Shown here in pieces: positions 1-64,000 of a stretch of 64,000 nucleotides of DNA. The stretch covers positions 6,451 through 70,450 of the forward strand of contig DYEO01000002.1 in the NCBI GenBank assembly GCA_020725665.1, read 5' to 3'. The stretch is from Dethiobacter sp. (GTDB lineage Bacteria > Bacillota > Dethiobacteria > DTU022 > UBA8154). The position numbers were made by a program, and so were the translations under genes. The notes beneath the pieces were generated by a model, which saw nothing but the letters and a program-made list of their open reading frames with translations, did no database searches and had not been told where the DNA came from. The stretch's first letter is position 1. Every line of letters starts with the position of its first letter.

Positions 1-170
1 ACCCTGCTGCCAAGCTCGGGCATCTCTGGGAAACACCTCCGTTGAAGTAATGGTGGTATTGATTTGCCCTTTATCATAGTCTTTCTGTCTTTATAAAGAA
101 AATCCTTCCCTTGTCGGTAAAAATTTTCTTTACCTTTGTCTGACGGAAAAGGAATAAGGGAATTCAAATA

Positions 171-211
171 GCAAAATGCGACAGGGGGATGGTTCTCGAT
201 CTGTCGCATTT
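171..211 (-). terminator. Rho-independent terminator 3' of spoIIE
   Basis: 10-bp inverted repeat aatgcgacag / ctgtcgcatt with an A/T-rich flank, just beyond the spoIIE stop at 261. Confidence 0.4.
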
Positions 212-260
212 CACATTGTTACAGCTCACGTGGACGTATCGCCTGCCCTGTTTTAGGTCT

Positions 261-2441
261 TTAATTAATGGGTCGGAAGCGTCCCACCAGAACGGTGAGG
301 TCGTCCTGCACGCCCCGGGGCCGGCGATAGCACGCCTCCTCAATGAGGCGATCAGCAATAATCTGAGGGTGATCGTGCCGGATCTCGTTCAGGGTATCGA
401 CCAGCCACCCGTCTTCGTAGCCCGCGGCATTTTCCAGGAGGCCGTCGGTGACCATCACCAGCGTTCCCCCATGCTCAAGCTTAAAATGGTGTTTTTCAGG
501 AGCAATCTCCTCAAGGATACCAATAGGCAACGAACCGGAGCCCACGACCTTGGTCGCTCCCCCATTTTTTAAAAAGCTGGGTGGGGCACCCAATTTGTAG
601 AGATCCAGATCTCCCGAGCGACTATCCAGCATAGCCATGTCCAGGGTGGCAAATTTCTCCGAGGGGTAACGCAGGCGTAAAAGTGTATTGATCGTATTCA
701 GTATTACATCCTGACGCAGCCCGGCCGCCAGCAGGCGCTCCATGAGCTTTACCGTGGAACGGCTGGCCTGGCGCGCCTCCTTACCCGAACCCATGCCGTC
801 GCTGAGGAGAATAGCCTGTCTTCCCTCTTTTAACGGCAGCACGGCATAACTGTCACCGGTAACACTTTGTCCCTCCCGGGCTACCTGGGCCACGCCAATC
901 TCAAGCGCATAAAGCACCGTCTCGGAAAGCTGCGACTCTTCTCCATCCCCGGTCTGCAGCTTAATCTCCTGGGCCAGATCGTGCATCAACGCCGCAATAC
1001 CCTCTAATTGCTGGGAGACCAGCACCCGGCCCTGTTGCAGCTTTTCCTCCCAGAAACTGTGCAGGCGATAGATCTCCCGCATATTTCCCATCGTCCGGAC
1101 CATTTCCCGCTGGCGGGGACAATAACGCCTCAATTTCACGGGGATCATTTTTTCAGAAAAATTGCCGCCTTTCTCCACTTCAGCGAGCATGGTCACAACC
1201 CTGCGGTACTGGTTAAAGAGATCGGTGTGCCAGCAGCGGTTGAAATACTCACAGGCATTGCAGACTCTGCGGCTGAAATAATCCACCAGCGGAGAAAGAT
1301 CGCCGCAGCCATGATCCCCATCGACCTGTTGAAGGGGTCGGAAAGTTTCCGCCAGCTCCTTGAAGACGGCCGCGAAATCCTTAACGCGGGTGGCCATGCT
1401 GAAACGAAGCCGTTCCTCGTCTTCCGGACGATATGGCAGAAAACCGCTCAATTGTTCTGTTTTATCCCAGGAGGAGCGGGGCACAGCCAGGAAAAGAGCA
1501 ACCACAACTAACTCTTCCCATAAATGGGTGAAGATAAATCCCCCCTCCAGGGCGTAATACGCGAGAAAGCGAAGTGCCAGCAAATAACCCCCCGCCACCC
1601 AGAAACGGCGCTGGTTACGCAGCACTCCGGCAACCAATCCGGCAATACCCAGCGTGCCGCTGAAGGGCAGCATGGCCGGGTTGTGGAAACTGATACAGAG
1701 CCCCACCACCACACCACCGGCCACGCCCCAGAAAGGACCCCAGAGATATGCCCCGGTCAGGACCAGTAAGGGAGCTACAATATTGACAACGGCAATATTT
1801 TCATGTAAAAAAATATCGGTCATACCCAGCAGGACAAGAAAAAGGATCAGCCCCATACCTACAACAATTTCCGGTGCAGGACGGCTGTTTTTACGCAACT
1901 GTACCGACTCTAAAAGGGGGAGCAGGAGTGAGGGTAAAAGAACGGCCAGAGCCACCTCCAACCCGGTAATAAAAAGCTTGTAGCTGTTAAAAGAGATAAA
2001 ATAAAAGAGGGGCAGCCGCACCAACACGATGGCCAGGGGTAAGGTGAGGCTCAGGGACAACTTCCTGCGCCACAGCAGGGTCAGGACGCCATCCAGCAAG
2101 CGCCACAACAGCATGGTCGCCGGCAGGACCCAGGGGGGAAAAGCACCGGTATCAACCGTCAGCCAACCGGCCAGGATACCCAGGGTAACAGCATTTTTCC
2201 ATTGGCGTGAAGTACGTAAAACCACTGCCCAGAAAATCAGGGCAAACGGCATAACTTCTCCCAGCAGGGAGGCTCGTCCAATAAAAAGGGCAATAAAAAA
2301 CCAGTAAATCCAGCCAAACTCCAGGCTCCTCTTTTTTATGACAGCGCTTTTTAAGGCCTCAGAGATCCCCATTCCCTTCATCCGATGTATCCAGCCAGGC
2401 GTACGCAGGGGCAATTTCTCCGTATTAATGCGCTCCAACAT
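261..2441 (-). CDS. spoIIE: Stage II sporulation protein E (polytopic membrane PP2C-type phosphatase)
   Basis: N-terminal half is a long run of hydrophobic helices; C-terminal PP2C motifs (LSDGMGSG, VMVTDGLLE). Start moved to Met13 (MLERINTEK), which has a GGGAGGG RBS; the track's first ATG overlaps the -10 box. Confidence 0.85.
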   Translation of the reverse strand: MLERINTEKLPLRTPGWIHRMKGMGISEALKSAVIKKRSLEFGWIYWFFIALFIGRASLLGEVMPFALIFWAVVLRTSRQWKNAVTLGILAGWLTVDTGAFPPWVLPATMLLWRLLDGVLTLLWRRKLSLSLTLPLAIVLVRLPLFYFISFNSYKLFITGLEVALAVLLPSLLLPLLESVQLRKNSRPAPEIVVGMGLILFLVLLGMTDIFLHENIAVVNIVAPLLVLTGAYLWGPFWGVAGGVVVGLCISFHNPAMLPFSGTLGIAGLVAGVLRNQRRFWVAGGYLLALRFLAYYALEGGFIFTHLWEELVVVALFLAVPRSSWDKTEQLSGFLPYRPEDEERLRFSMATRVKDFAAVFKELAETFRPLQQVDGDHGCGDLSPLVDYFSRRVCNACEYFNRCWHTDLFNQYRRVVTMLAEVEKGGNFSEKMIPVKLRRYCPRQREMVRTMGNMREIYRLHSFWEEKLQQGRVLVSQQLEGIAALMHDLAQEIKLQTGDGEESQLSETVLYALEIGVAQVAREGQSVTGDSYAVLPLKEGRQAILLSDGMGSGKEARQASRSTVKLMERLLAAGLRQDVILNTINTLLRLRYPSEKFATLDMAMLDSRSGDLDLYKLGAPPSFLKNGGATKVVGSGSLPIGILEEIAPEKHHFKLEHGGTLVMVTDGLLENAAGYEDGWLVDTLNEIRHDHPQIIADRLIEEACYRRPRGVQDDLTVLVGRFRPIN

Positions 2442-2475
2442 ATTAACCCTCCCGTAGATAAAAGTAGCATCACCC

Positions 2476-2508
2476 ATTATAGCGGCGCCTTCAGGAAATG
2501 TCTGTCAA
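2476..2508 (-). promoter_or_regulatory. sigma-A-type spoIIE promoter with a 21-nt spacer (TTGACA-21-TATAAT)
   Basis: rc of 2503-2508 is TTGACA and rc of 2476-2481 is TATAAT, 21 nt apart. B. subtilis spoIIE is known to have an unusually long spacer and Spo0A dependence. Confidence 0.5.
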
Positions 2509-2580
2509 AAAAGGGAGGCTAAAGAAATTTTATTTATGACATTAATTTTCATGATCATTAATAAAATACTGCGTTAAACT

Positions 2581-2611
2581 AAAAATACGCCTCCTCCCCG
2601 GCGTATTTTTA
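2581..2611. terminator. Hairpin terminator between ppx and the spoIIE promoter
   Basis: aatacgcc-tcctcccc-ggcgtatt stem-loop flanked by an A-run and a T-run. Confidence 0.45.
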
Positions 2612-2660
2612 AGATTATTCTTTTATTGTTGTCGATCCGCAGAACAAAATAACCCAATTA

Positions 2661-3587
2661 TTAATAAAGTTTAACATTAAGTAAGCCGTGGAGCAGTCCT
2701 TGCTCCGAAACGCGAATATACTCTTTTTCCAGGTATTCCAGCAGAGTCGACAGGGCCGCCGCTCCCGCAACAATAATATGGGCACGCTGCGGCGCAAAGG
2801 GAAGGAGGTGTGCCCGCTGTGCCGGAGAGCTGCACCTGAGTACCCGTTCCAAATCATCTATATCCTTCTTTGGCAGCCGCAAATCGTCAACGCACCCCGG
2901 GACAAAGCATTCCAGTCCCAGCGCCAACATGGCCAAAGTTGTAACCGTTCCCCCCAGCCCCACCAGATCCCGATGCGTTGCCGCCGCAGAGAGATCTTTC
3001 TGTAAATTCATCAACCGTTTTACATTCTCCTGCAGACTGTTTAGCTGCTCAAGCGTCCGCCGGGAACCGGGATAAAAGGCTTCGGTGAGACTGACGGCGC
3101 CAAGCGGTAAACTGCAATAGCGAAATACGCCCTGTTCCTGCCAGGAAAACTCACTGCTCCGGCCTCCGAAATCAAGGACCAGGAAATTTTCTGCACTTGC
3201 AGCAGTGACAGTGCCTTTGATGGCCCCTTTAAAACCGTAATATGCCTCCTCCCTTTCCGTAAGCAGGCGAACAGGATAAGGGGAAATTCCCGCCGCTTCC
3301 GAGAGAAAAGCGGTTCCATCCCCGGCCTCCCGCACAGCGCTGGTGGCCACCACTTCCCCCTCTGACACCTGTTCCTGTTTCATGATACACAGCAAGGCAG
3401 AAAGAGCCGCCAGCGTTCGCTCCCTGGCCGGGGGGTAAAGGGGCCCGCCGGGAAGAAGTTTCTCACCCAGTCGTGTCTCCCTTAGCTCACTCCGCAGGTA
3501 TAGCAGGTTCTGTCCTTCTACAAGAGCTATGAGCAGGCGCAGGGAATTGCTGCCCAAATCAATGGCGCCGATTTTACGTGCTATCAA
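2661..3587 (-). CDS. Ppx/GppA-family phosphatase (exopolyphosphatase / pppGpp phosphohydrolase)
   Basis: N-terminal IGAIDLGSNSLRLLIA actin-like fold motif; TTG start with a GGGGAGTGA RBS. Confidence 0.7.
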   Translation of the reverse strand: MIARKIGAIDLGSNSLRLLIALVEGQNLLYLRSELRETRLGEKLLPGGPLYPPARERTLAALSALLCIMKQEQVSEGEVVATSAVREAGDGTAFLSEAAGISPYPVRLLTEREEAYYGFKGAIKGTVTAASAENFLVLDFGGRSSEFSWQEQGVFRYCSLPLGAVSLTEAFYPGSRRTLEQLNSLQENVKRLMNLQKDLSAAATHRDLVGLGGTVTTLAMLALGLECFVPGCVDDLRLPKKDIDDLERVLRCSSPAQRAHLLPFAPQRAHIIVAGAAALSTLLEYLEKEYIRVSEQGLLHGLLNVKLY

Positions 3588-3620
3588 TTATCACTCCCCA
3601 GCCATGTGTCTGAACAGTTG

Positions 3621-3647
3621 CAAACAAAAAGGCACTTTGCTGTGCCC
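3621..3647 (-). terminator. Rho-independent terminator 3' of yabR
   Basis: ggcac-tttgct-gtgcc hairpin followed by a T-run on the minus strand. Confidence 0.4.
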
Positions 3648-3820
3648 TTTTCTGTAAAGTAACATAATACTACCCGGTAAAAAAGAAAACGCCACCATGT
3701 TCCGGGTGTAAAGGTTTATTGTAACTTATTAACCTGCAACCGGCCTGATAATGAATGAAAAAGTATTATTCGGGATAATAGCGCCTTAACTGAACATAAG
3801 CCGGCTAAACCGGCGGGTTG

Positions 3821-4255
3821 CTAAAAGAACTCACGATCATAGTGCCGGTAACTTCTTCCTCCGCCTCTTTTTGCATCCGTATTTTTCTTCAGATCCTGCT
3901 GTTTTTCATCGCTCTCCTTGATAAACCGCGCCAGCTTGTCTTCAAAAGAGATGACACCACTACCACCGGTAACACGGCCGCCGCCACTACGACGTGGCGC
4001 CGGATTCCCCTTCCCGTCATTGAGGGCACGCCTGATGGAAAGCCCCACTTTACCGTCACCGTTAACGGAAAGAATCTTTACCTTGACCTTGTCCTTTTTC
4101 TGAAGATGCTCGTGAATATCCTTTACGTAACTGTCGGCCACTTCCGAAATATGCACAAGACCCGTTTCCCCGTTAGGCAGTAATATAAATGCACCAAAAT
4201 TTGTAATGCCAGTTACCACCCCTTCCACAATGCTTCCGACTGACAGCGAAGACAT
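3821..4255 (-). CDS. yabR: S1 RNA-binding domain protein YabR
   Basis: S1 domain (GSIVEGVVTGITNFGAFILLPNGETGLVHISE); conserved position between divIC and spoIIE. Confidence 0.75.
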   Translation of the reverse strand: MSSLSVGSIVEGVVTGITNFGAFILLPNGETGLVHISEVADSYVKDIHEHLQKKDKVKVKILSVNGDGKVGLSIRRALNDGKGNPAPRRSGGGRVTGGSGVISFEDKLARFIKESDEKQQDLKKNTDAKRGGGRSYRHYDREFF

Positions 4256-4354
4256 GATAAAAAAATATCCTCCTTATAAATATTAAATACCACCAAGATA
4301 AATTATATTCCCTTTCGACAAATTGTCAATAATCTGTTGCCTGAATTTAGCAAT

Positions 4355-4660
4355 TTAATTGCCCACGTTGAAGATAATCTCTCCCGGCCTCACCAGCCCC
4401 AGTTCCTTGCGCGCCCTGATCTCCAGATACTCCTTATCCTGTAAAAGAACTATTTCTTCCTCGAGGGCCATATTCTCCTCTTTGAGCATCTCCATGCGGA
4501 CCGAAAGCTTTTTTAGCTCCGCCTTGGCCTGCCAGTAGGCGAAAGCCTGTCCGGCATAGAGGTAAACTGCAACACCGATGCATAGAAGAAAGAGCAGGGT
4601 CAAGAGCGCACGTGCTGGTCTGGCCCTGGAGCGCCGCGGATAGCGGATTACCCGGTTCAT
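4355..4660 (-). CDS. divIC: Septum formation initiator DivIC/FtsB
   Basis: Single TM helix plus a coiled coil (LKKLSVRMEMLKEENMALEEEI); synteny with yabQ and yabR. Confidence 0.7.
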   Translation of the reverse strand: MNRVIRYPRRSRARPARALLTLLFLLCIGVAVYLYAGQAFAYWQAKAELKKLSVRMEMLKEENMALEEEIVLLQDKEYLEIRARKELGLVRPGEIIFNVGN

Positions 4661-4664
4661 AATA

Positions 4665-5075
4665 TCACTCCCCGGTTTTTTTCAGTTTACCGAGAAACCT
4701 GCGGCAGGCCGCTCTTTCCTTAAGAACAAAATATTTCGCCTTATGCCACAGTCTCAATCCATATTTTAAAGTATGCAGCATGTACTTGTAAAGGTGACGG
4801 CTGCAAAAAAAATAATAAATGATGATCCCCAGGAAAAAGGAAAGGTACACATGGAACCTCACTTCGCCCTGGTTGAAGAAAAAAAGAAACTGGTAAACGG
4901 CTAAAGCTGCCAGCAGGCAGATAAGTAAATCGGCAAGAAAAAGGATACTGCCCGGTAGCAGTAAAACCTTTTTCAGGGCACGCGTCAGATCAAAAATCAA
5001 CCCTGTAAGCAGTCCCCCGGCCAGGATGATTAAAAAGACCATAAACTGTTGGCTCAACGGCACCGCGGAGTTCAT
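4665..5075 (-). CDS. yabQ: Spore cortex biosynthesis membrane protein YabQ
   Basis: Small polytopic membrane protein immediately after yabP, with a 4-nt overlap. Confidence 0.55.
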   Translation of the reverse strand: MNSAVPLSQQFMVFLIILAGGLLTGLIFDLTRALKKVLLLPGSILFLADLLICLLAALAVYQFLFFFNQGEVRFHVYLSFFLGIIIYYFFCSRHLYKYMLHTLKYGLRLWHKAKYFVLKERAACRRFLGKLKKTGE

Positions 5076-5407
5076 TTAAACAACCGTTCAAAAAATGATT
5101 TGCCCCTTTCCTTGCGCAAGAAACCTTTCTTCTCCGAGTAAGCCATTTCCAGCAGGAAGCCTTCAATTAACAGTTGTCCCTGTTCCAGGTTAAGATGCTT
5201 GATATGCATCTCTTCACCCCGCATGGCCAAAAGGCCCTGCTCTGTCTCCAGCACAATTTCCTGGTCGTCGAAGCTGTCCACATTGAGTACGCCACTTATT
5301 TCAATGCGTCCCCGGTTATCAACTACAACCTTATGGTATGTCTGATGGCCCTGGTGCCCCTGCCTGTTGGTATACTTGTTTTCTTCCATAGCCACCCTCT
5401 CCTCCAC
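5072..5407 (-). CDS. yabP: Sporulation protein YabP
   Basis: YabP family signature (VVVDNRGRIEISGVLNVDSFDD...LLIEG). Confidence 0.8.
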   Translation of the reverse strand: MEERVAMEENKYTNRQGHQGHQTYHKVVVDNRGRIEISGVLNVDSFDDQEIVLETEQGLLAMRGEEMHIKHLNLEQGQLLIEGFLLEMAYSEKKGFLRKERGKSFFERLFK

Positions 5408-5462
5408 TGCATTATATGCGGGGGAAAGGAAGAATATTACCGTGGATAGCCCTTGCGCAGCG

Positions 5463-6482
5463 TTATTCCCAAACGGTGGCTATGTTGATGTCTCTATAGA
5501 AATAGCGGACAATCTCCTCCGGGGAGCGGCCCTGCTCCGCCAGGGCACGGGCTCCCCACTGGCACATACCCACGCCGTGACCGTAACCGCTCCCGGACAT
5601 CTGCAGCATCCCCTCCGCCACATTGACATCCTTCAGGAAAGTGGAACGCATCTCCGCGCTTCCCAGGCCCAGGCGCAATCCCGGCCCGCTGATCTCCAGA
5701 TCATTGACCTGAAAAACGGCAGCCCGCCCGGAAGGCCCGAATTCCTTAACCTCCACCCGCTGCACCGGCCCCGGATCCTTGCCGGTTGCCTCTCTTACAA
5801 CATTACGTACCTTTTCCAGGGGGAAACTGGCACTCCATTCACCCTCCTCCACGGGAATAATATCCTGTCCCGGGTTGTCAACAATCTGGATGTAGGGGGG
5901 GTTTCCTCCTTCAAAGGCGAGCCCCTCATCAGCCTCAGCCGTACGCGGTCCCGCGTAGGCGCTGAACCAGCCCCGGATAAACTCGTTGTTGTGGTATGCC
6001 ACCTCTCCCCGCGTCATCTGCACCGCTTCGCGCACCTGATCGGTTATATCTGCCGCACTGTACGCCTGGAACTCCTCGATATCCGTGGAAGCGTGAGCGC
6101 CGCGTTCGGGGACGCCCCCGTTCTCGGCAATTTTCTGTAGCGTAAAGGTACGGGCAATAATCGCCTGAGCCGCCAGGACTTCCCGGGGCCAGGTCGGATC
6201 CATTTCCCCGGCAACCACTCCGGCGATATATTCCTCAAAAGCCATCTCCCTTACAACACCCTCTTCCGCAATATATACCAACAGGGTCGGCTCCTCATTA
6301 CCCGTTTGCTGTAACTGGGGAGGGAGCGGCGGCGGTTCCGGCGTACCCGCTCCGGGGGGCTCAATGGGAGCAAGCCGGTCGCAGCCAATACTGCTTCCCA
6401 GCAGTATAAACATGACCGCCAAAATACAAATCACGCTGAAGAAAAACTTCCTTAATCCTGATTCTCCTTTTTGCCTTTTCAT
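5463..6482 (-). CDS. spoIID: Stage II sporulation protein D (SpoIID/LytB domain)
   Basis: SpoIID/LytB motifs (YIAGVVAGEM, GYGHGVGMCQWGA). Start moved to Met28 (MKRQKG), which precedes an N-terminal TM helix. Confidence 0.7.
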   Translation of the reverse strand: MKRQKGESGLRKFFFSVICILAVMFILLGSSIGCDRLAPIEPPGAGTPEPPPLPPQLQQTGNEEPTLLVYIAEEGVVREMAFEEYIAGVVAGEMDPTWPREVLAAQAIIARTFTLQKIAENGGVPERGAHASTDIEEFQAYSAADITDQVREAVQMTRGEVAYHNNEFIRGWFSAYAGPRTAEADEGLAFEGGNPPYIQIVDNPGQDIIPVEEGEWSASFPLEKVRNVVREATGKDPGPVQRVEVKEFGPSGRAAVFQVNDLEISGPGLRLGLGSAEMRSTFLKDVNVAEGMLQMSGSGYGHGVGMCQWGARALAEQGRSPEEIVRYFYRDINIATVWE

Positions 6483-6763
6483 TTTAATACCACTTGATAC
6501 CACCTCTCTGCATAATACCGGCAAGCACCCCGCCCTTAAAGCTTTTCTAGTCTGTGCCACCAATCCTATTTTATACAGCTCTTGAAACTATTCAGGAGTC
6601 AGGAGTCAGAATGAGAGAACCGGCGTGCCGCCGTCTCTATAGCAGCGCATAAAGCGGAAGGTTCTGCCGGCAAAAGGTTTTCCGTGTAACCTTCAGCTTA
6701 AAAGGGGAATAAAATAGAGGAAAATAAAGGCACATTCGCCACTAAAAAAAGGGGGAAACTCTC

Positions 6764-7624
6764 TTGACATCATCCGGCTTACATAGCGACAACGGATGGG
6801 AACTTGACTTTCAATTTCCTCTGCCTGAGCGGACGGAAAAACCGCGCCGCAGTGGTATTACCATGATTTTCGATAAGGGATTGGGACCGCAGGAAACACA
6901 GGACTTATTGGAACTATGCACGCCGCACATAGATTTCTGGAAGTTGGGATTCGCCTCTTCCGCACTCTACCCACCGGCCCTGCTGCGCCGTAAGATCGCC
7001 CTTGTAAAATCATTCAATATCAGTATTTACCCGGGAGGCACGTTTAGTGAAATTGCCACCGTGCAGGGAAAATTGTACACCTACCTGCAGAGGGCCCGGG
7101 AACTTGGTTTTTCTGCAGTGGAGATTTCCGACGGAACCATTCAAATCAACCCCCGGGAAAGAAGTGAGGCCATTAAAGCAGCCCGGGAAATGGGATTGTC
7201 TGTACTTACGGAAATCGGTAAAAAAGACGGGGCGGCTCCCTTCCAGCCTGCGGCCATGGCCGCACAAGTGGAAAGGGACCTGCGTGACGGTGCATCTCTG
7301 GTCATTGTGGAAGCCCGGGAGTCGGGCAAAGGTGTGACTATCTTTGACCGGGCCGGCCGCCTGGACCATGAAAAAGCCCTTAAACTGCTGCGGGAAATTG
7401 GTGCGGGAGCGGAACGGCTCATCTGGGAAGCACCCCTCTCCTCGCAACAGGTGGAGTTTATTCGCCTGCTGGGGGTGGAAGTGAACCTGGGCAACGTGGC
7501 GCCGAAAGATGTTCTCGCACTTGAATCACTGCGCCGGGGGCTGCGTGCCGACACCTTCCGCCTCTCCCTGGAACATAAAAAGAAAGATGCCGCTCATTCT
7601 ATCGCACCACTTACAGTCATATAA
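6764..7624 (+). CDS. comA: (2R)-phospho-3-sulfolactate synthase
   Basis: Blocks conserved with archaeal ComA and bacterial YitD: IFDKGLG, FSAVEISDGT, LTEIGKK, ARESGKGV, EAPLSSQQVEFI, LRRGLRADTF. TTG start with an AAAGGGGGAAAC RBS. Confidence 0.7.
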   Translation: MTSSGLHSDNGWELDFQFPLPERTEKPRRSGITMIFDKGLGPQETQDLLELCTPHIDFWKLGFASSALYPPALLRRKIALVKSFNISIYPGGTFSEIATVQGKLYTYLQRARELGFSAVEISDGTIQINPRERSEAIKAAREMGLSVLTEIGKKDGAAPFQPAAMAAQVERDLRDGASLVIVEARESGKGVTIFDRAGRLDHEKALKLLREIGAGAERLIWEAPLSSQQVEFIRLLGVEVNLGNVAPKDVLALESLRRGLRADTFRLSLEHKKKDAAHSIAPLTVI

Positions 7625-7663
7625 TGAGAGCAAAAAGGTATTAACCAAAAGGGCGGCGGTGAC

Positions 7664-8119
7664 ATGAGCGGCTTTACCTTGATTCTGTTGATTTTTCTGA
7701 TGGGTCTGGCCGCTCGTTCCACTTCCCTGACCCTCGCTGCCGGACTCTTGCTGCTTTTGCGCATACTTCATATAAAAAGCCTCCTCCCTCTGCTGGAAGA
7801 ACGGGGCGTGGAGGTAGGGCTTCTTTTTCTGATGATGGCCGTGCTTATTCCCATTGCCCTGGATCGGGTGGGGACAGAAGATTTTTTGATTACCTTTCGC
7901 ACCCTACCCGGGCTGCTGGCCATTGCCGCCGGGGTGGTAGCCACGCGCCTGAACGGTATGGGCCTGAATCTGTTGGAAAGCCAACCCCAGATTATATTTG
8001 GGTTGGTCGTAGGATCCATTATCGGCATTGTTTTTTTAAAAGGGGTCCCCGTGGGGCCGCTGATGGCCGGGGGAATGGCAGCCCTTTTCCTCTACGTGGC
8101 CGGCCTCTTTTCCCGCTAG
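7664..8119 (+). CDS. DUF441/UPF0756-family small membrane protein
   Basis: About 150 aa with 4 predicted TM helices, a common architecture. Confidence 0.45.
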   Translation: MSGFTLILLIFLMGLAARSTSLTLAAGLLLLLRILHIKSLLPLLEERGVEVGLLFLMMAVLIPIALDRVGTEDFLITFRTLPGLLAIAAGVVATRLNGMGLNLLESQPQIIFGLVVGSIIGIVFLKGVPVGPLMAGGMAALFLYVAGLFSR

Positions 8120-8404
8120 ATATCCCCGTATAAGACGGTCCCAAAAAGGTCAGACTTTTTTGGGACCAGAATTAAAAAGGGCCTTGACTCTGGAGGGAAT
8201 TTTAATGAAAGAGCTTTTTTTCCTGCTTTTTGTACTTAACCTGCTCTGGCTATGCGGTGTTTTGCCCCTCTTTCCAGGCACAGCCCGGGACAGCTACCGC
8301 TATTTCTTCCAAAAAACCGCCAGCAGGTATTCCTCCCGTTGTAAACCGGAGGAAAAGGGTTTTCTCCCTTTTCCTCTTTTCTTTAATGGTTATTCGCGGC
8401 GGGG

Positions 8405-9031
8405 ATGATATTACTTAATAAAGGCTCCCCTTCCTTTACGTTTCCGGAGCTCGACGAAAACACCCCGGCCGCCATTGCTTATACCTCGGCCACCACAGGC
8501 CTGCCCAAGGGTGTGGAAATGGGGGAACTTTTATTGCGGGGCCCCTGGATTGCCGGCGCATATTATAAAGACCCGGAGCGGAGCAATGAAACCTTTAAGG
8601 ATGGATGGTATTACAGCAACGATATTGTTACTGTGGATGAGGAGGGTTATATTCTCGTACAGGACCGGGCCAAGGATCTGATCAAAAGCGGGGGGGAATG
8701 GATTTCTTCAGTGGAGCTGGAAAATAAAATCATGGCCCATCCCGCCGTGGTGGAAGCAGCCGTCATAGCCATCCCCGATGCCAAATGGCAGGAGCGGCCC
8801 CTGGCCTGTGTCGTGCTAAAAGAAGAGGAAAAAGGTAAAATCTCCGGGGAAGATATTATCAACTTTATCAAGGACAAGGTGGCAAAATGGTGGTTGCCCA
8901 ACAGGGTTATCTTTATTGACGAGGTCCCCAAGATCAGCGTAGGCAAATTCGATAAAAAAAGCATGCGCCAGAAATACTTTCAGGCATGGGTCGAAGGTCA
9001 AAAGTCAAAAGTCGAAGGTCGGGACGCGTAG
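8405..9031 (+). pseudogene. Remnant of an AMP-dependent acyl-CoA synthetase/ligase (N-terminal truncation plus internal deletion)
   Basis: Contains the AMP-binding motif TSATTGLPKGV joined directly to the C-terminal GELLLRGPWIAGAYY...DGWYYSNDI...SGGEWISSVELE region. The roughly 300-aa N-terminus and 150 internal residues are missing. Confidence 0.6.
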
Positions 9032-9095
9032 CTTTATTTGTAAAGCAAATACATTTACTGAATGACTTTGGACTTTGGACTTTGGACTTTAGACT
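8990..9095. repeat. Inverted pair of tandem heptanucleotide repeats (GTCRAAR x5 ... GACTTTG x4) forming a long imperfect hairpin
   Basis: gtcgaaggtcaaaagtcaaaagtcgaaggtc ... gactttggactttggactttggactttagac. The arms are about 90% complementary and about 43 nt apart, between convergent genes. Confidence 0.55.
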
Positions 9096-9106
9096 GTACA
9101 ATTGCG

Positions 9107-10318
9107 TCAACTTTTTTGTTTTCCCGATTGCAGTACCACTTTTTCTTTAATGAGAAAATAGCCGGGCAAGCCTATTGCCAGGGCCAGAGCCCCGCCCACG
9201 GCGAACATAAAAAATGGCCCTACGCCCTGCATCAGGGAGAAGGCGGGCGGGCCCAGGGCCACGCCGAGAAAACGGACGCTGCCGTAAAGGGAGGTCACCC
9301 CTCCCCGCTGTTCACTCTGGGACGCACTGGTAACCATGGTATTGACAGACGGCAACACCAAACCGCTTCCCAGACCCAGCAATCCCAGCATGATGGGGTA
9401 AACGATAAGGCTGCGACAGCAGAAAGGGAGAATTCCCATGGCTACGGCAATGACAAGCAAGCCCACAAGGTAGGCAAGTTTAAAATATTTTTTTACTTTT
9501 CGCAGGTAGAGTCCTGTAAGGTAGGCGGTTACTGACATGGTGAGGAGGGGAACGGAGAGAATTACGCCCTTTGTCACCCCGGCCAGGCCGAATTTGCTTA
9601 CCAGGATATCTGAGGTAAAGGAGAGCACCCCAAAAAGGATAAAAAGGACTACCATCCCCCCAAAAAAATTAAAAATAAGGGAAACCCCTTTTTTATTAAA
9701 GATCCCCAGCATGCTGTGCATGTATTGCTTAAACGGCTGTGGCTTCACTTTTCCTGCCGGTTCCTTAACAAGCCACCAGACCAACAGGGCTGCAGGGATT
9801 GAGAGAATTGCATAAGAGAAGAAAAGCGCGTACCACACGATAAGGGCCACCGCCGCACCGATAATCGGGCTGAGCACCTTGCCCAGCCCGTTTGCCGCCT
9901 CCAGTATACCCATACTCTCGCTCCGTTCCGACGTTTTAAACAGGTCGCCGGCGAGAGCCATGGCGATAGGACCGGTTCCGGCCGCCCCCAAACCCTGCAC
10001 AACCCTGCCCACCAGCACTAGATTATAAGGGTTCTGCATAAGCATGGAGGCAAAGCCGCTCACAGCGCCGCCCGCACCATACAGAAGCAGGGCGGGTATA
10101 ATAATGGCCTTGCGGCCGACCCGATCCGACAAATAACCAAGTAAGGGAATGGCCACGGCTGCCGGGGCCGAAAAGAAAGTGATCAGCAAACCCACTTGAA
10201 ACTGGTTGATCTGCATCGCTTTTTTTATTGCCGGGAACTCGGGAATCAGCATGGAATTCCCCAGCACCATTAAAAAGGGAACAATGCCGAGCACAATTAC
10301 GATCATTTTTTTCTGCAT
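9107..10318 (-). CDS. MFS transporter
   Basis: 12 predicted TM helices; MFS motif GYLSDRVGRK between TM2 and TM3. Confidence 0.7.
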   Translation of the reverse strand: MQKKMIVIVLGIVPFLMVLGNSMLIPEFPAIKKAMQINQFQVGLLITFFSAPAAVAIPLLGYLSDRVGRKAIIIPALLLYGAGGAVSGFASMLMQNPYNLVLVGRVVQGLGAAGTGPIAMALAGDLFKTSERSESMGILEAANGLGKVLSPIIGAAVALIVWYALFFSYAILSIPAALLVWWLVKEPAGKVKPQPFKQYMHSMLGIFNKKGVSLIFNFFGGMVVLFILFGVLSFTSDILVSKFGLAGVTKGVILSVPLLTMSVTAYLTGLYLRKVKKYFKLAYLVGLLVIAVAMGILPFCCRSLIVYPIMLGLLGLGSGLVLPSVNTMVTSASQSEQRGGVTSLYGSVRFLGVALGPPAFSLMQGVGPFFMFAVGGALALAIGLPGYFLIKEKVVLQSGKQKS

Positions 10319-10486
10319 GACAAGGCCTCACAGTTAAAATAACAGGCAAACGAGGTTGTGCGATGAACACAACATTCTATTTTTAACCGTTCAATCCATT
10401 TTAGTAATGCCATTTTTTTCATCGGACAGCACCCCTGCCGCTACTTCATCATAAGATATAGAAATTTTAACAAGGAGGTCTTAATC

Positions 10487-11821
10487 TTGAACTATCTCTC
10501 CGAAAAAAACATATTTGCCGGGGAAAAAATCGGAGTTAACTGGTCGCAATTTTGGCAAAAAGAGGATTGGTGGACGGTCTGGATCGCCGTTACCCTGATC
10601 CTTTTCTCCCTCTTCAAACTGGTAAGTCGCATTCCTGTACCCGGAAACTGGAATACCAACCCCCTGCAGGCCTTTGCCGGAGCGCAGTTCTTTCATTTCT
10701 TGCTGCTCGGGGGCGGGCTCGCCCTCATTACCGGCCTGGCCATAACCGTCATGCGGGAGAAGGTACATAGCTACCTCGTCAGTTTCCCCATCGTCTTCGG
10801 GCTTTCCCTTTTGGCCTTCACCCTCAGCCGCCAGGTTACCCTGAACAGGTATCAGTTCGACAGCGTTATCTGGGCCCTCCTATTAGGACTGCTTATCAGC
10901 AACACGGTGGGGTTACCCCGTTGGCTCGCCCCGGCGGCACGCACTGAACTTTTTATCAAGACAGGATTGGTGCTGATGGGGGCGGAAATTCTCTTTTCGC
11001 GCATTCTCCTGCTCGGTACATACGGATTGGGTGTAGCCTGGCTGGTCACACCCATAGTGCTCATCTTCATGTTTATCATGGGAACCAAACTCTTTAAAAT
11101 CGAGAGTAAAGCCCTGGTCGCGACGATCAGTGCCGCCACTTCTGTCTGCGGGGTTTCCGCGGCTATCGCAGCGGGAGCAGCAACACGGGCACGGCGCGAG
11201 GAAATTAGTTACGCCATCTCCCTTTCGCTCCTTTTTACGGTGTTGATGATGATTGTTTTCCCCAACCTGATCAAACTGGCCGGACTGAGCGAGGCGGTGG
11301 GCGGTGCTTTAATCGGTGGCACCATTGATTCCACAGGAGCTGTCGTCGTAGCGGGAGCAATGGTTGGTAAAAAGGCCATGGAAGTGGCTGCCATCATAAA
11401 AATGATTCAGAACACACTTATCGGCGTGGTGGCCTTTTTTCTTTCTCTTTACTGGGTAACGCGTGTGGAGCAAGGTGCACCGGGCAGCCGCCCCTCCCTG
11501 CTGCAGATCTGGGAGCGCTTTCCCAAGTTCATCATCGGCTTTGTGCTGGCCTCCGTTTTCTTTTCTTTTATCCTCACACCGGCTCTCGGCGCTCCTGAGG
11601 TGGATAATATCCTCAAGCTAACCCGGGGGCTGCGCAACTGGTTGTTCTGCCTGGCCTTTGTTTCTATCGGCCTGGAAAGCAGTGTTTCCCGTTTAATGGC
11701 GCTGGGCAAAGGAGGCTGGCCGGTATATCTTTACATCACCGGACAACTTTTTAACATTGCCCTAACCTATCTTGCCGCCGTGTTCTTTTTTGGAGGCAAA
11801 TTTTTCCCTGCCGTAATGTAA
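10487..11821 (+). CDS. Polytopic membrane transporter, possibly YeiH/UPF0324 (putative sulfate exporter) family
   Basis: About 11 TM helices; TTG start with an AAGGAGG RBS. Family assignment is from memory of the pattern only. Confidence 0.35.
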   Translation: MNYLSEKNIFAGEKIGVNWSQFWQKEDWWTVWIAVTLILFSLFKLVSRIPVPGNWNTNPLQAFAGAQFFHFLLLGGGLALITGLAITVMREKVHSYLVSFPIVFGLSLLAFTLSRQVTLNRYQFDSVIWALLLGLLISNTVGLPRWLAPAARTELFIKTGLVLMGAEILFSRILLLGTYGLGVAWLVTPIVLIFMFIMGTKLFKIESKALVATISAATSVCGVSAAIAAGAATRARREEISYAISLSLLFTVLMMIVFPNLIKLAGLSEAVGGALIGGTIDSTGAVVVAGAMVGKKAMEVAAIIKMIQNTLIGVVAFFLSLYWVTRVEQGAPGSRPSLLQIWERFPKFIIGFVLASVFFSFILTPALGAPEVDNILKLTRGLRNWLFCLAFVSIGLESSVSRLMALGKGGWPVYLYITGQLFNIALTYLAAVFFFGGKFFPAVM

Positions 11822-11991
11822 GGATGCGACAGGGGACGGTTCTCAAGTTGTCGCACCAAACGATGAAAGCCTTTTAACGCTGCCGGTGGCGGGGTTAAAA
11901 GGCTTGTTTTTTTCTCCGCAAGAAAAGGATCGTCTTTGATGCACGCCTGGGGTAATCCCTTTCCCGGGCCTGCATACAAGAAAAAATGCAG

Positions 11992-12273
11992 TTAACGTAC
12001 TCCTTCTTTCAGGGTTTTACCTGCTTTAAAAGCAGGGATCTTCACAGCGGGCAGCTTAACGGATTTACCCTTTACCGGGTTATAACCCTGTCTTTCCCTG
12101 AGCACCCGCGTGTAAAAGGTGCCAAAGCCGATTACCTGAACTTTTTCGCCGCTCTTCAATGCGTTGGAAACCGTGCCGAAGAGCGCACTGACAACCTTTT
12201 CTGCATCCTTTTTGGAAACCCCCGCTTTTTCAGCAACACTGCCGATAAGTTCAGCCTTATTCACCTGCAACAT
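11992..12273 (-). CDS. hup: DNA-binding protein HU
   Basis: Canonical HU sequence (MNKAELIGSVAEKAGVSKKDAEK...GFGTF...RNP). Confidence 0.9.
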   Translation of the reverse strand: MLQVNKAELIGSVAEKAGVSKKDAEKVVSALFGTVSNALKSGEKVQVIGFGTFYTRVLRERQGYNPVKGKSVKLPAVKIPAFKAGKTLKEGVR

Positions 12274-12334
12274 CCCCCTTAATTTTTCAATAATGAAATT
12301 AACAAAAAAAATCGTTAATTCAATTCGCCGAATT

Positions 12335-12376
12335 ATAAATTAATTCCTGCCTTTTATAAATTAATTCCTGCCTTTT
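12335..12376. repeat. Perfect 21-bp tandem duplication (ataaattaattcctgcctttt x2) upstream of hup
   Basis: Two identical adjacent 21-mers between the yabN stop and the hup start. Confidence 0.7.
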
Positions 12377-12393
12377 CTTAAAAATTTTCTCAT

Positions 12394-13902
12394 TTATTCT
12401 TGAAATTTCGCCTCTTCCCAAAAATGATCCAGTTCTTCCAATGAAAAGAAAGTGAAATCTTTACCTGTTGCCTCTACTTTTCCTTTTATATACTGAAAAC
12501 GACGCGTAAATTTCTGTATTGCCGCAGCAAGGGCTTGCTCGGCATCAACATGGAGAAAGCGGGCCACATTAACCATGGCAAAAAGAAGATCGCCGTATTC
12601 TTCTTCCACCTTTTCCCTCTCCTCCCCGGTTCGTGCCGCCTTTAGCTCCCTCAGTTCCTCCCCTACTTTCTCCAGGGCTCCTTCAATATTCGGCCAGTCG
12701 AACCCCACTGCTGCCGCCCGCTTCTGAATTTTCTGCGCCTTCATCAGGGCAGGGAGGCCTGGCGGGAGAGCAAAGAAGTCATCCTTTACCCCTTCCTTAC
12801 CTTTTTCCTGGAGCTTTATCTCCTGCCAGCACCGGCTCACAGCACGGGCATCGGCAAGTTTTTCCTGCTGGAAAACATGGGGGTGGCGGCGATAGATCTT
12901 CCGGGTAATCCCATCAATTACCTCCCAAAGGGAGAAATCACCCTGCTCCCGGGCCAGTTCACTGTGGAAGATAACCTGCAGCAAAAGGTCCCCCAATTCC
13001 TCGCAAAGGCCTGCGGTATCACCGCTGTTAATCGCCTCCAGCACCTCGTAAGTCTCTTCCAGGAGGTAGGGTCTGAGGGAGCGGTGATCCTGCTGCCTGT
13101 CCCAGGGGCACCCCTCCGGGGAGCGCAGTTCAGCCATAATGGCAGTCATATCGCCCAGGGAGCAGCGGGGAGGCGGGGAAAGGTGCAAAAAACTCCAGCC
13201 ATGCAGCGGCAGAACGGAAAGTACGGCCAACTCATCCAGGGTCCATGAGCCGTGCAGGACCGTTTCTCCGTGCCGGTCAAACTGCCAGAGTGCAGCGTGA
13301 TGTCCCGCAGGATAAATATCTCCGAGCTGCTCCACAAGCTTCGTCAGCAGGGAATGACTGTAAACCTGGGAAATGAGCAGTTCACCCCGGGGTGGTTCCT
13401 TCAATTCCTCGCCACAGAGAGCATCAAGTATGGTCACTCCCCGGCAAAAAGAGAATGCAGCCACACTTTCACACCGCCCTGCCGTAGCCAATTGCATGGA
13501 ATCCAGGAGGGGAAGAATTACATCCTCACCCGTCAGATAAGAAATGTTTGTTTCCCGCAAATTCAGCCGCTGCCGCAGCAGCCTCCCCAGGATTTCGCCC
13601 GGCCAGGGCCGCCCGGGGAGGAGGAGGGCCGCTGCCTGCTCCTCCTTTAGCACATCGAGGATCGTTTCAACCATCTTTTCCCTTCTTTCCGCAAAAGGGA
13701 GATCCTCTGTCCCAACGCAGGACGCCTCAAGGTTGATCAGATGTCGATCCTTTATTGTCGCCAGGAACTCTTCAAGATGAGGCGGCACGGCGGTACAGAT
13801 AAAGCTGCGTACCCCCGACAGTTTTTTCTGTTCCAGGGCTGCCGCTATGGAGGAAAGATCACCCCGACCCAGCCCCACAATATATAAATGTGGCATCTGC
13901 AA
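12394..13902 (-). CDS. yabN: YabN: MazG nucleoside-triphosphate pyrophosphohydrolase fused to an N-terminal tetrapyrrole-methylase-like domain
   Basis: N-terminal LYIVGLGRGD methylase-like fold; C-terminal tandem MazG EEXXE motifs (EETYEVLEAI, EELGDLLLQV, EEYGDLLFAMV). Confidence 0.8.
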   Translation of the reverse strand: MQMPHLYIVGLGRGDLSSIAAALEQKKLSGVRSFICTAVPPHLEEFLATIKDRHLINLEASCVGTEDLPFAERREKMVETILDVLKEEQAAALLLPGRPWPGEILGRLLRQRLNLRETNISYLTGEDVILPLLDSMQLATAGRCESVAAFSFCRGVTILDALCGEELKEPPRGELLISQVYSHSLLTKLVEQLGDIYPAGHHAALWQFDRHGETVLHGSWTLDELAVLSVLPLHGWSFLHLSPPPRCSLGDMTAIMAELRSPEGCPWDRQQDHRSLRPYLLEETYEVLEAINSGDTAGLCEELGDLLLQVIFHSELAREQGDFSLWEVIDGITRKIYRRHPHVFQQEKLADARAVSRCWQEIKLQEKGKEGVKDDFFALPPGLPALMKAQKIQKRAAAVGFDWPNIEGALEKVGEELRELKAARTGEEREKVEEEYGDLLFAMVNVARFLHVDAEQALAAAIQKFTRRFQYIKGKVEATGKDFTFFSLEELDHFWEEAKFQE

Positions 13903-14075
13903 AATCTCCTATTCTTTTGATGTCAGAGGTCAGAGTGCCGGTGTGCCGGAAAATACTTCTAAAGAAACTAATATCCTGGGGCGCCTCAGGCACTCCCGTC
14001 AGCCCTGATTCCGTTTATTTTTACCCTTACTAGAAACGAAATATCCGGGGGGAGGACCCTCACTATCATTTTGTC

Positions 14076-15701
14076 TCAGCCTCGCAACAGCCTCAGGCGC
14101 CGCGCCCAGCGCAGAAGCAAAGGACCGAGGCGGGGGATGGCCCGCAGGTCTGCCTCCCGTACTCCCCCCAGCAGTAAAAGGACAGCCACATAGATAAAGA
14201 GCCCCACTATGATCGCCAGCAGCAGCCCTCCCGCCTGGGCCAGGCGCAGGGAGAGAATGTCGTCCAACAGCCCGGTCAGCAGGCGGTAAGAAAGGCTTGC
14301 CCCCCAGGCCATAACGAGAGCGGCCATTAGTGGTTTTAAAATCAGTTCACCAGCGGGGAAACGCCAGCCTGTTAGTTTTCCCACTTTGTGCAGGTTTAAA
14401 AATGAGGAAAGGGAAAAGCCGGCGATCGTGGAGAGAGCCGCCCCCCCGATATGCAGTTCCGGGATTGCCGTCAGATACCAGCTTAAGAATATCTTAACCA
14501 CCGCACCGAAGAACATGTTGCGTACGGGCACAAAAGTGTACCCCAGCCCCTGCAGGATACCGGAGGTAGTTGTGTATAGAGAAAGGAAGATGATGCCGAA
14601 GGAGAGAATGCGCAGGGGGAAAGCAGCGGATATATTGTCAAAAAGAACCAGGGTTGATGGCTCGGCCAGGACAAAAAGGCCCAGGGAGGCGGGTATGCTG
14701 AAAAAGAGAGTGAGGCGGACGGCCAGTTCCGTTCTCCCCCGGATCAGGATGTTGTTTCTGAGGGCCTGTGCCTCGGAGATAGCCGGCACCATGCTCATGG
14801 CCAGGGCGATGGTCAGGATAATGGGAAACTGAATGAGCGTGTTCGCCATTCCCGTGAGCTGGCCGTAGAGTGCGGTTGCCGCCTCCTTAGAGAAACCGGC
14901 TTCATGGAGGCGCAGTGGTACCACCGCCAAATCCAGCATGTTGATCAGGGGGATAACAAGGCTGCCTAATGTAATGGGAATGGAAAAGGCGGCAAGACGG
15001 TAGAGAACCGGCAGTGCGTGGAAATCACGCAGGGATGTTTGATCTCTGACCCTCAGGGTAATAGCGTCCCGCTTGCGCAGAAAGACCAGGAGTAGAAATA
15101 CAAGGCTTACAAAGGCGCCCGCAGCAGCTCCAAAGGTTGCCCCCGCAGCGGCAAACTCCAACCCCCGGGGAATGAGCAGGAAGACCAGCGCCAGTACTAC
15201 CACAACACGGGCGGTCTGTTCAAAAATCTGGGAGAAAGCGGTAGGGCGCATCTCCTGCTGTCCCTGGAAAAAACCGCGAAAAGCGGACATAACAGACGCT
15301 ATAAAAATAGCCGGGGAGATGCTCACCAGGGGATAGTAGGCACGGGGATCCAACTCGAGGATGTTGATTATATAATGAGCCCCAAAGAAGAGGAGCAGGG
15401 AAAAGAATGCCCCCAGGATTGTAAGCACGATAAGGGCCGTCTTAAAAACCTGGTAGGCGCCGCGGTAATCCTTGAGAACGAGGTGCTCGGCCACCAGCTT
15501 GGAAACAGCGATGGGCAAACCGGCGGTGGAGATGGCCAGCATGGTGGTATAAACGGGGTAGGCCATCTGGTAGAGACCGATGCCCTCATCCCCCATTACT
15601 GCCGCCAGGAAAACGCGCAATACAGCTCCGAGCAGCCGCACGCTGATGCCGGCGGCCCCCAGGATCAATGCTCCTTTGACAAAGGAGTGACCCCTGGACA
15701 A
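14076..15701 (-). CDS. MOP-superfamily polysaccharide/cortex flippase (YabM/SpoVB-like)
   Basis: About 14 TM helices; sits between yabN and spoVT as in Bacillus and Clostridia. Confidence 0.7.
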   Translation of the reverse strand: MSRGHSFVKGALILGAAGISVRLLGAVLRVFLAAVMGDEGIGLYQMAYPVYTTMLAISTAGLPIAVSKLVAEHLVLKDYRGAYQVFKTALIVLTILGAFFSLLLFFGAHYIINILELDPRAYYPLVSISPAIFIASVMSAFRGFFQGQQEMRPTAFSQIFEQTARVVVVLALVFLLIPRGLEFAAAGATFGAAAGAFVSLVFLLLVFLRKRDAITLRVRDQTSLRDFHALPVLYRLAAFSIPITLGSLVIPLINMLDLAVVPLRLHEAGFSKEAATALYGQLTGMANTLIQFPIILTIALAMSMVPAISEAQALRNNILIRGRTELAVRLTLFFSIPASLGLFVLAEPSTLVLFDNISAAFPLRILSFGIIFLSLYTTTSGILQGLGYTFVPVRNMFFGAVVKIFLSWYLTAIPELHIGGAALSTIAGFSLSSFLNLHKVGKLTGWRFPAGELILKPLMAALVMAWGASLSYRLLTGLLDDILSLRLAQAGGLLLAIIVGLFIYVAVLLLLGGVREADLRAIPRLGPLLLRWARRLRLLRG

Positions 15702-15785
15702 TTTTCTTCTCCCTCCGTTCGAGCCGGTTTTCTAATCTACACGCCGTTTAAAATAACAAAAGAAAATATGCCTTATTATAACACG

Positions 15786-15822
15786 ACAAAAAAGCAGTAA
15801 CAAATTTTGTTACTACTTTTTC
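15786..15822. terminator. Bidirectional hairpin terminator 3' of spoVT
   Basis: Perfect palindrome agtaacaaa-t-tttgttact flanked by an A-run and a T-run. Confidence 0.45.
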
Positions 15823-15950
15823 ATGTTTACGGTCACAGCAATGAAACTGTTACTCCGGTTAAGGAAATTTAACCGGCAACGGCTTAATCGCCCCAGCCTG
15901 CACCGTTGCCGCTATTTATAATTATGGAGGTAATGTTGGCAAGCGATGCT

Positions 15951-16505
15951 TTACTGTTCCATCTGTTTTGCCAAAAATCCCGCTGCTGTTTCCACCAGCT
16001 TAATCTCCAGGTCTCCCATTTTAACGTCCTGGTTCCGCGTTCCCACGATCACAGCTCCGATGGGGTCACCCTCGGTAATGATCGGGGCGATTGCCTCCGC
16101 GGAAAACTTGGAGAGCGTTTCCTCCTCCGCTCCCTGGTAATACTCATGATGCAGCGTATCGTTGATGATTATGCTCTTACGTGATTCCATAACCTTTTCC
16201 ACGGCAAGGCTGAGCGGACGATTGAGAAATTCTTTCTTTGGCGCTCCGGAAACAGCAATAATCGTATCTCTATCGGCAATACAGGCAATATGTTGCATCA
16301 CCTCATGCAGGGAATCGGCATATTCCTGGGCAAAATCCCCAAGTTCCCCAATTGGAGAATATTTCTTTAGGATGACCTCACCCTCACGGTCCACAAAAAT
16401 TTCCAGCGGGTCTCCTTCCCTTATTCTCAGGGTGCGCCGGATCTCCTTGGGAATTACCACCCTTCCCAAGTCATCAATTCTGCGGACTATTCCTGTTGCT
16501 TTCAA
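15951..16505 (-). CDS. spoVT: Stage V sporulation protein T (AbrB-type swapped-hairpin plus GAF domain)
   Basis: N-terminal MKATGIVRRIDDLGRVVIPKEIRRTLRIREGDPLEIF (AbrB/SpoVT fold); TTG start with an AAGGGAGGG RBS. Confidence 0.85.
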   Translation of the reverse strand: MKATGIVRRIDDLGRVVIPKEIRRTLRIREGDPLEIFVDREGEVILKKYSPIGELGDFAQEYADSLHEVMQHIACIADRDTIIAVSGAPKKEFLNRPLSLAVEKVMESRKSIIINDTLHHEYYQGAEEETLSKFSAEAIAPIITEGDPIGAVIVGTRNQDVKMGDLEIKLVETAAGFLAKQMEQ

Positions 16506-16627
16506 TCCCTTATCCCTCCCTTTTTCTTTTAAAGGTATTCGTAAGGCTTTACCTTATTATTAATCTGAAGGGAAGGTTTTATTCATTTAACTCCTTTCTC
16601 CTCTAAAAACAGAATGGAGTATTAAAA

Positions 16628-17563
16628 TCATTTTTTCTCCTTAAAAGTTTCGATATTGCTTTCCCGCAGCAACTGATGAAAATATTCCTCATAGCGTTCC
16701 TCTTTAACGGAGGCCATAGCCTCTGCTTTAACCTGCTCAAAAGTAAGGGTGGAGGCTTCTTCTTTTTCCGTGATCATGATGATATAATATCCCTGCACCG
16801 TTTCCACGGGCTCGCTTATCTCACCGGGTTTGAGTTGAAAGGCCGCTGCCATAAAGTGCGGGTCGAGTTTATCCGTTTCTTTGATATGACCCAGCTCCAC
16901 GTAACCTTCACGGGAGTATTTTTCCCCGGTCTCCACGAAATCTGCTCCCCGTTCCAACAAGCGGCGCACCTCCTGAGCCTCCTGCAGGCTTTCAACTAAA
17001 ATACGGTAGGCGTAAACACTGGCTTCCTGCTCCAAAAAGAACGGGTTCTCCTGCACAAAAGCAAGGGCATCTTCTTCCGTTACACCGGCCGAAATATGCT
17101 GGTAGAGAAGTTCCCGCAGCATGGTGCTGCGGGGGATTGTTTTCAGTTGCTCCTCAGCGAGCTGCAATTCCTGCAGGCGAGTAAGGAAATTTTCTTCTGT
17201 TTCATAAATTAACATAATTAAATCTTCCCGCAGCTGGCGAAAATTAAGTTCCAATTCCGCCTGGTCCAGTTTAAGGGAAAGCCTTTCCACCTCCTGCTCC
17301 AGAACTATGTATTCAATTAACAGCCAGAGAATCTCTTCTTCCAGGAGGGCGGCATGCTCTTTCTGTTTGTAGATCTCCTGCAGGTCCGGCATATAAAGAT
17401 AAATCATGCCGATAAAATTATTTAACTCCTTGCGGGTCACATCTCTCCCGTTTACCCGGGCAATCACATCGCCGGTAGGGGTCTCGGCACAACCAAAGAG
17501 AGATAGAGAAAATAAAAACAGCATAACAAGAGCATAAAGGGCGGGCCTTTTAAACTTTTTCAT
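16628..17563 (-). CDS. PrsA-like peptidyl-prolyl isomerase lipoprotein (parvulin/PpiC domain)
   Basis: Lipobox LSLFGC after Met15; C-terminal PpiC domain (GYVELGHI...FQLKPGEISEPVETVQGYYII). Start moved to MKKFKRP. Confidence 0.65.
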   Translation of the reverse strand: MKKFKRPALYALVMLFLFSLSLFGCAETPTGDVIARVNGRDVTRKELNNFIGMIYLYMPDLQEIYKQKEHAALLEEEILWLLIEYIVLEQEVERLSLKLDQAELELNFRQLREDLIMLIYETEENFLTRLQELQLAEEQLKTIPRSTMLRELLYQHISAGVTEEDALAFVQENPFFLEQEASVYAYRILVESLQEAQEVRRLLERGADFVETGEKYSREGYVELGHIKETDKLDPHFMAAAFQLKPGEISEPVETVQGYYIIMITEKEEASTLTFEQVKAEAMASVKEERYEEYFHQLLRESNIETFKEKK

Positions 17564-17672
17564 AAAAAAAGACGCTCCCTTTCTTTTTCTTTTTCTTCTT
17601 TGCACAAACCCCTATCATTATAGCACTTTCCAGTATATAGTTAAAGAAAGTAAAACCAATCTTTAAATTCAT

Positions 17673-19130
17673 ATGATGGAGGAAGGATTGGTAGAAGTGA
17701 ACTATCAAAAAGTAACACCGGAACTGGCGGCACGGCTGGCGGAGATCACCGGCCCCAGGTATGTGATCTACGCCGACAGTGAAAAGATGTTCCCGTACAG
17801 CCACGACGAAACCTTTGAGGGAGGCTATACGAGCATGCCGGAGGTCGTGGTGAAGCCGCGCACGGCGGCGGAGATCTCCCGCATCATGCAGTTGGCCGTG
17901 CAGGAACGGATCCCGGTGACGCCCCGTGGTGCGGGCAGCGGTCTCTCCGGGGGAGCTGTCCCCCTTTTCGGCGGCATCCTCCTCTCCCTGGAGCGCATGG
18001 ATAGCATCCTGGAGATCGATCGGGAAAACCTTATGGTTGTGGTGGAACCGGGAGTGATTACCAATGAACTCAACCGCACTCTGGCCGGAGAAGGGCTCTT
18101 TTACGCCGGATACCCTTTAAGCCTGGAAAGCTGCTTTATCGGCGGGAACGTCGCAGAAAACGCCGGGGGCGCACGAGCGGTTAAATACGGCGTTACCGGC
18201 CGTTACGTGCACGGCCTGGAGGTGGTCCTTCCCGGCGGGGAAATCTTGGAGCTTGGGGGGAAACGCCTTAAGGACGTGACCGGTTACGACCTGCTGCACC
18301 TGCTCGTAGGTTCAGAGGGAACACTGGGGATTTTTACGCGCATCACGCTGCGGGTACTGCCCCTGCCGCCGGCCTCCGCCGTATTGCTGGCACCCTTTCC
18401 CGACGTGGAAAGCGCCGTAAAAGCCGCTCCCCGCATGATGATCGAGACAGGGATTATCCCCTCCGCCATTGAACTGCTGGACCGGCGCAGCATGGAACTG
18501 TGCTGCCGCTTTCGTGGGGAAAAAGTTCCCAACATGGAGACGGCGGGGAGCTATCTTCTGATCGAGGTGGACGGCGCATTGGAGGAGGTGGAGAGGAGCT
18601 ACAACCTCCTCGCCGATAAATGCCTGGACGGAGGGGCACTGGATGTGTACGTAGCCAATACCCCAACCACGCGGGAAAAGTTCTGGAAACTGCGGGCCGT
18701 CATCGGTGAAGCCCTAAAAGCCTATTGCGGCGAAAACGCCGCCGAGGATATTGTCGTCCCTCCCGCCAACATTCCCGCCCTCTTGGCGGAATGCGAGAAC
18801 TTAAGCAGCCGCTATGGCCTGGATAGTGTTTGTTTCGGCCACCTCGGCGACGGGAACCTGCACATTCACCTGCTGAAAAAAGAGGAGAATATGCCTCCGG
18901 AAAAATGGCGGGAAGCCGTCCATGCCGTACTGAGCAAACTCTATACCCGGGCCCGTCTGCTCGGCGGGACGTTGAGCGGGGAGCACGGCATCGGGCACAA
19001 GCGCAAAAAATACCTTCCCTATGTCATGGGGGAGGCGGAACTGGCACTCATGCAGGGAATTAAGACTGTATTCGACCCTACCGGCATCCTTAACCCCGGC
19101 AAAATCACAGGGCCCGATCCGGGCCCCTAA
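17673..19130 (+). CDS. FAD-linked oxidase (GlcD / D-lactate dehydrogenase family)
   Basis: FAD-binding PCMH domain (VVKPRTAAEISRIMQLA, RGAGSGLSGGAVP) and a C-terminal FAD-oxidase domain. Confidence 0.7.
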   Translation: MMEEGLVEVNYQKVTPELAARLAEITGPRYVIYADSEKMFPYSHDETFEGGYTSMPEVVVKPRTAAEISRIMQLAVQERIPVTPRGAGSGLSGGAVPLFGGILLSLERMDSILEIDRENLMVVVEPGVITNELNRTLAGEGLFYAGYPLSLESCFIGGNVAENAGGARAVKYGVTGRYVHGLEVVLPGGEILELGGKRLKDVTGYDLLHLLVGSEGTLGIFTRITLRVLPLPPASAVLLAPFPDVESAVKAAPRMMIETGIIPSAIELLDRRSMELCCRFRGEKVPNMETAGSYLLIEVDGALEEVERSYNLLADKCLDGGALDVYVANTPTTREKFWKLRAVIGEALKAYCGENAAEDIVVPPANIPALLAECENLSSRYGLDSVCFGHLGDGNLHIHLLKKEENMPPEKWREAVHAVLSKLYTRARLLGGTLSGEHGIGHKRKKYLPYVMGEAELALMQGIKTVFDPTGILNPGKITGPDPGP

Positions 19131-19149
19131 GGCAACTGGAAATATTTTC

Positions 19150-19760
19150 AGGGGGGTCAGTCCCCTTTTGGGATACTTTGGGTTTCAAGCTTCTGCTTCA
19201 ACGTACTTACGGTAGAGTTGGCTATCCTTTTGAAAATACCCGAGAATCTTATCCGTTGAGACCATTGGATTATTTTTTTTACCTGCATAAACAGGATAAC
19301 TGCTCCAGGGGTAATCCAGAGGATTATCAACTATTTCTGCCCTGACAGGGTTCAAATGGATATATTTGCTGGTTAGCAGATTATGGGCGTCTGTTAGAAT
19401 AAGTTCGGAATGATAGCGACCTTGAAAAAGGTGGCCCACTAAATTATACCTTTTATTAAAATACATAGTATATTGCATATTTATGAGTTTCATGATTTTA
19501 GCGATCTCTTCATCTAATGTCTCCACCTGGAGATGCAGATGGTTGGTCATCAGGCAATAAGCATACAGGAGAAAAGGATATTTTTCACAGCACTCTTTCA
19601 AAATTGATAAGTAAACGCGCCTGTCTTTATCGTCTTTGAAGATGTCCTGCCGGCGATTACCCCGGCAGATAATGTGATAGATGGCGCCGGGAAACCAGAT
19701 ACGGGGTTTTCTGGGCATGCTCACCTACTCCTTTACTGGGGTCAGACCCCTTTTGGGAAA
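19150..19760 (-). mobile_element. IS200/IS605-like or REP-associated tyrosine-transposase (RAYT) unit bounded by 21-bp hairpin repeats
   Basis: ggggtcagtccccttttggga at 19153-19173 and ggggtcagaccccttttggga at 19738-19758, in direct orientation around a Y1-transposase gene. Confidence 0.6.
19185..19724 (-). CDS. Y1 (HUH) transposase, IS200-like / RAYT
   Basis: HUH motif HLHLQVE; catalytic Tyr region (HLFQGRYHSELI); N-terminal PRKPRIWFPGAIYHIICRGN. Confidence 0.7.
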   Translation of the reverse strand: MSMPRKPRIWFPGAIYHIICRGNRRQDIFKDDKDRRVYLSILKECCEKYPFLLYAYCLMTNHLHLQVETLDEEIAKIMKLINMQYTMYFNKRYNLVGHLFQGRYHSELILTDAHNLLTSKYIHLNPVRAEIVDNPLDYPWSSYPVYAGKKNNPMVSTDKILGYFQKDSQLYRKYVEAEA

Positions 19761-19763
19761 AGT

Positions 19764-20456
19764 TTACAGGATGTGTAGGGGGCGGAACTCCAGGTAGTCG
19801 CTTGAGGTGAAGTAGTAGGTAATACCGTCCCTTTCCCCGCTGAAGGCCCGGCGGTGGTCATCGCCGTGCAGGTGACCGTAGATACAGGTCTTGACGTTAT
19901 ACTGGTGCAGGAGCGTTACAAAGCCACTGTCCTCCAAACCAGGTCCAAAGGGAGGATAATGCAGGACAGCCACGATATGATCAAAGCCGTCCTTGATAGC
20001 CATACCGAGAGAGAGTTCCAGGCGAATCAGTTCCCGCTGGTAAACCCTTTCATCCTGCTCCGCAAAATTCATGATCCCGGGAATGTTCCAGCCACGCGTG
20101 CCGCAGATGGCAACACGGTTTTCGTAGAGGCAGTAATTGTTCTGCACCGCGCAGATGCTTCGGGGCAGGGCCTTTTTTACCTTGGCGTAACTCTGCCACC
20201 AGTAGTCGTGATTTCCTTTGAAGAAAACCTTGCGCCCGGGTAGGGCATGAATAAAGCGGAAGTCTTCCTCCATTTCCTCCAGTTTTAAGGCCCAGGATAT
20301 ATCCCCACCGATGATTACCGTATCCCTTCCGGCTACAACTTCTTCCCATTGCTCTTGCAACTTGAGGTGATGCCCCTCCCAGCGGTCACCGAAGATATGC
20401 ATCGGTTTTTCTCCATTAAGGGAGAGGTGCAGATCACTGATGGCAAAAAGGGACAT
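19764..20456 (-). CDS. Calcineurin-like metallophosphoesterase
   Basis: DLHLS...GDISW...GNHDYWW metallophosphatase motifs. Confidence 0.65.
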   Translation of the reverse strand: MSLFAISDLHLSLNGEKPMHIFGDRWEGHHLKLQEQWEEVVAGRDTVIIGGDISWALKLEEMEEDFRFIHALPGRKVFFKGNHDYWWQSYAKVKKALPRSICAVQNNYCLYENRVAICGTRGWNIPGIMNFAEQDERVYQRELIRLELSLGMAIKDGFDHIVAVLHYPPFGPGLEDSGFVTLLHQYNVKTCIYGHLHGDDHRRAFSGERDGITYYFTSSDYLEFRPLHIL

Positions 20457-20759
20457 CTTTTCACCGTCCTCTTTTTTAAGCTCTCCTTCTTATTCTACCC
20501 TATCCGCTCATTTTCCTTTATGTTTCCATTAAAAGGATTGGCTGATTGCATGTTTAAAGTCATGAAAATTTTAAATATTTTAGTCTATGGGGAAGGATAT
20601 TTTAACCCGGCCACAGAATAATGATACATAGGTTCAATATTCAAAATTCAATATCGCTCCCGCTTCGTATTCCATTATTTTTTATTGATTGTTATACAAA
20701 AGAAACAACACCGGCGAAACAGGTTCCGGCAAAAGGGGGTATAAAGGAGTGTTTGTGTC

Positions 20760-21779
20760 GTGAACCTGAGCATCATCAATAAGTGTAATACGAGCTGCCC
20801 TTATTGTTTTCAGGGCTCCTACAAGGTGGAAGGGCTGCAGATGATGTCCGTGGAGCTGGTACGCAAAATTTTGGACTGGAACAACTGTCACGACTATATC
20901 AAAATTGTGGGTGGGGAGCCGACCCTGCACCCCGATCTGTTGCAGATTATTACAGAAATTACGGGACGGGGCTGGTATGCCGATCTGCGCTCCAACCTGC
21001 TCATGGACAACACCCTGTTATGCAAGTTGCTGCAGATACCCCGCCTCAGCTTCCTCTTCAATATCGCCCACGCTTACAGCGAACACCGCCGTCAGGCGGA
21101 AATGTTCGCGGCAAACGTGGAGACAATTTTAAACCGTGAACCCGGGGCAGAACGCCGGGATGCGGTTATAGCCGTAGGGATTACCATAACCGCATACGTG
21201 GAAAAATACCTGCAGGGGCTCTATGATATTTTACTGGCAGACCGGCAAGGGGTGATCAATTATGTGCGGTTGGGGATCGAAACTGTCTCCTGGGATCCGG
21301 CCGTCCCTTACACCCTTGATCATCATATGGGCGGCATCATCCTGGAAATCGTCTCCACCATCCGCCGCCTCAAACACCATGTGCGTATCAACTTCGACTG
21401 CGCCGTGAACCTCTGCCTTATCGATCCGGAGACACTGCAGCAGCTACGCGCCTATGGCGTGCAGCCCATTTTTCTCGAATGTTCGTATGCCAATCCCCAA
21501 AGTCCTTTTGTGATCATGCCCGACCTGAGCGTCTCCTGGTGCGAGGCCTTTATGTACCATCCCGACCTCACAATCCCGGACATCTTTGCCTACCGCCACT
21601 GCGCCCACGCTCACAATGCCCTGATCAAGATGATGTATGATTTCAGTAAAAGGGAACCGCTTAATTGCCGCCACGCCACATGTGCAAAAGATGGCTGCCG
21701 CGGTCCGTGCCCGGGACTGAACCATTACCTGAAAAAGCACCCTCTTCCCCTCTACGCGGCACAGGTACTCTCCTCCTGA
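20760..21779 (+). CDS. Radical SAM protein with a Cys-rich C-terminal (SPASM/twitch-like) domain
   Basis: N-terminal CNTSCPYC (CxxxCxxC) and GGEPTL; C-terminal CRHATCAKDGCRGPC cluster; GTG start with an AAGGAG RBS. Confidence 0.6.
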   Translation: MNLSIINKCNTSCPYCFQGSYKVEGLQMMSVELVRKILDWNNCHDYIKIVGGEPTLHPDLLQIITEITGRGWYADLRSNLLMDNTLLCKLLQIPRLSFLFNIAHAYSEHRRQAEMFAANVETILNREPGAERRDAVIAVGITITAYVEKYLQGLYDILLADRQGVINYVRLGIETVSWDPAVPYTLDHHMGGIILEIVSTIRRLKHHVRINFDCAVNLCLIDPETLQQLRAYGVQPIFLECSYANPQSPFVIMPDLSVSWCEAFMYHPDLTIPDIFAYRHCAHAHNALIKMMYDFSKREPLNCRHATCAKDGCRGPCPGLNHYLKKHPLPLYAAQVLSS

Positions 21780-21885
21780 GGAACTTGGGAGACAATTCCC
21801 GAAGGTTCTTTGCCTATACAGTTACATTTCTACAGTTACTTTTGTTGACGGAGCAATCAAGCATAAGTTATAATGATGCCAACAG

Positions 21886-21970
21886 GCGGGCGTGGCGGAA
21901 CTGGCAGACGCGCAGGACTTAGGATCCTGTGGGGCGACCCGTGGGGGTTCAAATCCCTTCGCCCGCACCA
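21886..21970 (+). tRNA. tRNA-Leu (anticodon UAG), type II, CCA encoded
   Basis: Acceptor GCGGGCG/CGCCCGC; anticodon arm CAGGA-CTTAGGA-TCCTG; long variable arm; TTCAAAT T-loop; CCA at 3' end. Confidence 0.85.
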
Positions 21971-21986
21971 AAGAGAATATTACGGT

Positions 21987-22021
21987 TCACTCCCTGACGC
22001 AGCCGGGGAGTGAATTTTTTT
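21987..22021 (+). terminator. Rho-independent terminator after tRNA-Leu
   Basis: tcactccc...gggagtga stem followed by TTTTTTTT. Confidence 0.55.
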
Positions 22022-22049
22022 GAATCATTAAATTTAAGGTATTTATTGT

Positions 22050-22090
22050 TAAAAAGTAACTGCTCAGGCTAAAAACGCCTGAGCAGTTAT
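22050..22090 (-). terminator. Rho-independent terminator at the 3' end of the BMC operon
   Basis: 13-bp perfect stem gtaactgctcaggc / gcctgagcagttac with a T-run on the minus strand. Confidence 0.55.
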
Positions 22091-22134
22091 GTTATATATT
22101 TAAACAAACCCATGCAAACGGGATAAAAAAAGAT

Positions 22135-23937
22135 TCAAACTTTAACATTTGACGGACTGCGCCGGATCACCATACCCTTCTTTTGCGCCGTTGCCAGGAG
22201 TTCTCCCCCCTGCATGACAATCTCGCCGCTTTTCACCGTAAATACGGGCCAGCCGGTCAGTTCCTTCCCCTCGTAGAGGGAGAAGTCGGAGCGGGAGGCC
22301 AGTTGCAGCGGGTCAACCTTACGGCGCTCCTGCAGATCCACCACGACAATATCGGCATTACTCCCCGGCAAGAGGGAACCTTTGGCAGGATAGAAGCCAA
22401 ATATTTCCGCCGGACGTAGGGATGTAACCTCTGCCAGCCGGGTAAGGTCAATGCGCCCCCTGTTTACACCTTCACTTAACAGGGAGGGTAGATGGGTAGC
22501 CAGGGCCGGATAACCGGGCAGGGCTTCCGCCATACCTTTATCCACCATTTTTTCCGCAAGCGTAAGCGTGGCGTTATCCGTCCCCACTGTATCTATGATT
22601 CCTTCACGCAGGCCCTGCCAGAGAGCTTCGCGATCTTGCGGGGACCTGAAGGGTGGGGTCATCTTGCCCCGCGCACCGAGCAGCCAGTCCGTATCGATGG
22701 TCAGGTACGGCGAGGTAGTCTCCGCATAGAGGGAATAAGCGCCGCCACCTCTTTCGCGGTATCTGCGTATTACTTCTATGCTCTCCCGGGCGGACAGGTG
22801 TACCAGATAAATGGTAACCCCGCAACTCCGGGCCAGCAGCACAGCCCTTTTTACCGCCTCTTCCTCCGCCAGGCTGGGCCGTGTCAGGGACCAGGCCTGC
22901 AGGTCGTTATCCTGCTCCACCTGCCGGCGGTGTTGGGCGGTTGAACGCTCCACGATGTGGGAATTTTCAGCGTGGATGGCAATACTCACATCCCGGCAGC
23001 CTTTAACCTTTTCAAAAACATCCAGGATTTTATCATCATGCATGTGGGGGATTAGCCCCGGGATGCCGCACATAAATATTTTAAAAGAAGTTATTTGCAA
23101 ATGTTTGATGTAGGCGGGAATTTCCTCCACCTGCCGCGGTGTGGTGATGATCAGATGGGGGAATATGTCGATATAGCTGTGCCGTTCCACCATCTCCACA
23201 AAAGAAGGCAGGTAGTCAAAATATGATTCTTCACTGTAGAGCATACAACCGGCCGCCGTAACGCCGCCCAGCAGGGCTGAGGCTGTTTCCTTCTCCATCT
23301 CCTCCCGCATATCGCCGAATATTCCCAGATGGATATGCGGATCCACAACGCCGGGCAGCACATACAGGCCCGTTGCATCGATCATCTTCTTTCCCCGGGC
23401 CTGGCCGCTAACACTGATGGCGGCGATTTTACGACCGCTGACCTCCAGGTCTCCCCGGAACACACCGAGGCGGGGAATCACCAGGTAACCATTTTTGATT
23501 ACCAGATCCGCTTCCCCCGGAAGCACCCCACCGGCGCCCTTTAAGTAGGCGATCTCTTTTTTTATCTGCTCCAGCTCACCCTGGAACGATGCAAGGGAAG
23601 CAGCACTAGCCGGGATCGGGGGTTTCGCTCCCGTTTCCCCGGGCAAAGGGGAAGGCAGCAGCGATAGAGGAGACAGTGGCGGGGGCGGCAAAGCAGCCCC
23701 GGTAAAAGCGTCTCCGGCAACAGGCAGGCTTTCCTGCGCCGTCCCCCCGGCCCCGCTCCCTCCCTTAACTGACACACTGCCACTCCTGACAGGGTTTTTA
23801 ATAATACGTATCTCCAGCTGCGCCGCCCGCTCCAGCGCCACGTCCGTAACAACATCGTCAGCGCCGATCATGAATTCCTTGTTCCCCAGGCGGGCAGCCA
23901 TCTCCAGATCCAGGGCGGTAATAATTCTTTTGGGCAA
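22135..23937 (-). CDS. Cyclic amidohydrolase (dihydropyrimidinase / hydantoinase / allantoinase family) with an N-terminal targeting module and a Pro/Ser/Ala-rich linker
   Basis: VDPHIHL, KIFMCG, IHAEN, YLVHLS metal-dependent amidohydrolase motifs. TTG start (MPKRIITALDLEM) 16 nt after the BMC-T stop, with a GGGGGGAG RBS. The N-terminal 40 aa are homologous to the N-terminus of the class-V PLP enzyme at 24911-26263. Confidence 0.75.
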   Translation of the reverse strand: MPKRIITALDLEMAARLGNKEFMIGADDVVTDVALERAAQLEIRIIKNPVRSGSVSVKGGSGAGGTAQESLPVAGDAFTGAALPPPPLSPLSLLPSPLPGETGAKPPIPASAASLASFQGELEQIKKEIAYLKGAGGVLPGEADLVIKNGYLVIPRLGVFRGDLEVSGRKIAAISVSGQARGKKMIDATGLYVLPGVVDPHIHLGIFGDMREEMEKETASALLGGVTAAGCMLYSEESYFDYLPSFVEMVERHSYIDIFPHLIITTPRQVEEIPAYIKHLQITSFKIFMCGIPGLIPHMHDDKILDVFEKVKGCRDVSIAIHAENSHIVERSTAQHRRQVEQDNDLQAWSLTRPSLAEEEAVKRAVLLARSCGVTIYLVHLSARESIEVIRRYRERGGGAYSLYAETTSPYLTIDTDWLLGARGKMTPPFRSPQDREALWQGLREGIIDTVGTDNATLTLAEKMVDKGMAEALPGYPALATHLPSLLSEGVNRGRIDLTRLAEVTSLRPAEIFGFYPAKGSLLPGSNADIVVVDLQERRKVDPLQLASRSDFSLYEGKELTGWPVFTVKSGEIVMQGGELLATAQKKGMVIRRSPSNVKV

Positions 23938-23953
23938 ACTGCTCCCCCCTTCG

Positions 23954-24601
23954 CTATTTGGCCTGCAGGCTTGCGATAGCGTTTTGGGCAGCATCCATCG
24001 CCGTTTTAACCAGGGATTCATCCCCGGAGAGATAGAGGCGGCCGTAGCGTCCCACCGGATCGAAGTGTACTATTCTTATATCCGCATTTTTCTCCGCCTC
24101 ATTGACCGCATGGGTGATATAGACAGCCGGTTCCACCTCCATGATCAGGAGGGACTCGGAGGGGACAATCATGGAACCCTGGCGGAAACGGTTGATCAAC
24201 TGGGCCTGGTAGGGACTGATGTTGTTAATAATCTTGGTTGATACAATTTGCGGCATTATTTTATCAGTTTGATGCAGGTTGTAGCGGCTCAGGATAGCGT
24301 GGCCCGCTTCCAGGACACCGTCCACGGACTCGGAATGAAGCTCGATCATCCCGAATTCCCGCTCCACATCCTGGAAGCCGGAGCGGGCCTCCCCGCTTTT
24401 GAGGGCAATATCGAGCATGCCGTATACTTCGGAGCCGGGCGCGATCTCCAGCCAGAGCTGGGCCATACCCGCCATGGGGACATCTCCCCGGGAGACGGTC
24501 CCCAGGAACGCGGCATACTGGGGCTGCATACGGTCAATAAACACGTACGTTCTCAGAACAATATTTTCACCCACCTGAATTCCTCCTTCAGCAGCGGGCA
24601 A
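23954..24601 (-). CDS. BMC-T shell protein (tandem BMC-domain protein, EutL/PduB-like)
   Basis: 215 aa; DIALKSGE and DAAQNAIASL segments typical of permuted tandem BMC domains; lies inside the shell-gene cluster. Confidence 0.65.
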   Translation of the reverse strand: MPAAEGGIQVGENIVLRTYVFIDRMQPQYAAFLGTVSRGDVPMAGMAQLWLEIAPGSEVYGMLDIALKSGEARSGFQDVEREFGMIELHSESVDGVLEAGHAILSRYNLHQTDKIMPQIVSTKIINNISPYQAQLINRFRQGSMIVPSESLLIMEVEPAVYITHAVNEAEKNADIRIVHFDPVGRYGRLYLSGDESLVKTAMDAAQNAIASLQAK

Positions 24602-24896
24602 AATCTATTTCATCGATAATCGCCACAATGGCAGCATCCACGGGAAGCGCCTTCTCCTGCGGCAATGTTGTGCCCACAGGTTCGCCGCTGCTTAAAACAA
24701 GCTGGGCGGGACTTCCCGTGGTTACACAAACAAGGCTGCCCAGCCCCGAACCGAAAATATCCACCGCCACGAAGGGTTCACCCCGTACCTTCTTTTTCTC
24801 CGGGGAGTACTCCTGCACGATGGCCAGCTTGTAGCCGGAAAGTCTCCTGTCCTTGATCGTGGAGACCACTGCACCGGTTACTTTGGCTATGATCAT
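24588..24896 (-). CDS. BMC-P vertex protein (EutN/PduN/CcmL family)
   Basis: MIIAKVTGAVVSTIKDRRLSGYKLAIV...VAVDIFGSG, the EutN/CcmL fold signature. Confidence 0.8.
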   Translation of the reverse strand: MIIAKVTGAVVSTIKDRRLSGYKLAIVQEYSPEKKKVRGEPFVAVDIFGSGLGSLVCVTTGSPAQLVLSSGEPVGTTLPQEKALPVDAAIVAIIDEIDFARC

Positions 24897-24910
24897 TTAT
24901 AAACCCCCCA

Positions 24911-26263
24911 TCATTTTCGCAAAAGCCCGGCCAGGCAATCCATGACATGTTTGAGATTTTCCTTTGTGGTATAAAAGTGGGGTGCAATACGAATGGCATT
25001 GCCCCGGGCCGAGGCGATGATGTTATGTTTTTTCAGGTCAATCTCCACCTGGTGCGAGTCATCCACCCTGATCGCCGTGGTGGAACCTTTCTTTTTAACA
25101 TCCAGGGGACTGAGCAGCTCCAGGCCCCGCTCCTGCGCCAGCCCGATCGTATACTCAGAAAGCATGTTGATCCGTTTTTCAATGTTTTTTGGCCCGACCT
25201 CGTTGATTATTTCCATGCCGGCACGGGCGGCAAAGGCGGTAAGGACCGGCGGCGTCCCCGTGTCAAAGCGGCGGCTGTCGGAAGCATAATCGAGGTAACG
25301 CACCTGGAAGGAGAAGGGATTCTCCTGGCCGAACCAGCCGGTTACGGCCGGTTTGAGACAGGAAATAAGATCTTTTTTTACATAGATAAAGGCAATTCCC
25401 GGAATCCCCAGAAGATATTTCAGATTACCGGAGGATAGTATATCAATATCCATCTGCTTGACGTCGAGATCAACCGTACCGAGCGACTGGTAAGCGTCAA
25501 CGTAAAAGAGAGAGCCCTTTTCGTGAATGATCCGGGCAATGGCTCCCAGGTCCTGTTTAAAACCGTTCTGATAATAGACATGCGTCACGGAAGTGAGCAC
25601 AGTCTCCTCGTCCAAAAGACGGCGGTAGTCCTCCAGCAAAATCTCACCGTTGCGCACGGGGACGTAATCCACCTTGTAACCATATTTCTGACTGGCCAGC
25701 CAGACGTGGCCCACCGTGGGGAATTCCGCCTCTGTGGTCAGGATACGCCGTCTGGCCCCCAGCGGATCCAGGGCACTGGCAATGGATGCAGTAGCCTCCG
25801 ACACGGAGGTGGAGAGGGCGATCTCGTCGGGGCTGGCGTTAATCAACCGGGCAAATTCATGCTTGGCCTTAATTGTTTCCTCGATCCAGTACTCCCAGTC
25901 CATACCGGCTGTCAGCCAGCTATCAAGGTAATCTTCAATAGCCCGGCGCACTCTTTTGGCCTGGGGGGCCTGAGAGCAGTTGGCCACGTGAATGGTATGG
26001 GCCAGCAGGGGGAACTCTCCCTGCCAGCGGCGGGCAAAATCCTCGGAAAGCACATCCGCCCCTGTATTTGCGGGAGAACTTTGCTGTGTCGCAGCCGGAG
26101 TCCGATCCTGCGGCGATACTGCTGCCCTGACCAGGCTGATACCCAGGCGCCGCGCATTTTCTTCCGCTATCGCCGTTACAATGTCGTTTTCCCCGTATTC
26201 CATAACCGTTTTGCCTGCTTCTTTGCATAGCTCTATATCCCAAGCGGTAATGATCTTCTTCAT
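24911..26263 (-). CDS. Class-V PLP-dependent enzyme (aminotransferase/C-S-lyase family) with an N-terminal BMC-targeting-like module
   Basis: PLP-lysine region SSGNLKYLLGIPGIAF. N-terminal MKKIITAWDIELCKEAGK...VTAIAEENARRLGISL followed by an S/P/A/T/Q linker. RBS AAAGGGGGGAG. Confidence 0.7.
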   Translation of the reverse strand: MKKIITAWDIELCKEAGKTVMEYGENDIVTAIAEENARRLGISLVRAAVSPQDRTPAATQQSSPANTGADVLSEDFARRWQGEFPLLAHTIHVANCSQAPQAKRVRRAIEDYLDSWLTAGMDWEYWIEETIKAKHEFARLINASPDEIALSTSVSEATASIASALDPLGARRRILTTEAEFPTVGHVWLASQKYGYKVDYVPVRNGEILLEDYRRLLDEETVLTSVTHVYYQNGFKQDLGAIARIIHEKGSLFYVDAYQSLGTVDLDVKQMDIDILSSGNLKYLLGIPGIAFIYVKKDLISCLKPAVTGWFGQENPFSFQVRYLDYASDSRRFDTGTPPVLTAFAARAGMEIINEVGPKNIEKRINMLSEYTIGLAQERGLELLSPLDVKKKGSTTAIRVDDSHQVEIDLKKHNIIASARGNAIRIAPHFYTTKENLKHVMDCLAGLLRK

Positions 26264-26347
26264 TTAAGCGATCTCCCCCCTTTCATGCCGCAAAACACCC
26301 GTCACTCATGCCATTTGGCAGCAAACATCGCAGCAACGCGGTGCGGT

Positions 26348-26635
26348 TTATTCTCCCTTACTATTAAGGTTTTTAAGAATAAATGCCTCTATTTCGGCAT
26401 GGGGCCGGGGAATAACATGCACGGACAATACTTCTCCCACACGCTTGGCAGCAGAGGCTCCTGCATCGACAGCAGCCTTCACCGCCCCCACATCTCCTTC
26501 CACGATGACTGTGATATATCCTGCACCAATGTTCTCCTTCGCCAGCAACTGCACATTGGCCGCCTTAACCATGGCATCAGCCGCTTCGATAGCCGCAACC
26601 AGGCCCTTCGTTTCGATCAAACCAAGAGACTTCAT
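26348..26635 (-). CDS. BMC-H hexameric shell protein (PduA/EutM family)
   Basis: [28 protein letters not shown], the canonical BMC domain. Confidence 0.9.
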
Positions 26636-26699
26636 TGTTTAAAACCCTCCTCATGCAGAGCTATTTAATTAAATTGTATTGAACATATCGAAAAGTTTC

Positions 26700-26715
26700 T
26701 GTTAAAAAGACTACA
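26700..26715. promoter_or_regulatory. Crp/Fnr-type palindromic site TGT-N10-ACA (site A) at about -41.5 of the BMC operon promoter
   Basis: TTCTGTTAAAAAGACTACAAAA. rc TACAAT -10 hexamer (approx. 26673-26678) lies 21 nt from the site edge; coordinates +/-2 nt. Confidence 0.45.
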
Positions 26716-26799
26716 AAAGAGGAAATTCAGCAGCAAATCCCGAATAATTATTTTAAAGCGTTAATTTAATCAGATTTGGGGAGAGGAGGTTACCTGAAG

Positions 26800-27513
26800 A
26801 TGAACGCCGGCAGCAAACATGGGGGCAATTTTAGCGGATCTGCTTACCATTATTCACCCTGGTTTCGCCGAGGTGTAGCCTGCTGGGAACCTGTTTTCGA
26901 AAAATGCCCGCAAAAAAGTGTGCGTAAAAACAGCATTATTTTCAGCCAGGAAGAGGTAAACGAATCCGTCTACTTCATCCACAAGGGGCGGGTAAGGTTA
27001 TCATCGTTTGATAAAAACGGGAATGAGAAGTCCATCGTCATCGTCTCCGAGGGAAACATCATCGGTGAGGTGTCCGCCAAGGAAAGGATCCCGGCCATCG
27101 TAACGGCTACTGCCGTTACCGATTGTACACTTTTCTACATGCCCAGCGATCTCTTTTCCCAGAAGGTCTTAGCCAGCCCCGTTTTAAGTGAACGGCTTAT
27201 CCTGGAACTGATGTACCTGGTCCGTATTCTAACAGGTCATATACGGGATATATCCTTCATGGACGCAAGTGAGCGGGTGGTTACCTACCTGTTCAAGCTC
27301 TCCAACAATTACGGCTTGGATACACCCCAAGGACGCAAGATCACTATCCGTTTTACCCACCAGGAAATGGCCGATCTTACGGGCACCTGCCGCGTCACCG
27401 TCTCCAAAATCATGAAATCCCTCGATAAATCAAAAGTCATCAAAAAAATCGACGGCCACCTCTATATCCTCGACGAAGCTTACTTTCAAAAAATTATGGA
27501 AGAGGTCTCCTGA
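26800..27513 (+). CDS. Crp/Fnr-family transcriptional regulator
   Basis: cNMP-binding beta-roll (FIHKGRVRLSS...GEVS) plus a C-terminal HTH (QEMADLTGTCRVTVSKIMKSL). Start moved to MNAGSKHG with a GAGGAGG RBS. Confidence 0.8.
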   Translation: MNAGSKHGGNFSGSAYHYSPWFRRGVACWEPVFEKCPQKSVRKNSIIFSQEEVNESVYFIHKGRVRLSSFDKNGNEKSIVIVSEGNIIGEVSAKERIPAIVTATAVTDCTLFYMPSDLFSQKVLASPVLSERLILELMYLVRILTGHIRDISFMDASERVVTYLFKLSNNYGLDTPQGRKITIRFTHQEMADLTGTCRVTVSKIMKSLDKSKVIKKIDGHLYILDEAYFQKIMEEVS

Positions 27514-27514
27514 C

Positions 27515-28240
27515 TCATTTGCCAAAGCCAACATAGGGCGGGGCATGTACGGCGTGTTCCAGCATCAGGGCGGCACCCGTAATGTCAAAAACAGGGAGTT
27601 GGTACTTTTCCTGTAGAGCATGGCTGTAGGTTGCCAGGTTGCTGCACTCCAGGAGGAGGGCCTGCACCCCCTTGTTTTTCTGCAACAGCTTCCCGGCAGC
27701 GGCCAGTACATCCCGGCACATCAGGTCCACATCGAGAGCCGTACCGCCCTCGATAACGATCTCCCGGAAATGGGGTTCCAGCTCCATGCCCTGGATTTCC
27801 AGGTGGGTTTCCGAGCCGATCCCCGCAGCGCGCAGGTGCTGCTCCTGCAGGAGACCGGCATGCCCGGTAATGATGCCGATGGCTCCTTTTCGTCCCACAA
27901 GGTTCCAGAGCAGGGGCACGAGCACCAGGGCTGAGGTGAGTATGGGCAGGGATCCGCCCGATGCCAGTTCCTGCTGGTAAAGAGCCATGAGACCGCAGTC
28001 GCCGATAACCGCCCATATACCTTTTGCCTTCAGCTTCTTTACCGCGCCCAGCAGTTCATTTTTTATCCCTTCCGACCCTTCGATCAGGTCAGAAAATGAC
28101 CCTTCCACCACTTCGTAGCAAACAGGGAAGGGAAACGTCTTGGCGTGACCCGGATCCCCGGGGACGCGAGGCGACTTACCTTGAAAAACCAGGACGCCCA
28201 CACGCTGGCCGTAAAATGGAAAACCCTTTGCAACTTTCAT
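27515..28240 (-). CDS. Asp/Glu/hydantoin-racemase superfamily protein
   Basis: About 240 aa; Cys-containing half-site motifs (VIGDCGL, LLECSNL) typical of the PF01177 family. Confidence 0.55.
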   Translation of the reverse strand: MKVAKGFPFYGQRVGVLVFQGKSPRVPGDPGHAKTFPFPVCYEVVEGSFSDLIEGSEGIKNELLGAVKKLKAKGIWAVIGDCGLMALYQQELASGGSLPILTSALVLVPLLWNLVGRKGAIGIITGHAGLLQEQHLRAAGIGSETHLEIQGMELEPHFREIVIEGGTALDVDLMCRDVLAAAGKLLQKNKGVQALLLECSNLATYSHALQEKYQLPVFDITGAALMLEHAVHAPPYVGFGK

Positions 28241-28329
28241 CGGGCTGTATCCTTTCCACTTAATTTCCTGTAACTACCCAGATTAAAGATGATCTGTCAC
28301 ACCGCGAAGCAGGGGGTCAAACGGTTCCA

Positions 28330-29544
28330 TCATCTTCCCCTGAGCAATAATAATTTATTTTTATTTAAAAGATCAGCGGTGATCTCCAGTAGCCTGTCAA
28401 TGTCCTCCCTGCTGTTGTAGCAGTGGGGCGAAACCCTGATACCGCCCACACCGGAAGTATAGCGCAGGGAAACAAAGACTCCTTCCTGCGTCAGGCGGGC
28501 ATTTAATTTTCTCTCCTCTTCCAGGCCTCCCGGCAGGGTAAAAGAAGTAATCCCTGAACGATGCCGGGGCTCCCGGGGGCTGACTAGCCTGATTCCCAGT
28601 TCCTCCAGGCCGGTAGCCAGCACATCGCCCAGTTCCCTAACCTTCTTTTCCACGGCTTTTATGCCCGTTTCTTCCAGTTTTTTCAGGCTGTGACAGAGGG
28701 TCAGGGCGCCAAGGTAATTTCCCGTCCCCCCCGTTTCAAACTTCCGGGCCGTCTCTGCCAGCTCCAGTCGGTCAAAGGGCGTGCGCAGGGGTGATTCCAG
28801 ATATTCTCCCCATCCTCCCTCCGGCTCAAGGGCGTTGAAATAGCTGTAGAAATCCGGCTTTAGGAGGGGCAGAAGATTTCTGTTAACATAAAGAAAGCCC
28901 ATGCCAAAGGGATTGCGCAGCCACTTGTGCCCCCCGGCACAGTAAACGTCCACCTCCGTTTCCCCCAAATCCACAGCCAGGGCGCCCGCTTCCTGGATTC
29001 CATCCACAATCAACAGGCAACCGTGCTCCCGGGCCAGCCGGCTGAATTCCTGCAGCTCCACCCGGAAGCCGTTTATCTCCTGCACGGCGCTGATTACGAT
29101 CGCTTTGGTGTTTTCGTCGATGCGGGCGGCAAAATCGGAAACATCCACCCTGCCGTCCTTTGTGGCCACGGCGCGAATCTCGAAGGGAATTTTCTCACGC
29201 CTCGCCTGCCAGCAGAGCGTTGTGGCAAAAAACTCCAGGTCGCAGATGAGGATATTGTCTTCCTTTTCCAGGGGCAGGCTGCCGGCAATGAGGCCGAGTC
29301 CGTGGCTGGTGCTTTCCACCAGGGCAATCTCCTCCGGCGTCACGTTCAACAGACGGGCCGCCTCTGCCCTGGCCCGGGCAAAATAGCTGTAAAGATGTAC
29401 GGTAAAATCCGTGGGAGGGATATGAATATTTTGCAGGGAAGCGATCACTTGTTTCGCTTCTTCCGCAACTTCGGGATCGATTAAACCCATGCAGGCCGTG
29501 TCGAGATAGGTTATTTTGTTGGAGGAAAGATCTATGTTTTTCAC
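28330..29544 (-). CDS. Class-V aminotransferase / cysteine-desulfurase-like PLP enzyme (no targeting module)
   Basis: PLP-lysine motif YCAGGHKWLRNPFGMGFLYV; fold-type I class V. Confidence 0.7.
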   Translation of the reverse strand: MKNIDLSSNKITYLDTACMGLIDPEVAEEAKQVIASLQNIHIPPTDFTVHLYSYFARARAEAARLLNVTPEEIALVESTSHGLGLIAGSLPLEKEDNILICDLEFFATTLCWQARREKIPFEIRAVATKDGRVDVSDFAARIDENTKAIVISAVQEINGFRVELQEFSRLAREHGCLLIVDGIQEAGALAVDLGETEVDVYCAGGHKWLRNPFGMGFLYVNRNLLPLLKPDFYSYFNALEPEGGWGEYLESPLRTPFDRLELAETARKFETGGTGNYLGALTLCHSLKKLEETGIKAVEKKVRELGDVLATGLEELGIRLVSPREPRHRSGITSFTLPGGLEEERKLNARLTQEGVFVSLRYTSGVGGIRVSPHCYNSREDIDRLLEITADLLNKNKLLLLRGR

Positions 29545-29658
29545 TTGACGCCTCCAAAATTGTTGTAACGCTGTTGCCCCCCCGGGTTGCTGAGAGCAAA
29601 CAGCGCTACAACAATCTTAATAACTATTGCCGGTACAGAAGCTACAACAAAAGTTGCG

Positions 29659-30042
29659 CTATAAACTTAACGGCTTTTGCGGCTGCGCGATGGCTTTTTC
29701 TTCAACCTCATAAGCCTGATCATCCATATATTCCCGGCCCCAGCCCGTATAATTATGGCATAAAACATAACCAAGAGCAGCGCCCAGGAACCAGGCCATG
29801 AGCATAATGGCCACCATTTCGGAAGCCATACCCTTAATCATGGCATCGGCGCACTGCCTTACATTCTTAGCCAGGATCAAAGCCACCACTATGCCGGCAA
29901 GCGTCGGCACCCAGAAAGCCATGGGTAACGGCGCCCCGGCAAAGGCCAACCACACAATACCGATAAACAACACTAAAAAGGGCAAAATCAGGCCAAACAT
30001 ACCAACATGAAACTCAAGCCTTTCTTTCGACATTTCACCCAC
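29659..30042 (-). pseudogene. Probable N-terminal fragment of an NhaC-family Na+/H+ antiporter
   Basis: First about 90 aa resemble the NhaC N-terminus (GAPLPMAF...AMIKGMAS...MVAIMLMAWFLG); the ORF is only 127 aa where about 470 is expected. Confidence 0.35.
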
Positions 30043-30127
30043 TCTTCAAAGTGTTGTAAAGGGGAAAGCACAGGAGCACCGTTTCCAATGAGTCATACTG
30101 GTAATCTCAACCGGATTCCGGAAATTC

Positions 30128-31642
30128 TTAATTGTTCAGGCTCTCTTTTATCATTTGCCGTGCTTCGTCAGAGTCCATAAAGCCGTGGAACTTGGCGATA
30201 ACCTCCGGCGGTTGCGGCGGGGTCAGATAGGAGACCACCGTGAAGACAATGATGTTAAAGATTAGCCCTACAAATCCCGGGTGCATGCCCCAGGGGTTCA
30301 TCTTGTTGATAAACAGGAAATAAATGGCGATCAACGTGCCCACTATTAAACCGGATATGGCCCCAGCCTTTGTGGCACGCGGCCAGAAGAGGCAGCCCAC
30401 AATGGAGGGGAAAAACTGGCTCAACCCCGCCGTCGATACGGCAACGAGCATGGAGAGGAGCTGGGGCGGCTCCAGAACCGCCCAGGCGGAAAAAATAAAG
30501 ATGCAGATAACCGCAGCCCGGCTAATGCCCAGTACCGTTCTGTCTTTGGCCTTTTTATTTATTGTTTTTTCATATACGTCCCGGCCTATCAGTTGTGCTG
30601 TGGTTAAAAGCTGGCTGTCGGCAGTAGAAAGGGTAGCGCATAAGCCCCCCGCGGCAATGAGGGCCGCCAGCCAGACAGGCAGATATTCAAACGTAAAACG
30701 GGGCAGGATCTGGTCGGCGAATTCAATACCTGGCATGGCTGCCCGTGCACCCATGCCCAACCAGATATAAGACACGTAAATCCACACCAGGTAGAGGGGC
30801 GCCAGAATGGCCACCCACTTGAGCACGCGCAGGGAACCGGCGGCAAACATGCGGATGATCATGTGTGGTGCCGTAATGGACAAGCCGATGGTAATAATCA
30901 CAACCCAGGAAAAAGCCATGGGTAGCTTGAAATAACCGGGAGCTCCCGGCAGGACAAGCTGTCCCGGCGTTTCCCGGTAAATCATCTGCCAGATCTCTCC
31001 CGGGCTGCCCCAAAGGGCCGTGGAAATAAGCGCCCCGCCGACGACGATGGCCAAAAACATGAAGATCCCCATGAAGATATCCGTCCATACTACTGAGCGT
31101 ATGCCGCCGAAAAAGACGTAGATAACCACAAATACGCCCAACCCTATGGCACCCCAGGCATAGGAGATGGCACCAAACGTGGCAAATTCGGCGATCCAGC
31201 CGGCACCGGCCAACTGCATCTGTATATAGGGAATAATGAAGAGTGCGCCTAGAATGCCGATGAGAGCCCTCAGGAAATCGCTCTGGTAAAAATCACCAAG
31301 CATGTCGCCGGGCGTTACATAATCATACTTTTTACCCAGCAGCCAGATGCGGTAACCGAAGATAAAGAGGCAAAGCCCACCGATAATCTGGGTAAAAGGA
31401 CCGAGAGCCCAGTAGGCCATCCCGTGTTTATAAAAGAAACCACCTGTTCCCAGAAAAGCGGAGGCACTGTGATAGGTAGCCGTATAGGTGAAAAAGAGGG
31501 CTACAAATCCAAGCGTTCTTGAAGCGACAAAGAAGTCTACTGTAGAATCGGAAATACGGCGAAAATAGGCAATCATACCGATGCCGAAAGCCAATACCAT
31601 GACCAAAAGGACGATAAATACGGATAAGGAAACATCCGACAT
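30128..31642 (-). CDS. Sodium:solute symporter (SSS family, PutP/PanF-like)
   Basis: 13 predicted TM helices; SSS signature regions. Confidence 0.8.
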   Translation of the reverse strand: MSDVSLSVFIVLLVMVLAFGIGMIAYFRRISDSTVDFFVASRTLGFVALFFTYTATYHSASAFLGTGGFFYKHGMAYWALGPFTQIIGGLCLFIFGYRIWLLGKKYDYVTPGDMLGDFYQSDFLRALIGILGALFIIPYIQMQLAGAGWIAEFATFGAISYAWGAIGLGVFVVIYVFFGGIRSVVWTDIFMGIFMFLAIVVGGALISTALWGSPGEIWQMIYRETPGQLVLPGAPGYFKLPMAFSWVVIITIGLSITAPHMIIRMFAAGSLRVLKWVAILAPLYLVWIYVSYIWLGMGARAAMPGIEFADQILPRFTFEYLPVWLAALIAAGGLCATLSTADSQLLTTAQLIGRDVYEKTINKKAKDRTVLGISRAAVICIFIFSAWAVLEPPQLLSMLVAVSTAGLSQFFPSIVGCLFWPRATKAGAISGLIVGTLIAIYFLFINKMNPWGMHPGFVGLIFNIIVFTVVSYLTPPQPPEVIAKFHGFMDSDEARQMIKESLNN

Positions 31643-31663
31643 ACCTTTTCACCACCTTTATTA

Positions 31664-31945
31664 TTATTTCCAGAGATATTTGGCCGCGACCATGCCGCAG
31701 GCGAGAATTACATGGGACCACAGCGTCAGCCAGAAATAGATGAAAGGAACGCCAAAAACAAACGGCTCAGCCCTGTTTGCCCAGATCAGCCCCGGGTAAA
31801 CCATGAGAAAAGCCACAATACCAACTATGGTCAGCACCCAACCTAACTGTGTGCGGGGCCACAAATAGGTATGGGCTTTAATCAGGCGGTACGATTCCTC
31901 GTAAGATGCGGCCGTTGCTTTGCTTACTTCAACTTCTGGTTTCAT
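31664..31945 (-). CDS. Small membrane subunit associated with SSS transporters (DUF4212-like)
   Basis: 93 aa, 2 TM helices, placed immediately upstream of the SSS gene. Confidence 0.45.
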   Translation of the reverse strand: MKPEVEVSKATAASYEESYRLIKAHTYLWPRTQLGWVLTIVGIVAFLMVYPGLIWANRAEPFVFGVPFIYFWLTLWSHVILACGMVAAKYLWK

Positions 31946-32246
31946 GCTTATTCACCTCCAACTTATTATGAGTAGTTTAAGAAAGTCATAATCCCTCTAT
32001 CCACGGTGCTTTAAGCGCAGTGGATAGATATTTTTCACCCCCAAACGGGGTGTTTTTGTATTAGGCATTAATTTGCTGATATCCAGTGATATAGCGAGAT
32101 TATCAGCGATATATGGCATTTTTCTCTGCTCAAGGCAGTATATCAAACTTGACATTTACGGATCGCCACCAAAATTGAAATATAGGTATTAATTAACATT
32201 ATTTCCAGGAGGTGTCGGTTATGTTGGACCATGTACGCGGTCATCC

Positions 32247-33524
32247 ATGATGAGTACTTGTGTTTCATGTTGCCCCGGATTAGAAAATTATTTCTGGAAA
32301 AACCCGGGACAGGTCCTGTTTTATCTCGATGCGCCGCTCAAGGCTTATCTGCTGAACCTGGATAGAGGCATCGAGATTTTACAGGGGTGTTACTCTAAAG
32401 ATTTCGGCAGGCCGGCTGTTTTTGACCCGGTGGATATGCTCCGATCTTTAATTCTTATGGTGTCACTTAAAATTACCTGTGTTACCAAATGGGCTGATGA
32501 TCTCACCAAAAGTGATGTGCTGGCTATTTTATGTGGTTTCGAGCCGGGCAAGACTCCTTCCGCCTCCGCTTTTTACGATTTCTGGAACAGGTTGTGGCTG
32601 GAAGACAAAAGGCTGAGAAAAAAACGTAAACTAAGGATTAGGATAAAGAGTAAGCAACCGAAAAATGTGCAGAAAGGGCAGAAATTGCCCAACAGGCGCC
32701 CGGGGGGGATAGACTCGTCAGGTCTTTCCGTAAGGGAAGATTTTTCTCCACCAAACGTCCCGAGCGGCTGCTGCAGGAGCTGTTCACCAGGGTCTTTGTT
32801 CAAGGCTCCAGGGATAGAAATATTATCCCTGTTTCTATGATACTAACCGGTGACGTATTTCTGGGGCAGAAATCTGTATACGTTTTCCTGTGTTAATGGT
32901 GAAGATGAACTGCCGGTATTTCTTCGTTTTGGACAAGGCTCCAGGCATGATAGTGTGGTTTTTGCGTTCAGTGTGGTGGAAGCGTGGTCCCTTTTTTCTA
33001 AGGCCGGGCTTAATGTCAGCGTTTTCATCGGTGATTCGGCGCACGATGCTAACCCCTTATATGCACTGCTGGATGATTACGGCTCCAAGCCGGTTATTGC
33101 GCTGAATAAAAAGCCTTCATCTCTTATCCCTTTAAATGAGCAGGGTATTCCTCTTTGTCCTAAAGGGTTTTTAATGCAGTACTGGGGATTCGGTGAGAAA
33201 AAAAGCCGGTTCAAATGGCGCTGCCCTAAAATCGTCGGTAAAAAAAGGAACAGGAACAAAATTGATTGTACAACGCCCTGCACAAACTCCAGCTACGGCT
33301 TTACTTGTTATACCAACCCGGAGTGGGACCGGCGTATCTTTACGGATATCCCCAGGGGGTCGGCTGTCTGGAAACAGCTATACAGTGCATCTGGATGCCT
33401 GGATTGCACAGGAACTGGAGCTTTCAAAGCTCGACAAAAAGGCACTGCTGCTGCGCGTTCTGTGAGTTGGCACGGCCGCTGCCTGTGCGTAGGCGCAGCG
33501 GCTCTTGATTTTGGACACTTGTAG
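32247..33524 (+). mobile_element. Frameshifted IS5/IS1182-family transposase remnant (DUF772 N-terminal domain plus DDE domain)
   Basis: ORF1 GRPAVFDPVDMLRSLILM matches the DUF772 N-terminus; ORF2 (32850-33524, a different frame) carries the DDE region (GDSAHDANPLYALL...). Confidence 0.6.
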
Positions 33525-33917
33525 TTGCTTTTGATAGTAATGATTGTACCCTGCACGCTTTTTTTGGAAAGGAGGGCTGCTTTAGCCTACCGATTATTGG
33601 TGTTTTCAAAGAGCAAATTGATAACTTATGGCATTAATGGTAATACATGCTAATTCCAACGGCCTCAATCTAATAAACTGCTTAATGACTTTCTGAACAC
33701 ACTCATTATTTGTGGTTTAGAAACACAATAAAACACCCAACTCTACACCTTTACACTGCCCAACTGACTGTCAACTGTAAATCCTTTTTCCCTTTACCTC
33801 ATAAATCACCCCCTTGCCTTAAAAGAATTATGCAAAAAACAAACGCAAGAGAAAATTCATGATATATTATAACCCCATCCATTTAATTTAGTTTACTGAA
33901 TTTTTACTATTAATTCT

Positions 33918-33933
33918 GTAAAAAAGACTACAA
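33918..33933. promoter_or_regulatory. Crp/Fnr-type site TGT-N10-ACA (site B) with a minus-strand -10 (rc TAAACT) 21 nt away; orphaned promoter
   Basis: TTCTGTAAAAAAGACTACAAAA, identical core to site C; coordinates +/-2 nt. Confidence 0.4.
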
Positions 33934-34116
33934 AAATATGGTTTGTCCAGTCCCATTTGTACTAAAATTGCCGTTATTTTTCAGGTGCTCCTCAATATTG
34001 GCTGTGGTAAGCCCTACTACATAGCAAGGAATAAAAAAATCGTTGTAACACTGCTTTGCCAAACAATGCCACAACGATTTAAAAAAAGCAATTTCGACCC
34101 AGTTCAACAATCAAAA

Positions 34117-35556
34117 CTATTTGCTTTGACTACCCGTTAAAGTGCTTGCCGCATCCTTTTCTTTTACTGCTAAACTAATAACAACAAGAAGGATTAAACC
34201 AATAACGGCGCCGGCGGCAGCACCGGCAATACCCCAGGGTTTGTTAAGATCCCAGATTATTGCCGTGATACAGCCAGCGACCGTTCCCGCGATTGCCCCC
34301 TCTTTTTTTGCACCCTTCCAAAACACCCCCGCGTACAAAGGTGCTGCGATAGCCCCTCCAATTACAGCTGCTTGGAATACCCAGAGGTCCAACATCATTT
34401 TTGGTGGCCGTAAAGCGAGCAGCATACCTAATACACCGATAGTTCCAGTTGCGATACGGCTTATTACAAAAAGCTGTTGCTCCGATACGTCCTTTTTAAT
34501 CTTTGCATAGAAATCCTTGCTAAATATTGTACCCGCTGCAATAAGCGCCGAGTCTGCTGTGGATAAAATTGCCGCGCCAACCGCGCTTAACACAAACCCG
34601 CCAAGGACAGGCGGAAGGTAATTGTTCATGAGCAGGGGAAAGGCATGATCAGCAGATTGTAAGTTAGGCTCTAGAACACGGGCAGCCGAGCCGGCCAAAA
34701 CAATAAAAGTGTAAAATACTACCATGAACGCCCCGGACACACCAATCATACCTTTTGCTGTTAAAGTATCTTTACAAATGAAAAGTCTCATCAAATAATA
34801 CGGGAGCGTGGAGGAGGCCACTACGGCAAATATTACCATACTACCAATGGTAAGCCATGTAAGACTACCTCCCTGATTGAAGCTAACCAGGTCACCGGCG
34901 GATACGTTATTAATACCGCCCGTAACCAAAGCCAGCCTGGCATTAAGGTTGGAAACACTGCCAAACTGCGTTACAATAATATAAATCGTGCCAATGCTAA
35001 CTCCTAACCACAAAATGATAAACTGAATGCCATCGGTCCAGACAACTGATGTCATACCACCAAATGTAGTGTATAAAAGTAAAATGGCTCCTATTAATAG
35101 AACAACCGTAGAATATTCCCATCCAACCAGTTGTTGAAGCACCAATCCGATACCGCGCAACTGCAGTATAACAAAAATACAAAGAATCGCCAGGTAAATG
35201 GCCGCGCTCCACATGGATAAAAACGGGCTCTTAAAACGCTGCTCCAGGTATTCGGAAACTGTTACAGGCCCTAATCGCCTTAGCTCACCCGCAATGAAAT
35301 AAAGGACTAACCAGGCAATTGCTATGGGTATTAATAAAAATGCAAAAAACCCATAGCCCCGTAGATAACTGGTCCCCGTAAAACCTACAATAGTAACCGA
35401 GCTGATGTAAGTGGCGCCAAAACTGCCAGCCGCCAGCCATACACCTAATTTCCGTCCGGCAAGATAATAATCTTCAAGATCTTTAGTTTTAACATACCCA
35501 TAAAACCCCACAGCAAGAACAATAAGCAACATAATTCCAAAAATTAAAATTTGCAA
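34117..35556 (-). CDS. Sodium:solute symporter (SSS family)
   Basis: 13 TM helices; TTG start with a GGAGGGAAG RBS. Confidence 0.8.
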   Translation of the reverse strand: MQILIFGIMLLIVLAVGFYGYVKTKDLEDYYLAGRKLGVWLAAGSFGATYISSVTIVGFTGTSYLRGYGFFAFLLIPIAIAWLVLYFIAGELRRLGPVTVSEYLEQRFKSPFLSMWSAAIYLAILCIFVILQLRGIGLVLQQLVGWEYSTVVLLIGAILLLYTTFGGMTSVVWTDGIQFIILWLGVSIGTIYIIVTQFGSVSNLNARLALVTGGINNVSAGDLVSFNQGGSLTWLTIGSMVIFAVVASSTLPYYLMRLFICKDTLTAKGMIGVSGAFMVVFYTFIVLAGSAARVLEPNLQSADHAFPLLMNNYLPPVLGGFVLSAVGAAILSTADSALIAAGTIFSKDFYAKIKKDVSEQQLFVISRIATGTIGVLGMLLALRPPKMMLDLWVFQAAVIGGAIAAPLYAGVFWKGAKKEGAIAGTVAGCITAIIWDLNKPWGIAGAAAGAVIGLILLVVISLAVKEKDAASTLTGSQSK

Positions 35557-35592
35557 TTTTTCTTCCCTCCGGAATTTAATTAAGTTTAATTT

Positions 35593-35700
35593 TTATTGTT
35601 TCCTAAGACCATCAATATAAAAACCAAGCATGCAAATACTTATTCCGTAAAAAACGATAATACCAAACCATGTACCCCAGGGCAAATTAGCCGGTCCCAT
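35593..35700 (-). CDS. Unannotated 35-aa single-TM protein (MGPANLPWGTWFGIIVFYGISICMLGFYIDGLRKQ) upstream of the SSS gene
   Basis: ATG preceded by AAAGGAGGTG at ideal spacing; not in the ORF track because it is shorter than 60 aa. Confidence 0.4.
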   Translation of the reverse strand: MGPANLPWGTWFGIIVFYGISICMLGFYIDGLRKQ

Positions 35701-35737
35701 AATTTTCACCTCCTTTCGCGAACTTTTGCCGATTGGA

Positions 35738-36493
35738 TCATGCATCAACATTTGTATCCAGTGCAAAAAGTTTACCAGGCCCTTTTGCTTTTTTTACTCC
35801 TGACAATTTTAACATATGCCAAAGAAGACACTGATTACTGGATATTACCGGTTTATTTAAATCAGTTTCAATTAAATTAATTGCCTTCATGGCAGGGAAC
35901 CCGGTACAACTGAGAAATATTGCCTGGCTATCCCGGCAATCAGCCCTTAATGCCAGTTCATAAATATCTTTTTCATTTACATAGGCTATTTCTTCGCCTC
36001 CTTTTAAACCCAACCATGCGTCACCACTTACCGTATAGCCTTCCTTTATAAAATAATTGACTCCTTTTTTATGGATAATTTCTTCATAAGGGCTGCAGAA
36101 CGAAATATTTATAACGCCAAGCACTTTCAATGCGTTTAAAACAGCCGTGGTGGCAGTTGTCACTGGAACTCCATTTAGTTTTGCGCTTATCTCGTTGCAC
36201 AAAACCTTATCATAGTTTTCTTTATAAAAACTTCCGGAAGTGCATCCATAACCTATTACAGAAACTTTGGATAATATCAGTTTTTCTGCCTCAATAATTA
36301 CCTGTTCGGACATTTCCTCTAACAGTTCCAGAGACAAAACATCCCCGGGAGTTCTGGCTCGGGAAAAATGAACTGACACTCCGTCAGGCAAATAATTAAT
36401 GAGATCGCACTCAATAATCGGATTTGGTGACGGTACTATTACACCTAACCTTGCTCGCCAACCAGGACCAACCAAGTTTTCAGGCACGCTCAA
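35738..36493 (-). CDS. Asp/Glu/hydantoin-racemase superfamily protein (maleate-isomerase / arylmalonate-decarboxylase-like)
   Basis: Two Cys-containing half-site motifs (GYGCTSGSF, FLSCTGFP) at the spacing typical of the family. Confidence 0.55.
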   Translation of the reverse strand: MSVPENLVGPGWRARLGVIVPSPNPIIECDLINYLPDGVSVHFSRARTPGDVLSLELLEEMSEQVIIEAEKLILSKVSVIGYGCTSGSFYKENYDKVLCNEISAKLNGVPVTTATTAVLNALKVLGVINISFCSPYEEIIHKKGVNYFIKEGYTVSGDAWLGLKGGEEIAYVNEKDIYELALRADCRDSQAIFLSCTGFPAMKAINLIETDLNKPVISSNQCLLWHMLKLSGVKKAKGPGKLFALDTNVDA

Positions 36494-36648
36494 TTCTCTC
36501 CTTCTCTATATACTTAGCTGTTTTCCACCAATTCTTATTTCCTTATTGCAGAAGACTAACATAATACATTTGTTCCATCTGTTGTTCAGGCTACATTTAT
36601 GAGAATAATAAATATATTATTAATAAACCCTCGTCCTTGCAAGAGATA

Positions 36649-37197
36649 TTAATTACCAGCAAAAGCAGAACCATCCGCACCGGTCAACTGCAGCGACTCC
36701 CGCAGTTGCTCCGGCGTAACCTTGGGAAAATGTACGGCCAGGTACCAGGGAAAGGTCTGGTGCAGCCAGAGTTGGTAACGGTTGGTGAGGGTAAACATGG
36801 CGTCCAGGAGACTACAATATTCTTCCCTGGCTTTCACCTCATCCAGAGAGGCAACGAACTTATTCAGCAACTCCCCGTAGCGTTTCAGGCCGAAATAGCC
36901 GATCACACCACGGCCCACGCCGGTCATCTGACGGGTCATCATTTTAAGCATCTCGAGCGTAAACTCCTGCCGTACGGCGAACACACGCAGATCTGCCAGG
37001 GAATGCACTCCCAGGTTGCGTACTTCGCTGCCTAACATCACCCAGACCGTAAAATACTGGTTATCCACCCCCGCCCCAGTATCCAGTAGACCAAGGCGAA
37101 ATCGCTGCAAATCAGGAGGTTCAGTAAGCCAGATCGCCTCCAACTCTGCGTTGATCTCCTGCAAGAGTGAAAGGACCATGGGATTCAGATCAGCCAT
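36649..37197 (-). CDS. Hypothetical protein, translationally coupled to the upstream ORF (ATGA overlap)
   Basis: 182-aa ORF in an operon; no recognisable motif. Confidence 0.45.
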   Translation of the reverse strand: MADLNPMVLSLLQEINAELEAIWLTEPPDLQRFRLGLLDTGAGVDNQYFTVWVMLGSEVRNLGVHSLADLRVFAVRQEFTLEMLKMMTRQMTGVGRGVIGYFGLKRYGELLNKFVASLDEVKAREEYCSLLDAMFTLTNRYQLWLHQTFPWYLAVHFPKVTPEQLRESLQLTGADGSAFAGN

Positions 37198-37643
37198 CAG
37201 CTCTCCCCCCTTTGCACATGCACGCGCAGAAACCTGCCCGGCTCGAAAAGGAGGTTGTGCCAGACTTTTTCCCCGATACGCAGGAGGGTATCCACGTCTT
37301 CCGCAACCACCTGGGCCAGGGGCAAGGCCGGGACCGGCTCGGTAGGTTGTTCATAATTAATCGCCAGGTATTGAAAAACATGTTCCAGGTTGATACGGCC
37401 GATGGGCTGTTTATCCATAGGTTCCCAGTAGAATTTGGCCTCTGCCGCCTGGGGCAGGAGCAGACGTACGGGAAAATACATCTGACGCCCGGCTACCACG
37501 GCATGGCTTTGGATGCTGGACATGGGCAGGCTTTTTAAAAACACTTCTTTTAGTTCAGCCCACTGCTCTTCCAGCAGGTAAGCCTGTAATGACATCTGCA
37601 ATTCCGGCCAGTGCAGGTGAATCTTATTTTTCTTCATTTTCAC
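37197..37643 (-). CDS. Hypothetical protein
   Basis: 148-aa ORF; 20-nt overlap with the upstream gene; no recognisable motif. Confidence 0.45.
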   Translation of the reverse strand: MKMKKNKIHLHWPELQMSLQAYLLEEQWAELKEVFLKSLPMSSIQSHAVVAGRQMYFPVRLLLPQAAEAKFYWEPMDKQPIGRINLEHVFQYLAINYEQPTEPVPALPLAQVVAEDVDTLLRIGEKVWHNLLFEPGRFLRVHVQRGES

Positions 37644-38145
37644 CCCGCCATTTATAAATCATTTCACAATACGGATCCCCTTTGAGGATGTTCTTTGTTA
37701 ATTGAAATTCAATTTGTGGCTGGTAGCCTTCCCAAATGGCATAATCGATATCACAATACAGCAGTCCGATCTCGTTGGCTCCCAACTCTTTCCATGTATT
37801 GCCAAAAGGACAACGAGTAACATGGGTGATATGGCAATTATTTTCCTGCCTGGTTTCTCCCTGCCAGGCCGAAGAACCGATAGGCAGATCGTGATACTTA
37901 TATTCATTTTCCTGGGTCACCGCAAGCCCCGCTTCCTCGACCTTGTGTCTGACCCTGCGCCCCCGCTCCACGCCAAACGCGTGAATAGCGTCCCGCACGG
38001 CCTGGGCACCTTCTTCACCGAAACGTTCCACCACGGTTCCCGCCAGGTGATAAAACAGGCGTGCCGCATATTCTGTGAGCTGGGCCACCATGATTTCGGG
38101 ATCGGGCGGTGGCGGCAACTTCCTGACGCCTTTTTCTTCAGTCAT
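37624..38145 (-). CDS. Possible L-2-amino-thiazoline-4-carboxylate (ATC) hydrolase-family protein
   Basis: About 170 aa with conserved Cys positions (RCPFG, LLYCDID, DPYCEM) recalled as characteristic of the ATC_hydrolase family. Assignment is from memory and needs an HMM check. Confidence 0.35.
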   Translation of the reverse strand: MTEEKGVRKLPPPPDPEIMVAQLTEYAARLFYHLAGTVVERFGEEGAQAVRDAIHAFGVERGRRVRHKVEEAGLAVTQENEYKYHDLPIGSSAWQGETRQENNCHITHVTRCPFGNTWKELGANEIGLLYCDIDYAIWEGYQPQIEFQLTKNILKGDPYCEMIYKWRGENEEK

Positions 38146-38196
38146 TTTTTGTACCTCCTTTTTAAGCTGTCTTTTACATCTTGCCCTGAGAAGTTT

Positions 38197-40104
38197 TTAA
38201 ATGACGGGGACCCCTGCTGCCAGCAGTTGGCGGGCCACATCAGCAAGGCCCAGCCGGGAGAGAGTCTTCCCTGTGGGGATGCCTGTTGCCGGGTCCCAGC
38301 CCCGTGCCGCGTAGTACTCGTCCAGCATGGCCTCGAGTTCCACAACACTGCCCTTGGATGGATGTTCTCCCGGCAGGGGCTCTTTAAGAAAGCGCTCCGG
38401 CAAGGTATCATCACTGCGCCGGATCCCCTGCCGCACGATAAAAGCCCTCTCCAGGTTCAGTACCCGCTCACAGGCTTGCTGCACACCCTCGCCCGTAAAA
38501 GCGCCGCCGGTCAGCGCCGCAAGCAGCGCCGCCGCTTCCCCAAAGTCGATGATCTCCATATTCACGATTGTATTCTTGCAGGCGCTCAGGCAGTCGGAGA
38601 GAGCGCTCCATTCCTCGTAGTGTTTGACCAGCCGGCCTTTGCCCCGGTACTCCAGGCGAAAGGCCGCTTCCCTGGCCCCGTAACGCCTTATGCCCTCATC
38701 GGGATCATTGGAAAATTCGAAGGAGGGTTCGGAACGGAGGTGGTCGCCCCCCCGGCTGGCCAGGGCAAAGCCCAGGGCGTAACCCTTCAGCCCCCGCGGG
38801 TCCGCCTGGAAGACCTCCAGGCCTTTAATGTGCATGGCCAGTTTTTCCGTGCCTCGCCCGATTGTACGGGAGGCATGGCGCACCCCCCTGGCCAGGAGGT
38901 CGCCAATACCCTCGCGCCAGGCAATCTTGCGCAGCAGTTCGCGTATTGCCCTTTGATCCCCCCAGCGCGGCTCCAGTCCGTCCACTTCATCACGGCTGAG
39001 CAACCCTTTTTCGAAACACTCCATGACAAAGGAGATGCACTCGGAGGCAGTGATCACGTCCATTCCCAGCCGGTTGCAGTCGTCAACCCCCTGTAGGGCG
39101 AAGGCCAGGTCGTTGCAGCCCACGCGGGAGGAAAACCCGGCCAGGCCTTCAAACTCCGGGCCTTCCGAGGCGAGGCCGGCGTACGGGCCGGAAGTGATAC
39201 GGAAAAATCGGCTGCAGGGGATCGTGCAGGCAAAACAAGACTTGGACTTAACCTTGAGGGTCTTTGCCAGTTGTTCGCCGCTTACGGCATCAGCACCGGC
39301 GAAATCCCCGGAGAGGAAGTGGCGGGTGGCCAGGCAGCCGAATTTGTTCAGCGCATTGATCAACTTGGTTGTCCCCATCATGGCCCGGGCCTGGTATTCG
39401 TCATGCTTGTAGATCTTTGCATCAATTTGCGCGAGCAGCTTTTGGAAGCGCTCCCGGTCATGAATATTGATGCAGCCCTTGCCGCGCACGGCCACGGCCT
39501 TGAGGTTTTTCGCCCCCATCACCGTACCCATGCCCGTGCGTGCCGCGGTACGGACCAGGTTGGCAAAGACACCGGCAAAGGTCACGCCACGTTCCGCGGC
39601 GGGGCCGATGCAGGCCACCTGCAGGCGGTTGTCCGCCAGCTCTTCCCGCAGGGCTTTGTCCGTCTGCCAGACGTCCCGGCCCCAGAGATGTTCGGCCGGA
39701 CGGATCTCCACCCGGCCATCGGTAATGAGCAGGTATACGGGCTTCTCGCTGCGTCCACTGATGATGAGCTGGTCGTAGCCGGCAAACTTGAGCTCCGGCC
39801 CGAAGAAACCACCGGCATTGGCATCGCCGAGAATCCCCGTGTGGGGTGACTTGGCGGAAACATTAAAGCGCGCCCCCCCGGGAAAAAGCGTGCCGGCCAG
39901 GGGCCCGGCGCTGAAAAGGAGAGGATTACGGGGTGAAAGGGGATCCGTATCCCGGTCCAAAAGACGGAAAAGCCTGCATATATTCAAACCCCGACCTCCC
40001 AGGTAGCTTTCCACCTCGGGACCCAGTTCCTCTTGCTCCACACGGCCCTGCGTGAGGTCAACATTTAACACCTTACCGGCATAACCGCCGTGCCATTTTA
40101 CCAT
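38197..40104 (-). CDS. aor: Tungsten-containing aldehyde:ferredoxin oxidoreductase (AOR family)
   Basis: N-terminal AOR domain (KVLNVDLTQG...GGRGLN) and 635-aa length typical of AOR. Confidence 0.85.
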   Translation of the reverse strand: MVKWHGGYAGKVLNVDLTQGRVEQEELGPEVESYLGGRGLNICRLFRLLDRDTDPLSPRNPLLFSAGPLAGTLFPGGARFNVSAKSPHTGILGDANAGGFFGPELKFAGYDQLIISGRSEKPVYLLITDGRVEIRPAEHLWGRDVWQTDKALREELADNRLQVACIGPAAERGVTFAGVFANLVRTAARTGMGTVMGAKNLKAVAVRGKGCINIHDRERFQKLLAQIDAKIYKHDEYQARAMMGTTKLINALNKFGCLATRHFLSGDFAGADAVSGEQLAKTLKVKSKSCFACTIPCSRFFRITSGPYAGLASEGPEFEGLAGFSSRVGCNDLAFALQGVDDCNRLGMDVITASECISFVMECFEKGLLSRDEVDGLEPRWGDQRAIRELLRKIAWREGIGDLLARGVRHASRTIGRGTEKLAMHIKGLEVFQADPRGLKGYALGFALASRGGDHLRSEPSFEFSNDPDEGIRRYGAREAAFRLEYRGKGRLVKHYEEWSALSDCLSACKNTIVNMEIIDFGEAAALLAALTGGAFTGEGVQQACERVLNLERAFIVRQGIRRSDDTLPERFLKEPLPGEHPSKGSVVELEAMLDEYYAARGWDPATGIPTGKTLSRLGLADVARQLLAAGVPVI

Positions 40105-40208
40105 AATACACCTCTATTTGCGACAACAGGGACGGTTCTCTTTCGTCGCAATTTCTGAATATTTATTTATGCTGGTGCCTTACATGCGTTTTTAATCTTC
40201 CGTTATAC

Positions 40209-40712
40209 TTACCGTGTAGTGTTGGAATCTGTCTTTAAATGAAGTTTCTCCTGCGGCAAGGTAATTGCATGAACCGGGGCGGTTACGATCCGGCCCGCCC
40301 CATCGCGATATTTCAGGGCATGCACTACGCAGCGCTGTACACAGGCAGGCTCTCCTTTGCAGAGATCGCAAATTATTGCCCGATCGCGCGCCTCATCGAG
40401 TCGTGCCGCACCAAAGGGGCAGGTTTCCACGCAGGCGCCACAGCCGATACATGCGTCCTTGACCAGCACAGCCCCTGTCTGCAGGTCCCGTTCCAGTGCT
40501 TCTTCAGGGCAGGCCGCCATACAGGCGGCATCATCACACTGCAGGCAGACCATGGGATAATCCAGACCGTCCTCCTCTTTTTTATATACCTGAATGCGGG
40601 CCCTTTCCGGCCAGAAACAACCCTCATGCGCCAGGCTGCACGCCACCTCGCAGGAACGGCAGCCCGTGCAGATATCCCTGTCCACAATCAATCTGCCATA
40701 TTTTTCCGTCAT
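40209..40712 (-). CDS. Polyferredoxin-type electron-transfer protein (4 x [4Fe-4S] motifs)
   Basis: CTGCRSCEVAC, CLQCDDAACMAACP, CIGCGACVETCP, CDLCKGEPACVQRC. Confidence 0.8.
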   Translation of the reverse strand: MTEKYGRLIVDRDICTGCRSCEVACSLAHEGCFWPERARIQVYKKEEDGLDYPMVCLQCDDAACMAACPEEALERDLQTGAVLVKDACIGCGACVETCPFGAARLDEARDRAIICDLCKGEPACVQRCVVHALKYRDGAGRIVTAPVHAITLPQEKLHLKTDSNTTR

Positions 40713-40758
40713 CCTTCAGCCTCCTGGAAGGACCCTTATTTGCCTTGGCACTTTCTCT

Positions 40759-40786
40759 ATAAAACTCACACCATAAAACTCACACC
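40759..40786. repeat. 14-bp perfect tandem repeat (ataaaactcacacc x2) in the leader of the ferredoxin-AOR operon
   Basis: Read directly; lies between the inferred -10 and the ferredoxin start. Confidence 0.6.
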
Positions 40787-40826
40787 GGTCCTTAACTAAA
40801 TTTTATTTGAATTGTTAGTAATATTT

Positions 40827-40842
40827 CTGTAAAAAAGACTAC
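40827..40842. promoter_or_regulatory. Crp/Fnr-type site TGT-N10-ACA (site C) at about -41.5 of the ferredoxin-AOR operon promoter
   Basis: TTTCTGTAAAAAAGACTACAAAAAG; a weak minus-strand -10 (rc TAAATT) 22 nt away; coordinates +/-2 nt. Confidence 0.4.
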
Positions 40843-40942
40843 AAAAAGCTAAATTAATCCTGGTTGTAATAACCGGATCTTGTATTCACTGTATAGGACT
40901 GGCTATTCTGTTAATGGAGCAGGAATGACTATCTGGAATAAT

Positions 40943-40982
40943 TGGGCGGCAAATAACTTGTGTGGGCGGCAAATAACTTGTG
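40943..40982. repeat. 20-bp perfect tandem repeat (tgggcggcaaataacttgtg x2) between the tRNA-Gln 3' end and the island promoter
   Basis: Read directly. Confidence 0.6.
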
Positions 40983-41009
40983 GAAAAATGCGATGTGTGG
41001 GAAATAAAA

Positions 41010-41084
41010 TGGCTGGGGCGGTAGGATTCGAACCTACGGATGCGGGATCCAAAGTCCCGTGCCTTACCGCTTGGCTACACCCCA
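41010..41084 (-). tRNA. tRNA-Gln (anticodon UUG), CCA encoded
   Basis: rc: TGGGGTG...CGGGA-CTTTGGA-TCCCG...GGTTCGAATCC...CGCCCCA-G-CCA; coordinates +/-1. Confidence 0.8.
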
Positions 41085-41110
41085 GCATTGCCTGTAACCT
41101 GTTAAATTGT

Positions 41111-41188
41111 TGGGGTGAGTGATGGGGCTCGAACCCACGGCCTCCAGGGCCACAACCTGGCGCTCTAACCAGCTGAGCTACACCCACC
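41111..41188 (-). tRNA. tRNA-His (anticodon GUG) with encoded G-1 and CCA
   Basis: rc: G-GTGGGTG-TA-GCTCAGCTGGTTAGAGC...CCAGG-TTGTGGC-CCTGG...GGTTCGAGCC...CACTCAC-C-CCA. The extra 5' G pairing with discriminator C is a His hallmark; coordinates +/-1. Confidence 0.8.
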
Positions 41189-41242
41189 ATGTTCCTATAA
41201 CTGCTCAATAACACGGTTCTTTATATAGTTTAAGCAACAATT

Positions 41243-41271
41243 AGTTTAACATACCCTCTTGATCATGTCAA
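41243..41271 (-). promoter_or_regulatory. sigma-A-type promoter for the tRNA-His/tRNA-Gln pair (TTGACA-17-TAAACT)
   Basis: rc TTGACA at about 41266-41271 and rc TAAACT at about 41243-41248, spacer 17. Confidence 0.4.
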
Positions 41272-41391
41272 GAAACTGCAAATTGCAGAAATTACAGATT
41301 GGTAAACGGGCTGTATTTGCAAAAATATACTTTGTTTGCAAAATGCACGTTTATAAATATAAACATGTTTTGAAGAATTTACAGCCGCAGG

Positions 41392-42834
41392 TTAACGGCC
41401 TGTGCGAGGGGTGAGGAATTTTTGCGTGTAATATTCCTCCACTACTTCCACTCCCAGGTGAGTAAAATCTTCGTTCAGGATGTTCCTGCGGTGTCCGGCG
41501 CTGTTCATCAGGCCCGCGTGGGCGCTGAAGGCATCGGGTTGGCCAAAGGCGATATTCTCCCCGGCGTTCCGGAAAGCAATGCCCGCATCCCGGAGACGGT
41601 CAGAGGGGCTTTTTCCGCTGATTAGGGAATCATGGCTGAAGTAATCGTAGGCATTCATCTCCCGGCTGTGACCCAAGGCCACGCCCGCTGCCTCTTCATG
41701 CCAGGAAAGGGCGGAAAGTCCCCAACGCAGGCGCGCACTGTTGACCAGATCGAGCATCTGCCGGGCGGCTGCGGTGGCCGCCTCCGCTTTTTGGCCTGCA
41801 CTCAGGGAAGGAAGGGAGAGATCAGGGGGACGTTGGGGATCATACCGGTAGCTAAAACTCATCCCGCCTCTTTTCAACAGCGTTTCCGTATCGGTAAGCA
41901 AGAGGGCCACAACTCTTCCTCCGTCATGGACATCGCAGTAAAAGACGGCGGCGTAATCTCCTTTGATCACAAGAGGATGTTCAGCCAGATCCTTATCTGT
42001 TTGCGTAATCAAAAAATCAGCGCCGTCATAGGCCAGCTGTACTGTTTTTTCCCTTTTAAAGCTACGGGTCAGTTCCTTTTGGGTATCACCGGGAGAAACG
42101 CCGGCAAAGCTCCATCCCAGGCCACAGGTATAAAGGGCCGCCACCCGTCCATCCTTGATCCCAACCTGCAGGTATTTGAGCAGATCCTCGTTGTAGATCC
42201 ACCAGTCCACACCATAATTACTCCTGTCCACCCGCTGCGGTTCCCCTAGCAGGACCTTTACCTGCCCCGTGCCAGCACCAAGGTAAATCCCGTAAATATC
42301 CTCTCCCGCCGCCTGGAGCGGTACTTTTTCCTGCGGTACTGCAAGAGGCGGAGCTGTTCCCTGCAGAGTTGTGCCTGTATCCGCCCCCGACCCGGTGAAG
42401 ATATATACGGTTTTACTATCATTCTCCCAAAAAACGCGGTAGCCGATGCTTTCGCTTAAAAAGCGCAGCGGTATAAAGGTCCGTCCATTAATAATTTGCG
42501 GAGGGATCTCCATGGCAACAGGGCGGCCATTTACAAGGGCCAGGTTGCTGCCTAGATCCAGGATCACTATTCGCTCCCCTTCTCTGACACTGACGCGGCC
42601 CCGTCCACTATCCCAATCCACAGTTGCATTCATATTTTCCATGATTGCCCGCAGGGGCACCAGGGTACGTCCGCCTTTGATAAAGGGGGGAATTTGGAAA
42701 GCAATCTCCCGGTTATCCACAAACACCCTTATTGCCCCGGAGGCTCCGGCATGTGGCAGTGAAAGATAATGAAAAAGCAGCATGCTGCAGAGGACAAGTA
42801 TGTATATGTAAAAGAAGCGAAATTTTTTAGACAA
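41392..42834 (-). CDS. Secreted protein with copper-amine-oxidase-like N-terminal (stalk) domains and a C-terminal CAP/SCP (YkwD-like) domain
   Basis: Signal peptide; repeated RTLVPLRAI.../RTFIPLRFL... Cu_amine_oxidN1 repeats; C-terminal GHSREMNAYDYFSH...AGENIAFG CAP motif. Confidence 0.6.
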   Translation of the reverse strand: MSKKFRFFYIYILVLCSMLLFHYLSLPHAGASGAIRVFVDNREIAFQIPPFIKGGRTLVPLRAIMENMNATVDWDSGRGRVSVREGERIVILDLGSNLALVNGRPVAMEIPPQIINGRTFIPLRFLSESIGYRVFWENDSKTVYIFTGSGADTGTTLQGTAPPLAVPQEKVPLQAAGEDIYGIYLGAGTGQVKVLLGEPQRVDRSNYGVDWWIYNEDLLKYLQVGIKDGRVAALYTCGLGWSFAGVSPGDTQKELTRSFKREKTVQLAYDGADFLITQTDKDLAEHPLVIKGDYAAVFYCDVHDGGRVVALLLTDTETLLKRGGMSFSYRYDPQRPPDLSLPSLSAGQKAEAATAAARQMLDLVNSARLRWGLSALSWHEEAAGVALGHSREMNAYDYFSHDSLISGKSPSDRLRDAGIAFRNAGENIAFGQPDAFSAHAGLMNSAGHRRNILNEDFTHLGVEVVEEYYTQKFLTPRTGR

Positions 42835-43092
42835 GGGGTCAGCTTCCTTTCAGACAGAGAATAGCGCTAGGATGGCAACCTTTATTAACCGTTAGATACG
42901 CTTGACGATTCAATTATACCATGGTTAACCACTTATTTTACTCTGAAATATCATTTTTCCCCTGAAGTAATTATTGGAATATTAAATACTGCAATACCGG
43001 CAGTTTTTTATTTTTAATTCAGGCAATCATTTCATCTTATTAAAAAGGTGGTTTTTTGAAAGACTAAACGCGTGTAAGAGAGGTGAAGAGCA

Positions 43093-44619
43093 ATGCCTGT
43101 TATTGACATACCTGTCATTAAATTACCCGCCCTTATCGAAGGCCTGAACTGTCTTTATGCGCACAAGCGCGAAAGCAACGTTCCTGTTTATGGTATCAGC
43201 CATGATTCGCGCAGTGTAAAACCGGGACATCTTTTTGTCGCCGTAAAGGGTGAGGAAGACGATGGACATAATTATATTGACGAGGCCCTGCGAAAAGGGG
43301 CCGTGGCGATTATTGCGGAAAACAAGCCCTCATCCGCCTCTTCTCCTGTTACCTGGATTCAGGTTCCAGACTCCAGGCTGGCTCTGTCCCACCTGGCCGC
43401 CAATCTATTCCGCCACCCATCGCGTGAACTCATGCTCGTCGGCGTAACGGGAACCTGTGGTAAAACCACGATCACATCCATGCTGCAGGAAATATACAGG
43501 ACAGCAGGTTATAACACCGGGCTGATCGGTACGGTTTATGTTCAATGCAACCGGCAGACCTGGCGGGCCCGCATGACCACCCCCGATGCCCTGGAAGTAC
43601 AGCGACTCCTGCGTCTCATGGTTGACAACAGCGTCAGCCATGCGGTGATGGAGGTATCTTCGCACGGCCTGGCTCAAAAAAGAGTGGAAGGCCTTAATTT
43701 TCACGGGGCGCTCTTTACCAACATCTCTCCCAACCACCTGGATTTCCACAAAAACCTGAAAGATTATGCCGCTGCAAAATGGAGACTGGCTTCCCTGGTA
43801 GAGAAAGGGGGGTTTATCCTGGTCAACGGGGATGATCCTTTTTTCAGAAATATGCAGGCCCCCGCAAGAAATATTGATCATTTATTTTTGGGCAACCATC
43901 CTTTATGCGACTTCCGCATTGACAACGTTGTTATGGGAAAAGAAGGAAGTACTTTTACCCTGACCATGCAAAATGCCGGGTTGCTGGATAAACATCCGTC
44001 CCTGGAAAATAATGTTTTCCGATTGGGCATTTCCCTTTGGGGAAAACATAATATTTTTAATGGAGCGGCGGCAGCAGCAGCTGCTTTACTCACAGGCATA
44101 CCCGCAGAGCATGTCAGGGGGGGATTGGCTACTTTCCCCGGTGTGGAGCGCCGCCTGCAACTTTACCGTTTTGGCGAGTACCAGGTTCTGGACGATACCG
44201 CCATGAGTCCCGGCAGTATCAATGCCGTTTTCAACACGCTGGAGCAGCTGGCTTTTTCCGGTCCCAACCTCGTGGTTGTTTACGCCATCAGGGGCAGGCG
44301 GGGAGTCCAGGTCAATGAAGACAATGGGCGGGTCCTGGCCCGCTGGGTCAAAAAGCTAAAGATTAGGCACTTTTTCTCCACCTGCAGTATAAACCACGTG
44401 GACGAACAGAACAGGGTGCTTCCCCAGGAAAGAGAGTCTTTTTCCCGGGGAACCCGGACTTCAGGTATAGCTCCCATACATTTCGCCGCTTTGGAAGAGG
44501 CGCTCGCCCAGGCTCTAAAAGTAGCCACCCCGGGGGCTGTCCTGCTCCTGCTCGGGGCACAGGGTATGGATGCAGGATTAAAGTTGGTGCAGGAACAATT
44601 ATTTCCAAAAGGGGTCTGA
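43093..44619 (+). CDS. Mur-ligase-family protein (MurE-like N-terminal and central domains, divergent C-terminal domain)
   Basis: VGVTGTCGKTT P-loop, MEVSSHGL, NISPNHLDFH. The C-terminal VVYAIRGRRG replaces the usual GCGGDRD region, and the gene is not in a dcw context. Confidence 0.6.
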   Translation: MPVIDIPVIKLPALIEGLNCLYAHKRESNVPVYGISHDSRSVKPGHLFVAVKGEEDDGHNYIDEALRKGAVAIIAENKPSSASSPVTWIQVPDSRLALSHLAANLFRHPSRELMLVGVTGTCGKTTITSMLQEIYRTAGYNTGLIGTVYVQCNRQTWRARMTTPDALEVQRLLRLMVDNSVSHAVMEVSSHGLAQKRVEGLNFHGALFTNISPNHLDFHKNLKDYAAAKWRLASLVEKGGFILVNGDDPFFRNMQAPARNIDHLFLGNHPLCDFRIDNVVMGKEGSTFTLTMQNAGLLDKHPSLENNVFRLGISLWGKHNIFNGAAAAAAALLTGIPAEHVRGGLATFPGVERRLQLYRFGEYQVLDDTAMSPGSINAVFNTLEQLAFSGPNLVVVYAIRGRRGVQVNEDNGRVLARWVKKLKIRHFFSTCSINHVDEQNRVLPQERESFSRGTRTSGIAPIHFAALEEALAQALKVATPGAVLLLLGAQGMDAGLKLVQEQLFPKGV

Positions 44620-44660
44620 CCCCTATGACCAGGCAGGCATTACAGGAGGCGACAGCCGGC

Positions 44661-46391
44661 TTATCCTATGCTTACTTTTCCCTTCAACCCTTTAGCAGAG
44701 TCCCACCTGAGCGTCTTCCCGGGCAAATACAGCATGGTCAGATCGTTATCCAATACAAGATCAAAGCTTAAACCCCTGTTCCTGTTTTTTAATACACTGG
44801 CAAAAAAGACGGCTTTTTCCAGGCCGTCACCCCGCCCGTAATTCCATACCTCATCCGGCTGGGCAACCCTTGGGCCTGCGTAGATTGATTGCTCAGGCAT
44901 ACTTTCCAGCATGCTCAGAACCTCATCTTCCGTGAGGTTTTTGCAACCTTCAACGGCTACGGGATTCCTCTCCACGGCAGCCTTGATGAAAGGTTCCCAG
45001 TTGGTTCTACTAAAATCTCTGTATGCATAAAAGGCCAGGTCAGCCGTTGTGCTGGCGCTTCTGAGAGATTCCAGGCAAGCAATAATCTCCTCCCGGCTCA
45101 TTTCAGGCGTTATGCCGACAGCCGGGTTTTTAACAAACTTCTTTGCCTTTTCCGGCAACCTGGGCGTGAGGTGACAAAACTCAAACAAGGCATTGAGGAT
45201 TTCATTTTTCCTGATATGCGTGCAGTCAAGCTCCTGCACAAGACGATCCAGGCTTTTCTTGTCGTCAAAATTCACTTTGTGGTTTTTAAAGAAATCCTCA
45301 AGTTTATTCAGGCAAATCCTGTTAGCCAGCGGTTCGGCAAAAAAATCATATTCGTCTATTTCAGCGAAAAGGTTCTCCCTGGTATGGTCGTTAAGCCTGA
45401 AAGAACTTGTATGTTCGTAGGCATAGGCCTTCTCCGCACCAATGTAGCGCTTTTTGCCATTATAAAGGTGCTCCATCTGGAAGCAAATTTGCAGGTGACT
45501 TTCCTGCCTGAGAAAATTGTACAAAATTTCCGAGTCGAGTTCTGTAACAAGAAACCTTTTTAGCTTTTTCTCAAATTTTTCATAAACCCTGTTATCCATG
45601 GTGGCCCGGGGGTATACGACATGCACGTAGCCTGTATTGTGAGCAACAATGGTGATCTGTTCATGGCGCATGGCTCTTTGCGCTTTGGCTGTGAGTTCTG
45701 TCCCGTTAAACCACATGTTTTTCGTAACAATTCTCCTGTTATTCGTTAGTATACCATCATTTATATCAATAAAATTTTGGGAATGGAGGGGTGTGGCCAG
45801 TAAAAATATTTTCTCCAGGGGTATCTGGCAGACAACAAACAGCGCGGCGGCATACAGGGCCGACAGGGAGACACACTCTCCCGCTCCCTTTGCGTAGCCC
45901 GGTTTAAATTTAAAAGCATCCATGGCTTCAATGGTTTCTGTCTTCCAATAGGGAATGATGTTGGAAGTATATTTATCCAGCCCGAAATGCTTCCTGATAT
46001 CAACACTGAAATAATATTTATCCCCTTCATAACCAAAAAGGGCATTGCTTTTGCTGATTTTCTCCTCATCCATGAACTGCCTGAACCTTGCCAGTTCAGT
46101 TTCTTTATCTGTCAGCCCCCATGTTTCCAGGTCCAGGTTAAAGTCATAATTATCCATGATAAATTGTTTCAGGCGCAATATTTTACGGTAGGGTGTGAGT
46201 TTTTGCATATTTTTAAACCACGCATCCTTTTTCCATTCCCAAATAAGAGGAGACATGATATTGGCCAGCAGCAAACTGTAGAGGAGTTCCGGGAAAATGA
46301 AAATCTCCATATCGGACAGGGTCACGGCCGCCGAGTACTTTTCCATATCTTCCGCCCTGATGGCCGGATAATCACTTGTCATATCAGCCAC
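44661..46391 (-). CDS. Hypothetical 576-aa protein, possible transglutaminase-like Cys-His-Asp core
   Basis: GAGECVSLSALYAAALFV (candidate nucleophile Cys), then HNTGYVHVVY and Asp-rich segments; low-confidence fold guess. Confidence 0.3.
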   Translation of the reverse strand: MADMTSDYPAIRAEDMEKYSAAVTLSDMEIFIFPELLYSLLLANIMSPLIWEWKKDAWFKNMQKLTPYRKILRLKQFIMDNYDFNLDLETWGLTDKETELARFRQFMDEEKISKSNALFGYEGDKYYFSVDIRKHFGLDKYTSNIIPYWKTETIEAMDAFKFKPGYAKGAGECVSLSALYAAALFVVCQIPLEKIFLLATPLHSQNFIDINDGILTNNRRIVTKNMWFNGTELTAKAQRAMRHEQITIVAHNTGYVHVVYPRATMDNRVYEKFEKKLKRFLVTELDSEILYNFLRQESHLQICFQMEHLYNGKKRYIGAEKAYAYEHTSSFRLNDHTRENLFAEIDEYDFFAEPLANRICLNKLEDFFKNHKVNFDDKKSLDRLVQELDCTHIRKNEILNALFEFCHLTPRLPEKAKKFVKNPAVGITPEMSREEIIACLESLRSASTTADLAFYAYRDFSRTNWEPFIKAAVERNPVAVEGCKNLTEDEVLSMLESMPEQSIYAGPRVAQPDEVWNYGRGDGLEKAVFFASVLKNRNRGLSFDLVLDNDLTMLYLPGKTLRWDSAKGLKGKVSIG

Positions 46392-46571
46392 TTCTCCAAA
46401 CCTTTTATTTTTTTAACACCTTGCAGGTATACAATTTATTTTTCCCAGGCAGCCCGTTGATCGAGGGTTACCCATTGTTTTTATTATAAAACATAAAGGA
46501 AATTTGATAAATAAGCGGAATAAATAATTTATATTGTTTATGCGCAGGGCAGTCGGTAATGAAACGGGAAA

Positions 46572-46629
46572 GTAAAAAGGTGAAGTAAAAAGGTGAAGAG
46601 ACAAGGTGAAGAGACAAGGTGAAGAGACA
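46572..46629 (+). repeat. Tandem 13-bp repeats carrying an RBS-like AAGGTGA core (gtaaaaaggtgaa x2, gagacaaggtgaa x2 plus a partial copy) abutting the ABC ATPase start codon
   Basis: Read directly; ends at ATG 46630. Confidence 0.65.
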
Positions 46630-47334
46630 ATGAAAGTAATTCTCGAGGGTAAAGGGCTGATGAAGTGGTACCAGATGGGGGAAGTAAAGGTGGAGGCGCT
46701 GCGCGGCGTTGATTTTCAGATCTTCGAGGGCGAATTTGTGGTAGTGTTGGGGCCGAGCGGTTCGGGCAAGAGCACTATGTTGAATATGATCGGCGGTATG
46801 GACCAGGCCAGCGCGGGGGAGCTTTATTACCTACAGGAGCCCCTTCATCTGGCCGATGAAAAAAAGCTGACCTTTTACCGCCGCCATGCCGTGGGCTTTA
46901 TTTTCCAGTTCTATAATCTCATGCCCAACCTGACAGCCCTGGAAAACGTGCAGCTGGCGGCGGAGATCGCCGCCAACCCCCTCGATGCGGCCACCGTCCT
47001 GGAGGAAGTGGGGCTGGGTGATAGGGCGGGGCATTTTCCCTCCCAACTTTCCGGCGGTGAACAGCAGCGCGTGGCCGTGGCCCGTTCCATCGTGAAAAAC
47101 CCGGAGATCCTGCTCTGCGACGAGCCCACCGGAGCCCTCGATTTTACGACGGGGATCCAGGTGCTCAAGTTATTGAAAAAATTCCAGCAGGTGTACGGCA
47201 AAACGGTGATGGTGATCACGCATAATGCGGGGATCGCAGATATGGCCGACAGGGTCTTTCATATGAAAGACGGCAAGCTGGCAAAAGTATACGGCGTGGA
47301 AAAGCCCGTTGCTCCCGAAGAGGTGTCCTGGTAA
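46630..47334 (+). CDS. ABC transporter ATP-binding protein (MacB/LolD/FtsE-like)
   Basis: Walker A GPSGSGKST, signature LSGGEQQRVAVARS, Walker B ILLCDEPTGALD. Start moved to MKVILEGK. Confidence 0.85.
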   Translation: MKVILEGKGLMKWYQMGEVKVEALRGVDFQIFEGEFVVVLGPSGSGKSTMLNMIGGMDQASAGELYYLQEPLHLADEKKLTFYRRHAVGFIFQFYNLMPNLTALENVQLAAEIAANPLDAATVLEEVGLGDRAGHFPSQLSGGEQQRVAVARSIVKNPEILLCDEPTGALDFTTGIQVLKLLKKFQQVYGKTVMVITHNAGIADMADRVFHMKDGKLAKVYGVEKPVAPEEVSW

Positions 47335-49691
47335 TGCTGAAACGCAAAATGCTGCGGGATCTTATGGAAAACAAACTGGCTTACTTCGCCTGCCTGGTGA
47401 TTATCACCATCGGGTTGATGCTTTATACATCCGTCAACATTGTCATGGACAATCTTTACGAAGCCAGGGATACCTTTTACGAGGAAGCCCGTTTTGCCGA
47501 CGGATTTGCCCGCATCAGCGGCATGCCCGCAGCGCATGTGGGTCGTCTCGCCAGTCTTGAGGGGGTCGAGGAGATTGAAGGGCGGCTGGTTAAAGATGTG
47601 CGCGTTTTGTACCCTGACGCGGAAAGAAACGTATATCTACGTCTCGTTTCCCTGCCCGGCGAAAAGAGCAACCCGATCAATACCCCCCTGCTCATGGGGG
47701 GATCTCCTTTAAACCCGGACGGCAGGGAACTATGGGTCAACCCCGCTTTTTTTGAGGCCCAGGAGCTGGCATTGGGCGACGAAATCCCCCTGCTCGTGGA
47801 AGGCCGCTCCGTTCCCTTTACGATCGTGGGGACGGCCCAAAGTCCTGAATTTGTCTATGCCATGCGCACGGGCCGGGAACTGTATCCCATGCCCGAAACA
47901 TTCGGTATCGCCTACCTGCCTTTTTCCGTAATGAAGACGCTTTTCCGGGAGCAGGACCGGGTCAATGACCTGATCTTCCTGCTGCAGCCGGGATACTCTT
48001 TCGCCGAGGTGGAAGAAAGACTGAAGCCGCGCCTGGAAAACTACGGCCTGATCAGCATCTTCCCCCGGGAAAACCAGGCGAGCAACATGATTCTGGATAT
48101 GGAACTGCAGGGGCTCGAAGCCAGCGCCACGGCCATGCCTCTCCTCTTTCTGGGTATTGCCGGGGTGATTCTCTATATCCTTTTAAAACGCATGGTGGAA
48201 CAGCAGCGGGGCCAGATCGGCACGCTCAAAGCCTTTGGTTATACCGACAGGGAACTGGTCCTGCATTATCTCTCCTATGCCCTGCTACTGGGTTTTTGCG
48301 GCGGCATACTGGGAGGGTTTTTGGGAATCTGGCTCTCCTTCTCTTTTACGGAGATGTATGCCATGTTTTTTCAACTGCCCGGCCTGGGCAGTCAGCTATC
48401 CTATAAATACGTGGGGCTGGGCATAATCCTCTCCTTTATTTTCAGCGCCCTGGCCGGTTATTTCGGCTGCCGCGCTTCTTTAAAACTCCAGCCCGCGGAG
48501 GCGATGCGCCCCGCGGCGCCGCCGCCGGGCCGCCGCACGCGCCTGGAAGTCTGGCAATTTTACTGGAACCTGCTCACGGTGCAGGGGAAGATGGCCACGC
48601 GCAATCTCTTTCGCAACAAGCAGCGCAGTATCTTTACGCTGATCGGCATCATGTTTGCTTTCAGCATGATGGCCACCACCTGGTATTTCCACTCTGTTTC
48701 CGATTTGTTGATCTTTGACCAGTTTGAGAAAGTGCAGACACACGATGTGCAGGTCAATTTCATACGGCCCCTTTCCCTGAAAGAGATGGAACGGGAGTTG
48801 GGGCGCTTTCCCGGTGTCAGACGCCTGGAACCGATGCTGGAAGCCCCGGCCACGCTGAAACACCGCTGGCTGGAAAAAGATACCATAATCCTGGGGCTCC
48901 CCCATGACGCCTTTCTCTACAACATTTTAACGGATAAGGGAGAGCGGGTGGATCCGCCGCGCGGGGGTGTTGTGCTGGCGCAGCGCCTCGCCGACGAGTT
49001 GAGCGCAAGGGTGGGATCGGAACTGTACCTGGAAAGCTACTGGATTAAGGACCCGCTGCGCGTCAAGGTTGTGGGTGTTATCCCCCAGTACCTGGGAAGC
49101 AATGCTTACATGGAAATAGACGCCCTCAACAACCTGCTGGGCCTGGGCTCCATGGCCACCTCCGCATTGCTGGCCATGGAGCAAGAGGCAATCCCCCATT
49201 TATACAACCATTACCGGGAAGCGGAGCCTGTAGCGGCCGTGGAAGAGAGCGGGGCGCTCCTGGATACATTCGATGAGTTGATGGAATCCTTTGGCTACAT
49301 GCAGTACGTCTTTGCCGTTTTCGGCTTTATTATCGGATTTGCCATAATCTATAACTCCAGTATCGTCTCCCTCTCGGAAAGAAAAAGGGAACTGGCTTCA
49401 CTCAAGGTGATGGGTATGACCCCGGGCGAAGTGCTGCAGGTGCTTACCTTTGAACAGTGGCTGGTCAGCATTTTGGGCATGCTGGCGGGCATTCCTTTCA
49501 CGCTCATGCTCATGCATGCCATCTCCCAAGCCCTGGCCAACGACCTGTATTCCATACCCGTGCGGGTGGAAGCCGGTTTATATATAGTCGCCCTGCTGGG
49601 AACCGCCTTTTCCATCCTGGTGGCGCAGTGGACAATTGCGCGGCACCTACGGGGACTTTCCCTGGTGGAGGTTTTGAAGGAGAGGGACTAA
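47334..49691 (+). CDS. ABC transporter permease with two FtsX domains (MacB-type)
   Basis: 785 aa with two 4-TM FtsX modules and large extracytoplasmic domains; TAATG overlap with the ATPase gene. Confidence 0.8.
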   Translation: MLKRKMLRDLMENKLAYFACLVIITIGLMLYTSVNIVMDNLYEARDTFYEEARFADGFARISGMPAAHVGRLASLEGVEEIEGRLVKDVRVLYPDAERNVYLRLVSLPGEKSNPINTPLLMGGSPLNPDGRELWVNPAFFEAQELALGDEIPLLVEGRSVPFTIVGTAQSPEFVYAMRTGRELYPMPETFGIAYLPFSVMKTLFREQDRVNDLIFLLQPGYSFAEVEERLKPRLENYGLISIFPRENQASNMILDMELQGLEASATAMPLLFLGIAGVILYILLKRMVEQQRGQIGTLKAFGYTDRELVLHYLSYALLLGFCGGILGGFLGIWLSFSFTEMYAMFFQLPGLGSQLSYKYVGLGIILSFIFSALAGYFGCRASLKLQPAEAMRPAAPPPGRRTRLEVWQFYWNLLTVQGKMATRNLFRNKQRSIFTLIGIMFAFSMMATTWYFHSVSDLLIFDQFEKVQTHDVQVNFIRPLSLKEMERELGRFPGVRRLEPMLEAPATLKHRWLEKDTIILGLPHDAFLYNILTDKGERVDPPRGGVVLAQRLADELSARVGSELYLESYWIKDPLRVKVVGVIPQYLGSNAYMEIDALNNLLGLGSMATSALLAMEQEAIPHLYNHYREAEPVAAVEESGALLDTFDELMESFGYMQYVFAVFGFIIGFAIIYNSSIVSLSERKRELASLKVMGMTPGEVLQVLTFEQWLVSILGMLAGIPFTLMLMHAISQALANDLYSIPVRVEAGLYIVALLGTAFSILVAQWTIARHLRGLSLVEVLKERD

Positions 49692-49710
49692 TCGATTCAA
49701 GGGGGTAATA

Positions 49711-50970
49711 TTGTTGAAGAAAAAAGTGAAATGGATCCTGTGGTTCTTGCTAATCCTGGCCGTAGTTGCCTACTCTTTGTTTGCATATTTGCAACCGCTG
49801 GCAGCACCCCTGCTGGAGGTCCGGCCACAGGCCGTGGAGAAAAGTTTTACGGAATCAGGGACCGTAATCAGCGCCTTGGAGCAGGACCTTTTCAGCCTGG
49901 CCGGGGGGAAAATCCTGGCATTGCATACGCGGCAGGGAGCGGAGGTAAGGGCAGGCGACCTGCTCGTGGCCATGGATACGCAGGAACTGAAGTTTCAACT
50001 GGACCAACTAGAGGGTCAGCTTTTAAGCACGCAGGGCCAGGAAAGCATCGCCCTGAGAAATCCTTCCCCGGCCCACGCCGAACAACAGCGCCTGGCGATT
50101 AGGCAGGCAGAAATGCTGGTAGAAAGGGCGCAAACTGATTATGCGCATTTAACCGAGCTGCATGAGGCCGGAGCAGTCAGCCGCAAAACCCTGGAGGAAG
50201 GGGAAAATGCTCTCTTTGAAGCGGAAAATCTGCTGGCCCGGCAAAAACTGGCGCTGGACCTGCTGCATGAACAGCTTACGCCGCCGCCCGGCACACGGGA
50301 ACAATTTGCCGGCCTCAGGGAATCTCTACAGGCTCAAAAAGCTCTACTGGAACATCAAATAAATCAAAGTTCCGTTTTCGCCCCTTTTGACGGTATCATC
50401 AAGGATGTTTTCGTTAAAGAAGGCGCCGTTACGCTCCCCGGGACCCCCCTGCTCAGCATCTTTCAGCCGGGAAATTACCAGGTTGAGGTGTTTTTACTTA
50501 CCGGTGATATGGAACAGGTGCAGCCGGGAATGCCCGTAAGCATTACTTATGCCGGCAGTATCCGTGATTACCATTTTGAGGGAAAGGTTTACGCCGTTGC
50601 CCCCACAGCCGTGGAGACCGTCTCCGCCCTGGGTCTCGTGGAGCAGCGGGTTAAGGTAACAGTGGCGCCGGCAGGTAACATAGAGATACTGCGGCCTGGT
50701 TATGAAGTGGATGTAAAATTTGTGACCCACCGGGAAGAAGAAAAACTGTCCGTTCCCCGCACTGCTGTCTTTACGGACAACGGGACGGATGCGCTCTGGG
50801 TGGTGCAGCAGGGCAGGGCAGAAATCAGACAGGTGAAAAAAGGCCTGGAGACCGATGAAAAGGTAGTAATCGAGGAAGGTCTCCATTCCGGTGACCAGAT
50901 TATCCGCAACCCACGCCTGGCCGGACTGGCAGAGGGGAAACGGGTTGTAGGCCAGATCGGGAGACATTAA
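49711..50970 (+). CDS. HlyD-family periplasmic adaptor / membrane fusion protein
   Basis: N-terminal TM helix, coiled coils, C-terminal beta-barrel; TTG start. Confidence 0.7.
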   Translation: MLKKKVKWILWFLLILAVVAYSLFAYLQPLAAPLLEVRPQAVEKSFTESGTVISALEQDLFSLAGGKILALHTRQGAEVRAGDLLVAMDTQELKFQLDQLEGQLLSTQGQESIALRNPSPAHAEQQRLAIRQAEMLVERAQTDYAHLTELHEAGAVSRKTLEEGENALFEAENLLARQKLALDLLHEQLTPPPGTREQFAGLRESLQAQKALLEHQINQSSVFAPFDGIIKDVFVKEGAVTLPGTPLLSIFQPGNYQVEVFLLTGDMEQVQPGMPVSITYAGSIRDYHFEGKVYAVAPTAVETVSALGLVEQRVKVTVAPAGNIEILRPGYEVDVKFVTHREEEKLSVPRTAVFTDNGTDALWVVQQGRAEIRQVKKGLETDEKVVIEEGLHSGDQIIRNPRLAGLAEGKRVVGQIGRH

Positions 50971-50984
50971 ACAACAAAGGTTAA

Positions 50985-52877
50985 TTATTGGCGGGAGGCC
51001 AGGTAGCGCTTAATCCCCAAAGCCATGGCCTCGGCGGCCCGTCTTTGGAACGCCGGGTCGGCCAACAATTTTTCCTCCGCCGGGTTGGAGATATAAGCGA
51101 CTTCCACCAGCACGGCCGGTATCGGGCAACTGCGCAAAACAAGGAAGTTTGCTTGTCGCACTCCCTTATCCTCCCGCTGCAGGCGGTTGAGCAGTTCAAC
51201 CTGGATATAACCGGCCGGCGCCCTGCCGGAGGCAAGGTGGTAAAAAGTCATCGTTCCGGCGGCAGCACGATTGGTGGAGGCGTTGGCATGAACACTTATC
51301 AGCAGTTCAGCGCCGGAAATACTCGCCGTTGCGGCCCTGTCTTCCAGCGTTAAAGCCGTATCGCCCTGGCGGGTATAGATTACGGAATATCCTTCATTTA
51401 GGAGGATATTGCCCAGCTCCAGGGAAATGCTGCGCACAACATCCCGTTCCTTCAGCCCCGTGGGACCGATCGCCCCCGGATCTGAGCCGCCCCACTCGTG
51501 GAACGCTCCATGCCCCGGATCAATGACAATGACTCTGCCGCCAGGATCAATGGGCCGGATCTGGATAGTAATCACCCGACCATCAGGGTCCTGGGTCAGC
51601 GCATAGGAGGCCGACCCCTGCAAGTCGGCTACAATCCTTACAGTCCCGGCGTCAAACCGGCTCAGGCGAAAACGGGCAACAGGGCCGTGATTGACCTGGA
51701 GTGCGGGTGCCGGGTCTTCTTCAACTAGGCATGCCGGGAAATCGAAGACCAGGCGGGAGGGGTTCTCCAGACGGAACGACGCCGGCAGCTTTAGGGCTGA
51801 AGAGCCATTTACTTTCAACAGAACCCCGCTGCCGGACCGTTCAACCTCCACGCCGGTTATAGCCGGCAGATCACCGGCCATATGCTGTTCCCCTTCCGGA
51901 CCCCAGCGGCTGATCAACGCAGCCAAACGGCTCTTGTCCGCAGCAGTTTCCTGCCTCTGGGCATCATACCTTACGGCTACCAGCCAGCCGGCAAGCCAAC
52001 CGCTTCCGCCATCGGGCAGGCGAACCTCAAACCAGTTGTCTCTCTCACCCAGTACAACCAACTGCTGCCCCAGGGTTAACCTGGCAACAATCCCATAGTC
52101 CACTCCCGGACCGGAGCGAACATTGACCGATTCCTTCATAATCAGGGCCGAACGGGTAACACCCGAAGGTACGGCAAAATCCCGGAGGACTGTTTCACCG
52201 GAAGGTATCCCTCCCTGGAATTCAACCAGCCAGCCGGCAATCCAGCCTTTTCCCCCCTGGGGAATCTCCACCTGGAGCCAATCACCGTCTTCCGCCAGCA
52301 CAGACAGGCGGGTCCCCGCGGCAACCTGGGTCAAGCGGGAATAGTCCACTCCCGGCCCGGAGCGTATATTTACCAGGTCCCCGGTAACAGTTACAGTGCC
52401 GGCCCGGGGGTTGGCCGCCGGCTCAGGAGGCGGTGGCGGTGGGGGCGACTGGATGGCAACCGTCTGCTGTTCCTGCTCCCAGTTTACCTTCAGGCCAAAC
52501 GTTTCCGCCAGGAAACGCAGGGGGACCATGGTACGCCCTTCCCTGATGACAGCCGTTGTATCCATCCCCTGCTCTGTCCCGTTAACACGGGCCGCCTGCT
52601 GTCCAATATCAAGTTCAACAATGATACCGGGACGGGCAATCCTCACCCGTTGTTCCCCGGCATGCCATTCCACATAACAACCAAGGGCCTCCGATACTAA
52701 ACGCGCCGGGACCATGGTGCGGGCATTGTCGTCAATATAGGGCGGCACATCTGTTTGCACGGTCACTCCGTCAACGGTAATACTGACCGGTCCGGCAGCC
52801 TGCACGACGCCATAGCCTGTCCATAAAAACAAAACACCAAACGACGCGAGCAGACACGTTATGCGCCAAAATCGCAT
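50985..52877 (-). CDS. N-acetylmuramoyl-L-alanine amidase (Amidase_3, CwlC-like) with Cu-amine-oxidase-N, SH3b and AMIN-like domains
   Basis: C-terminal VIVIDPGHG...ISVHANA amidase_3 motifs; two SH3b repeats (GDLVNIRSGPGVDY..., SVNVRSGPGVDY...); PPPPPPPEP linker. Start moved to MRFWRITC, a signal peptide. Confidence 0.8.
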   Translation of the reverse strand: MRFWRITCLLASFGVLFLWTGYGVVQAAGPVSITVDGVTVQTDVPPYIDDNARTMVPARLVSEALGCYVEWHAGEQRVRIARPGIIVELDIGQQAARVNGTEQGMDTTAVIREGRTMVPLRFLAETFGLKVNWEQEQQTVAIQSPPPPPPPEPAANPRAGTVTVTGDLVNIRSGPGVDYSRLTQVAAGTRLSVLAEDGDWLQVEIPQGGKGWIAGWLVEFQGGIPSGETVLRDFAVPSGVTRSALIMKESVNVRSGPGVDYGIVARLTLGQQLVVLGERDNWFEVRLPDGGSGWLAGWLVAVRYDAQRQETAADKSRLAALISRWGPEGEQHMAGDLPAITGVEVERSGSGVLLKVNGSSALKLPASFRLENPSRLVFDFPACLVEEDPAPALQVNHGPVARFRLSRFDAGTVRIVADLQGSASYALTQDPDGRVITIQIRPIDPGGRVIVIDPGHGAFHEWGGSDPGAIGPTGLKERDVVRSISLELGNILLNEGYSVIYTRQGDTALTLEDRAATASISGAELLISVHANASTNRAAAGTMTFYHLASGRAPAGYIQVELLNRLQREDKGVRQANFLVLRSCPIPAVLVEVAYISNPAEEKLLADPAFQRRAAEAMALGIKRYLASRQ

Positions 52878-53010
52878 GTACACCCATCCTTTTGTAAAAA
52901 CAATATCAAAAACCCTCATTTTTCCTTATAACGTATCTCTTCCCAAAAAGATACGCCTTTTACGTTTGCCAATATATTGTAAGGGGATCTATCCTGAAAC
53001 ATCCTGTTTA

Positions 53011-53040
53011 AATAAAAATGGCTGGGGGAACGTCCCCAGC
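53011..53040 (-). terminator. Rho-independent terminator 3' of the DUF3048 gene
   Basis: gctggggga-acg-tccccagc hairpin followed by a T-run on the minus strand. Confidence 0.45.
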
Positions 53041-53155
53041 TACTCATTATCAAAAAGATGTTTAATCATTTTCAGCATCTTTGCCCAACGGGCGGGGCAT
53101 GCCTCGCCCCTACAGGAGGAAATGTCAACTGGATATTAGCAATAATTCCGGTTTT

Positions 53156-54484
53156 CTAGCGCCGTACCACCTGGATCCAGGTGCTGCCGGGGATGGGCTT
53201 TACCGGCATATCCGTCGCGTAGAAAAAGGTCGTTTGCCGGCCCTTATTTTCCCAGGTAATGTAGTATTTACGGCCCTTTTCATAAAGGAGGCCCTCACCG
53301 GAACCCTGCAGGTCGATATCTACCAGGCCTTCCGGGCCGGGAACATTGCGGTGGGAAGTCTCGCGAATGATAACCCTGTCCGCATAGTACTGCTTCCCCG
53401 TTTCCCGGTCGGTATGGGGGGTATCATTAATGTAGCGGTAGTATACCCCCTCTGTTTCGTCGTAAAGATAACTAACCCGGTTGTGCGCGGCATAATTGAC
53501 GGTGATGTCTTTACCCACCTGGTAGCCAACTTTAACCTCTTGCTCCAGGTCGTAAGTCCGCTCCACTGTCTGGATACGGTTCAAGGCAACGCGGTAGAGG
53601 TTGTCAATACAGGTACAGAGATTATGGGGTGCCTGCCGTGTGCGATCACGCCAGAAGTTGTCGCCCACATCACCGATCTGGAATAGGCCCAGCCCCGAGA
53701 CCATCTGCATTGTACGGGTGGAATACCCGCTGTGGGCGATGATCCCGCCATACTCCAGGGACTGGACAGCAAAATAGGGTCTCAGGCTGCGCACCGGTCC
53801 TATATCAAAATCTTCCAGGTGTTTCCTTTTATACACGGCAAGATAACGCGTGGTACCCCCCTCTACCAGGAATTCATAAACGATGTCGGCCTGTTGCAAC
53901 CCCGAGGAAGGCCGGGCTGCCGGGTAATTATTAATGACAACGCATATGGCGGGTTCAATTTCCTGTAAGGTTACTGTGGCAGGAGATGCCGGCAGGGCAT
54001 CTTCCTTCTCCCGGGTTTCCCGGGCTTCGAGCATCCGGGTAAAGTACTCTTGCAGCCGGAAAGAAATATTATAACTGATGCTGAACTTTTCCTCCCGTTC
54101 CTTCCTGCCCTGCTCGTAGAAGGCGAAATCCACACCGTCACCGGCAAAGACCAGTCGTAAAAAGTTATCCTCATCCCGGTAAAGGTCCACCATGTGGGTC
54201 CAGCCGGTATTTACATCCATATTCCGTTCTTTTTGAAAGGTCAGTGGAGCCAGTATCTCCAGGAATGCAGCGATGCTCTCCCGGTCTTCCACTTCTAGCT
54301 GTTCCCCGGTGGGGCCGTTTCTTATGATCAGCTGCTGCACTTCTTCTGCCTGGAGCATACTCAGATCACTGAAAGTATGAACAACCGGTCCCTTTTCCCT
54401 TAAAACTAGCACCACGAGCAAAGCAAGCAGCAGGGCAACACCGCCCAGCAGAAGATAAGTACGCTTTTTGGCAGGGATTTTCAA
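53156..54484 (-). CDS. DUF3048-family lipoprotein (YerB-like)
   Basis: N-terminal TM/signal anchor; central YLAVY...IGPVRSLRPYF and C-terminal DUF3048 features. Confidence 0.5.
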   Translation of the reverse strand: MKIPAKKRTYLLLGGVALLLALLVVLVLREKGPVVHTFSDLSMLQAEEVQQLIIRNGPTGEQLEVEDRESIAAFLEILAPLTFQKERNMDVNTGWTHMVDLYRDEDNFLRLVFAGDGVDFAFYEQGRKEREEKFSISYNISFRLQEYFTRMLEARETREKEDALPASPATVTLQEIEPAICVVINNYPAARPSSGLQQADIVYEFLVEGGTTRYLAVYKRKHLEDFDIGPVRSLRPYFAVQSLEYGGIIAHSGYSTRTMQMVSGLGLFQIGDVGDNFWRDRTRQAPHNLCTCIDNLYRVALNRIQTVERTYDLEQEVKVGYQVGKDITVNYAAHNRVSYLYDETEGVYYRYINDTPHTDRETGKQYYADRVIIRETSHRNVPGPEGLVDIDLQGSGEGLLYEKGRKYYITWENKGRQTTFFYATDMPVKPIPGSTWIQVVRR

Positions 54485-54700
54485 TTTAAGAACACCCTTT
54501 CTTCTTAGAAAAAATGCGTTAACAGCGGACGATCAATGTATTTGACCAAAATGTATAGTTGGGTAGGAAATGGGTAGGAAAATTATGGTTATAAAAAATG
54601 CGAATACCCCGCGAGCATCGATAATACAGGGTCTCCGCAACATGTAAGCTGGCACGCCCGTATAGCGGGTGGAATAACATTTAGGCTTTCTTTTTCAACC

Positions 54701-54910
54701 TTATTGAGCTACTACATAATCTGCCTCAGAAGAAGGTTCAGGAACGGGCAAGCCATCTTCCACAAGTCCTTCCAGGTGTAATACAAGTGCCTCAACAATT
54801 TTTTGCCGCGCTTCCTCTTTCGTTTTACCAGTTGCAACACACCCCGGAATATCCGGTAAATACGCAGAATAGTTTCCACCAGCCTTCTCAATAACAACAA
54901 GATATTTCAC
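54701..54910 (-). CDS. hicB: HicB-family antitoxin (UPF0150)
   Basis: MKYLVVIEKAGGNYSAYLPDIPGCVATGKTKEEA, the HicB N-terminal RNase-H-like fold; GTG start. Confidence 0.75.
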   Translation of the reverse strand: MKYLVVIEKAGGNYSAYLPDIPGCVATGKTKEEARQKIVEALVLHLEGLVEDGLPVPEPSSEADYVVAQ

Positions 54911-54911
54911 A

Positions 54912-55070
54912 TTAATCCCTCCCTTTTAAACCGGCTTGTTTCAAAATGCTGTTAAGCGTTCCTGGCGGGCCGCTTTTTTCCGGATGTTTATACTGTTTAT
55001 GGCTACCTTTTTGTCTTACCAGGTACCAGCCATCTTTTTCTATAAGCTTGATTGTCTCGCGGACTTTCAA
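54912..55070 (-). CDS. hicA: HicA-family mRNA interferase toxin
   Basis: LKVRETIKLIEKDGWYLVRQKGSHKQYKHPEKSG, a YcfA/HicA dsRBD-like motif. TTG start with an AAGGAGA RBS; the TAA stop is 1 nt before the hicB GTG. Confidence 0.65.
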   Translation of the reverse strand: MKVRETIKLIEKDGWYLVRQKGSHKQYKHPEKSGPPGTLNSILKQAGLKGRD

Positions 55071-55180
55071 TGTACATGTTCTCCTTGCGCATGCTCGCTT
55101 AATCCGTATTATAACATAGATTCAACAACAATTATAAACATTAGAATAAACTAACAATTATAAAATATTGAAAACATTTT

Positions 55181-56082
55181 TTGAAGGAATATTTTTATAT
55201 TCACAAAATCTATTTAGAGGTAACCAAATTTAATCAGCACCTAATCCTAAAACATACTCCAGACCTCCAGATATCCCTGCCCCCCAGACATCCTGCCCTG
55301 ATACAACATTTGCTTAAAACAATATCCTCCTGTAAAGGAATGTTTCGCTATTTGCAGAATATTATATGTATCTTGACCACAAGGCCGCCAAATACCTGTA
55401 TGGCTTGCCGCCAAAAAGAACATTATAGCTTGCGACTGGCGGAGCCGTTCAAATTCGAGAGGGTCCAGCGAGTTGAAGGCAGGGGCAGAAAACTACACCC
55501 CAACCTGGCCGGCCTTCTCTTATTGGGTAATCCCCGCTTGGCTGAAGCGTTCAAAAGGGTCGGTTTCATCGAACAAACAGGCCGGGGTGTGGATAAAATA
55601 TATATGGGGCAACTGCATTACGGCCGCCCTATTCCCGATTACAGCCGCAGCGACAGTGAGGGGCCTTAAATCACCTTTTCTTCGAACGCCGCGTGGATTC
55701 TGAAATCATCGGCAAACTCATTCAAAAGGGCACTACGGAGGGACATGCCGTCCTGGAGCACTTGGTGGAACGGGGCCTGCTCCAGTCCAAAGGGGAAAAA
55801 AGAGGTCGCGTATATCATCTTGCAGCCCCTATCTACGCAAAGCTGGGCCTGCCGCGGGAATACGTAAGAAGCCGGGGCTTCGAGCCCATCCAGCAGGAGC
55901 AGATGATCCTGCAGTACATTGACGCCCACGCCAAAATCACCCGGGCGGAGGCATCAAGCCTCTGTATGATAACTGTTTATCAGGCTTCAAAAAAGTTAAA
56001 AAAAATGTGTGATAAAGGCCTTATTCAAATGGTAGGGAAACCGCCCAAGGGCGCTTATTATATTCGTGCAATAAAAAAATAA
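55181..56082 (+). pseudogene. Frameshifted and N-terminally truncated gene for an AlbA_2/HATPase_c_4/HTH-type putative transcriptional regulator (RecG C-terminal-like)
   Basis: Two ORFs in different frames (55181-55669, 55693-56082) together match the C-terminal half (GLLLLGNPRLAEAFKRVGFIEQTGRG... and the HTH ITRAEASSLC...KGLIQMVGK). The N-terminal domain is absent. Confidence 0.5.
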
Positions 56083-56085
56083 GCT

Positions 56086-56165
56086 TGTAAATACAAGCCG
56101 GCTTGTATTTTACGAGCCATTCTTGTATTTAATCATTTTTCTTGTATTTATTTTAGTTTTCAGAT
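56086..56165. promoter_or_regulatory. Perfect palindrome gcttgta-aat-tacaagc plus three cttgtattt direct repeats between the decayed HTH gene and mod
   Basis: The hairpin plus T-run probably terminates the upstream gene; the repeated 9-mers at about 20-bp spacing lie upstream of mod. Confidence 0.4.
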
Positions 56166-56200
56166 GCCGTGGAATGCAAGTTTAGATACTTTTAAAGAAT

Positions 56201-59200
56201 GTGCCCGGTATCTGTAAATGTACAAAGATAAAGGAAGAGGGTGATATTGTGGTTGACAACCTGAATAAGTTAAAACAGATCCTTAGGGAAATGTTCCAGT
56301 TTGACCAGGCGGATCTGGATTTTGGCATTTATCGAATCATGAACCAAAAACGTGCAGAGGTCGAAAGGTTTCTGGATGATGAACTGCTGCCCCAGGTAAA
56401 AGATGCTTTCAGTGTTTTCTCTTCTGCCGATAAAGCACTGCTTACACAAGAGATGGAAAAATTAAAGAAAACCCTGGAAGATGCCGGTGTAATAGCGGAA
56501 ACGGCACCTAAATACCAGGAAATGCAGGCGCGGATGGAAGCGGCCACCGACATAGAAGCCCTGGAGCAGGATGTCTTTTCTCATCTTGTGACTTTTTTCA
56601 GCCGTTACTACGATAACGGTGATTTTCTGTCCCGTCGCCGCTACAAGGCCGGTGTTTATGCCCTCCCTTACGCGGGAGAGGAAGTAAAACTGCACTGGGC
56701 CAACGCCGATCAGTACTACATTAAAACAACCGAGTTTTTCCGGGATTACACGTTTAGCTTACCCTCGGGGAAAAAAGTTCATTTCAAAATTATCGAAGCA
56801 AGCACGGAACAAAACAACAACAAGGAACAGAACGGCAAAGAAAGACGCTTTTTTCTGGATGGGGAATCACCACTTATGATAGAAGATAATGAGCTGTACA
56901 TTCGCTTCCAGTACAACATCCATGAAGAAAAACAGGATGAATTGAATGCACAAACAATCCAGTATTTACTGGCTAATGCCGCCAGCGAGCAACTGCAAGA
57001 TTATGTAGAGCTTTTCACCCTCTCGCCAACAGAATCCAATCCGAACCGCAGTCTCCTGGAAAAGCACCTGCGCGATTACACCGCCCGCAATACCTTTGAC
57101 TATTTCATTCATAAGGATCTGGGTGGCTTTCTGCGCCGCGAACTGGATTTTTACCTGAAAAACGAGGTTATGCATATTGATGACCTGGACACGGAAAACG
57201 AACTTAAAGTGGAGCAATACATCTCCAAAATCAAAGTGATAAAGCGTATCGCATACAAAATAATCGCCTTCCTGGAACAACTGGAAAACTTTCAAAAAAT
57301 GCTTTGGCTGAAGAAAAAGTTTGTGATAGAGACAAACTACTGCCTTACCCTGGATAAAGTACCGGAAGACCTATATCCCAGGATACTCGCCAATGCAGCG
57401 CAGATCCAGGCATGGAAATACCTCTTTGCCATTGAAGAAATTGATAGGTCCACCGTTAACCCGGGCTACAGTGAACCCTTAACCGTGGAATTCCTCAAGG
57501 CAAACCCTTACCTGGTTTTGGATACCGCTTTCTTTGACGAAGACTTCAAGGAAGCGCTCCTGGCCTCCTTCGAAGACCTGGAAGATTCCATCGACGGTCT
57601 GCTGGTACATAGTGAAAACTTCCAGGCCCTGAACCTGCTGCAGGAAAGATACAGGGAGCAAATTAAGTGTATTTACATCGACCCGCCATACAATTCCGGG
57701 TTCAGTGAAATTTTATATAAAAACACTTTTAAGCATTCTTCCTGGCTGTCTCTTATTGAGAATCGTTTACAGGCTAGCCATATTTTAATTACAGACGAAA
57801 GCATTATAATTATCGCAATAGATGAAAATGAGCAGGAGCGGCTTGGTCTTCTTTTAGATGGTCTTTACTCAAATTTCTTAAAAACCTGTATAACGGTAAT
57901 TCATAACCCTGGAGGAATACAGGGAAACAATTTTAAATATACCCATGAATATGCTTATTTTATTTACCCAAATAAAAGCGGAGTTATTGCTCTTCAGGAT
58001 AGAAGAGACGACACAGATGTGCGGCCGTTAAGAGATGTGTCAAAAGGAGATCATCTTCGTATTTCTGCGGCAAATTGCTTTTATCCAATCTACATCAAAG
58101 ATAATAAAATTGTCGGGTTTGGTGATGTATGTAATGACTCTTTTCATCCACCATCTGCGAACGTTTACCTAAATGACGGTATTATTGAGGTTTACCCTAT
58201 AGACGCTCAAGGAAATGAACGGAAGTGGGTGTTTGCTAGAAATAGTGTGGAAAGTATACAAGATGAATTAGAGGTTTATTTCAATAATAAAAGACAAATA
58301 TATGATATCATTAGAACTAAATCAATGTTTAATTACAAAACTGTTTGGATGGATAAGAAGTACAATGCCAATTCTTATGGGACAAAACTTCTAAACAATA
58401 TAATTGGGCAATCAATATTTGATTTTCCTAAATCTATTTATAACGTAATGGAATGCGTTAGCGCATCAACTAAAAATGCAGATACAGCAATCATTCTCGA
58501 CTTCTTCGCCGGCTCCGGCACCACAGCCCACGCAGTTATCAACCTCAACCGTGAAGATGGGGGGCGGCGAAAATACATCCTGGTGGAAATGGGTGAATAC
58601 TTCGATAGCGTAATGAAGCCACGTATCCAAAAGGTGATCTACTCCCGGGACTGGCGGGAGGGTAAGCCTCTCTCCCGGGAGGGTAGCAGCCATATGTTCA
58701 AGTACCTGCGCCTGGAATCATATGAAGACACCCTTTCCAACCTGGAGGTCATAAGAACAGGCACACAGCAACAAGTTTTGGATGAGCATCCACAATTCCG
58801 GGAGGAGTACATGCTCTCCTACATGCTTGACATTGAAAGCAGGGGCAGCGCTTCCCTGCTAAACCTGGACCAATTTGAGAATCCCTTCAGCTACAAGCTG
58901 CAAATTCATAAAAAAGGGGAAACGCGCCCCGTAGCCGTTGACCTTATTGAAACCTTTAACTACCTTTTGGGGCTTCGCGTACGACAGACGCAAATGATTC
59001 ACGGGTTCAAGGTGGTCCGTGGTGATCTTCCCAACGGTGAAAAGGTTCTTATTATCTGGCGTAACCTCAAGGAAAAATCCAGGGAGGACTTGACCCGCTT
59101 CTTTAATGAAGAGGGTTACAGCACCCCGGGCTCTGAATTTGACCGTATCTACGTAAACGGTGACCATAACCTGCAGAACCTGAAAAAAAGTGAAGACCGC

Positions 59201-59263
59201 TGGAAAGTACTGCTTATCGAACAGGAATTCAAACGCCTCATGTTTGACCTGCGCGACGTATAG
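56201..59263 (+). CDS. mod: Type III restriction-modification Mod-like N6-adenine DNA methyltransferase (beta-class) with a roughly 400-aa N-terminal extension
   Basis: Motif IV DPPYN (IYIDPPYNSGF) precedes motif I FFAGSGTT by about 290 aa (the target-recognition domain), the beta-class order. A GTG at 56249 may be the true start. Confidence 0.7.
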   Translation: MPGICKCTKIKEEGDIVVDNLNKLKQILREMFQFDQADLDFGIYRIMNQKRAEVERFLDDELLPQVKDAFSVFSSADKALLTQEMEKLKKTLEDAGVIAETAPKYQEMQARMEAATDIEALEQDVFSHLVTFFSRYYDNGDFLSRRRYKAGVYALPYAGEEVKLHWANADQYYIKTTEFFRDYTFSLPSGKKVHFKIIEASTEQNNNKEQNGKERRFFLDGESPLMIEDNELYIRFQYNIHEEKQDELNAQTIQYLLANAASEQLQDYVELFTLSPTESNPNRSLLEKHLRDYTARNTFDYFIHKDLGGFLRRELDFYLKNEVMHIDDLDTENELKVEQYISKIKVIKRIAYKIIAFLEQLENFQKMLWLKKKFVIETNYCLTLDKVPEDLYPRILANAAQIQAWKYLFAIEEIDRSTVNPGYSEPLTVEFLKANPYLVLDTAFFDEDFKEALLASFEDLEDSIDGLLVHSENFQALNLLQERYREQIKCIYIDPPYNSGFSEILYKNTFKHSSWLSLIENRLQASHILITDESIIIIAIDENEQERLGLLLDGLYSNFLKTCITVIHNPGGIQGNNFKYTHEYAYFIYPNKSGVIALQDRRDDTDVRPLRDVSKGDHLRISAANCFYPIYIKDNKIVGFGDVCNDSFHPPSANVYLNDGIIEVYPIDAQGNERKWVFARNSVESIQDELEVYFNNKRQIYDIIRTKSMFNYKTVWMDKKYNANSYGTKLLNNIIGQSIFDFPKSIYNVMECVSASTKNADTAIILDFFAGSGTTAHAVINLNREDGGRRKYILVEMGEYFDSVMKPRIQKVIYSRDWREGKPLSREGSSHMFKYLRLESYEDTLSNLEVIRTGTQQQVLDEHPQFREEYMLSYMLDIESRGSASLLNLDQFENPFSYKLQIHKKGETRPVAVDLIETFNYLLGLRVRQTQMIHGFKVVRGDLPNGEKVLIIWRNLKEKSREDLTRFFNEEGYSTPGSEFDRIYVNGDHNLQNLKKSEDRWKVLLIEQEFKRLMFDLRDV

Positions 59264-59275
59264 GAGGTGGAGAGC

Positions 59276-62200
59276 TTGCCTACTGCCAGGAGTCAAACAA
59301 GACAGCGCGCCGCGGGTCCAGCCCTCCGTTTCGACCAGCGCCTGGTGCTGAACCAATACATGCTCTTACGCATTTTTGGAGCGGGTACATTCGAGGAACT
59401 GGCTGCAGAGATGAAAGATCCGGCCTTCGAGGGTTGGGACGAAAACAATATCTCCTGGTTCTGTCACTCCCTGTTAAACGGGCGCTATCTGGAGAGATCG
59501 GAACTGGACGAGGATACCCTTTTACAGTATGACCGCAACATAGCGCGGCATACCCGGGTGATCCAGGGGCGCCGCCCGGAAAAGATACACTGGAAATACT
59601 TTCAGTATTTTGCCCTCTTGTTCACGGAGATTTACCTGGATCGTTACTTCCGGGACCCAGATGGCCTTTTGGAAGGCCTGAATAATCACGTGGAGCTGTT
59701 CAACCGGGATAAGGATGACGCAGATCGGGTTAACCTGTACAGGCGGGAAGACCTGTCCAAGCTGGCCTATTGGAAAGCTACCGGCTCCGGCAAGACCCTG
59801 ATCATGCACGTAAACATTCTACAATACCTGGATTACCTGGCACTCCACCAGCGTAACGAAGAACTGAACCGCATTATTCTCCTCACACCCAACGAGGGGC
59901 TTTCCCGCCAGCACCTGGAGGAATTCCACCTTTCGGGGCTGGAGGCCAGGTATTTTGACAAGGACGGCACCATACCCCTGGAAAAGCTGTGGGGAAGGGT
60001 CAAGCAGGGGACGGTGGAAATCATTGATATCCATAAGCTGAAGGAGGAAGCCGGACAGAAAACCGTGGCCATAGAGGCCTTTGAAGGAAACAACCTGGTC
60101 CTGGTGGATGAAGGACACCGGGGCTCCAGCGGTATTGACTGGAAATCGCGCCGTGACCGCCTCTGTCAAAATGGTTTTTCCTTTGAATACTCGGCGACCT
60201 TTGGCCAGGCCATGAAAGCCTCTGGGAAAAAGGAACTAATCCAGGAGTATGCCCGCTGTATCCTTATCGATTACTCTTATAAGTTTTTTTACCGGGACGG
60301 TTTCGGCAAGAACTACCATATTTTAAACCTTCCCGACGACAGTGACGCTGATAAGAAGAATCTTTATCTGACAGCCTGCCTGCTCTCTTTTTACCAGCAA
60401 CAAAAGATATTCCTGGAGCAGCAGCGAGCCCTTGTACCCTTCAACCTGGAAAAACCTCTATGGGTATTTGTGGGCAGTAAGGTAACTGCCGTGCGCACGG
60501 AAAACAGACGCAAGGTTTCCGATGTGGTGGATATTCTGCTTTTTCTCTCCGATTTTGTCCGGGATGACGGTAGGAGCATTGCCGCTCTTGACCTGCTGCT
60601 CAGCGGCCGGCCGGGTTTGCTGAACAGAAAGAACGAGGAACTGTTTGCCAACCAGTTTACCTACCTGCACAGAATAAGATTGAGGGGACGGGAGCTTTTC
60701 CAGGATATCCTGGCCACCCTTTTCAATAACAATGTTGCCGGCGCCCTTCTGCACGTAGAGAATCTCAAGGGGAGCGAAGGCGAGATCGGTTTGCGGGTTG
60801 GTGACAATGACTATTTTGGCGTCATCAATGTGGGTGACGAGCGCAACTTACTCAAACTCTGTGAAGAAAATGGACTTTACGTCTCGGAAAAGGACTTTTC
60901 CCACTCCCTGTTCGCCCTGCTGGGGGACCGCCAGTCTCCCATAAATGTGCTTATCGGCTCCAAGAAGTTCAGTGAGGGCTGGAACAGTTGGAGAGTTAGC
61001 ACCATGGGGTTGATGAATATAGGCCGCAAGGAAGGTTCGGAGATTATCCAGCTTTTTGGCCGGGGTGTGCGCCTCAAGGGCTACAACCTGAGCCTGAAGC
61101 GCAGCAGCGCGTTAAAAGACATCGAAGACCGGGTGCCGGGGGAACTGCCGTTGCTGGAAACTCTCAATGTCTTCGGTGTGCGTGCAGATTATATGGCCCA
61201 GTTTCAGGAGTACCTGGCAGAAGAAGGCCTGCCTGCCGACCAGGGGACAACAGAAATGATCCTGCCGGTACTGAAAAACCTGGGGAAAAAAAAATTGAAG
61301 GTAATCAAGCTCCAGGAGGGGGTTAATTTCAAAAAGAACGGGCCCAGGCCCACGCTGAGCACACCGGACAGCTATCTGCAGAAAAATCCCGTTGTGGTGA
61401 ATTGGTACCCCCGTATTGAGTCCATACGCAGCGGGGCCACCGGTGGGTCACCCTTCCAGGAACTGCAGGAAGGAAAGTTGGGGGCCGGACATATTGCCTT
61501 TTTGGATCTGGATGCCCTCTATTTTGAACTGCAGCAGTTAAAACTGGAGCAGGGTTGGCATAACCTCAACCTGGAGCGTGAGACAATTTACCGTTTATTA
61601 CGCGATTCAAGCTGGTACCGCCTTTATATTCCTCCCCACGAGCTGGAGTTCGGCAGTTTTGATAGAGTGAGAAGGTGGCAGGAGATAGCGGGCGTTCTTT
61701 TAAAGAAATACTGCCGGCGCTTCTACCTTGCACAGAAAGCTGCTTACGAGGCGGACAAGTTGGAATACACTACCGTTGAAGAATACGAGCAAAAACTGAC
61801 CTCCGCCGGCAAGGAAGGCAATATTCCTCCTGCATACCACTTTTATGTGCCGGAGACGGAGACGGCATTTATTGAACAGCTTATGCAGTTAAAGGAGGCT
61901 ATTGAGAAGGGTGATTTAAGGGATATCAATTTTTCTAGCATGATGGACGTAATTTTTATGGAGCAGCATCTCTATCAACCCCTGCTCGCGTTGAACCATT
62001 CCGAAATCAAAGTAACCCCGGTCCAGCTGAACAGGGGGGAAAAGGACTTCGTGCTGGATTTAAGAAAATACGTGGAGCGCCATGCGGATCGTTTTACCGG
62101 GAAAGAGCTTTACCTGCTGCGCAACCAGAGCCGGGGGAGGGGTATCGGCTTTTTCGAACTGGGCAACTTTTATCCCGATTTTATCCTCTGGCTGGTGGAT

Positions 62201-62476
62201 AACAGCAAGCAGTACATCAACTTCATCGACCCCAAGGGACTGCGCAACCTGAATGCCATGGATGACCCCAAAATCAACTTTTACAAAAGTATCAAGGATA
62301 TAGACAGCCTCAAAGACCCTGACGTAATCCTTAACTCCTTTATTATCTCCATTACCCCTTTCCACCGCGTCAACTGGCGGGGATCTATTACCAAGGACGA
62401 CTTCGAAGCATGCAACGTCTTTTTCCAGGAAGACAGGGATGAGTATATCGGGAAGATGTTTGGGAGGATTAAGTGA
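59276..62476 (+). CDS. res: Type III restriction enzyme Res-like subunit (SF2 helicase plus C-terminal PD-(D/E)xK nuclease)
   Basis: Walker A TGSGKT, DEGH box (LVLVDEGHRG), C-terminal YPDF...FIDPK nuclease motif. TTG start 13 nt after the mod stop, with an AGGAGG RBS. Confidence 0.7.
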   Translation: MPTARSQTRQRAAGPALRFDQRLVLNQYMLLRIFGAGTFEELAAEMKDPAFEGWDENNISWFCHSLLNGRYLERSELDEDTLLQYDRNIARHTRVIQGRRPEKIHWKYFQYFALLFTEIYLDRYFRDPDGLLEGLNNHVELFNRDKDDADRVNLYRREDLSKLAYWKATGSGKTLIMHVNILQYLDYLALHQRNEELNRIILLTPNEGLSRQHLEEFHLSGLEARYFDKDGTIPLEKLWGRVKQGTVEIIDIHKLKEEAGQKTVAIEAFEGNNLVLVDEGHRGSSGIDWKSRRDRLCQNGFSFEYSATFGQAMKASGKKELIQEYARCILIDYSYKFFYRDGFGKNYHILNLPDDSDADKKNLYLTACLLSFYQQQKIFLEQQRALVPFNLEKPLWVFVGSKVTAVRTENRRKVSDVVDILLFLSDFVRDDGRSIAALDLLLSGRPGLLNRKNEELFANQFTYLHRIRLRGRELFQDILATLFNNNVAGALLHVENLKGSEGEIGLRVGDNDYFGVINVGDERNLLKLCEENGLYVSEKDFSHSLFALLGDRQSPINVLIGSKKFSEGWNSWRVSTMGLMNIGRKEGSEIIQLFGRGVRLKGYNLSLKRSSALKDIEDRVPGELPLLETLNVFGVRADYMAQFQEYLAEEGLPADQGTTEMILPVLKNLGKKKLKVIKLQEGVNFKKNGPRPTLSTPDSYLQKNPVVVNWYPRIESIRSGATGGSPFQELQEGKLGAGHIAFLDLDALYFELQQLKLEQGWHNLNLERETIYRLLRDSSWYRLYIPPHELEFGSFDRVRRWQEIAGVLLKKYCRRFYLAQKAAYEADKLEYTTVEEYEQKLTSAGKEGNIPPAYHFYVPETETAFIEQLMQLKEAIEKGDLRDINFSSMMDVIFMEQHLYQPLLALNHSEIKVTPVQLNRGEKDFVLDLRKYVERHADRFTGKELYLLRNQSRGRGIGFFELGNFYPDFILWLVDNSKQYINFIDPKGLRNLNAMDDPKINFYKSIKDIDSLKDPDVILNSFIISITPFHRVNWRGSITKDDFEACNVFFQEDRDEYIGKMFGRIK

Positions 62477-62494
62477 AGGCGGTATAACTGAGGT

Positions 62495-63130
62495 ATGTTT
62501 ATTTATTACCTTATAGGCATTTTTACTATTATTATGTGGTTTTTATTGAAGTGGTTATGTTTTTTTAAATTTGAACCGGTAAGTGCCATACTATCTGCTG
62601 TTGCTGCCATAGGGGCTCTTGGCGCTGCTATAGCAGCTGCCGTGTCTGCTTATTATTCAAATAAGTCTTACGAAGCAGACCTAAAGCCAATCCTATCAAT
62701 TTCGTGTTTTAAACCATTAAAAAAAGAGAATAACCTGTTCCCAATACTTATATTTTTTAGAAATACGAGCAAAGGTGTTGCTCTCCTAAAAGCAGTTGAT
62801 GTTGTGCCAGATCCGGATAATATATATAGGGCAAATGTCGGAATCCCGCTTGCAATTGGCTCATCAAATGCAACAGAAATCAGAATATGGCTCAAGAAAG
62901 AAAACATTCCCGTCGAAATTAAATTTGCTATCTATTATTGGGATAGTACAAAAAAATGTCATGTAACGGCTGCCCACGTAAAAATAAAATATCCAGATAA
63001 TCACAGCCTTAAAGTAATAGAGGAATATATTACACAAATAAAGCACAACATGCCACGCGAAGTATTACACTGGCCTCCAACGAGCAATAAAACATACAAT
63101 ATTAAAAATCCAATGGTTTTTTTAAAATAA
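62495..63130 (+). CDS. Hypothetical membrane protein encoded in an AT-rich insert
   Basis: 211-aa ORF with 2 N-terminal TM helices; local GC is far below the window average; no recognisable motif. Confidence 0.4.
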   Translation: MFIYYLIGIFTIIMWFLLKWLCFFKFEPVSAILSAVAAIGALGAAIAAAVSAYYSNKSYEADLKPILSISCFKPLKKENNLFPILIFFRNTSKGVALLKAVDVVPDPDNIYRANVGIPLAIGSSNATEIRIWLKKENIPVEIKFAIYYWDSTKKCHVTAAHVKIKYPDNHSLKVIEEYITQIKHNMPREVLHWPPTSNKTYNIKNPMVFLK

Positions 63131-63970
63131 GGTAAATGATATTTTTATATTCGCTAAGCGAACCACCTGCCTGTACTGCTCATCGATGCGGTCCGTGCAG
63201 CCGTCCCGCTCCTGCCTGACAGCCAGGTCATAGCGGTTGGCTACAGCCTCACAATCGCCAGGGTAACCCCGCAGCACAGCAGCCGCTGCTGCCCGGTTGT
63301 CGTTGATGCGGCGGGCCGTCTGCACGTCCTGCCAGAGGGCGCCGATGTTCACCTCCCGCCACTGTTCGCCGTCGTAGTTGTCCGGTAGCTGCTTGAAAAG
63401 GGCGCTGATTTCGGCGCTGCACTGTTTGACTTCGTTGTTGGCGATGGTGCGCTTATCATAGAAATATTTCTCCGCCAGCCAGGCTAGGGCGGGGATAGCA
63501 TGCTGGTCCAGGTTGACGGGGGGGACTTCGCCGAACCACTCCTGCAGCTGGGCCGTGCTGAGGCGCATGGGAAGCAGGGAGAGGAGAATCTCCGTCTGCT
63601 CCTTGTCCTTGCAGTTCATGAAGTCCACGGGGTTGAAGCTGAAGGCGCCGGTGATGGCCCTGAGGGCCGATTCCGGTTTGGGGATTTTGGCCCCGTCCCG
63701 GGTGAGGCTGACGCCGCTCCGACCGTCGGCCTTAATGCAACGCTCGATGGCCAGGCCGTTGTCCAGCTCCACGTAGAGGGTACATTCCTCGGCGCCGTCG
63801 CGCACAAATTTGACGCGCCGCTCCGTGTTGCGCAGCGCCTTCTCGTTCACCTCCAGGATGGAGGTCTTGCCGCTCTCATTGGCTCCTTTAATCAAGTTGA
63901 CCTGCCCGGCCTGCAGCTCCAGCTCCTTGATGCCCAGGCAGTTTTTTATCTCCAAACGTTTAATTTGCAT
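63122..63970 (-). CDS. P-loop ATPase, SMC/RecF/SbcC-like N-terminal head domain (probably a truncated gene)
   Basis: MQIKRLEIKNCLGIKELELQAGQVNLIKGANESGKTSILE (Walker A). Only 282 aa, with no Walker B, signature motif or coiled coil; the ORF ends at the AT-rich insert boundary. Confidence 0.5.
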   Translation of the reverse strand: MQIKRLEIKNCLGIKELELQAGQVNLIKGANESGKTSILEVNEKALRNTERRVKFVRDGAEECTLYVELDNGLAIERCIKADGRSGVSLTRDGAKIPKPESALRAITGAFSFNPVDFMNCKDKEQTEILLSLLPMRLSTAQLQEWFGEVPPVNLDQHAIPALAWLAEKYFYDKRTIANNEVKQCSAEISALFKQLPDNYDGEQWREVNIGALWQDVQTARRINDNRAAAAAVLRGYPGDCEAVANRYDLAVRQERDGCTDRIDEQYRQVVRLANIKISFTLF

Positions 63971-64000
63971 GTCTTAACCCCCCCTTCTCCACCTCTTTAA

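Follow-up and report, generated by a model that had tools for sequence, protein, structure and literature searches.

An insertion-sequence remnant probably lies in the leader of a transporter operon, between a Crp/Fnr-type site and the first gene

In a 64,000-nucleotide stretch of the genome of a Dethiobacter sp. (hereafter the window; positions are counted from its first letter), the decayed remnant of an insertion sequence (IS) lies between a Crp/Fnr-type site, termed site B, and a gene pair encoding a small membrane protein and an SSS-family symporter. We consider it probable that the IS inserted into the leader of this small-gene/SSS operon, between site B and the first gene, and that what is seen today is its remnant. 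The anatomy, the position and the decay of the element were observed directly. In the history we propose, site B would be an activator-dependent class II promoter of the Crp/Fnr type, ancestral for the operon, and an IS of about 2 kb with a DDE transposase would have entered the 5' untranslated leader antisense to the operon, duplicating ATTAT and stretching a leader of about 0.2 kb to its present length of about 1.94 kb. Read-through across the remnant would keep the operon transcribed from site B, possibly more weakly than before.

The locus belongs to a long catabolic gene cluster on the minus strand of the window, with the following genes.

40712 to 36649, minus strand: unit of ferredoxin, AOR, ATC_hydrolase, hypothetical and Cucumopine_C genes
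36493-34117, minus strand: Amdase gene, small ORF and first SSS symporter, after the Cucumopine_C unit
31664-31945, minus strand: small membrane protein of 93 aa, weakly DUF3311-like, partner of the symporter
30128-31642, minus strand: second SSS-family symporter, 504 aa, full length compared with its homologues
27515-30042, minus strand: rest of the unit after the SSS gene, made up of the next three entries
29659-30042: membrane ORF of 127 aa, possibly a truncated gene
28330-29544: class-V aminotransferase
27515-28240: Asp/Glu-racemase-like gene
26776-27513, plus strand: Crp/Fnr-family regulator (cNMP-binding and HTH_Crp_2)
start at 26635, minus strand: BMC operon, preceded by site A

Two gene labels in the preliminary description of this DNA need comment. 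The small gene had been called DUF4212, a label that we withdraw, since a Pfam search gave no DUF4212 match even at E <= 5; the gene matches DUF3311 at 27.6 bits, below the Pfam cut-off of 30, and two further DUF families (DUF7139 and DUF7322) more weakly still. Its 93-aa product is 58-62% identical to those of 92-aa genes in Alteribacter and Brevibacillus. The ORF at 29659-30042 had been labelled an NhaC fragment, and a Pfam search with it gave no hit. A Synergistaceae locus carries an intact NhaC of 486 aa at the position syntenic to the 127-aa ORF, and a tblastn comparison of the two was non-significant (E = 3.2).

The features of the element and of the native DNA on either side of it are these.

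31970-33704, plus strand: IS remnant of 1,735 bp, delimited by DNA homology and end alignment (the intact relative, at 2749-4736 of contig L007, has 1,988 bp)
31970-31989: left terminal inverted repeat, GAGTAGTTTAAGAAAGTCAT
33685-33704: right terminal inverted repeat, reverse complement GAGTGTGTTCAGAAAGTCAT
31965-31969: left copy of a candidate 5-bp target-site duplication, ATTAT
33705-33709: right counterpart of this candidate duplication, again ATTAT
31996-32028, plus strand: conserved hairpin borne by the IS
32036-32052, plus strand: terminator-like hairpin borne by the IS, followed by TTTTTG, upstream of the transposase gene
32221-33492, plus strand: transposase pseudogene, delimited by tblastn with the intact relative P0039
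33710-33889, minus strand: first stretch of the native leader of the operon (about 180 nt)
31946-31964, minus strand: native 3' end of the leader, with its Shine-Dalgarno sequence GGAGGTG (31952-31958) intact

The ends of the element were located by alignment with six related copies (L007, L010, L011, L012, L013 and L014), whose termini read 5'-(G/A)AGT...GAAAGTCA and ...GACTTTCTGAA-NNN-ACT(C/T)-3'. Because both ends could be aligned across all six, we set the span of the element at 31970-33704, which replaces the 32247-33524 given originally. Mapping of the ends had been proposed at the outset as a check, and it yielded inverted repeats at 31970 and 33704 (20 bp, imperfect, with 16 of 20 positions complementary) and ATTAT on each flank. 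Comparison with L007 DNA gave 88.6% identity over window positions 31971-32855 and 91.3% over 32835-33382, and the terminal repeats of L007 (2744-2766 and 4719-4741) correspond to window positions 31965-31989 and 33685-33709. The ATTAT repeat, only 5 bp long, is likely a target-site duplication; TTTAAC borders the L007 copy at either end, but we stop short of regarding the duplication as proven because the L010 and L012/L013 copies have none, these being metagenome contigs that are possibly chimeric across a repeat.

The related copies sit at differing sites: by UbiD, Amdase and xanthine-DH genes (L007), by Cu_amine_oxidN1 (L010), beside an AOR gene (L011) and beside a formate/nitrite transporter gene (L012). 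A second copy was sought within the window and not found. Since a Logan contig from the same sample (L019) reproduces window positions 32770-34464 at 100% identity, the right junction of the element, site B and the terminator-like hairpin upstream of site B (see below) are independently confirmed. The new boundaries also redraw the DNA around the element. What had been taken as non-coding DNA downstream of site B is native leader only from 33710 to 33889, the stretch from 33525 to 33704 being IS, and the supposed 300 bp between the IS and the small gene turn out to be mostly IS DNA, with native sequence confined to 31946-31964.

A transposase pseudogene had been described on the plus strand between site B and the small-gene/SSS genes, and our analysis bears this out. 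For its two plus-strand ORFs (32247-32840 and 32850-33524) the only domain match was a weak one to DUF772, and the frame-repaired window protein was used as the query for intact relatives. Many were found, 505-511 aa long, the best being P0039 (508 aa, encoded on L007) with 71% identity. Followed along P0039, the reading path passes through frames 1, 2, 3 and 2, a deletion of about 139 nt, frame 3, a deletion of about 117 nt and finally frame 1. The first deletion has removed about 46 codons after ILTGD and the second about 39 codons, including SERVNKR, the region of the catalytic glutamate; an in-frame stop falls in the last, frame-1 segment, and the coding path ends at 33492. The earlier view that the gene decayed by frameshift is therefore right as to the frameshifts, of which there are three, and incomplete as a single-frameshift account, given the stop and the two deletions. 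The transposase is dead and the element is now an immobile remnant.

The intact relative P0039 passes the Pfam model DDE_Tnp_1 (PF01609; 28.3 bits against a threshold of 23), whereas the window remnant no longer scores, because the deletions interrupt the catalytic domain. Among NCBIfam models, IS1182 (NF033551) is the best for the intact relative, yet its cut-off of 270 bits is far above the scores of the repaired window protein (29.4) and of the intact relatives P0039, P0042 and P0083 (34.7, 45.6 and 68.4 bits, respectively). Since these scores fall so far under the cut-off, we do not assign the element to IS1182 proper, and by homology it is best described as a divergent, unnamed relative of the IS1182/IS5 group. 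Its relatives on plasmids are annotated simply as 'hypothetical protein' or 'transposase'. Like IS1182 and IS4/IS5-type elements, it is about 2 kb long, ends in imperfect inverted repeats of about 20 bp and encodes its DDE transposase in a single ORF; the protein, of about 508 aa, starts with a DUF772-like region and contains a DDE_Tnp_1 catalytic domain. The candidate target duplication, short and of variable length, would fit these groups as well. It differs from IS1182 in its scores (29-68 bits against 270) and in that the window copy is dead and lacks the catalytic-glutamate region.

On the promoter side, the relevant features are these.

40828-40843, minus strand: site C, a 16-mer identical to site B, ahead of the AOR operon
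34037-34080, minus strand: terminator-like hairpin of 20 pairs followed by a T-run, ending the AOR...Amdase-SSS2 operon
33917-33932, minus strand: site B, Crp/Fnr-type 16-mer TGTAGTCTTTTTTACA
33890-33895, minus strand: candidate -10 of site B, TAAACT, 22-27 nt past the site
26700-26715, minus strand: site A, differing from site B by one base, ahead of the BMC operon

Site B and its leftward, minus-strand -10 were found where the preliminary description had placed them (16-mer at 33917-33932, TAAACT at 33890-33895). A search for the 16-mer allowing up to three mismatches returned four matches against 0.47 expected, and every one of 100 shuffles gave fewer than four. A weaker site than A, B and C lies at 36580-36595. 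The three main sites are all intergenic and all directed at minus-strand genes, and each is followed by a -10-like hexamer: TACAAT at site A, at the same offset as in site B (22-27 nt past the 16-mer), and TAAAAT at site C, one base further (23-28 nt). Given the position of its -10, site B would be centred near -41.5, with a predicted transcription start near 33883. An activator site centred near -41.5 is the geometry of class II Crp/Fnr promoters, and by this geometry the three sites appear to match the class II layout. Read on the plus strand, site B has unfit spacing and only the 3' end of a convergent gene downstream. As in class II CRP and FNR promoters, a 16-bp TGTA...TACA site is followed 22-23 nt on by a -10, there is no good -35, a regulator gene lies nearby, and the site recurs ahead of functionally linked operons. 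The half-sites here are TGTAG and TWACA, unlike those of the E. coli CRP consensus (TGTGA-N6-TCACA) and of the FNR consensus (TTGAT-N4-ATCAA). All three sites are probably recognised by the regulator encoded at 26776-27513.

Because the terminator-like hairpin sits just upstream of it, site B should open a transcription unit of its own. The question is which unit. Over 40 nt, the surroundings of site B match those of site C (40808-40847) with 90% identity, a likeness that extends beyond the 16-mer alone, and it could be argued from this that site B never served the transporter genes: it would be an orphan, or a recently duplicated site C block, serving for example a short leader or a small RNA, and the small-gene/SSS unit would have had another promoter, which the IS replaced or destroyed. 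The layout speaks against such an orphan, in that a terminator lies directly upstream of site B and the small-gene/SSS genes are the first minus-strand genes downstream of it. The order that had been claimed, with the IS between promoter and operon, stands on the mapped coordinates: the -10 at 33895-33890, the IS from 33704 to 31970 and the start codon at 31945.

Within this order, the element begins about 180 nt downstream of the site B promoter, and the insertion point is separated from the start codon at 31945 by 24 bp and from the Shine-Dalgarno sequence, also downstream of it, by 6 bp. The leader today measures about 1.94 kb and is untranslated. We reconstructed the leader as it would have been before the insertion by removing 31970-33704 and one copy of ATTAT, so that at the empty-site junction ...CAACTTATTAT is joined straight to TTGTGGTTTAG. 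The reconstructed leader runs for about 200 nt from the predicted transcription start to the ATG, and the reconstructed distance from the site to the ATG is about 230 nt, two to three times the corresponding length at site A, at site C and in the relatives described below. In its native 5' part, a strong Shine-Dalgarno sequence precedes the short frame ATG-AGG-TAA (33814-33794). We considered whether the native leader holds a riboswitch or an attenuator and rejected this, as an Rfam search over 31600-34200 at E <= 1 gave no match and the reconstructed leader folds no better than shuffled sequences (z = -0.65).

The unusual length of the reconstructed leader would suit an orphan site, as would the short reading frame at 33814-33794 if it were the vestige of a lost gene; a leader with neither an Rfam family nor a stable structure does not suit it. 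A tblastn search of the leader for the vestige of a lost first gene (h122 or Aminotran_5, the first genes of the homologous operons below) found none.

Homologous loci without the IS bear most directly on this point. In Brevibacillus (L003, L015), an IS-free locus carries a regulator 47% identical to that of the window and divergent from an operon of h122, the 92-aa gene (62%), SSS (58%), h143 and Cucumopine_C, in which h143 is 57% identical to window positions 37197-37643; the intergenic region contains TGTAGCACTTTTAACT, with TATTAT 22-27 nt beyond. In Alteribacter natronophilus (L016), likewise IS-free, the regulator is 55% identical and divergent from an operon of Aminotran_5 (62% identical to the aminotransferase of the window's BMC operon), the 92-aa gene, SSS, h145, Cucumopine_C, a TPP enzyme, a cyclase and an aldehyde dehydrogenase; upstream of it stands TGTAAACTATTTTACA, with TATAAT 21-26 nt beyond. 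The three regulators have in common an invariant HTH/recognition-helix segment, FTHQEMADL..T.RVTVS, and regulator gene and site type co-occur at the homologous loci. The same type of site thus drives, by its position, operons that hold the small-gene/SSS pair, an outcome of the comparison with IS-free relatives that favours the original reading. In the window the homologous gene set is divided over three site-bearing operons. Gene order is not strictly conserved, since in both IS-free relatives another gene stands between the site and the small-gene/SSS pair.

From these comparisons, the regulator, the type of site, the spacing and the small-gene/SSS pair appear to travel together, and because they co-occur in IS-free loci, site B is supported as the promoter of the transporter operon. 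We infer that the Crp-family regulator encoded next to the operon acts at site B and that the operon was ancestrally expressed from this promoter; it would most likely share a Crp-type regulon with the BMC and AOR operons nearby. The IS-free loci place this type of site ahead of operons with these very genes, and we hold it very unlikely that site B is an orphan.

Nearer relatives were sought in several ways. No IS-free near relative was found in the collections searched. A scan of genome contigs with the SSS protein returned only Brevibacillus (58%) and one hit at 35%, and a search of 5.8 billion proteins found no SSS homologue between 100% and 61% identity, the next one after the 100% matches being 61% identical. 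Exact-protein matches to the small gene, both SSS symporters and both transposase ORFs came only from the Bacillota MAG GCA_040753375.1, where the window falls on contig JBFMEO010000011.1, and from short contigs of the same sample. Two metagenome scans, one with the site A/B/C consensus and one with the empty-site junction as reconstructed, gave zero matches each. As neither a close relative nor an empty site was found, the ancestral junction is a reconstruction and not an observation.

A further issue is how the operon is expressed now that the element is in place. The hairpins at 31990-32060 had been proposed to supply a replacement promoter or an attenuator, an idea that does not survive the mapping: they are the left end of the IS. 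Both are kept in five IS copies from other genomes, with compensatory changes in four base pairs, which rules out a host origin. On the transposase strand they precede both a conserved TTGACA and the transposase start, and such structures are usually read as insulating a transposase from read-in transcription, a function they may have here too.

Outward-reading promoters in IS ends are well known, and the left end could in principle drive the operon independently of the Crp-type regulator. Two minus-strand sigma-70-like matches face the operon, at 32207-32179 (TGGAAA-17-TATATT) and 32146-32118 (TTGATA-17-AAAAAT), but each scores 9 of 12, their hexamers are unconserved in other IS copies, and the five promoter-like matches found compare with 4.9 expected by chance. 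We consider an outward promoter of this kind highly improbable.

IS insertions in operon leaders are classic polar mutations, so that the opposite outcome must also be weighed: transcripts from site B would die within the 1.7 kb of antisense IS, through Rho or RNA instability, and the operon would be silenced, uncoupled from its regulator and decaying. The distance from promoter to first gene, now about 1.94 kb of untranslated RNA, would favour polarity, and the 127-aa ORF after the SSS gene may be a truncated transporter, standing where the Synergistaceae locus has its intact NhaC; its identity as NhaC is, as noted, non-significant. Against polarity, no intrinsic terminator is predicted on the minus strand, which is the operon strand, from 33890 to 31946. 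Moreover, four full-length genes downstream of the element (small gene, SSS, aminotransferase and racemase; 3.7 kb) are intact, whereas the adjoining transposase of about 1.5 kb carries six or more disabling lesions; had lesions built up in the operon at that rate, we calculate that it would hold about 15. Because these genes are intact beside a wrecked transposase, the operon would have been under selection, and hence expressed, after the insertion. Silencing by polarity is, on this evidence, unlikely, and we suggest that transcripts from site B probably still read through into the operon, which is perhaps attenuated and not silenced. It could also be that the copy was already defective when it moved, mobilised in trans; the lesions in the transposase would then be older than the insertion, and the argument from relative decay weaker.

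A more elaborate possibility is that the dead IS persists because the long leader it creates has a function, with the conserved hairpins at its end and the 1.7 kb of antisense RNA acting as a Rho- or structure-dependent attenuator. We give this little credence. If it were true, the transporter operon would have an induction threshold different from those of the BMC and AOR operons of the same regulon, and the remnant would be a domesticated regulatory spacer and no neutral scar.

An IS in an operon leader is textbook biology, and this one is an ordinary genome scar that will not surprise a specialist. IS1 and IS2 in the gal leader of E. coli and IS1 and IS5 upstream of bgl and flhDC are the classic polar or regulatory insertions; as in those cases, the element described here separates a promoter, in this instance one that is probably regulated, from the first structural gene, and would have changed both distance and transcript. 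Unlike them, it is old, decayed and antisense and has no detectable terminator on the operon strand, and the genes downstream of it look maintained. For annotation, the consequence is that the 1.7 kb separating site B from the transporter genes should be read as the scar of a mobile element and not as host regulatory DNA, and that the hairpins near the first gene, which belong to the IS, should not be annotated as an attenuator. A literature search on the combination of BMC, AOR and aminotransferase genes found no match for the exact set. As a by-product, the analysis offers a conserved pair of regulator and site (TGTAG-N6-TWACA, with class II spacing) for an uncharacterised catabolic gene set, and we judge this pair more useful than the IS itself, and the BMC-linked cluster more interesting as well.

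The BMC operon is transcribed divergently from the Crp-family regulator gene, and its sequence predicts that site A (26700-26715), a Crp/Fnr-type 16-mer, drives it.

22135-26635, minus strand: BMC operon encoding BMC-H, a class-V aminotransferase, EutN/BMC-P, a CsoS1D-like BMC-T and a 628-aa amidohydrolase

No aldehyde dehydrogenase core is in view in this operon, which is similar to the BMCs of unknown function ('BUF' type) described in PMC4207490.

A conserved gene set in the window is a recurrent one: Brevibacillus and Alteribacter also have it, as does a Synergistaceae MAG.

Window, 22135-40843: conserved gene set
Brevibacillus locus (L015), 5192-9311: conserved gene set
Alteribacter natronophilus locus (L016), 4302-13987: conserved gene set
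Synergistaceae MAG locus (L017), 303-7592: conserved gene set

Its members are a Crp-family regulator, a class-V aminotransferase (KYNU_C-like), a 92-aa small gene, an SSS symporter, a hypothetical protein of about 145 aa and Cucumopine_C, with ATC_hydrolase as an occasional addition. Both Bacillota genomes (Brevibacillus and Alteribacter) carry the set as a single operon behind one TGTA-N8-TACA-type site; the window has it split among three site-bearing operons and joined with BMC shell genes and an AOR.

Besides the sites ahead of these operons, the window holds a weaker Crp-type match.

36580-36595, minus strand: fourth Crp-type site, TGTAGCCTGAACAACA, located between genes, ahead of the unit made up of Amdase, a small ORF and SSS2

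A TATTAT lies 14-19 nt past it, a spacing unlike that of sites A, B and C. Judged on its sequence, it may serve the regulon of those three sites as an internal promoter, or the match may be due to chance. Further along the minus strand, a small ORF precedes the first SSS gene (34117-35556).

35593-35766, minus strand: 57-aa ORF directly upstream of the first SSS gene

The 3' end of the Amdase reading frame extends into this ORF, which has no family match. By analogy with the 93-aa gene (31664-31945), the small membrane-protein partner of the second SSS symporter, it may encode a small-subunit partner of the first.

The leaders of sites A and C are two to three times shorter than the reconstructed site B leader (with the IS removed), whose native part contains short reading frames.

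33794-33814, minus strand: strong Shine-Dalgarno-like GGGGGTG followed by ATG-AGG-TAA, within the native part of the leader that follows site B

The latter forms a two-codon mini-ORF, and a 10-codon ORF (MNFLLRLFFA) lies immediately upstream of it; these may represent a leader peptide or the vestige of a lost gene start. Near site C, the following were found.

41010-41187, minus strand: tRNA-Gln(ttg) and tRNA-His(gtg), a short way upstream of the AOR operon and its site C
About 40945-40985: direct repeat gggcggcaaataacttgtg, two copies

The preliminary description named an NhaC fragment beyond the SSS gene.

29659-30042, minus strand: 127-aa membrane ORF, flanked by the SSS gene and the aminotransferase gene

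That label finds no Pfam support, the sole similarity being to the N-terminus of the intact NhaC of the Synergistaceae locus (E = 3.2). The intact gene there occupies the syntenic position, and the 127-aa ORF may be a truncated transporter gene.

Intact copies of the window's IS lineage occur in other anaerobe MAGs and metagenomes.

L007, 1-7527: stretch with a copy neighbouring Amdase, UbiD and xanthine-dehydrogenase-type genes
L011, 1-1226: stretch with a copy neighbouring an AOR gene
L010, 1-1224: stretch with a copy neighbouring a Cu_amine_oxidN1-domain gene

Because these copies adjoin similar catabolic genes, the data suggest that the lineage circulates among related Bacillota of similar habitats. 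A biogas fermenter is the source of one relative (L014).
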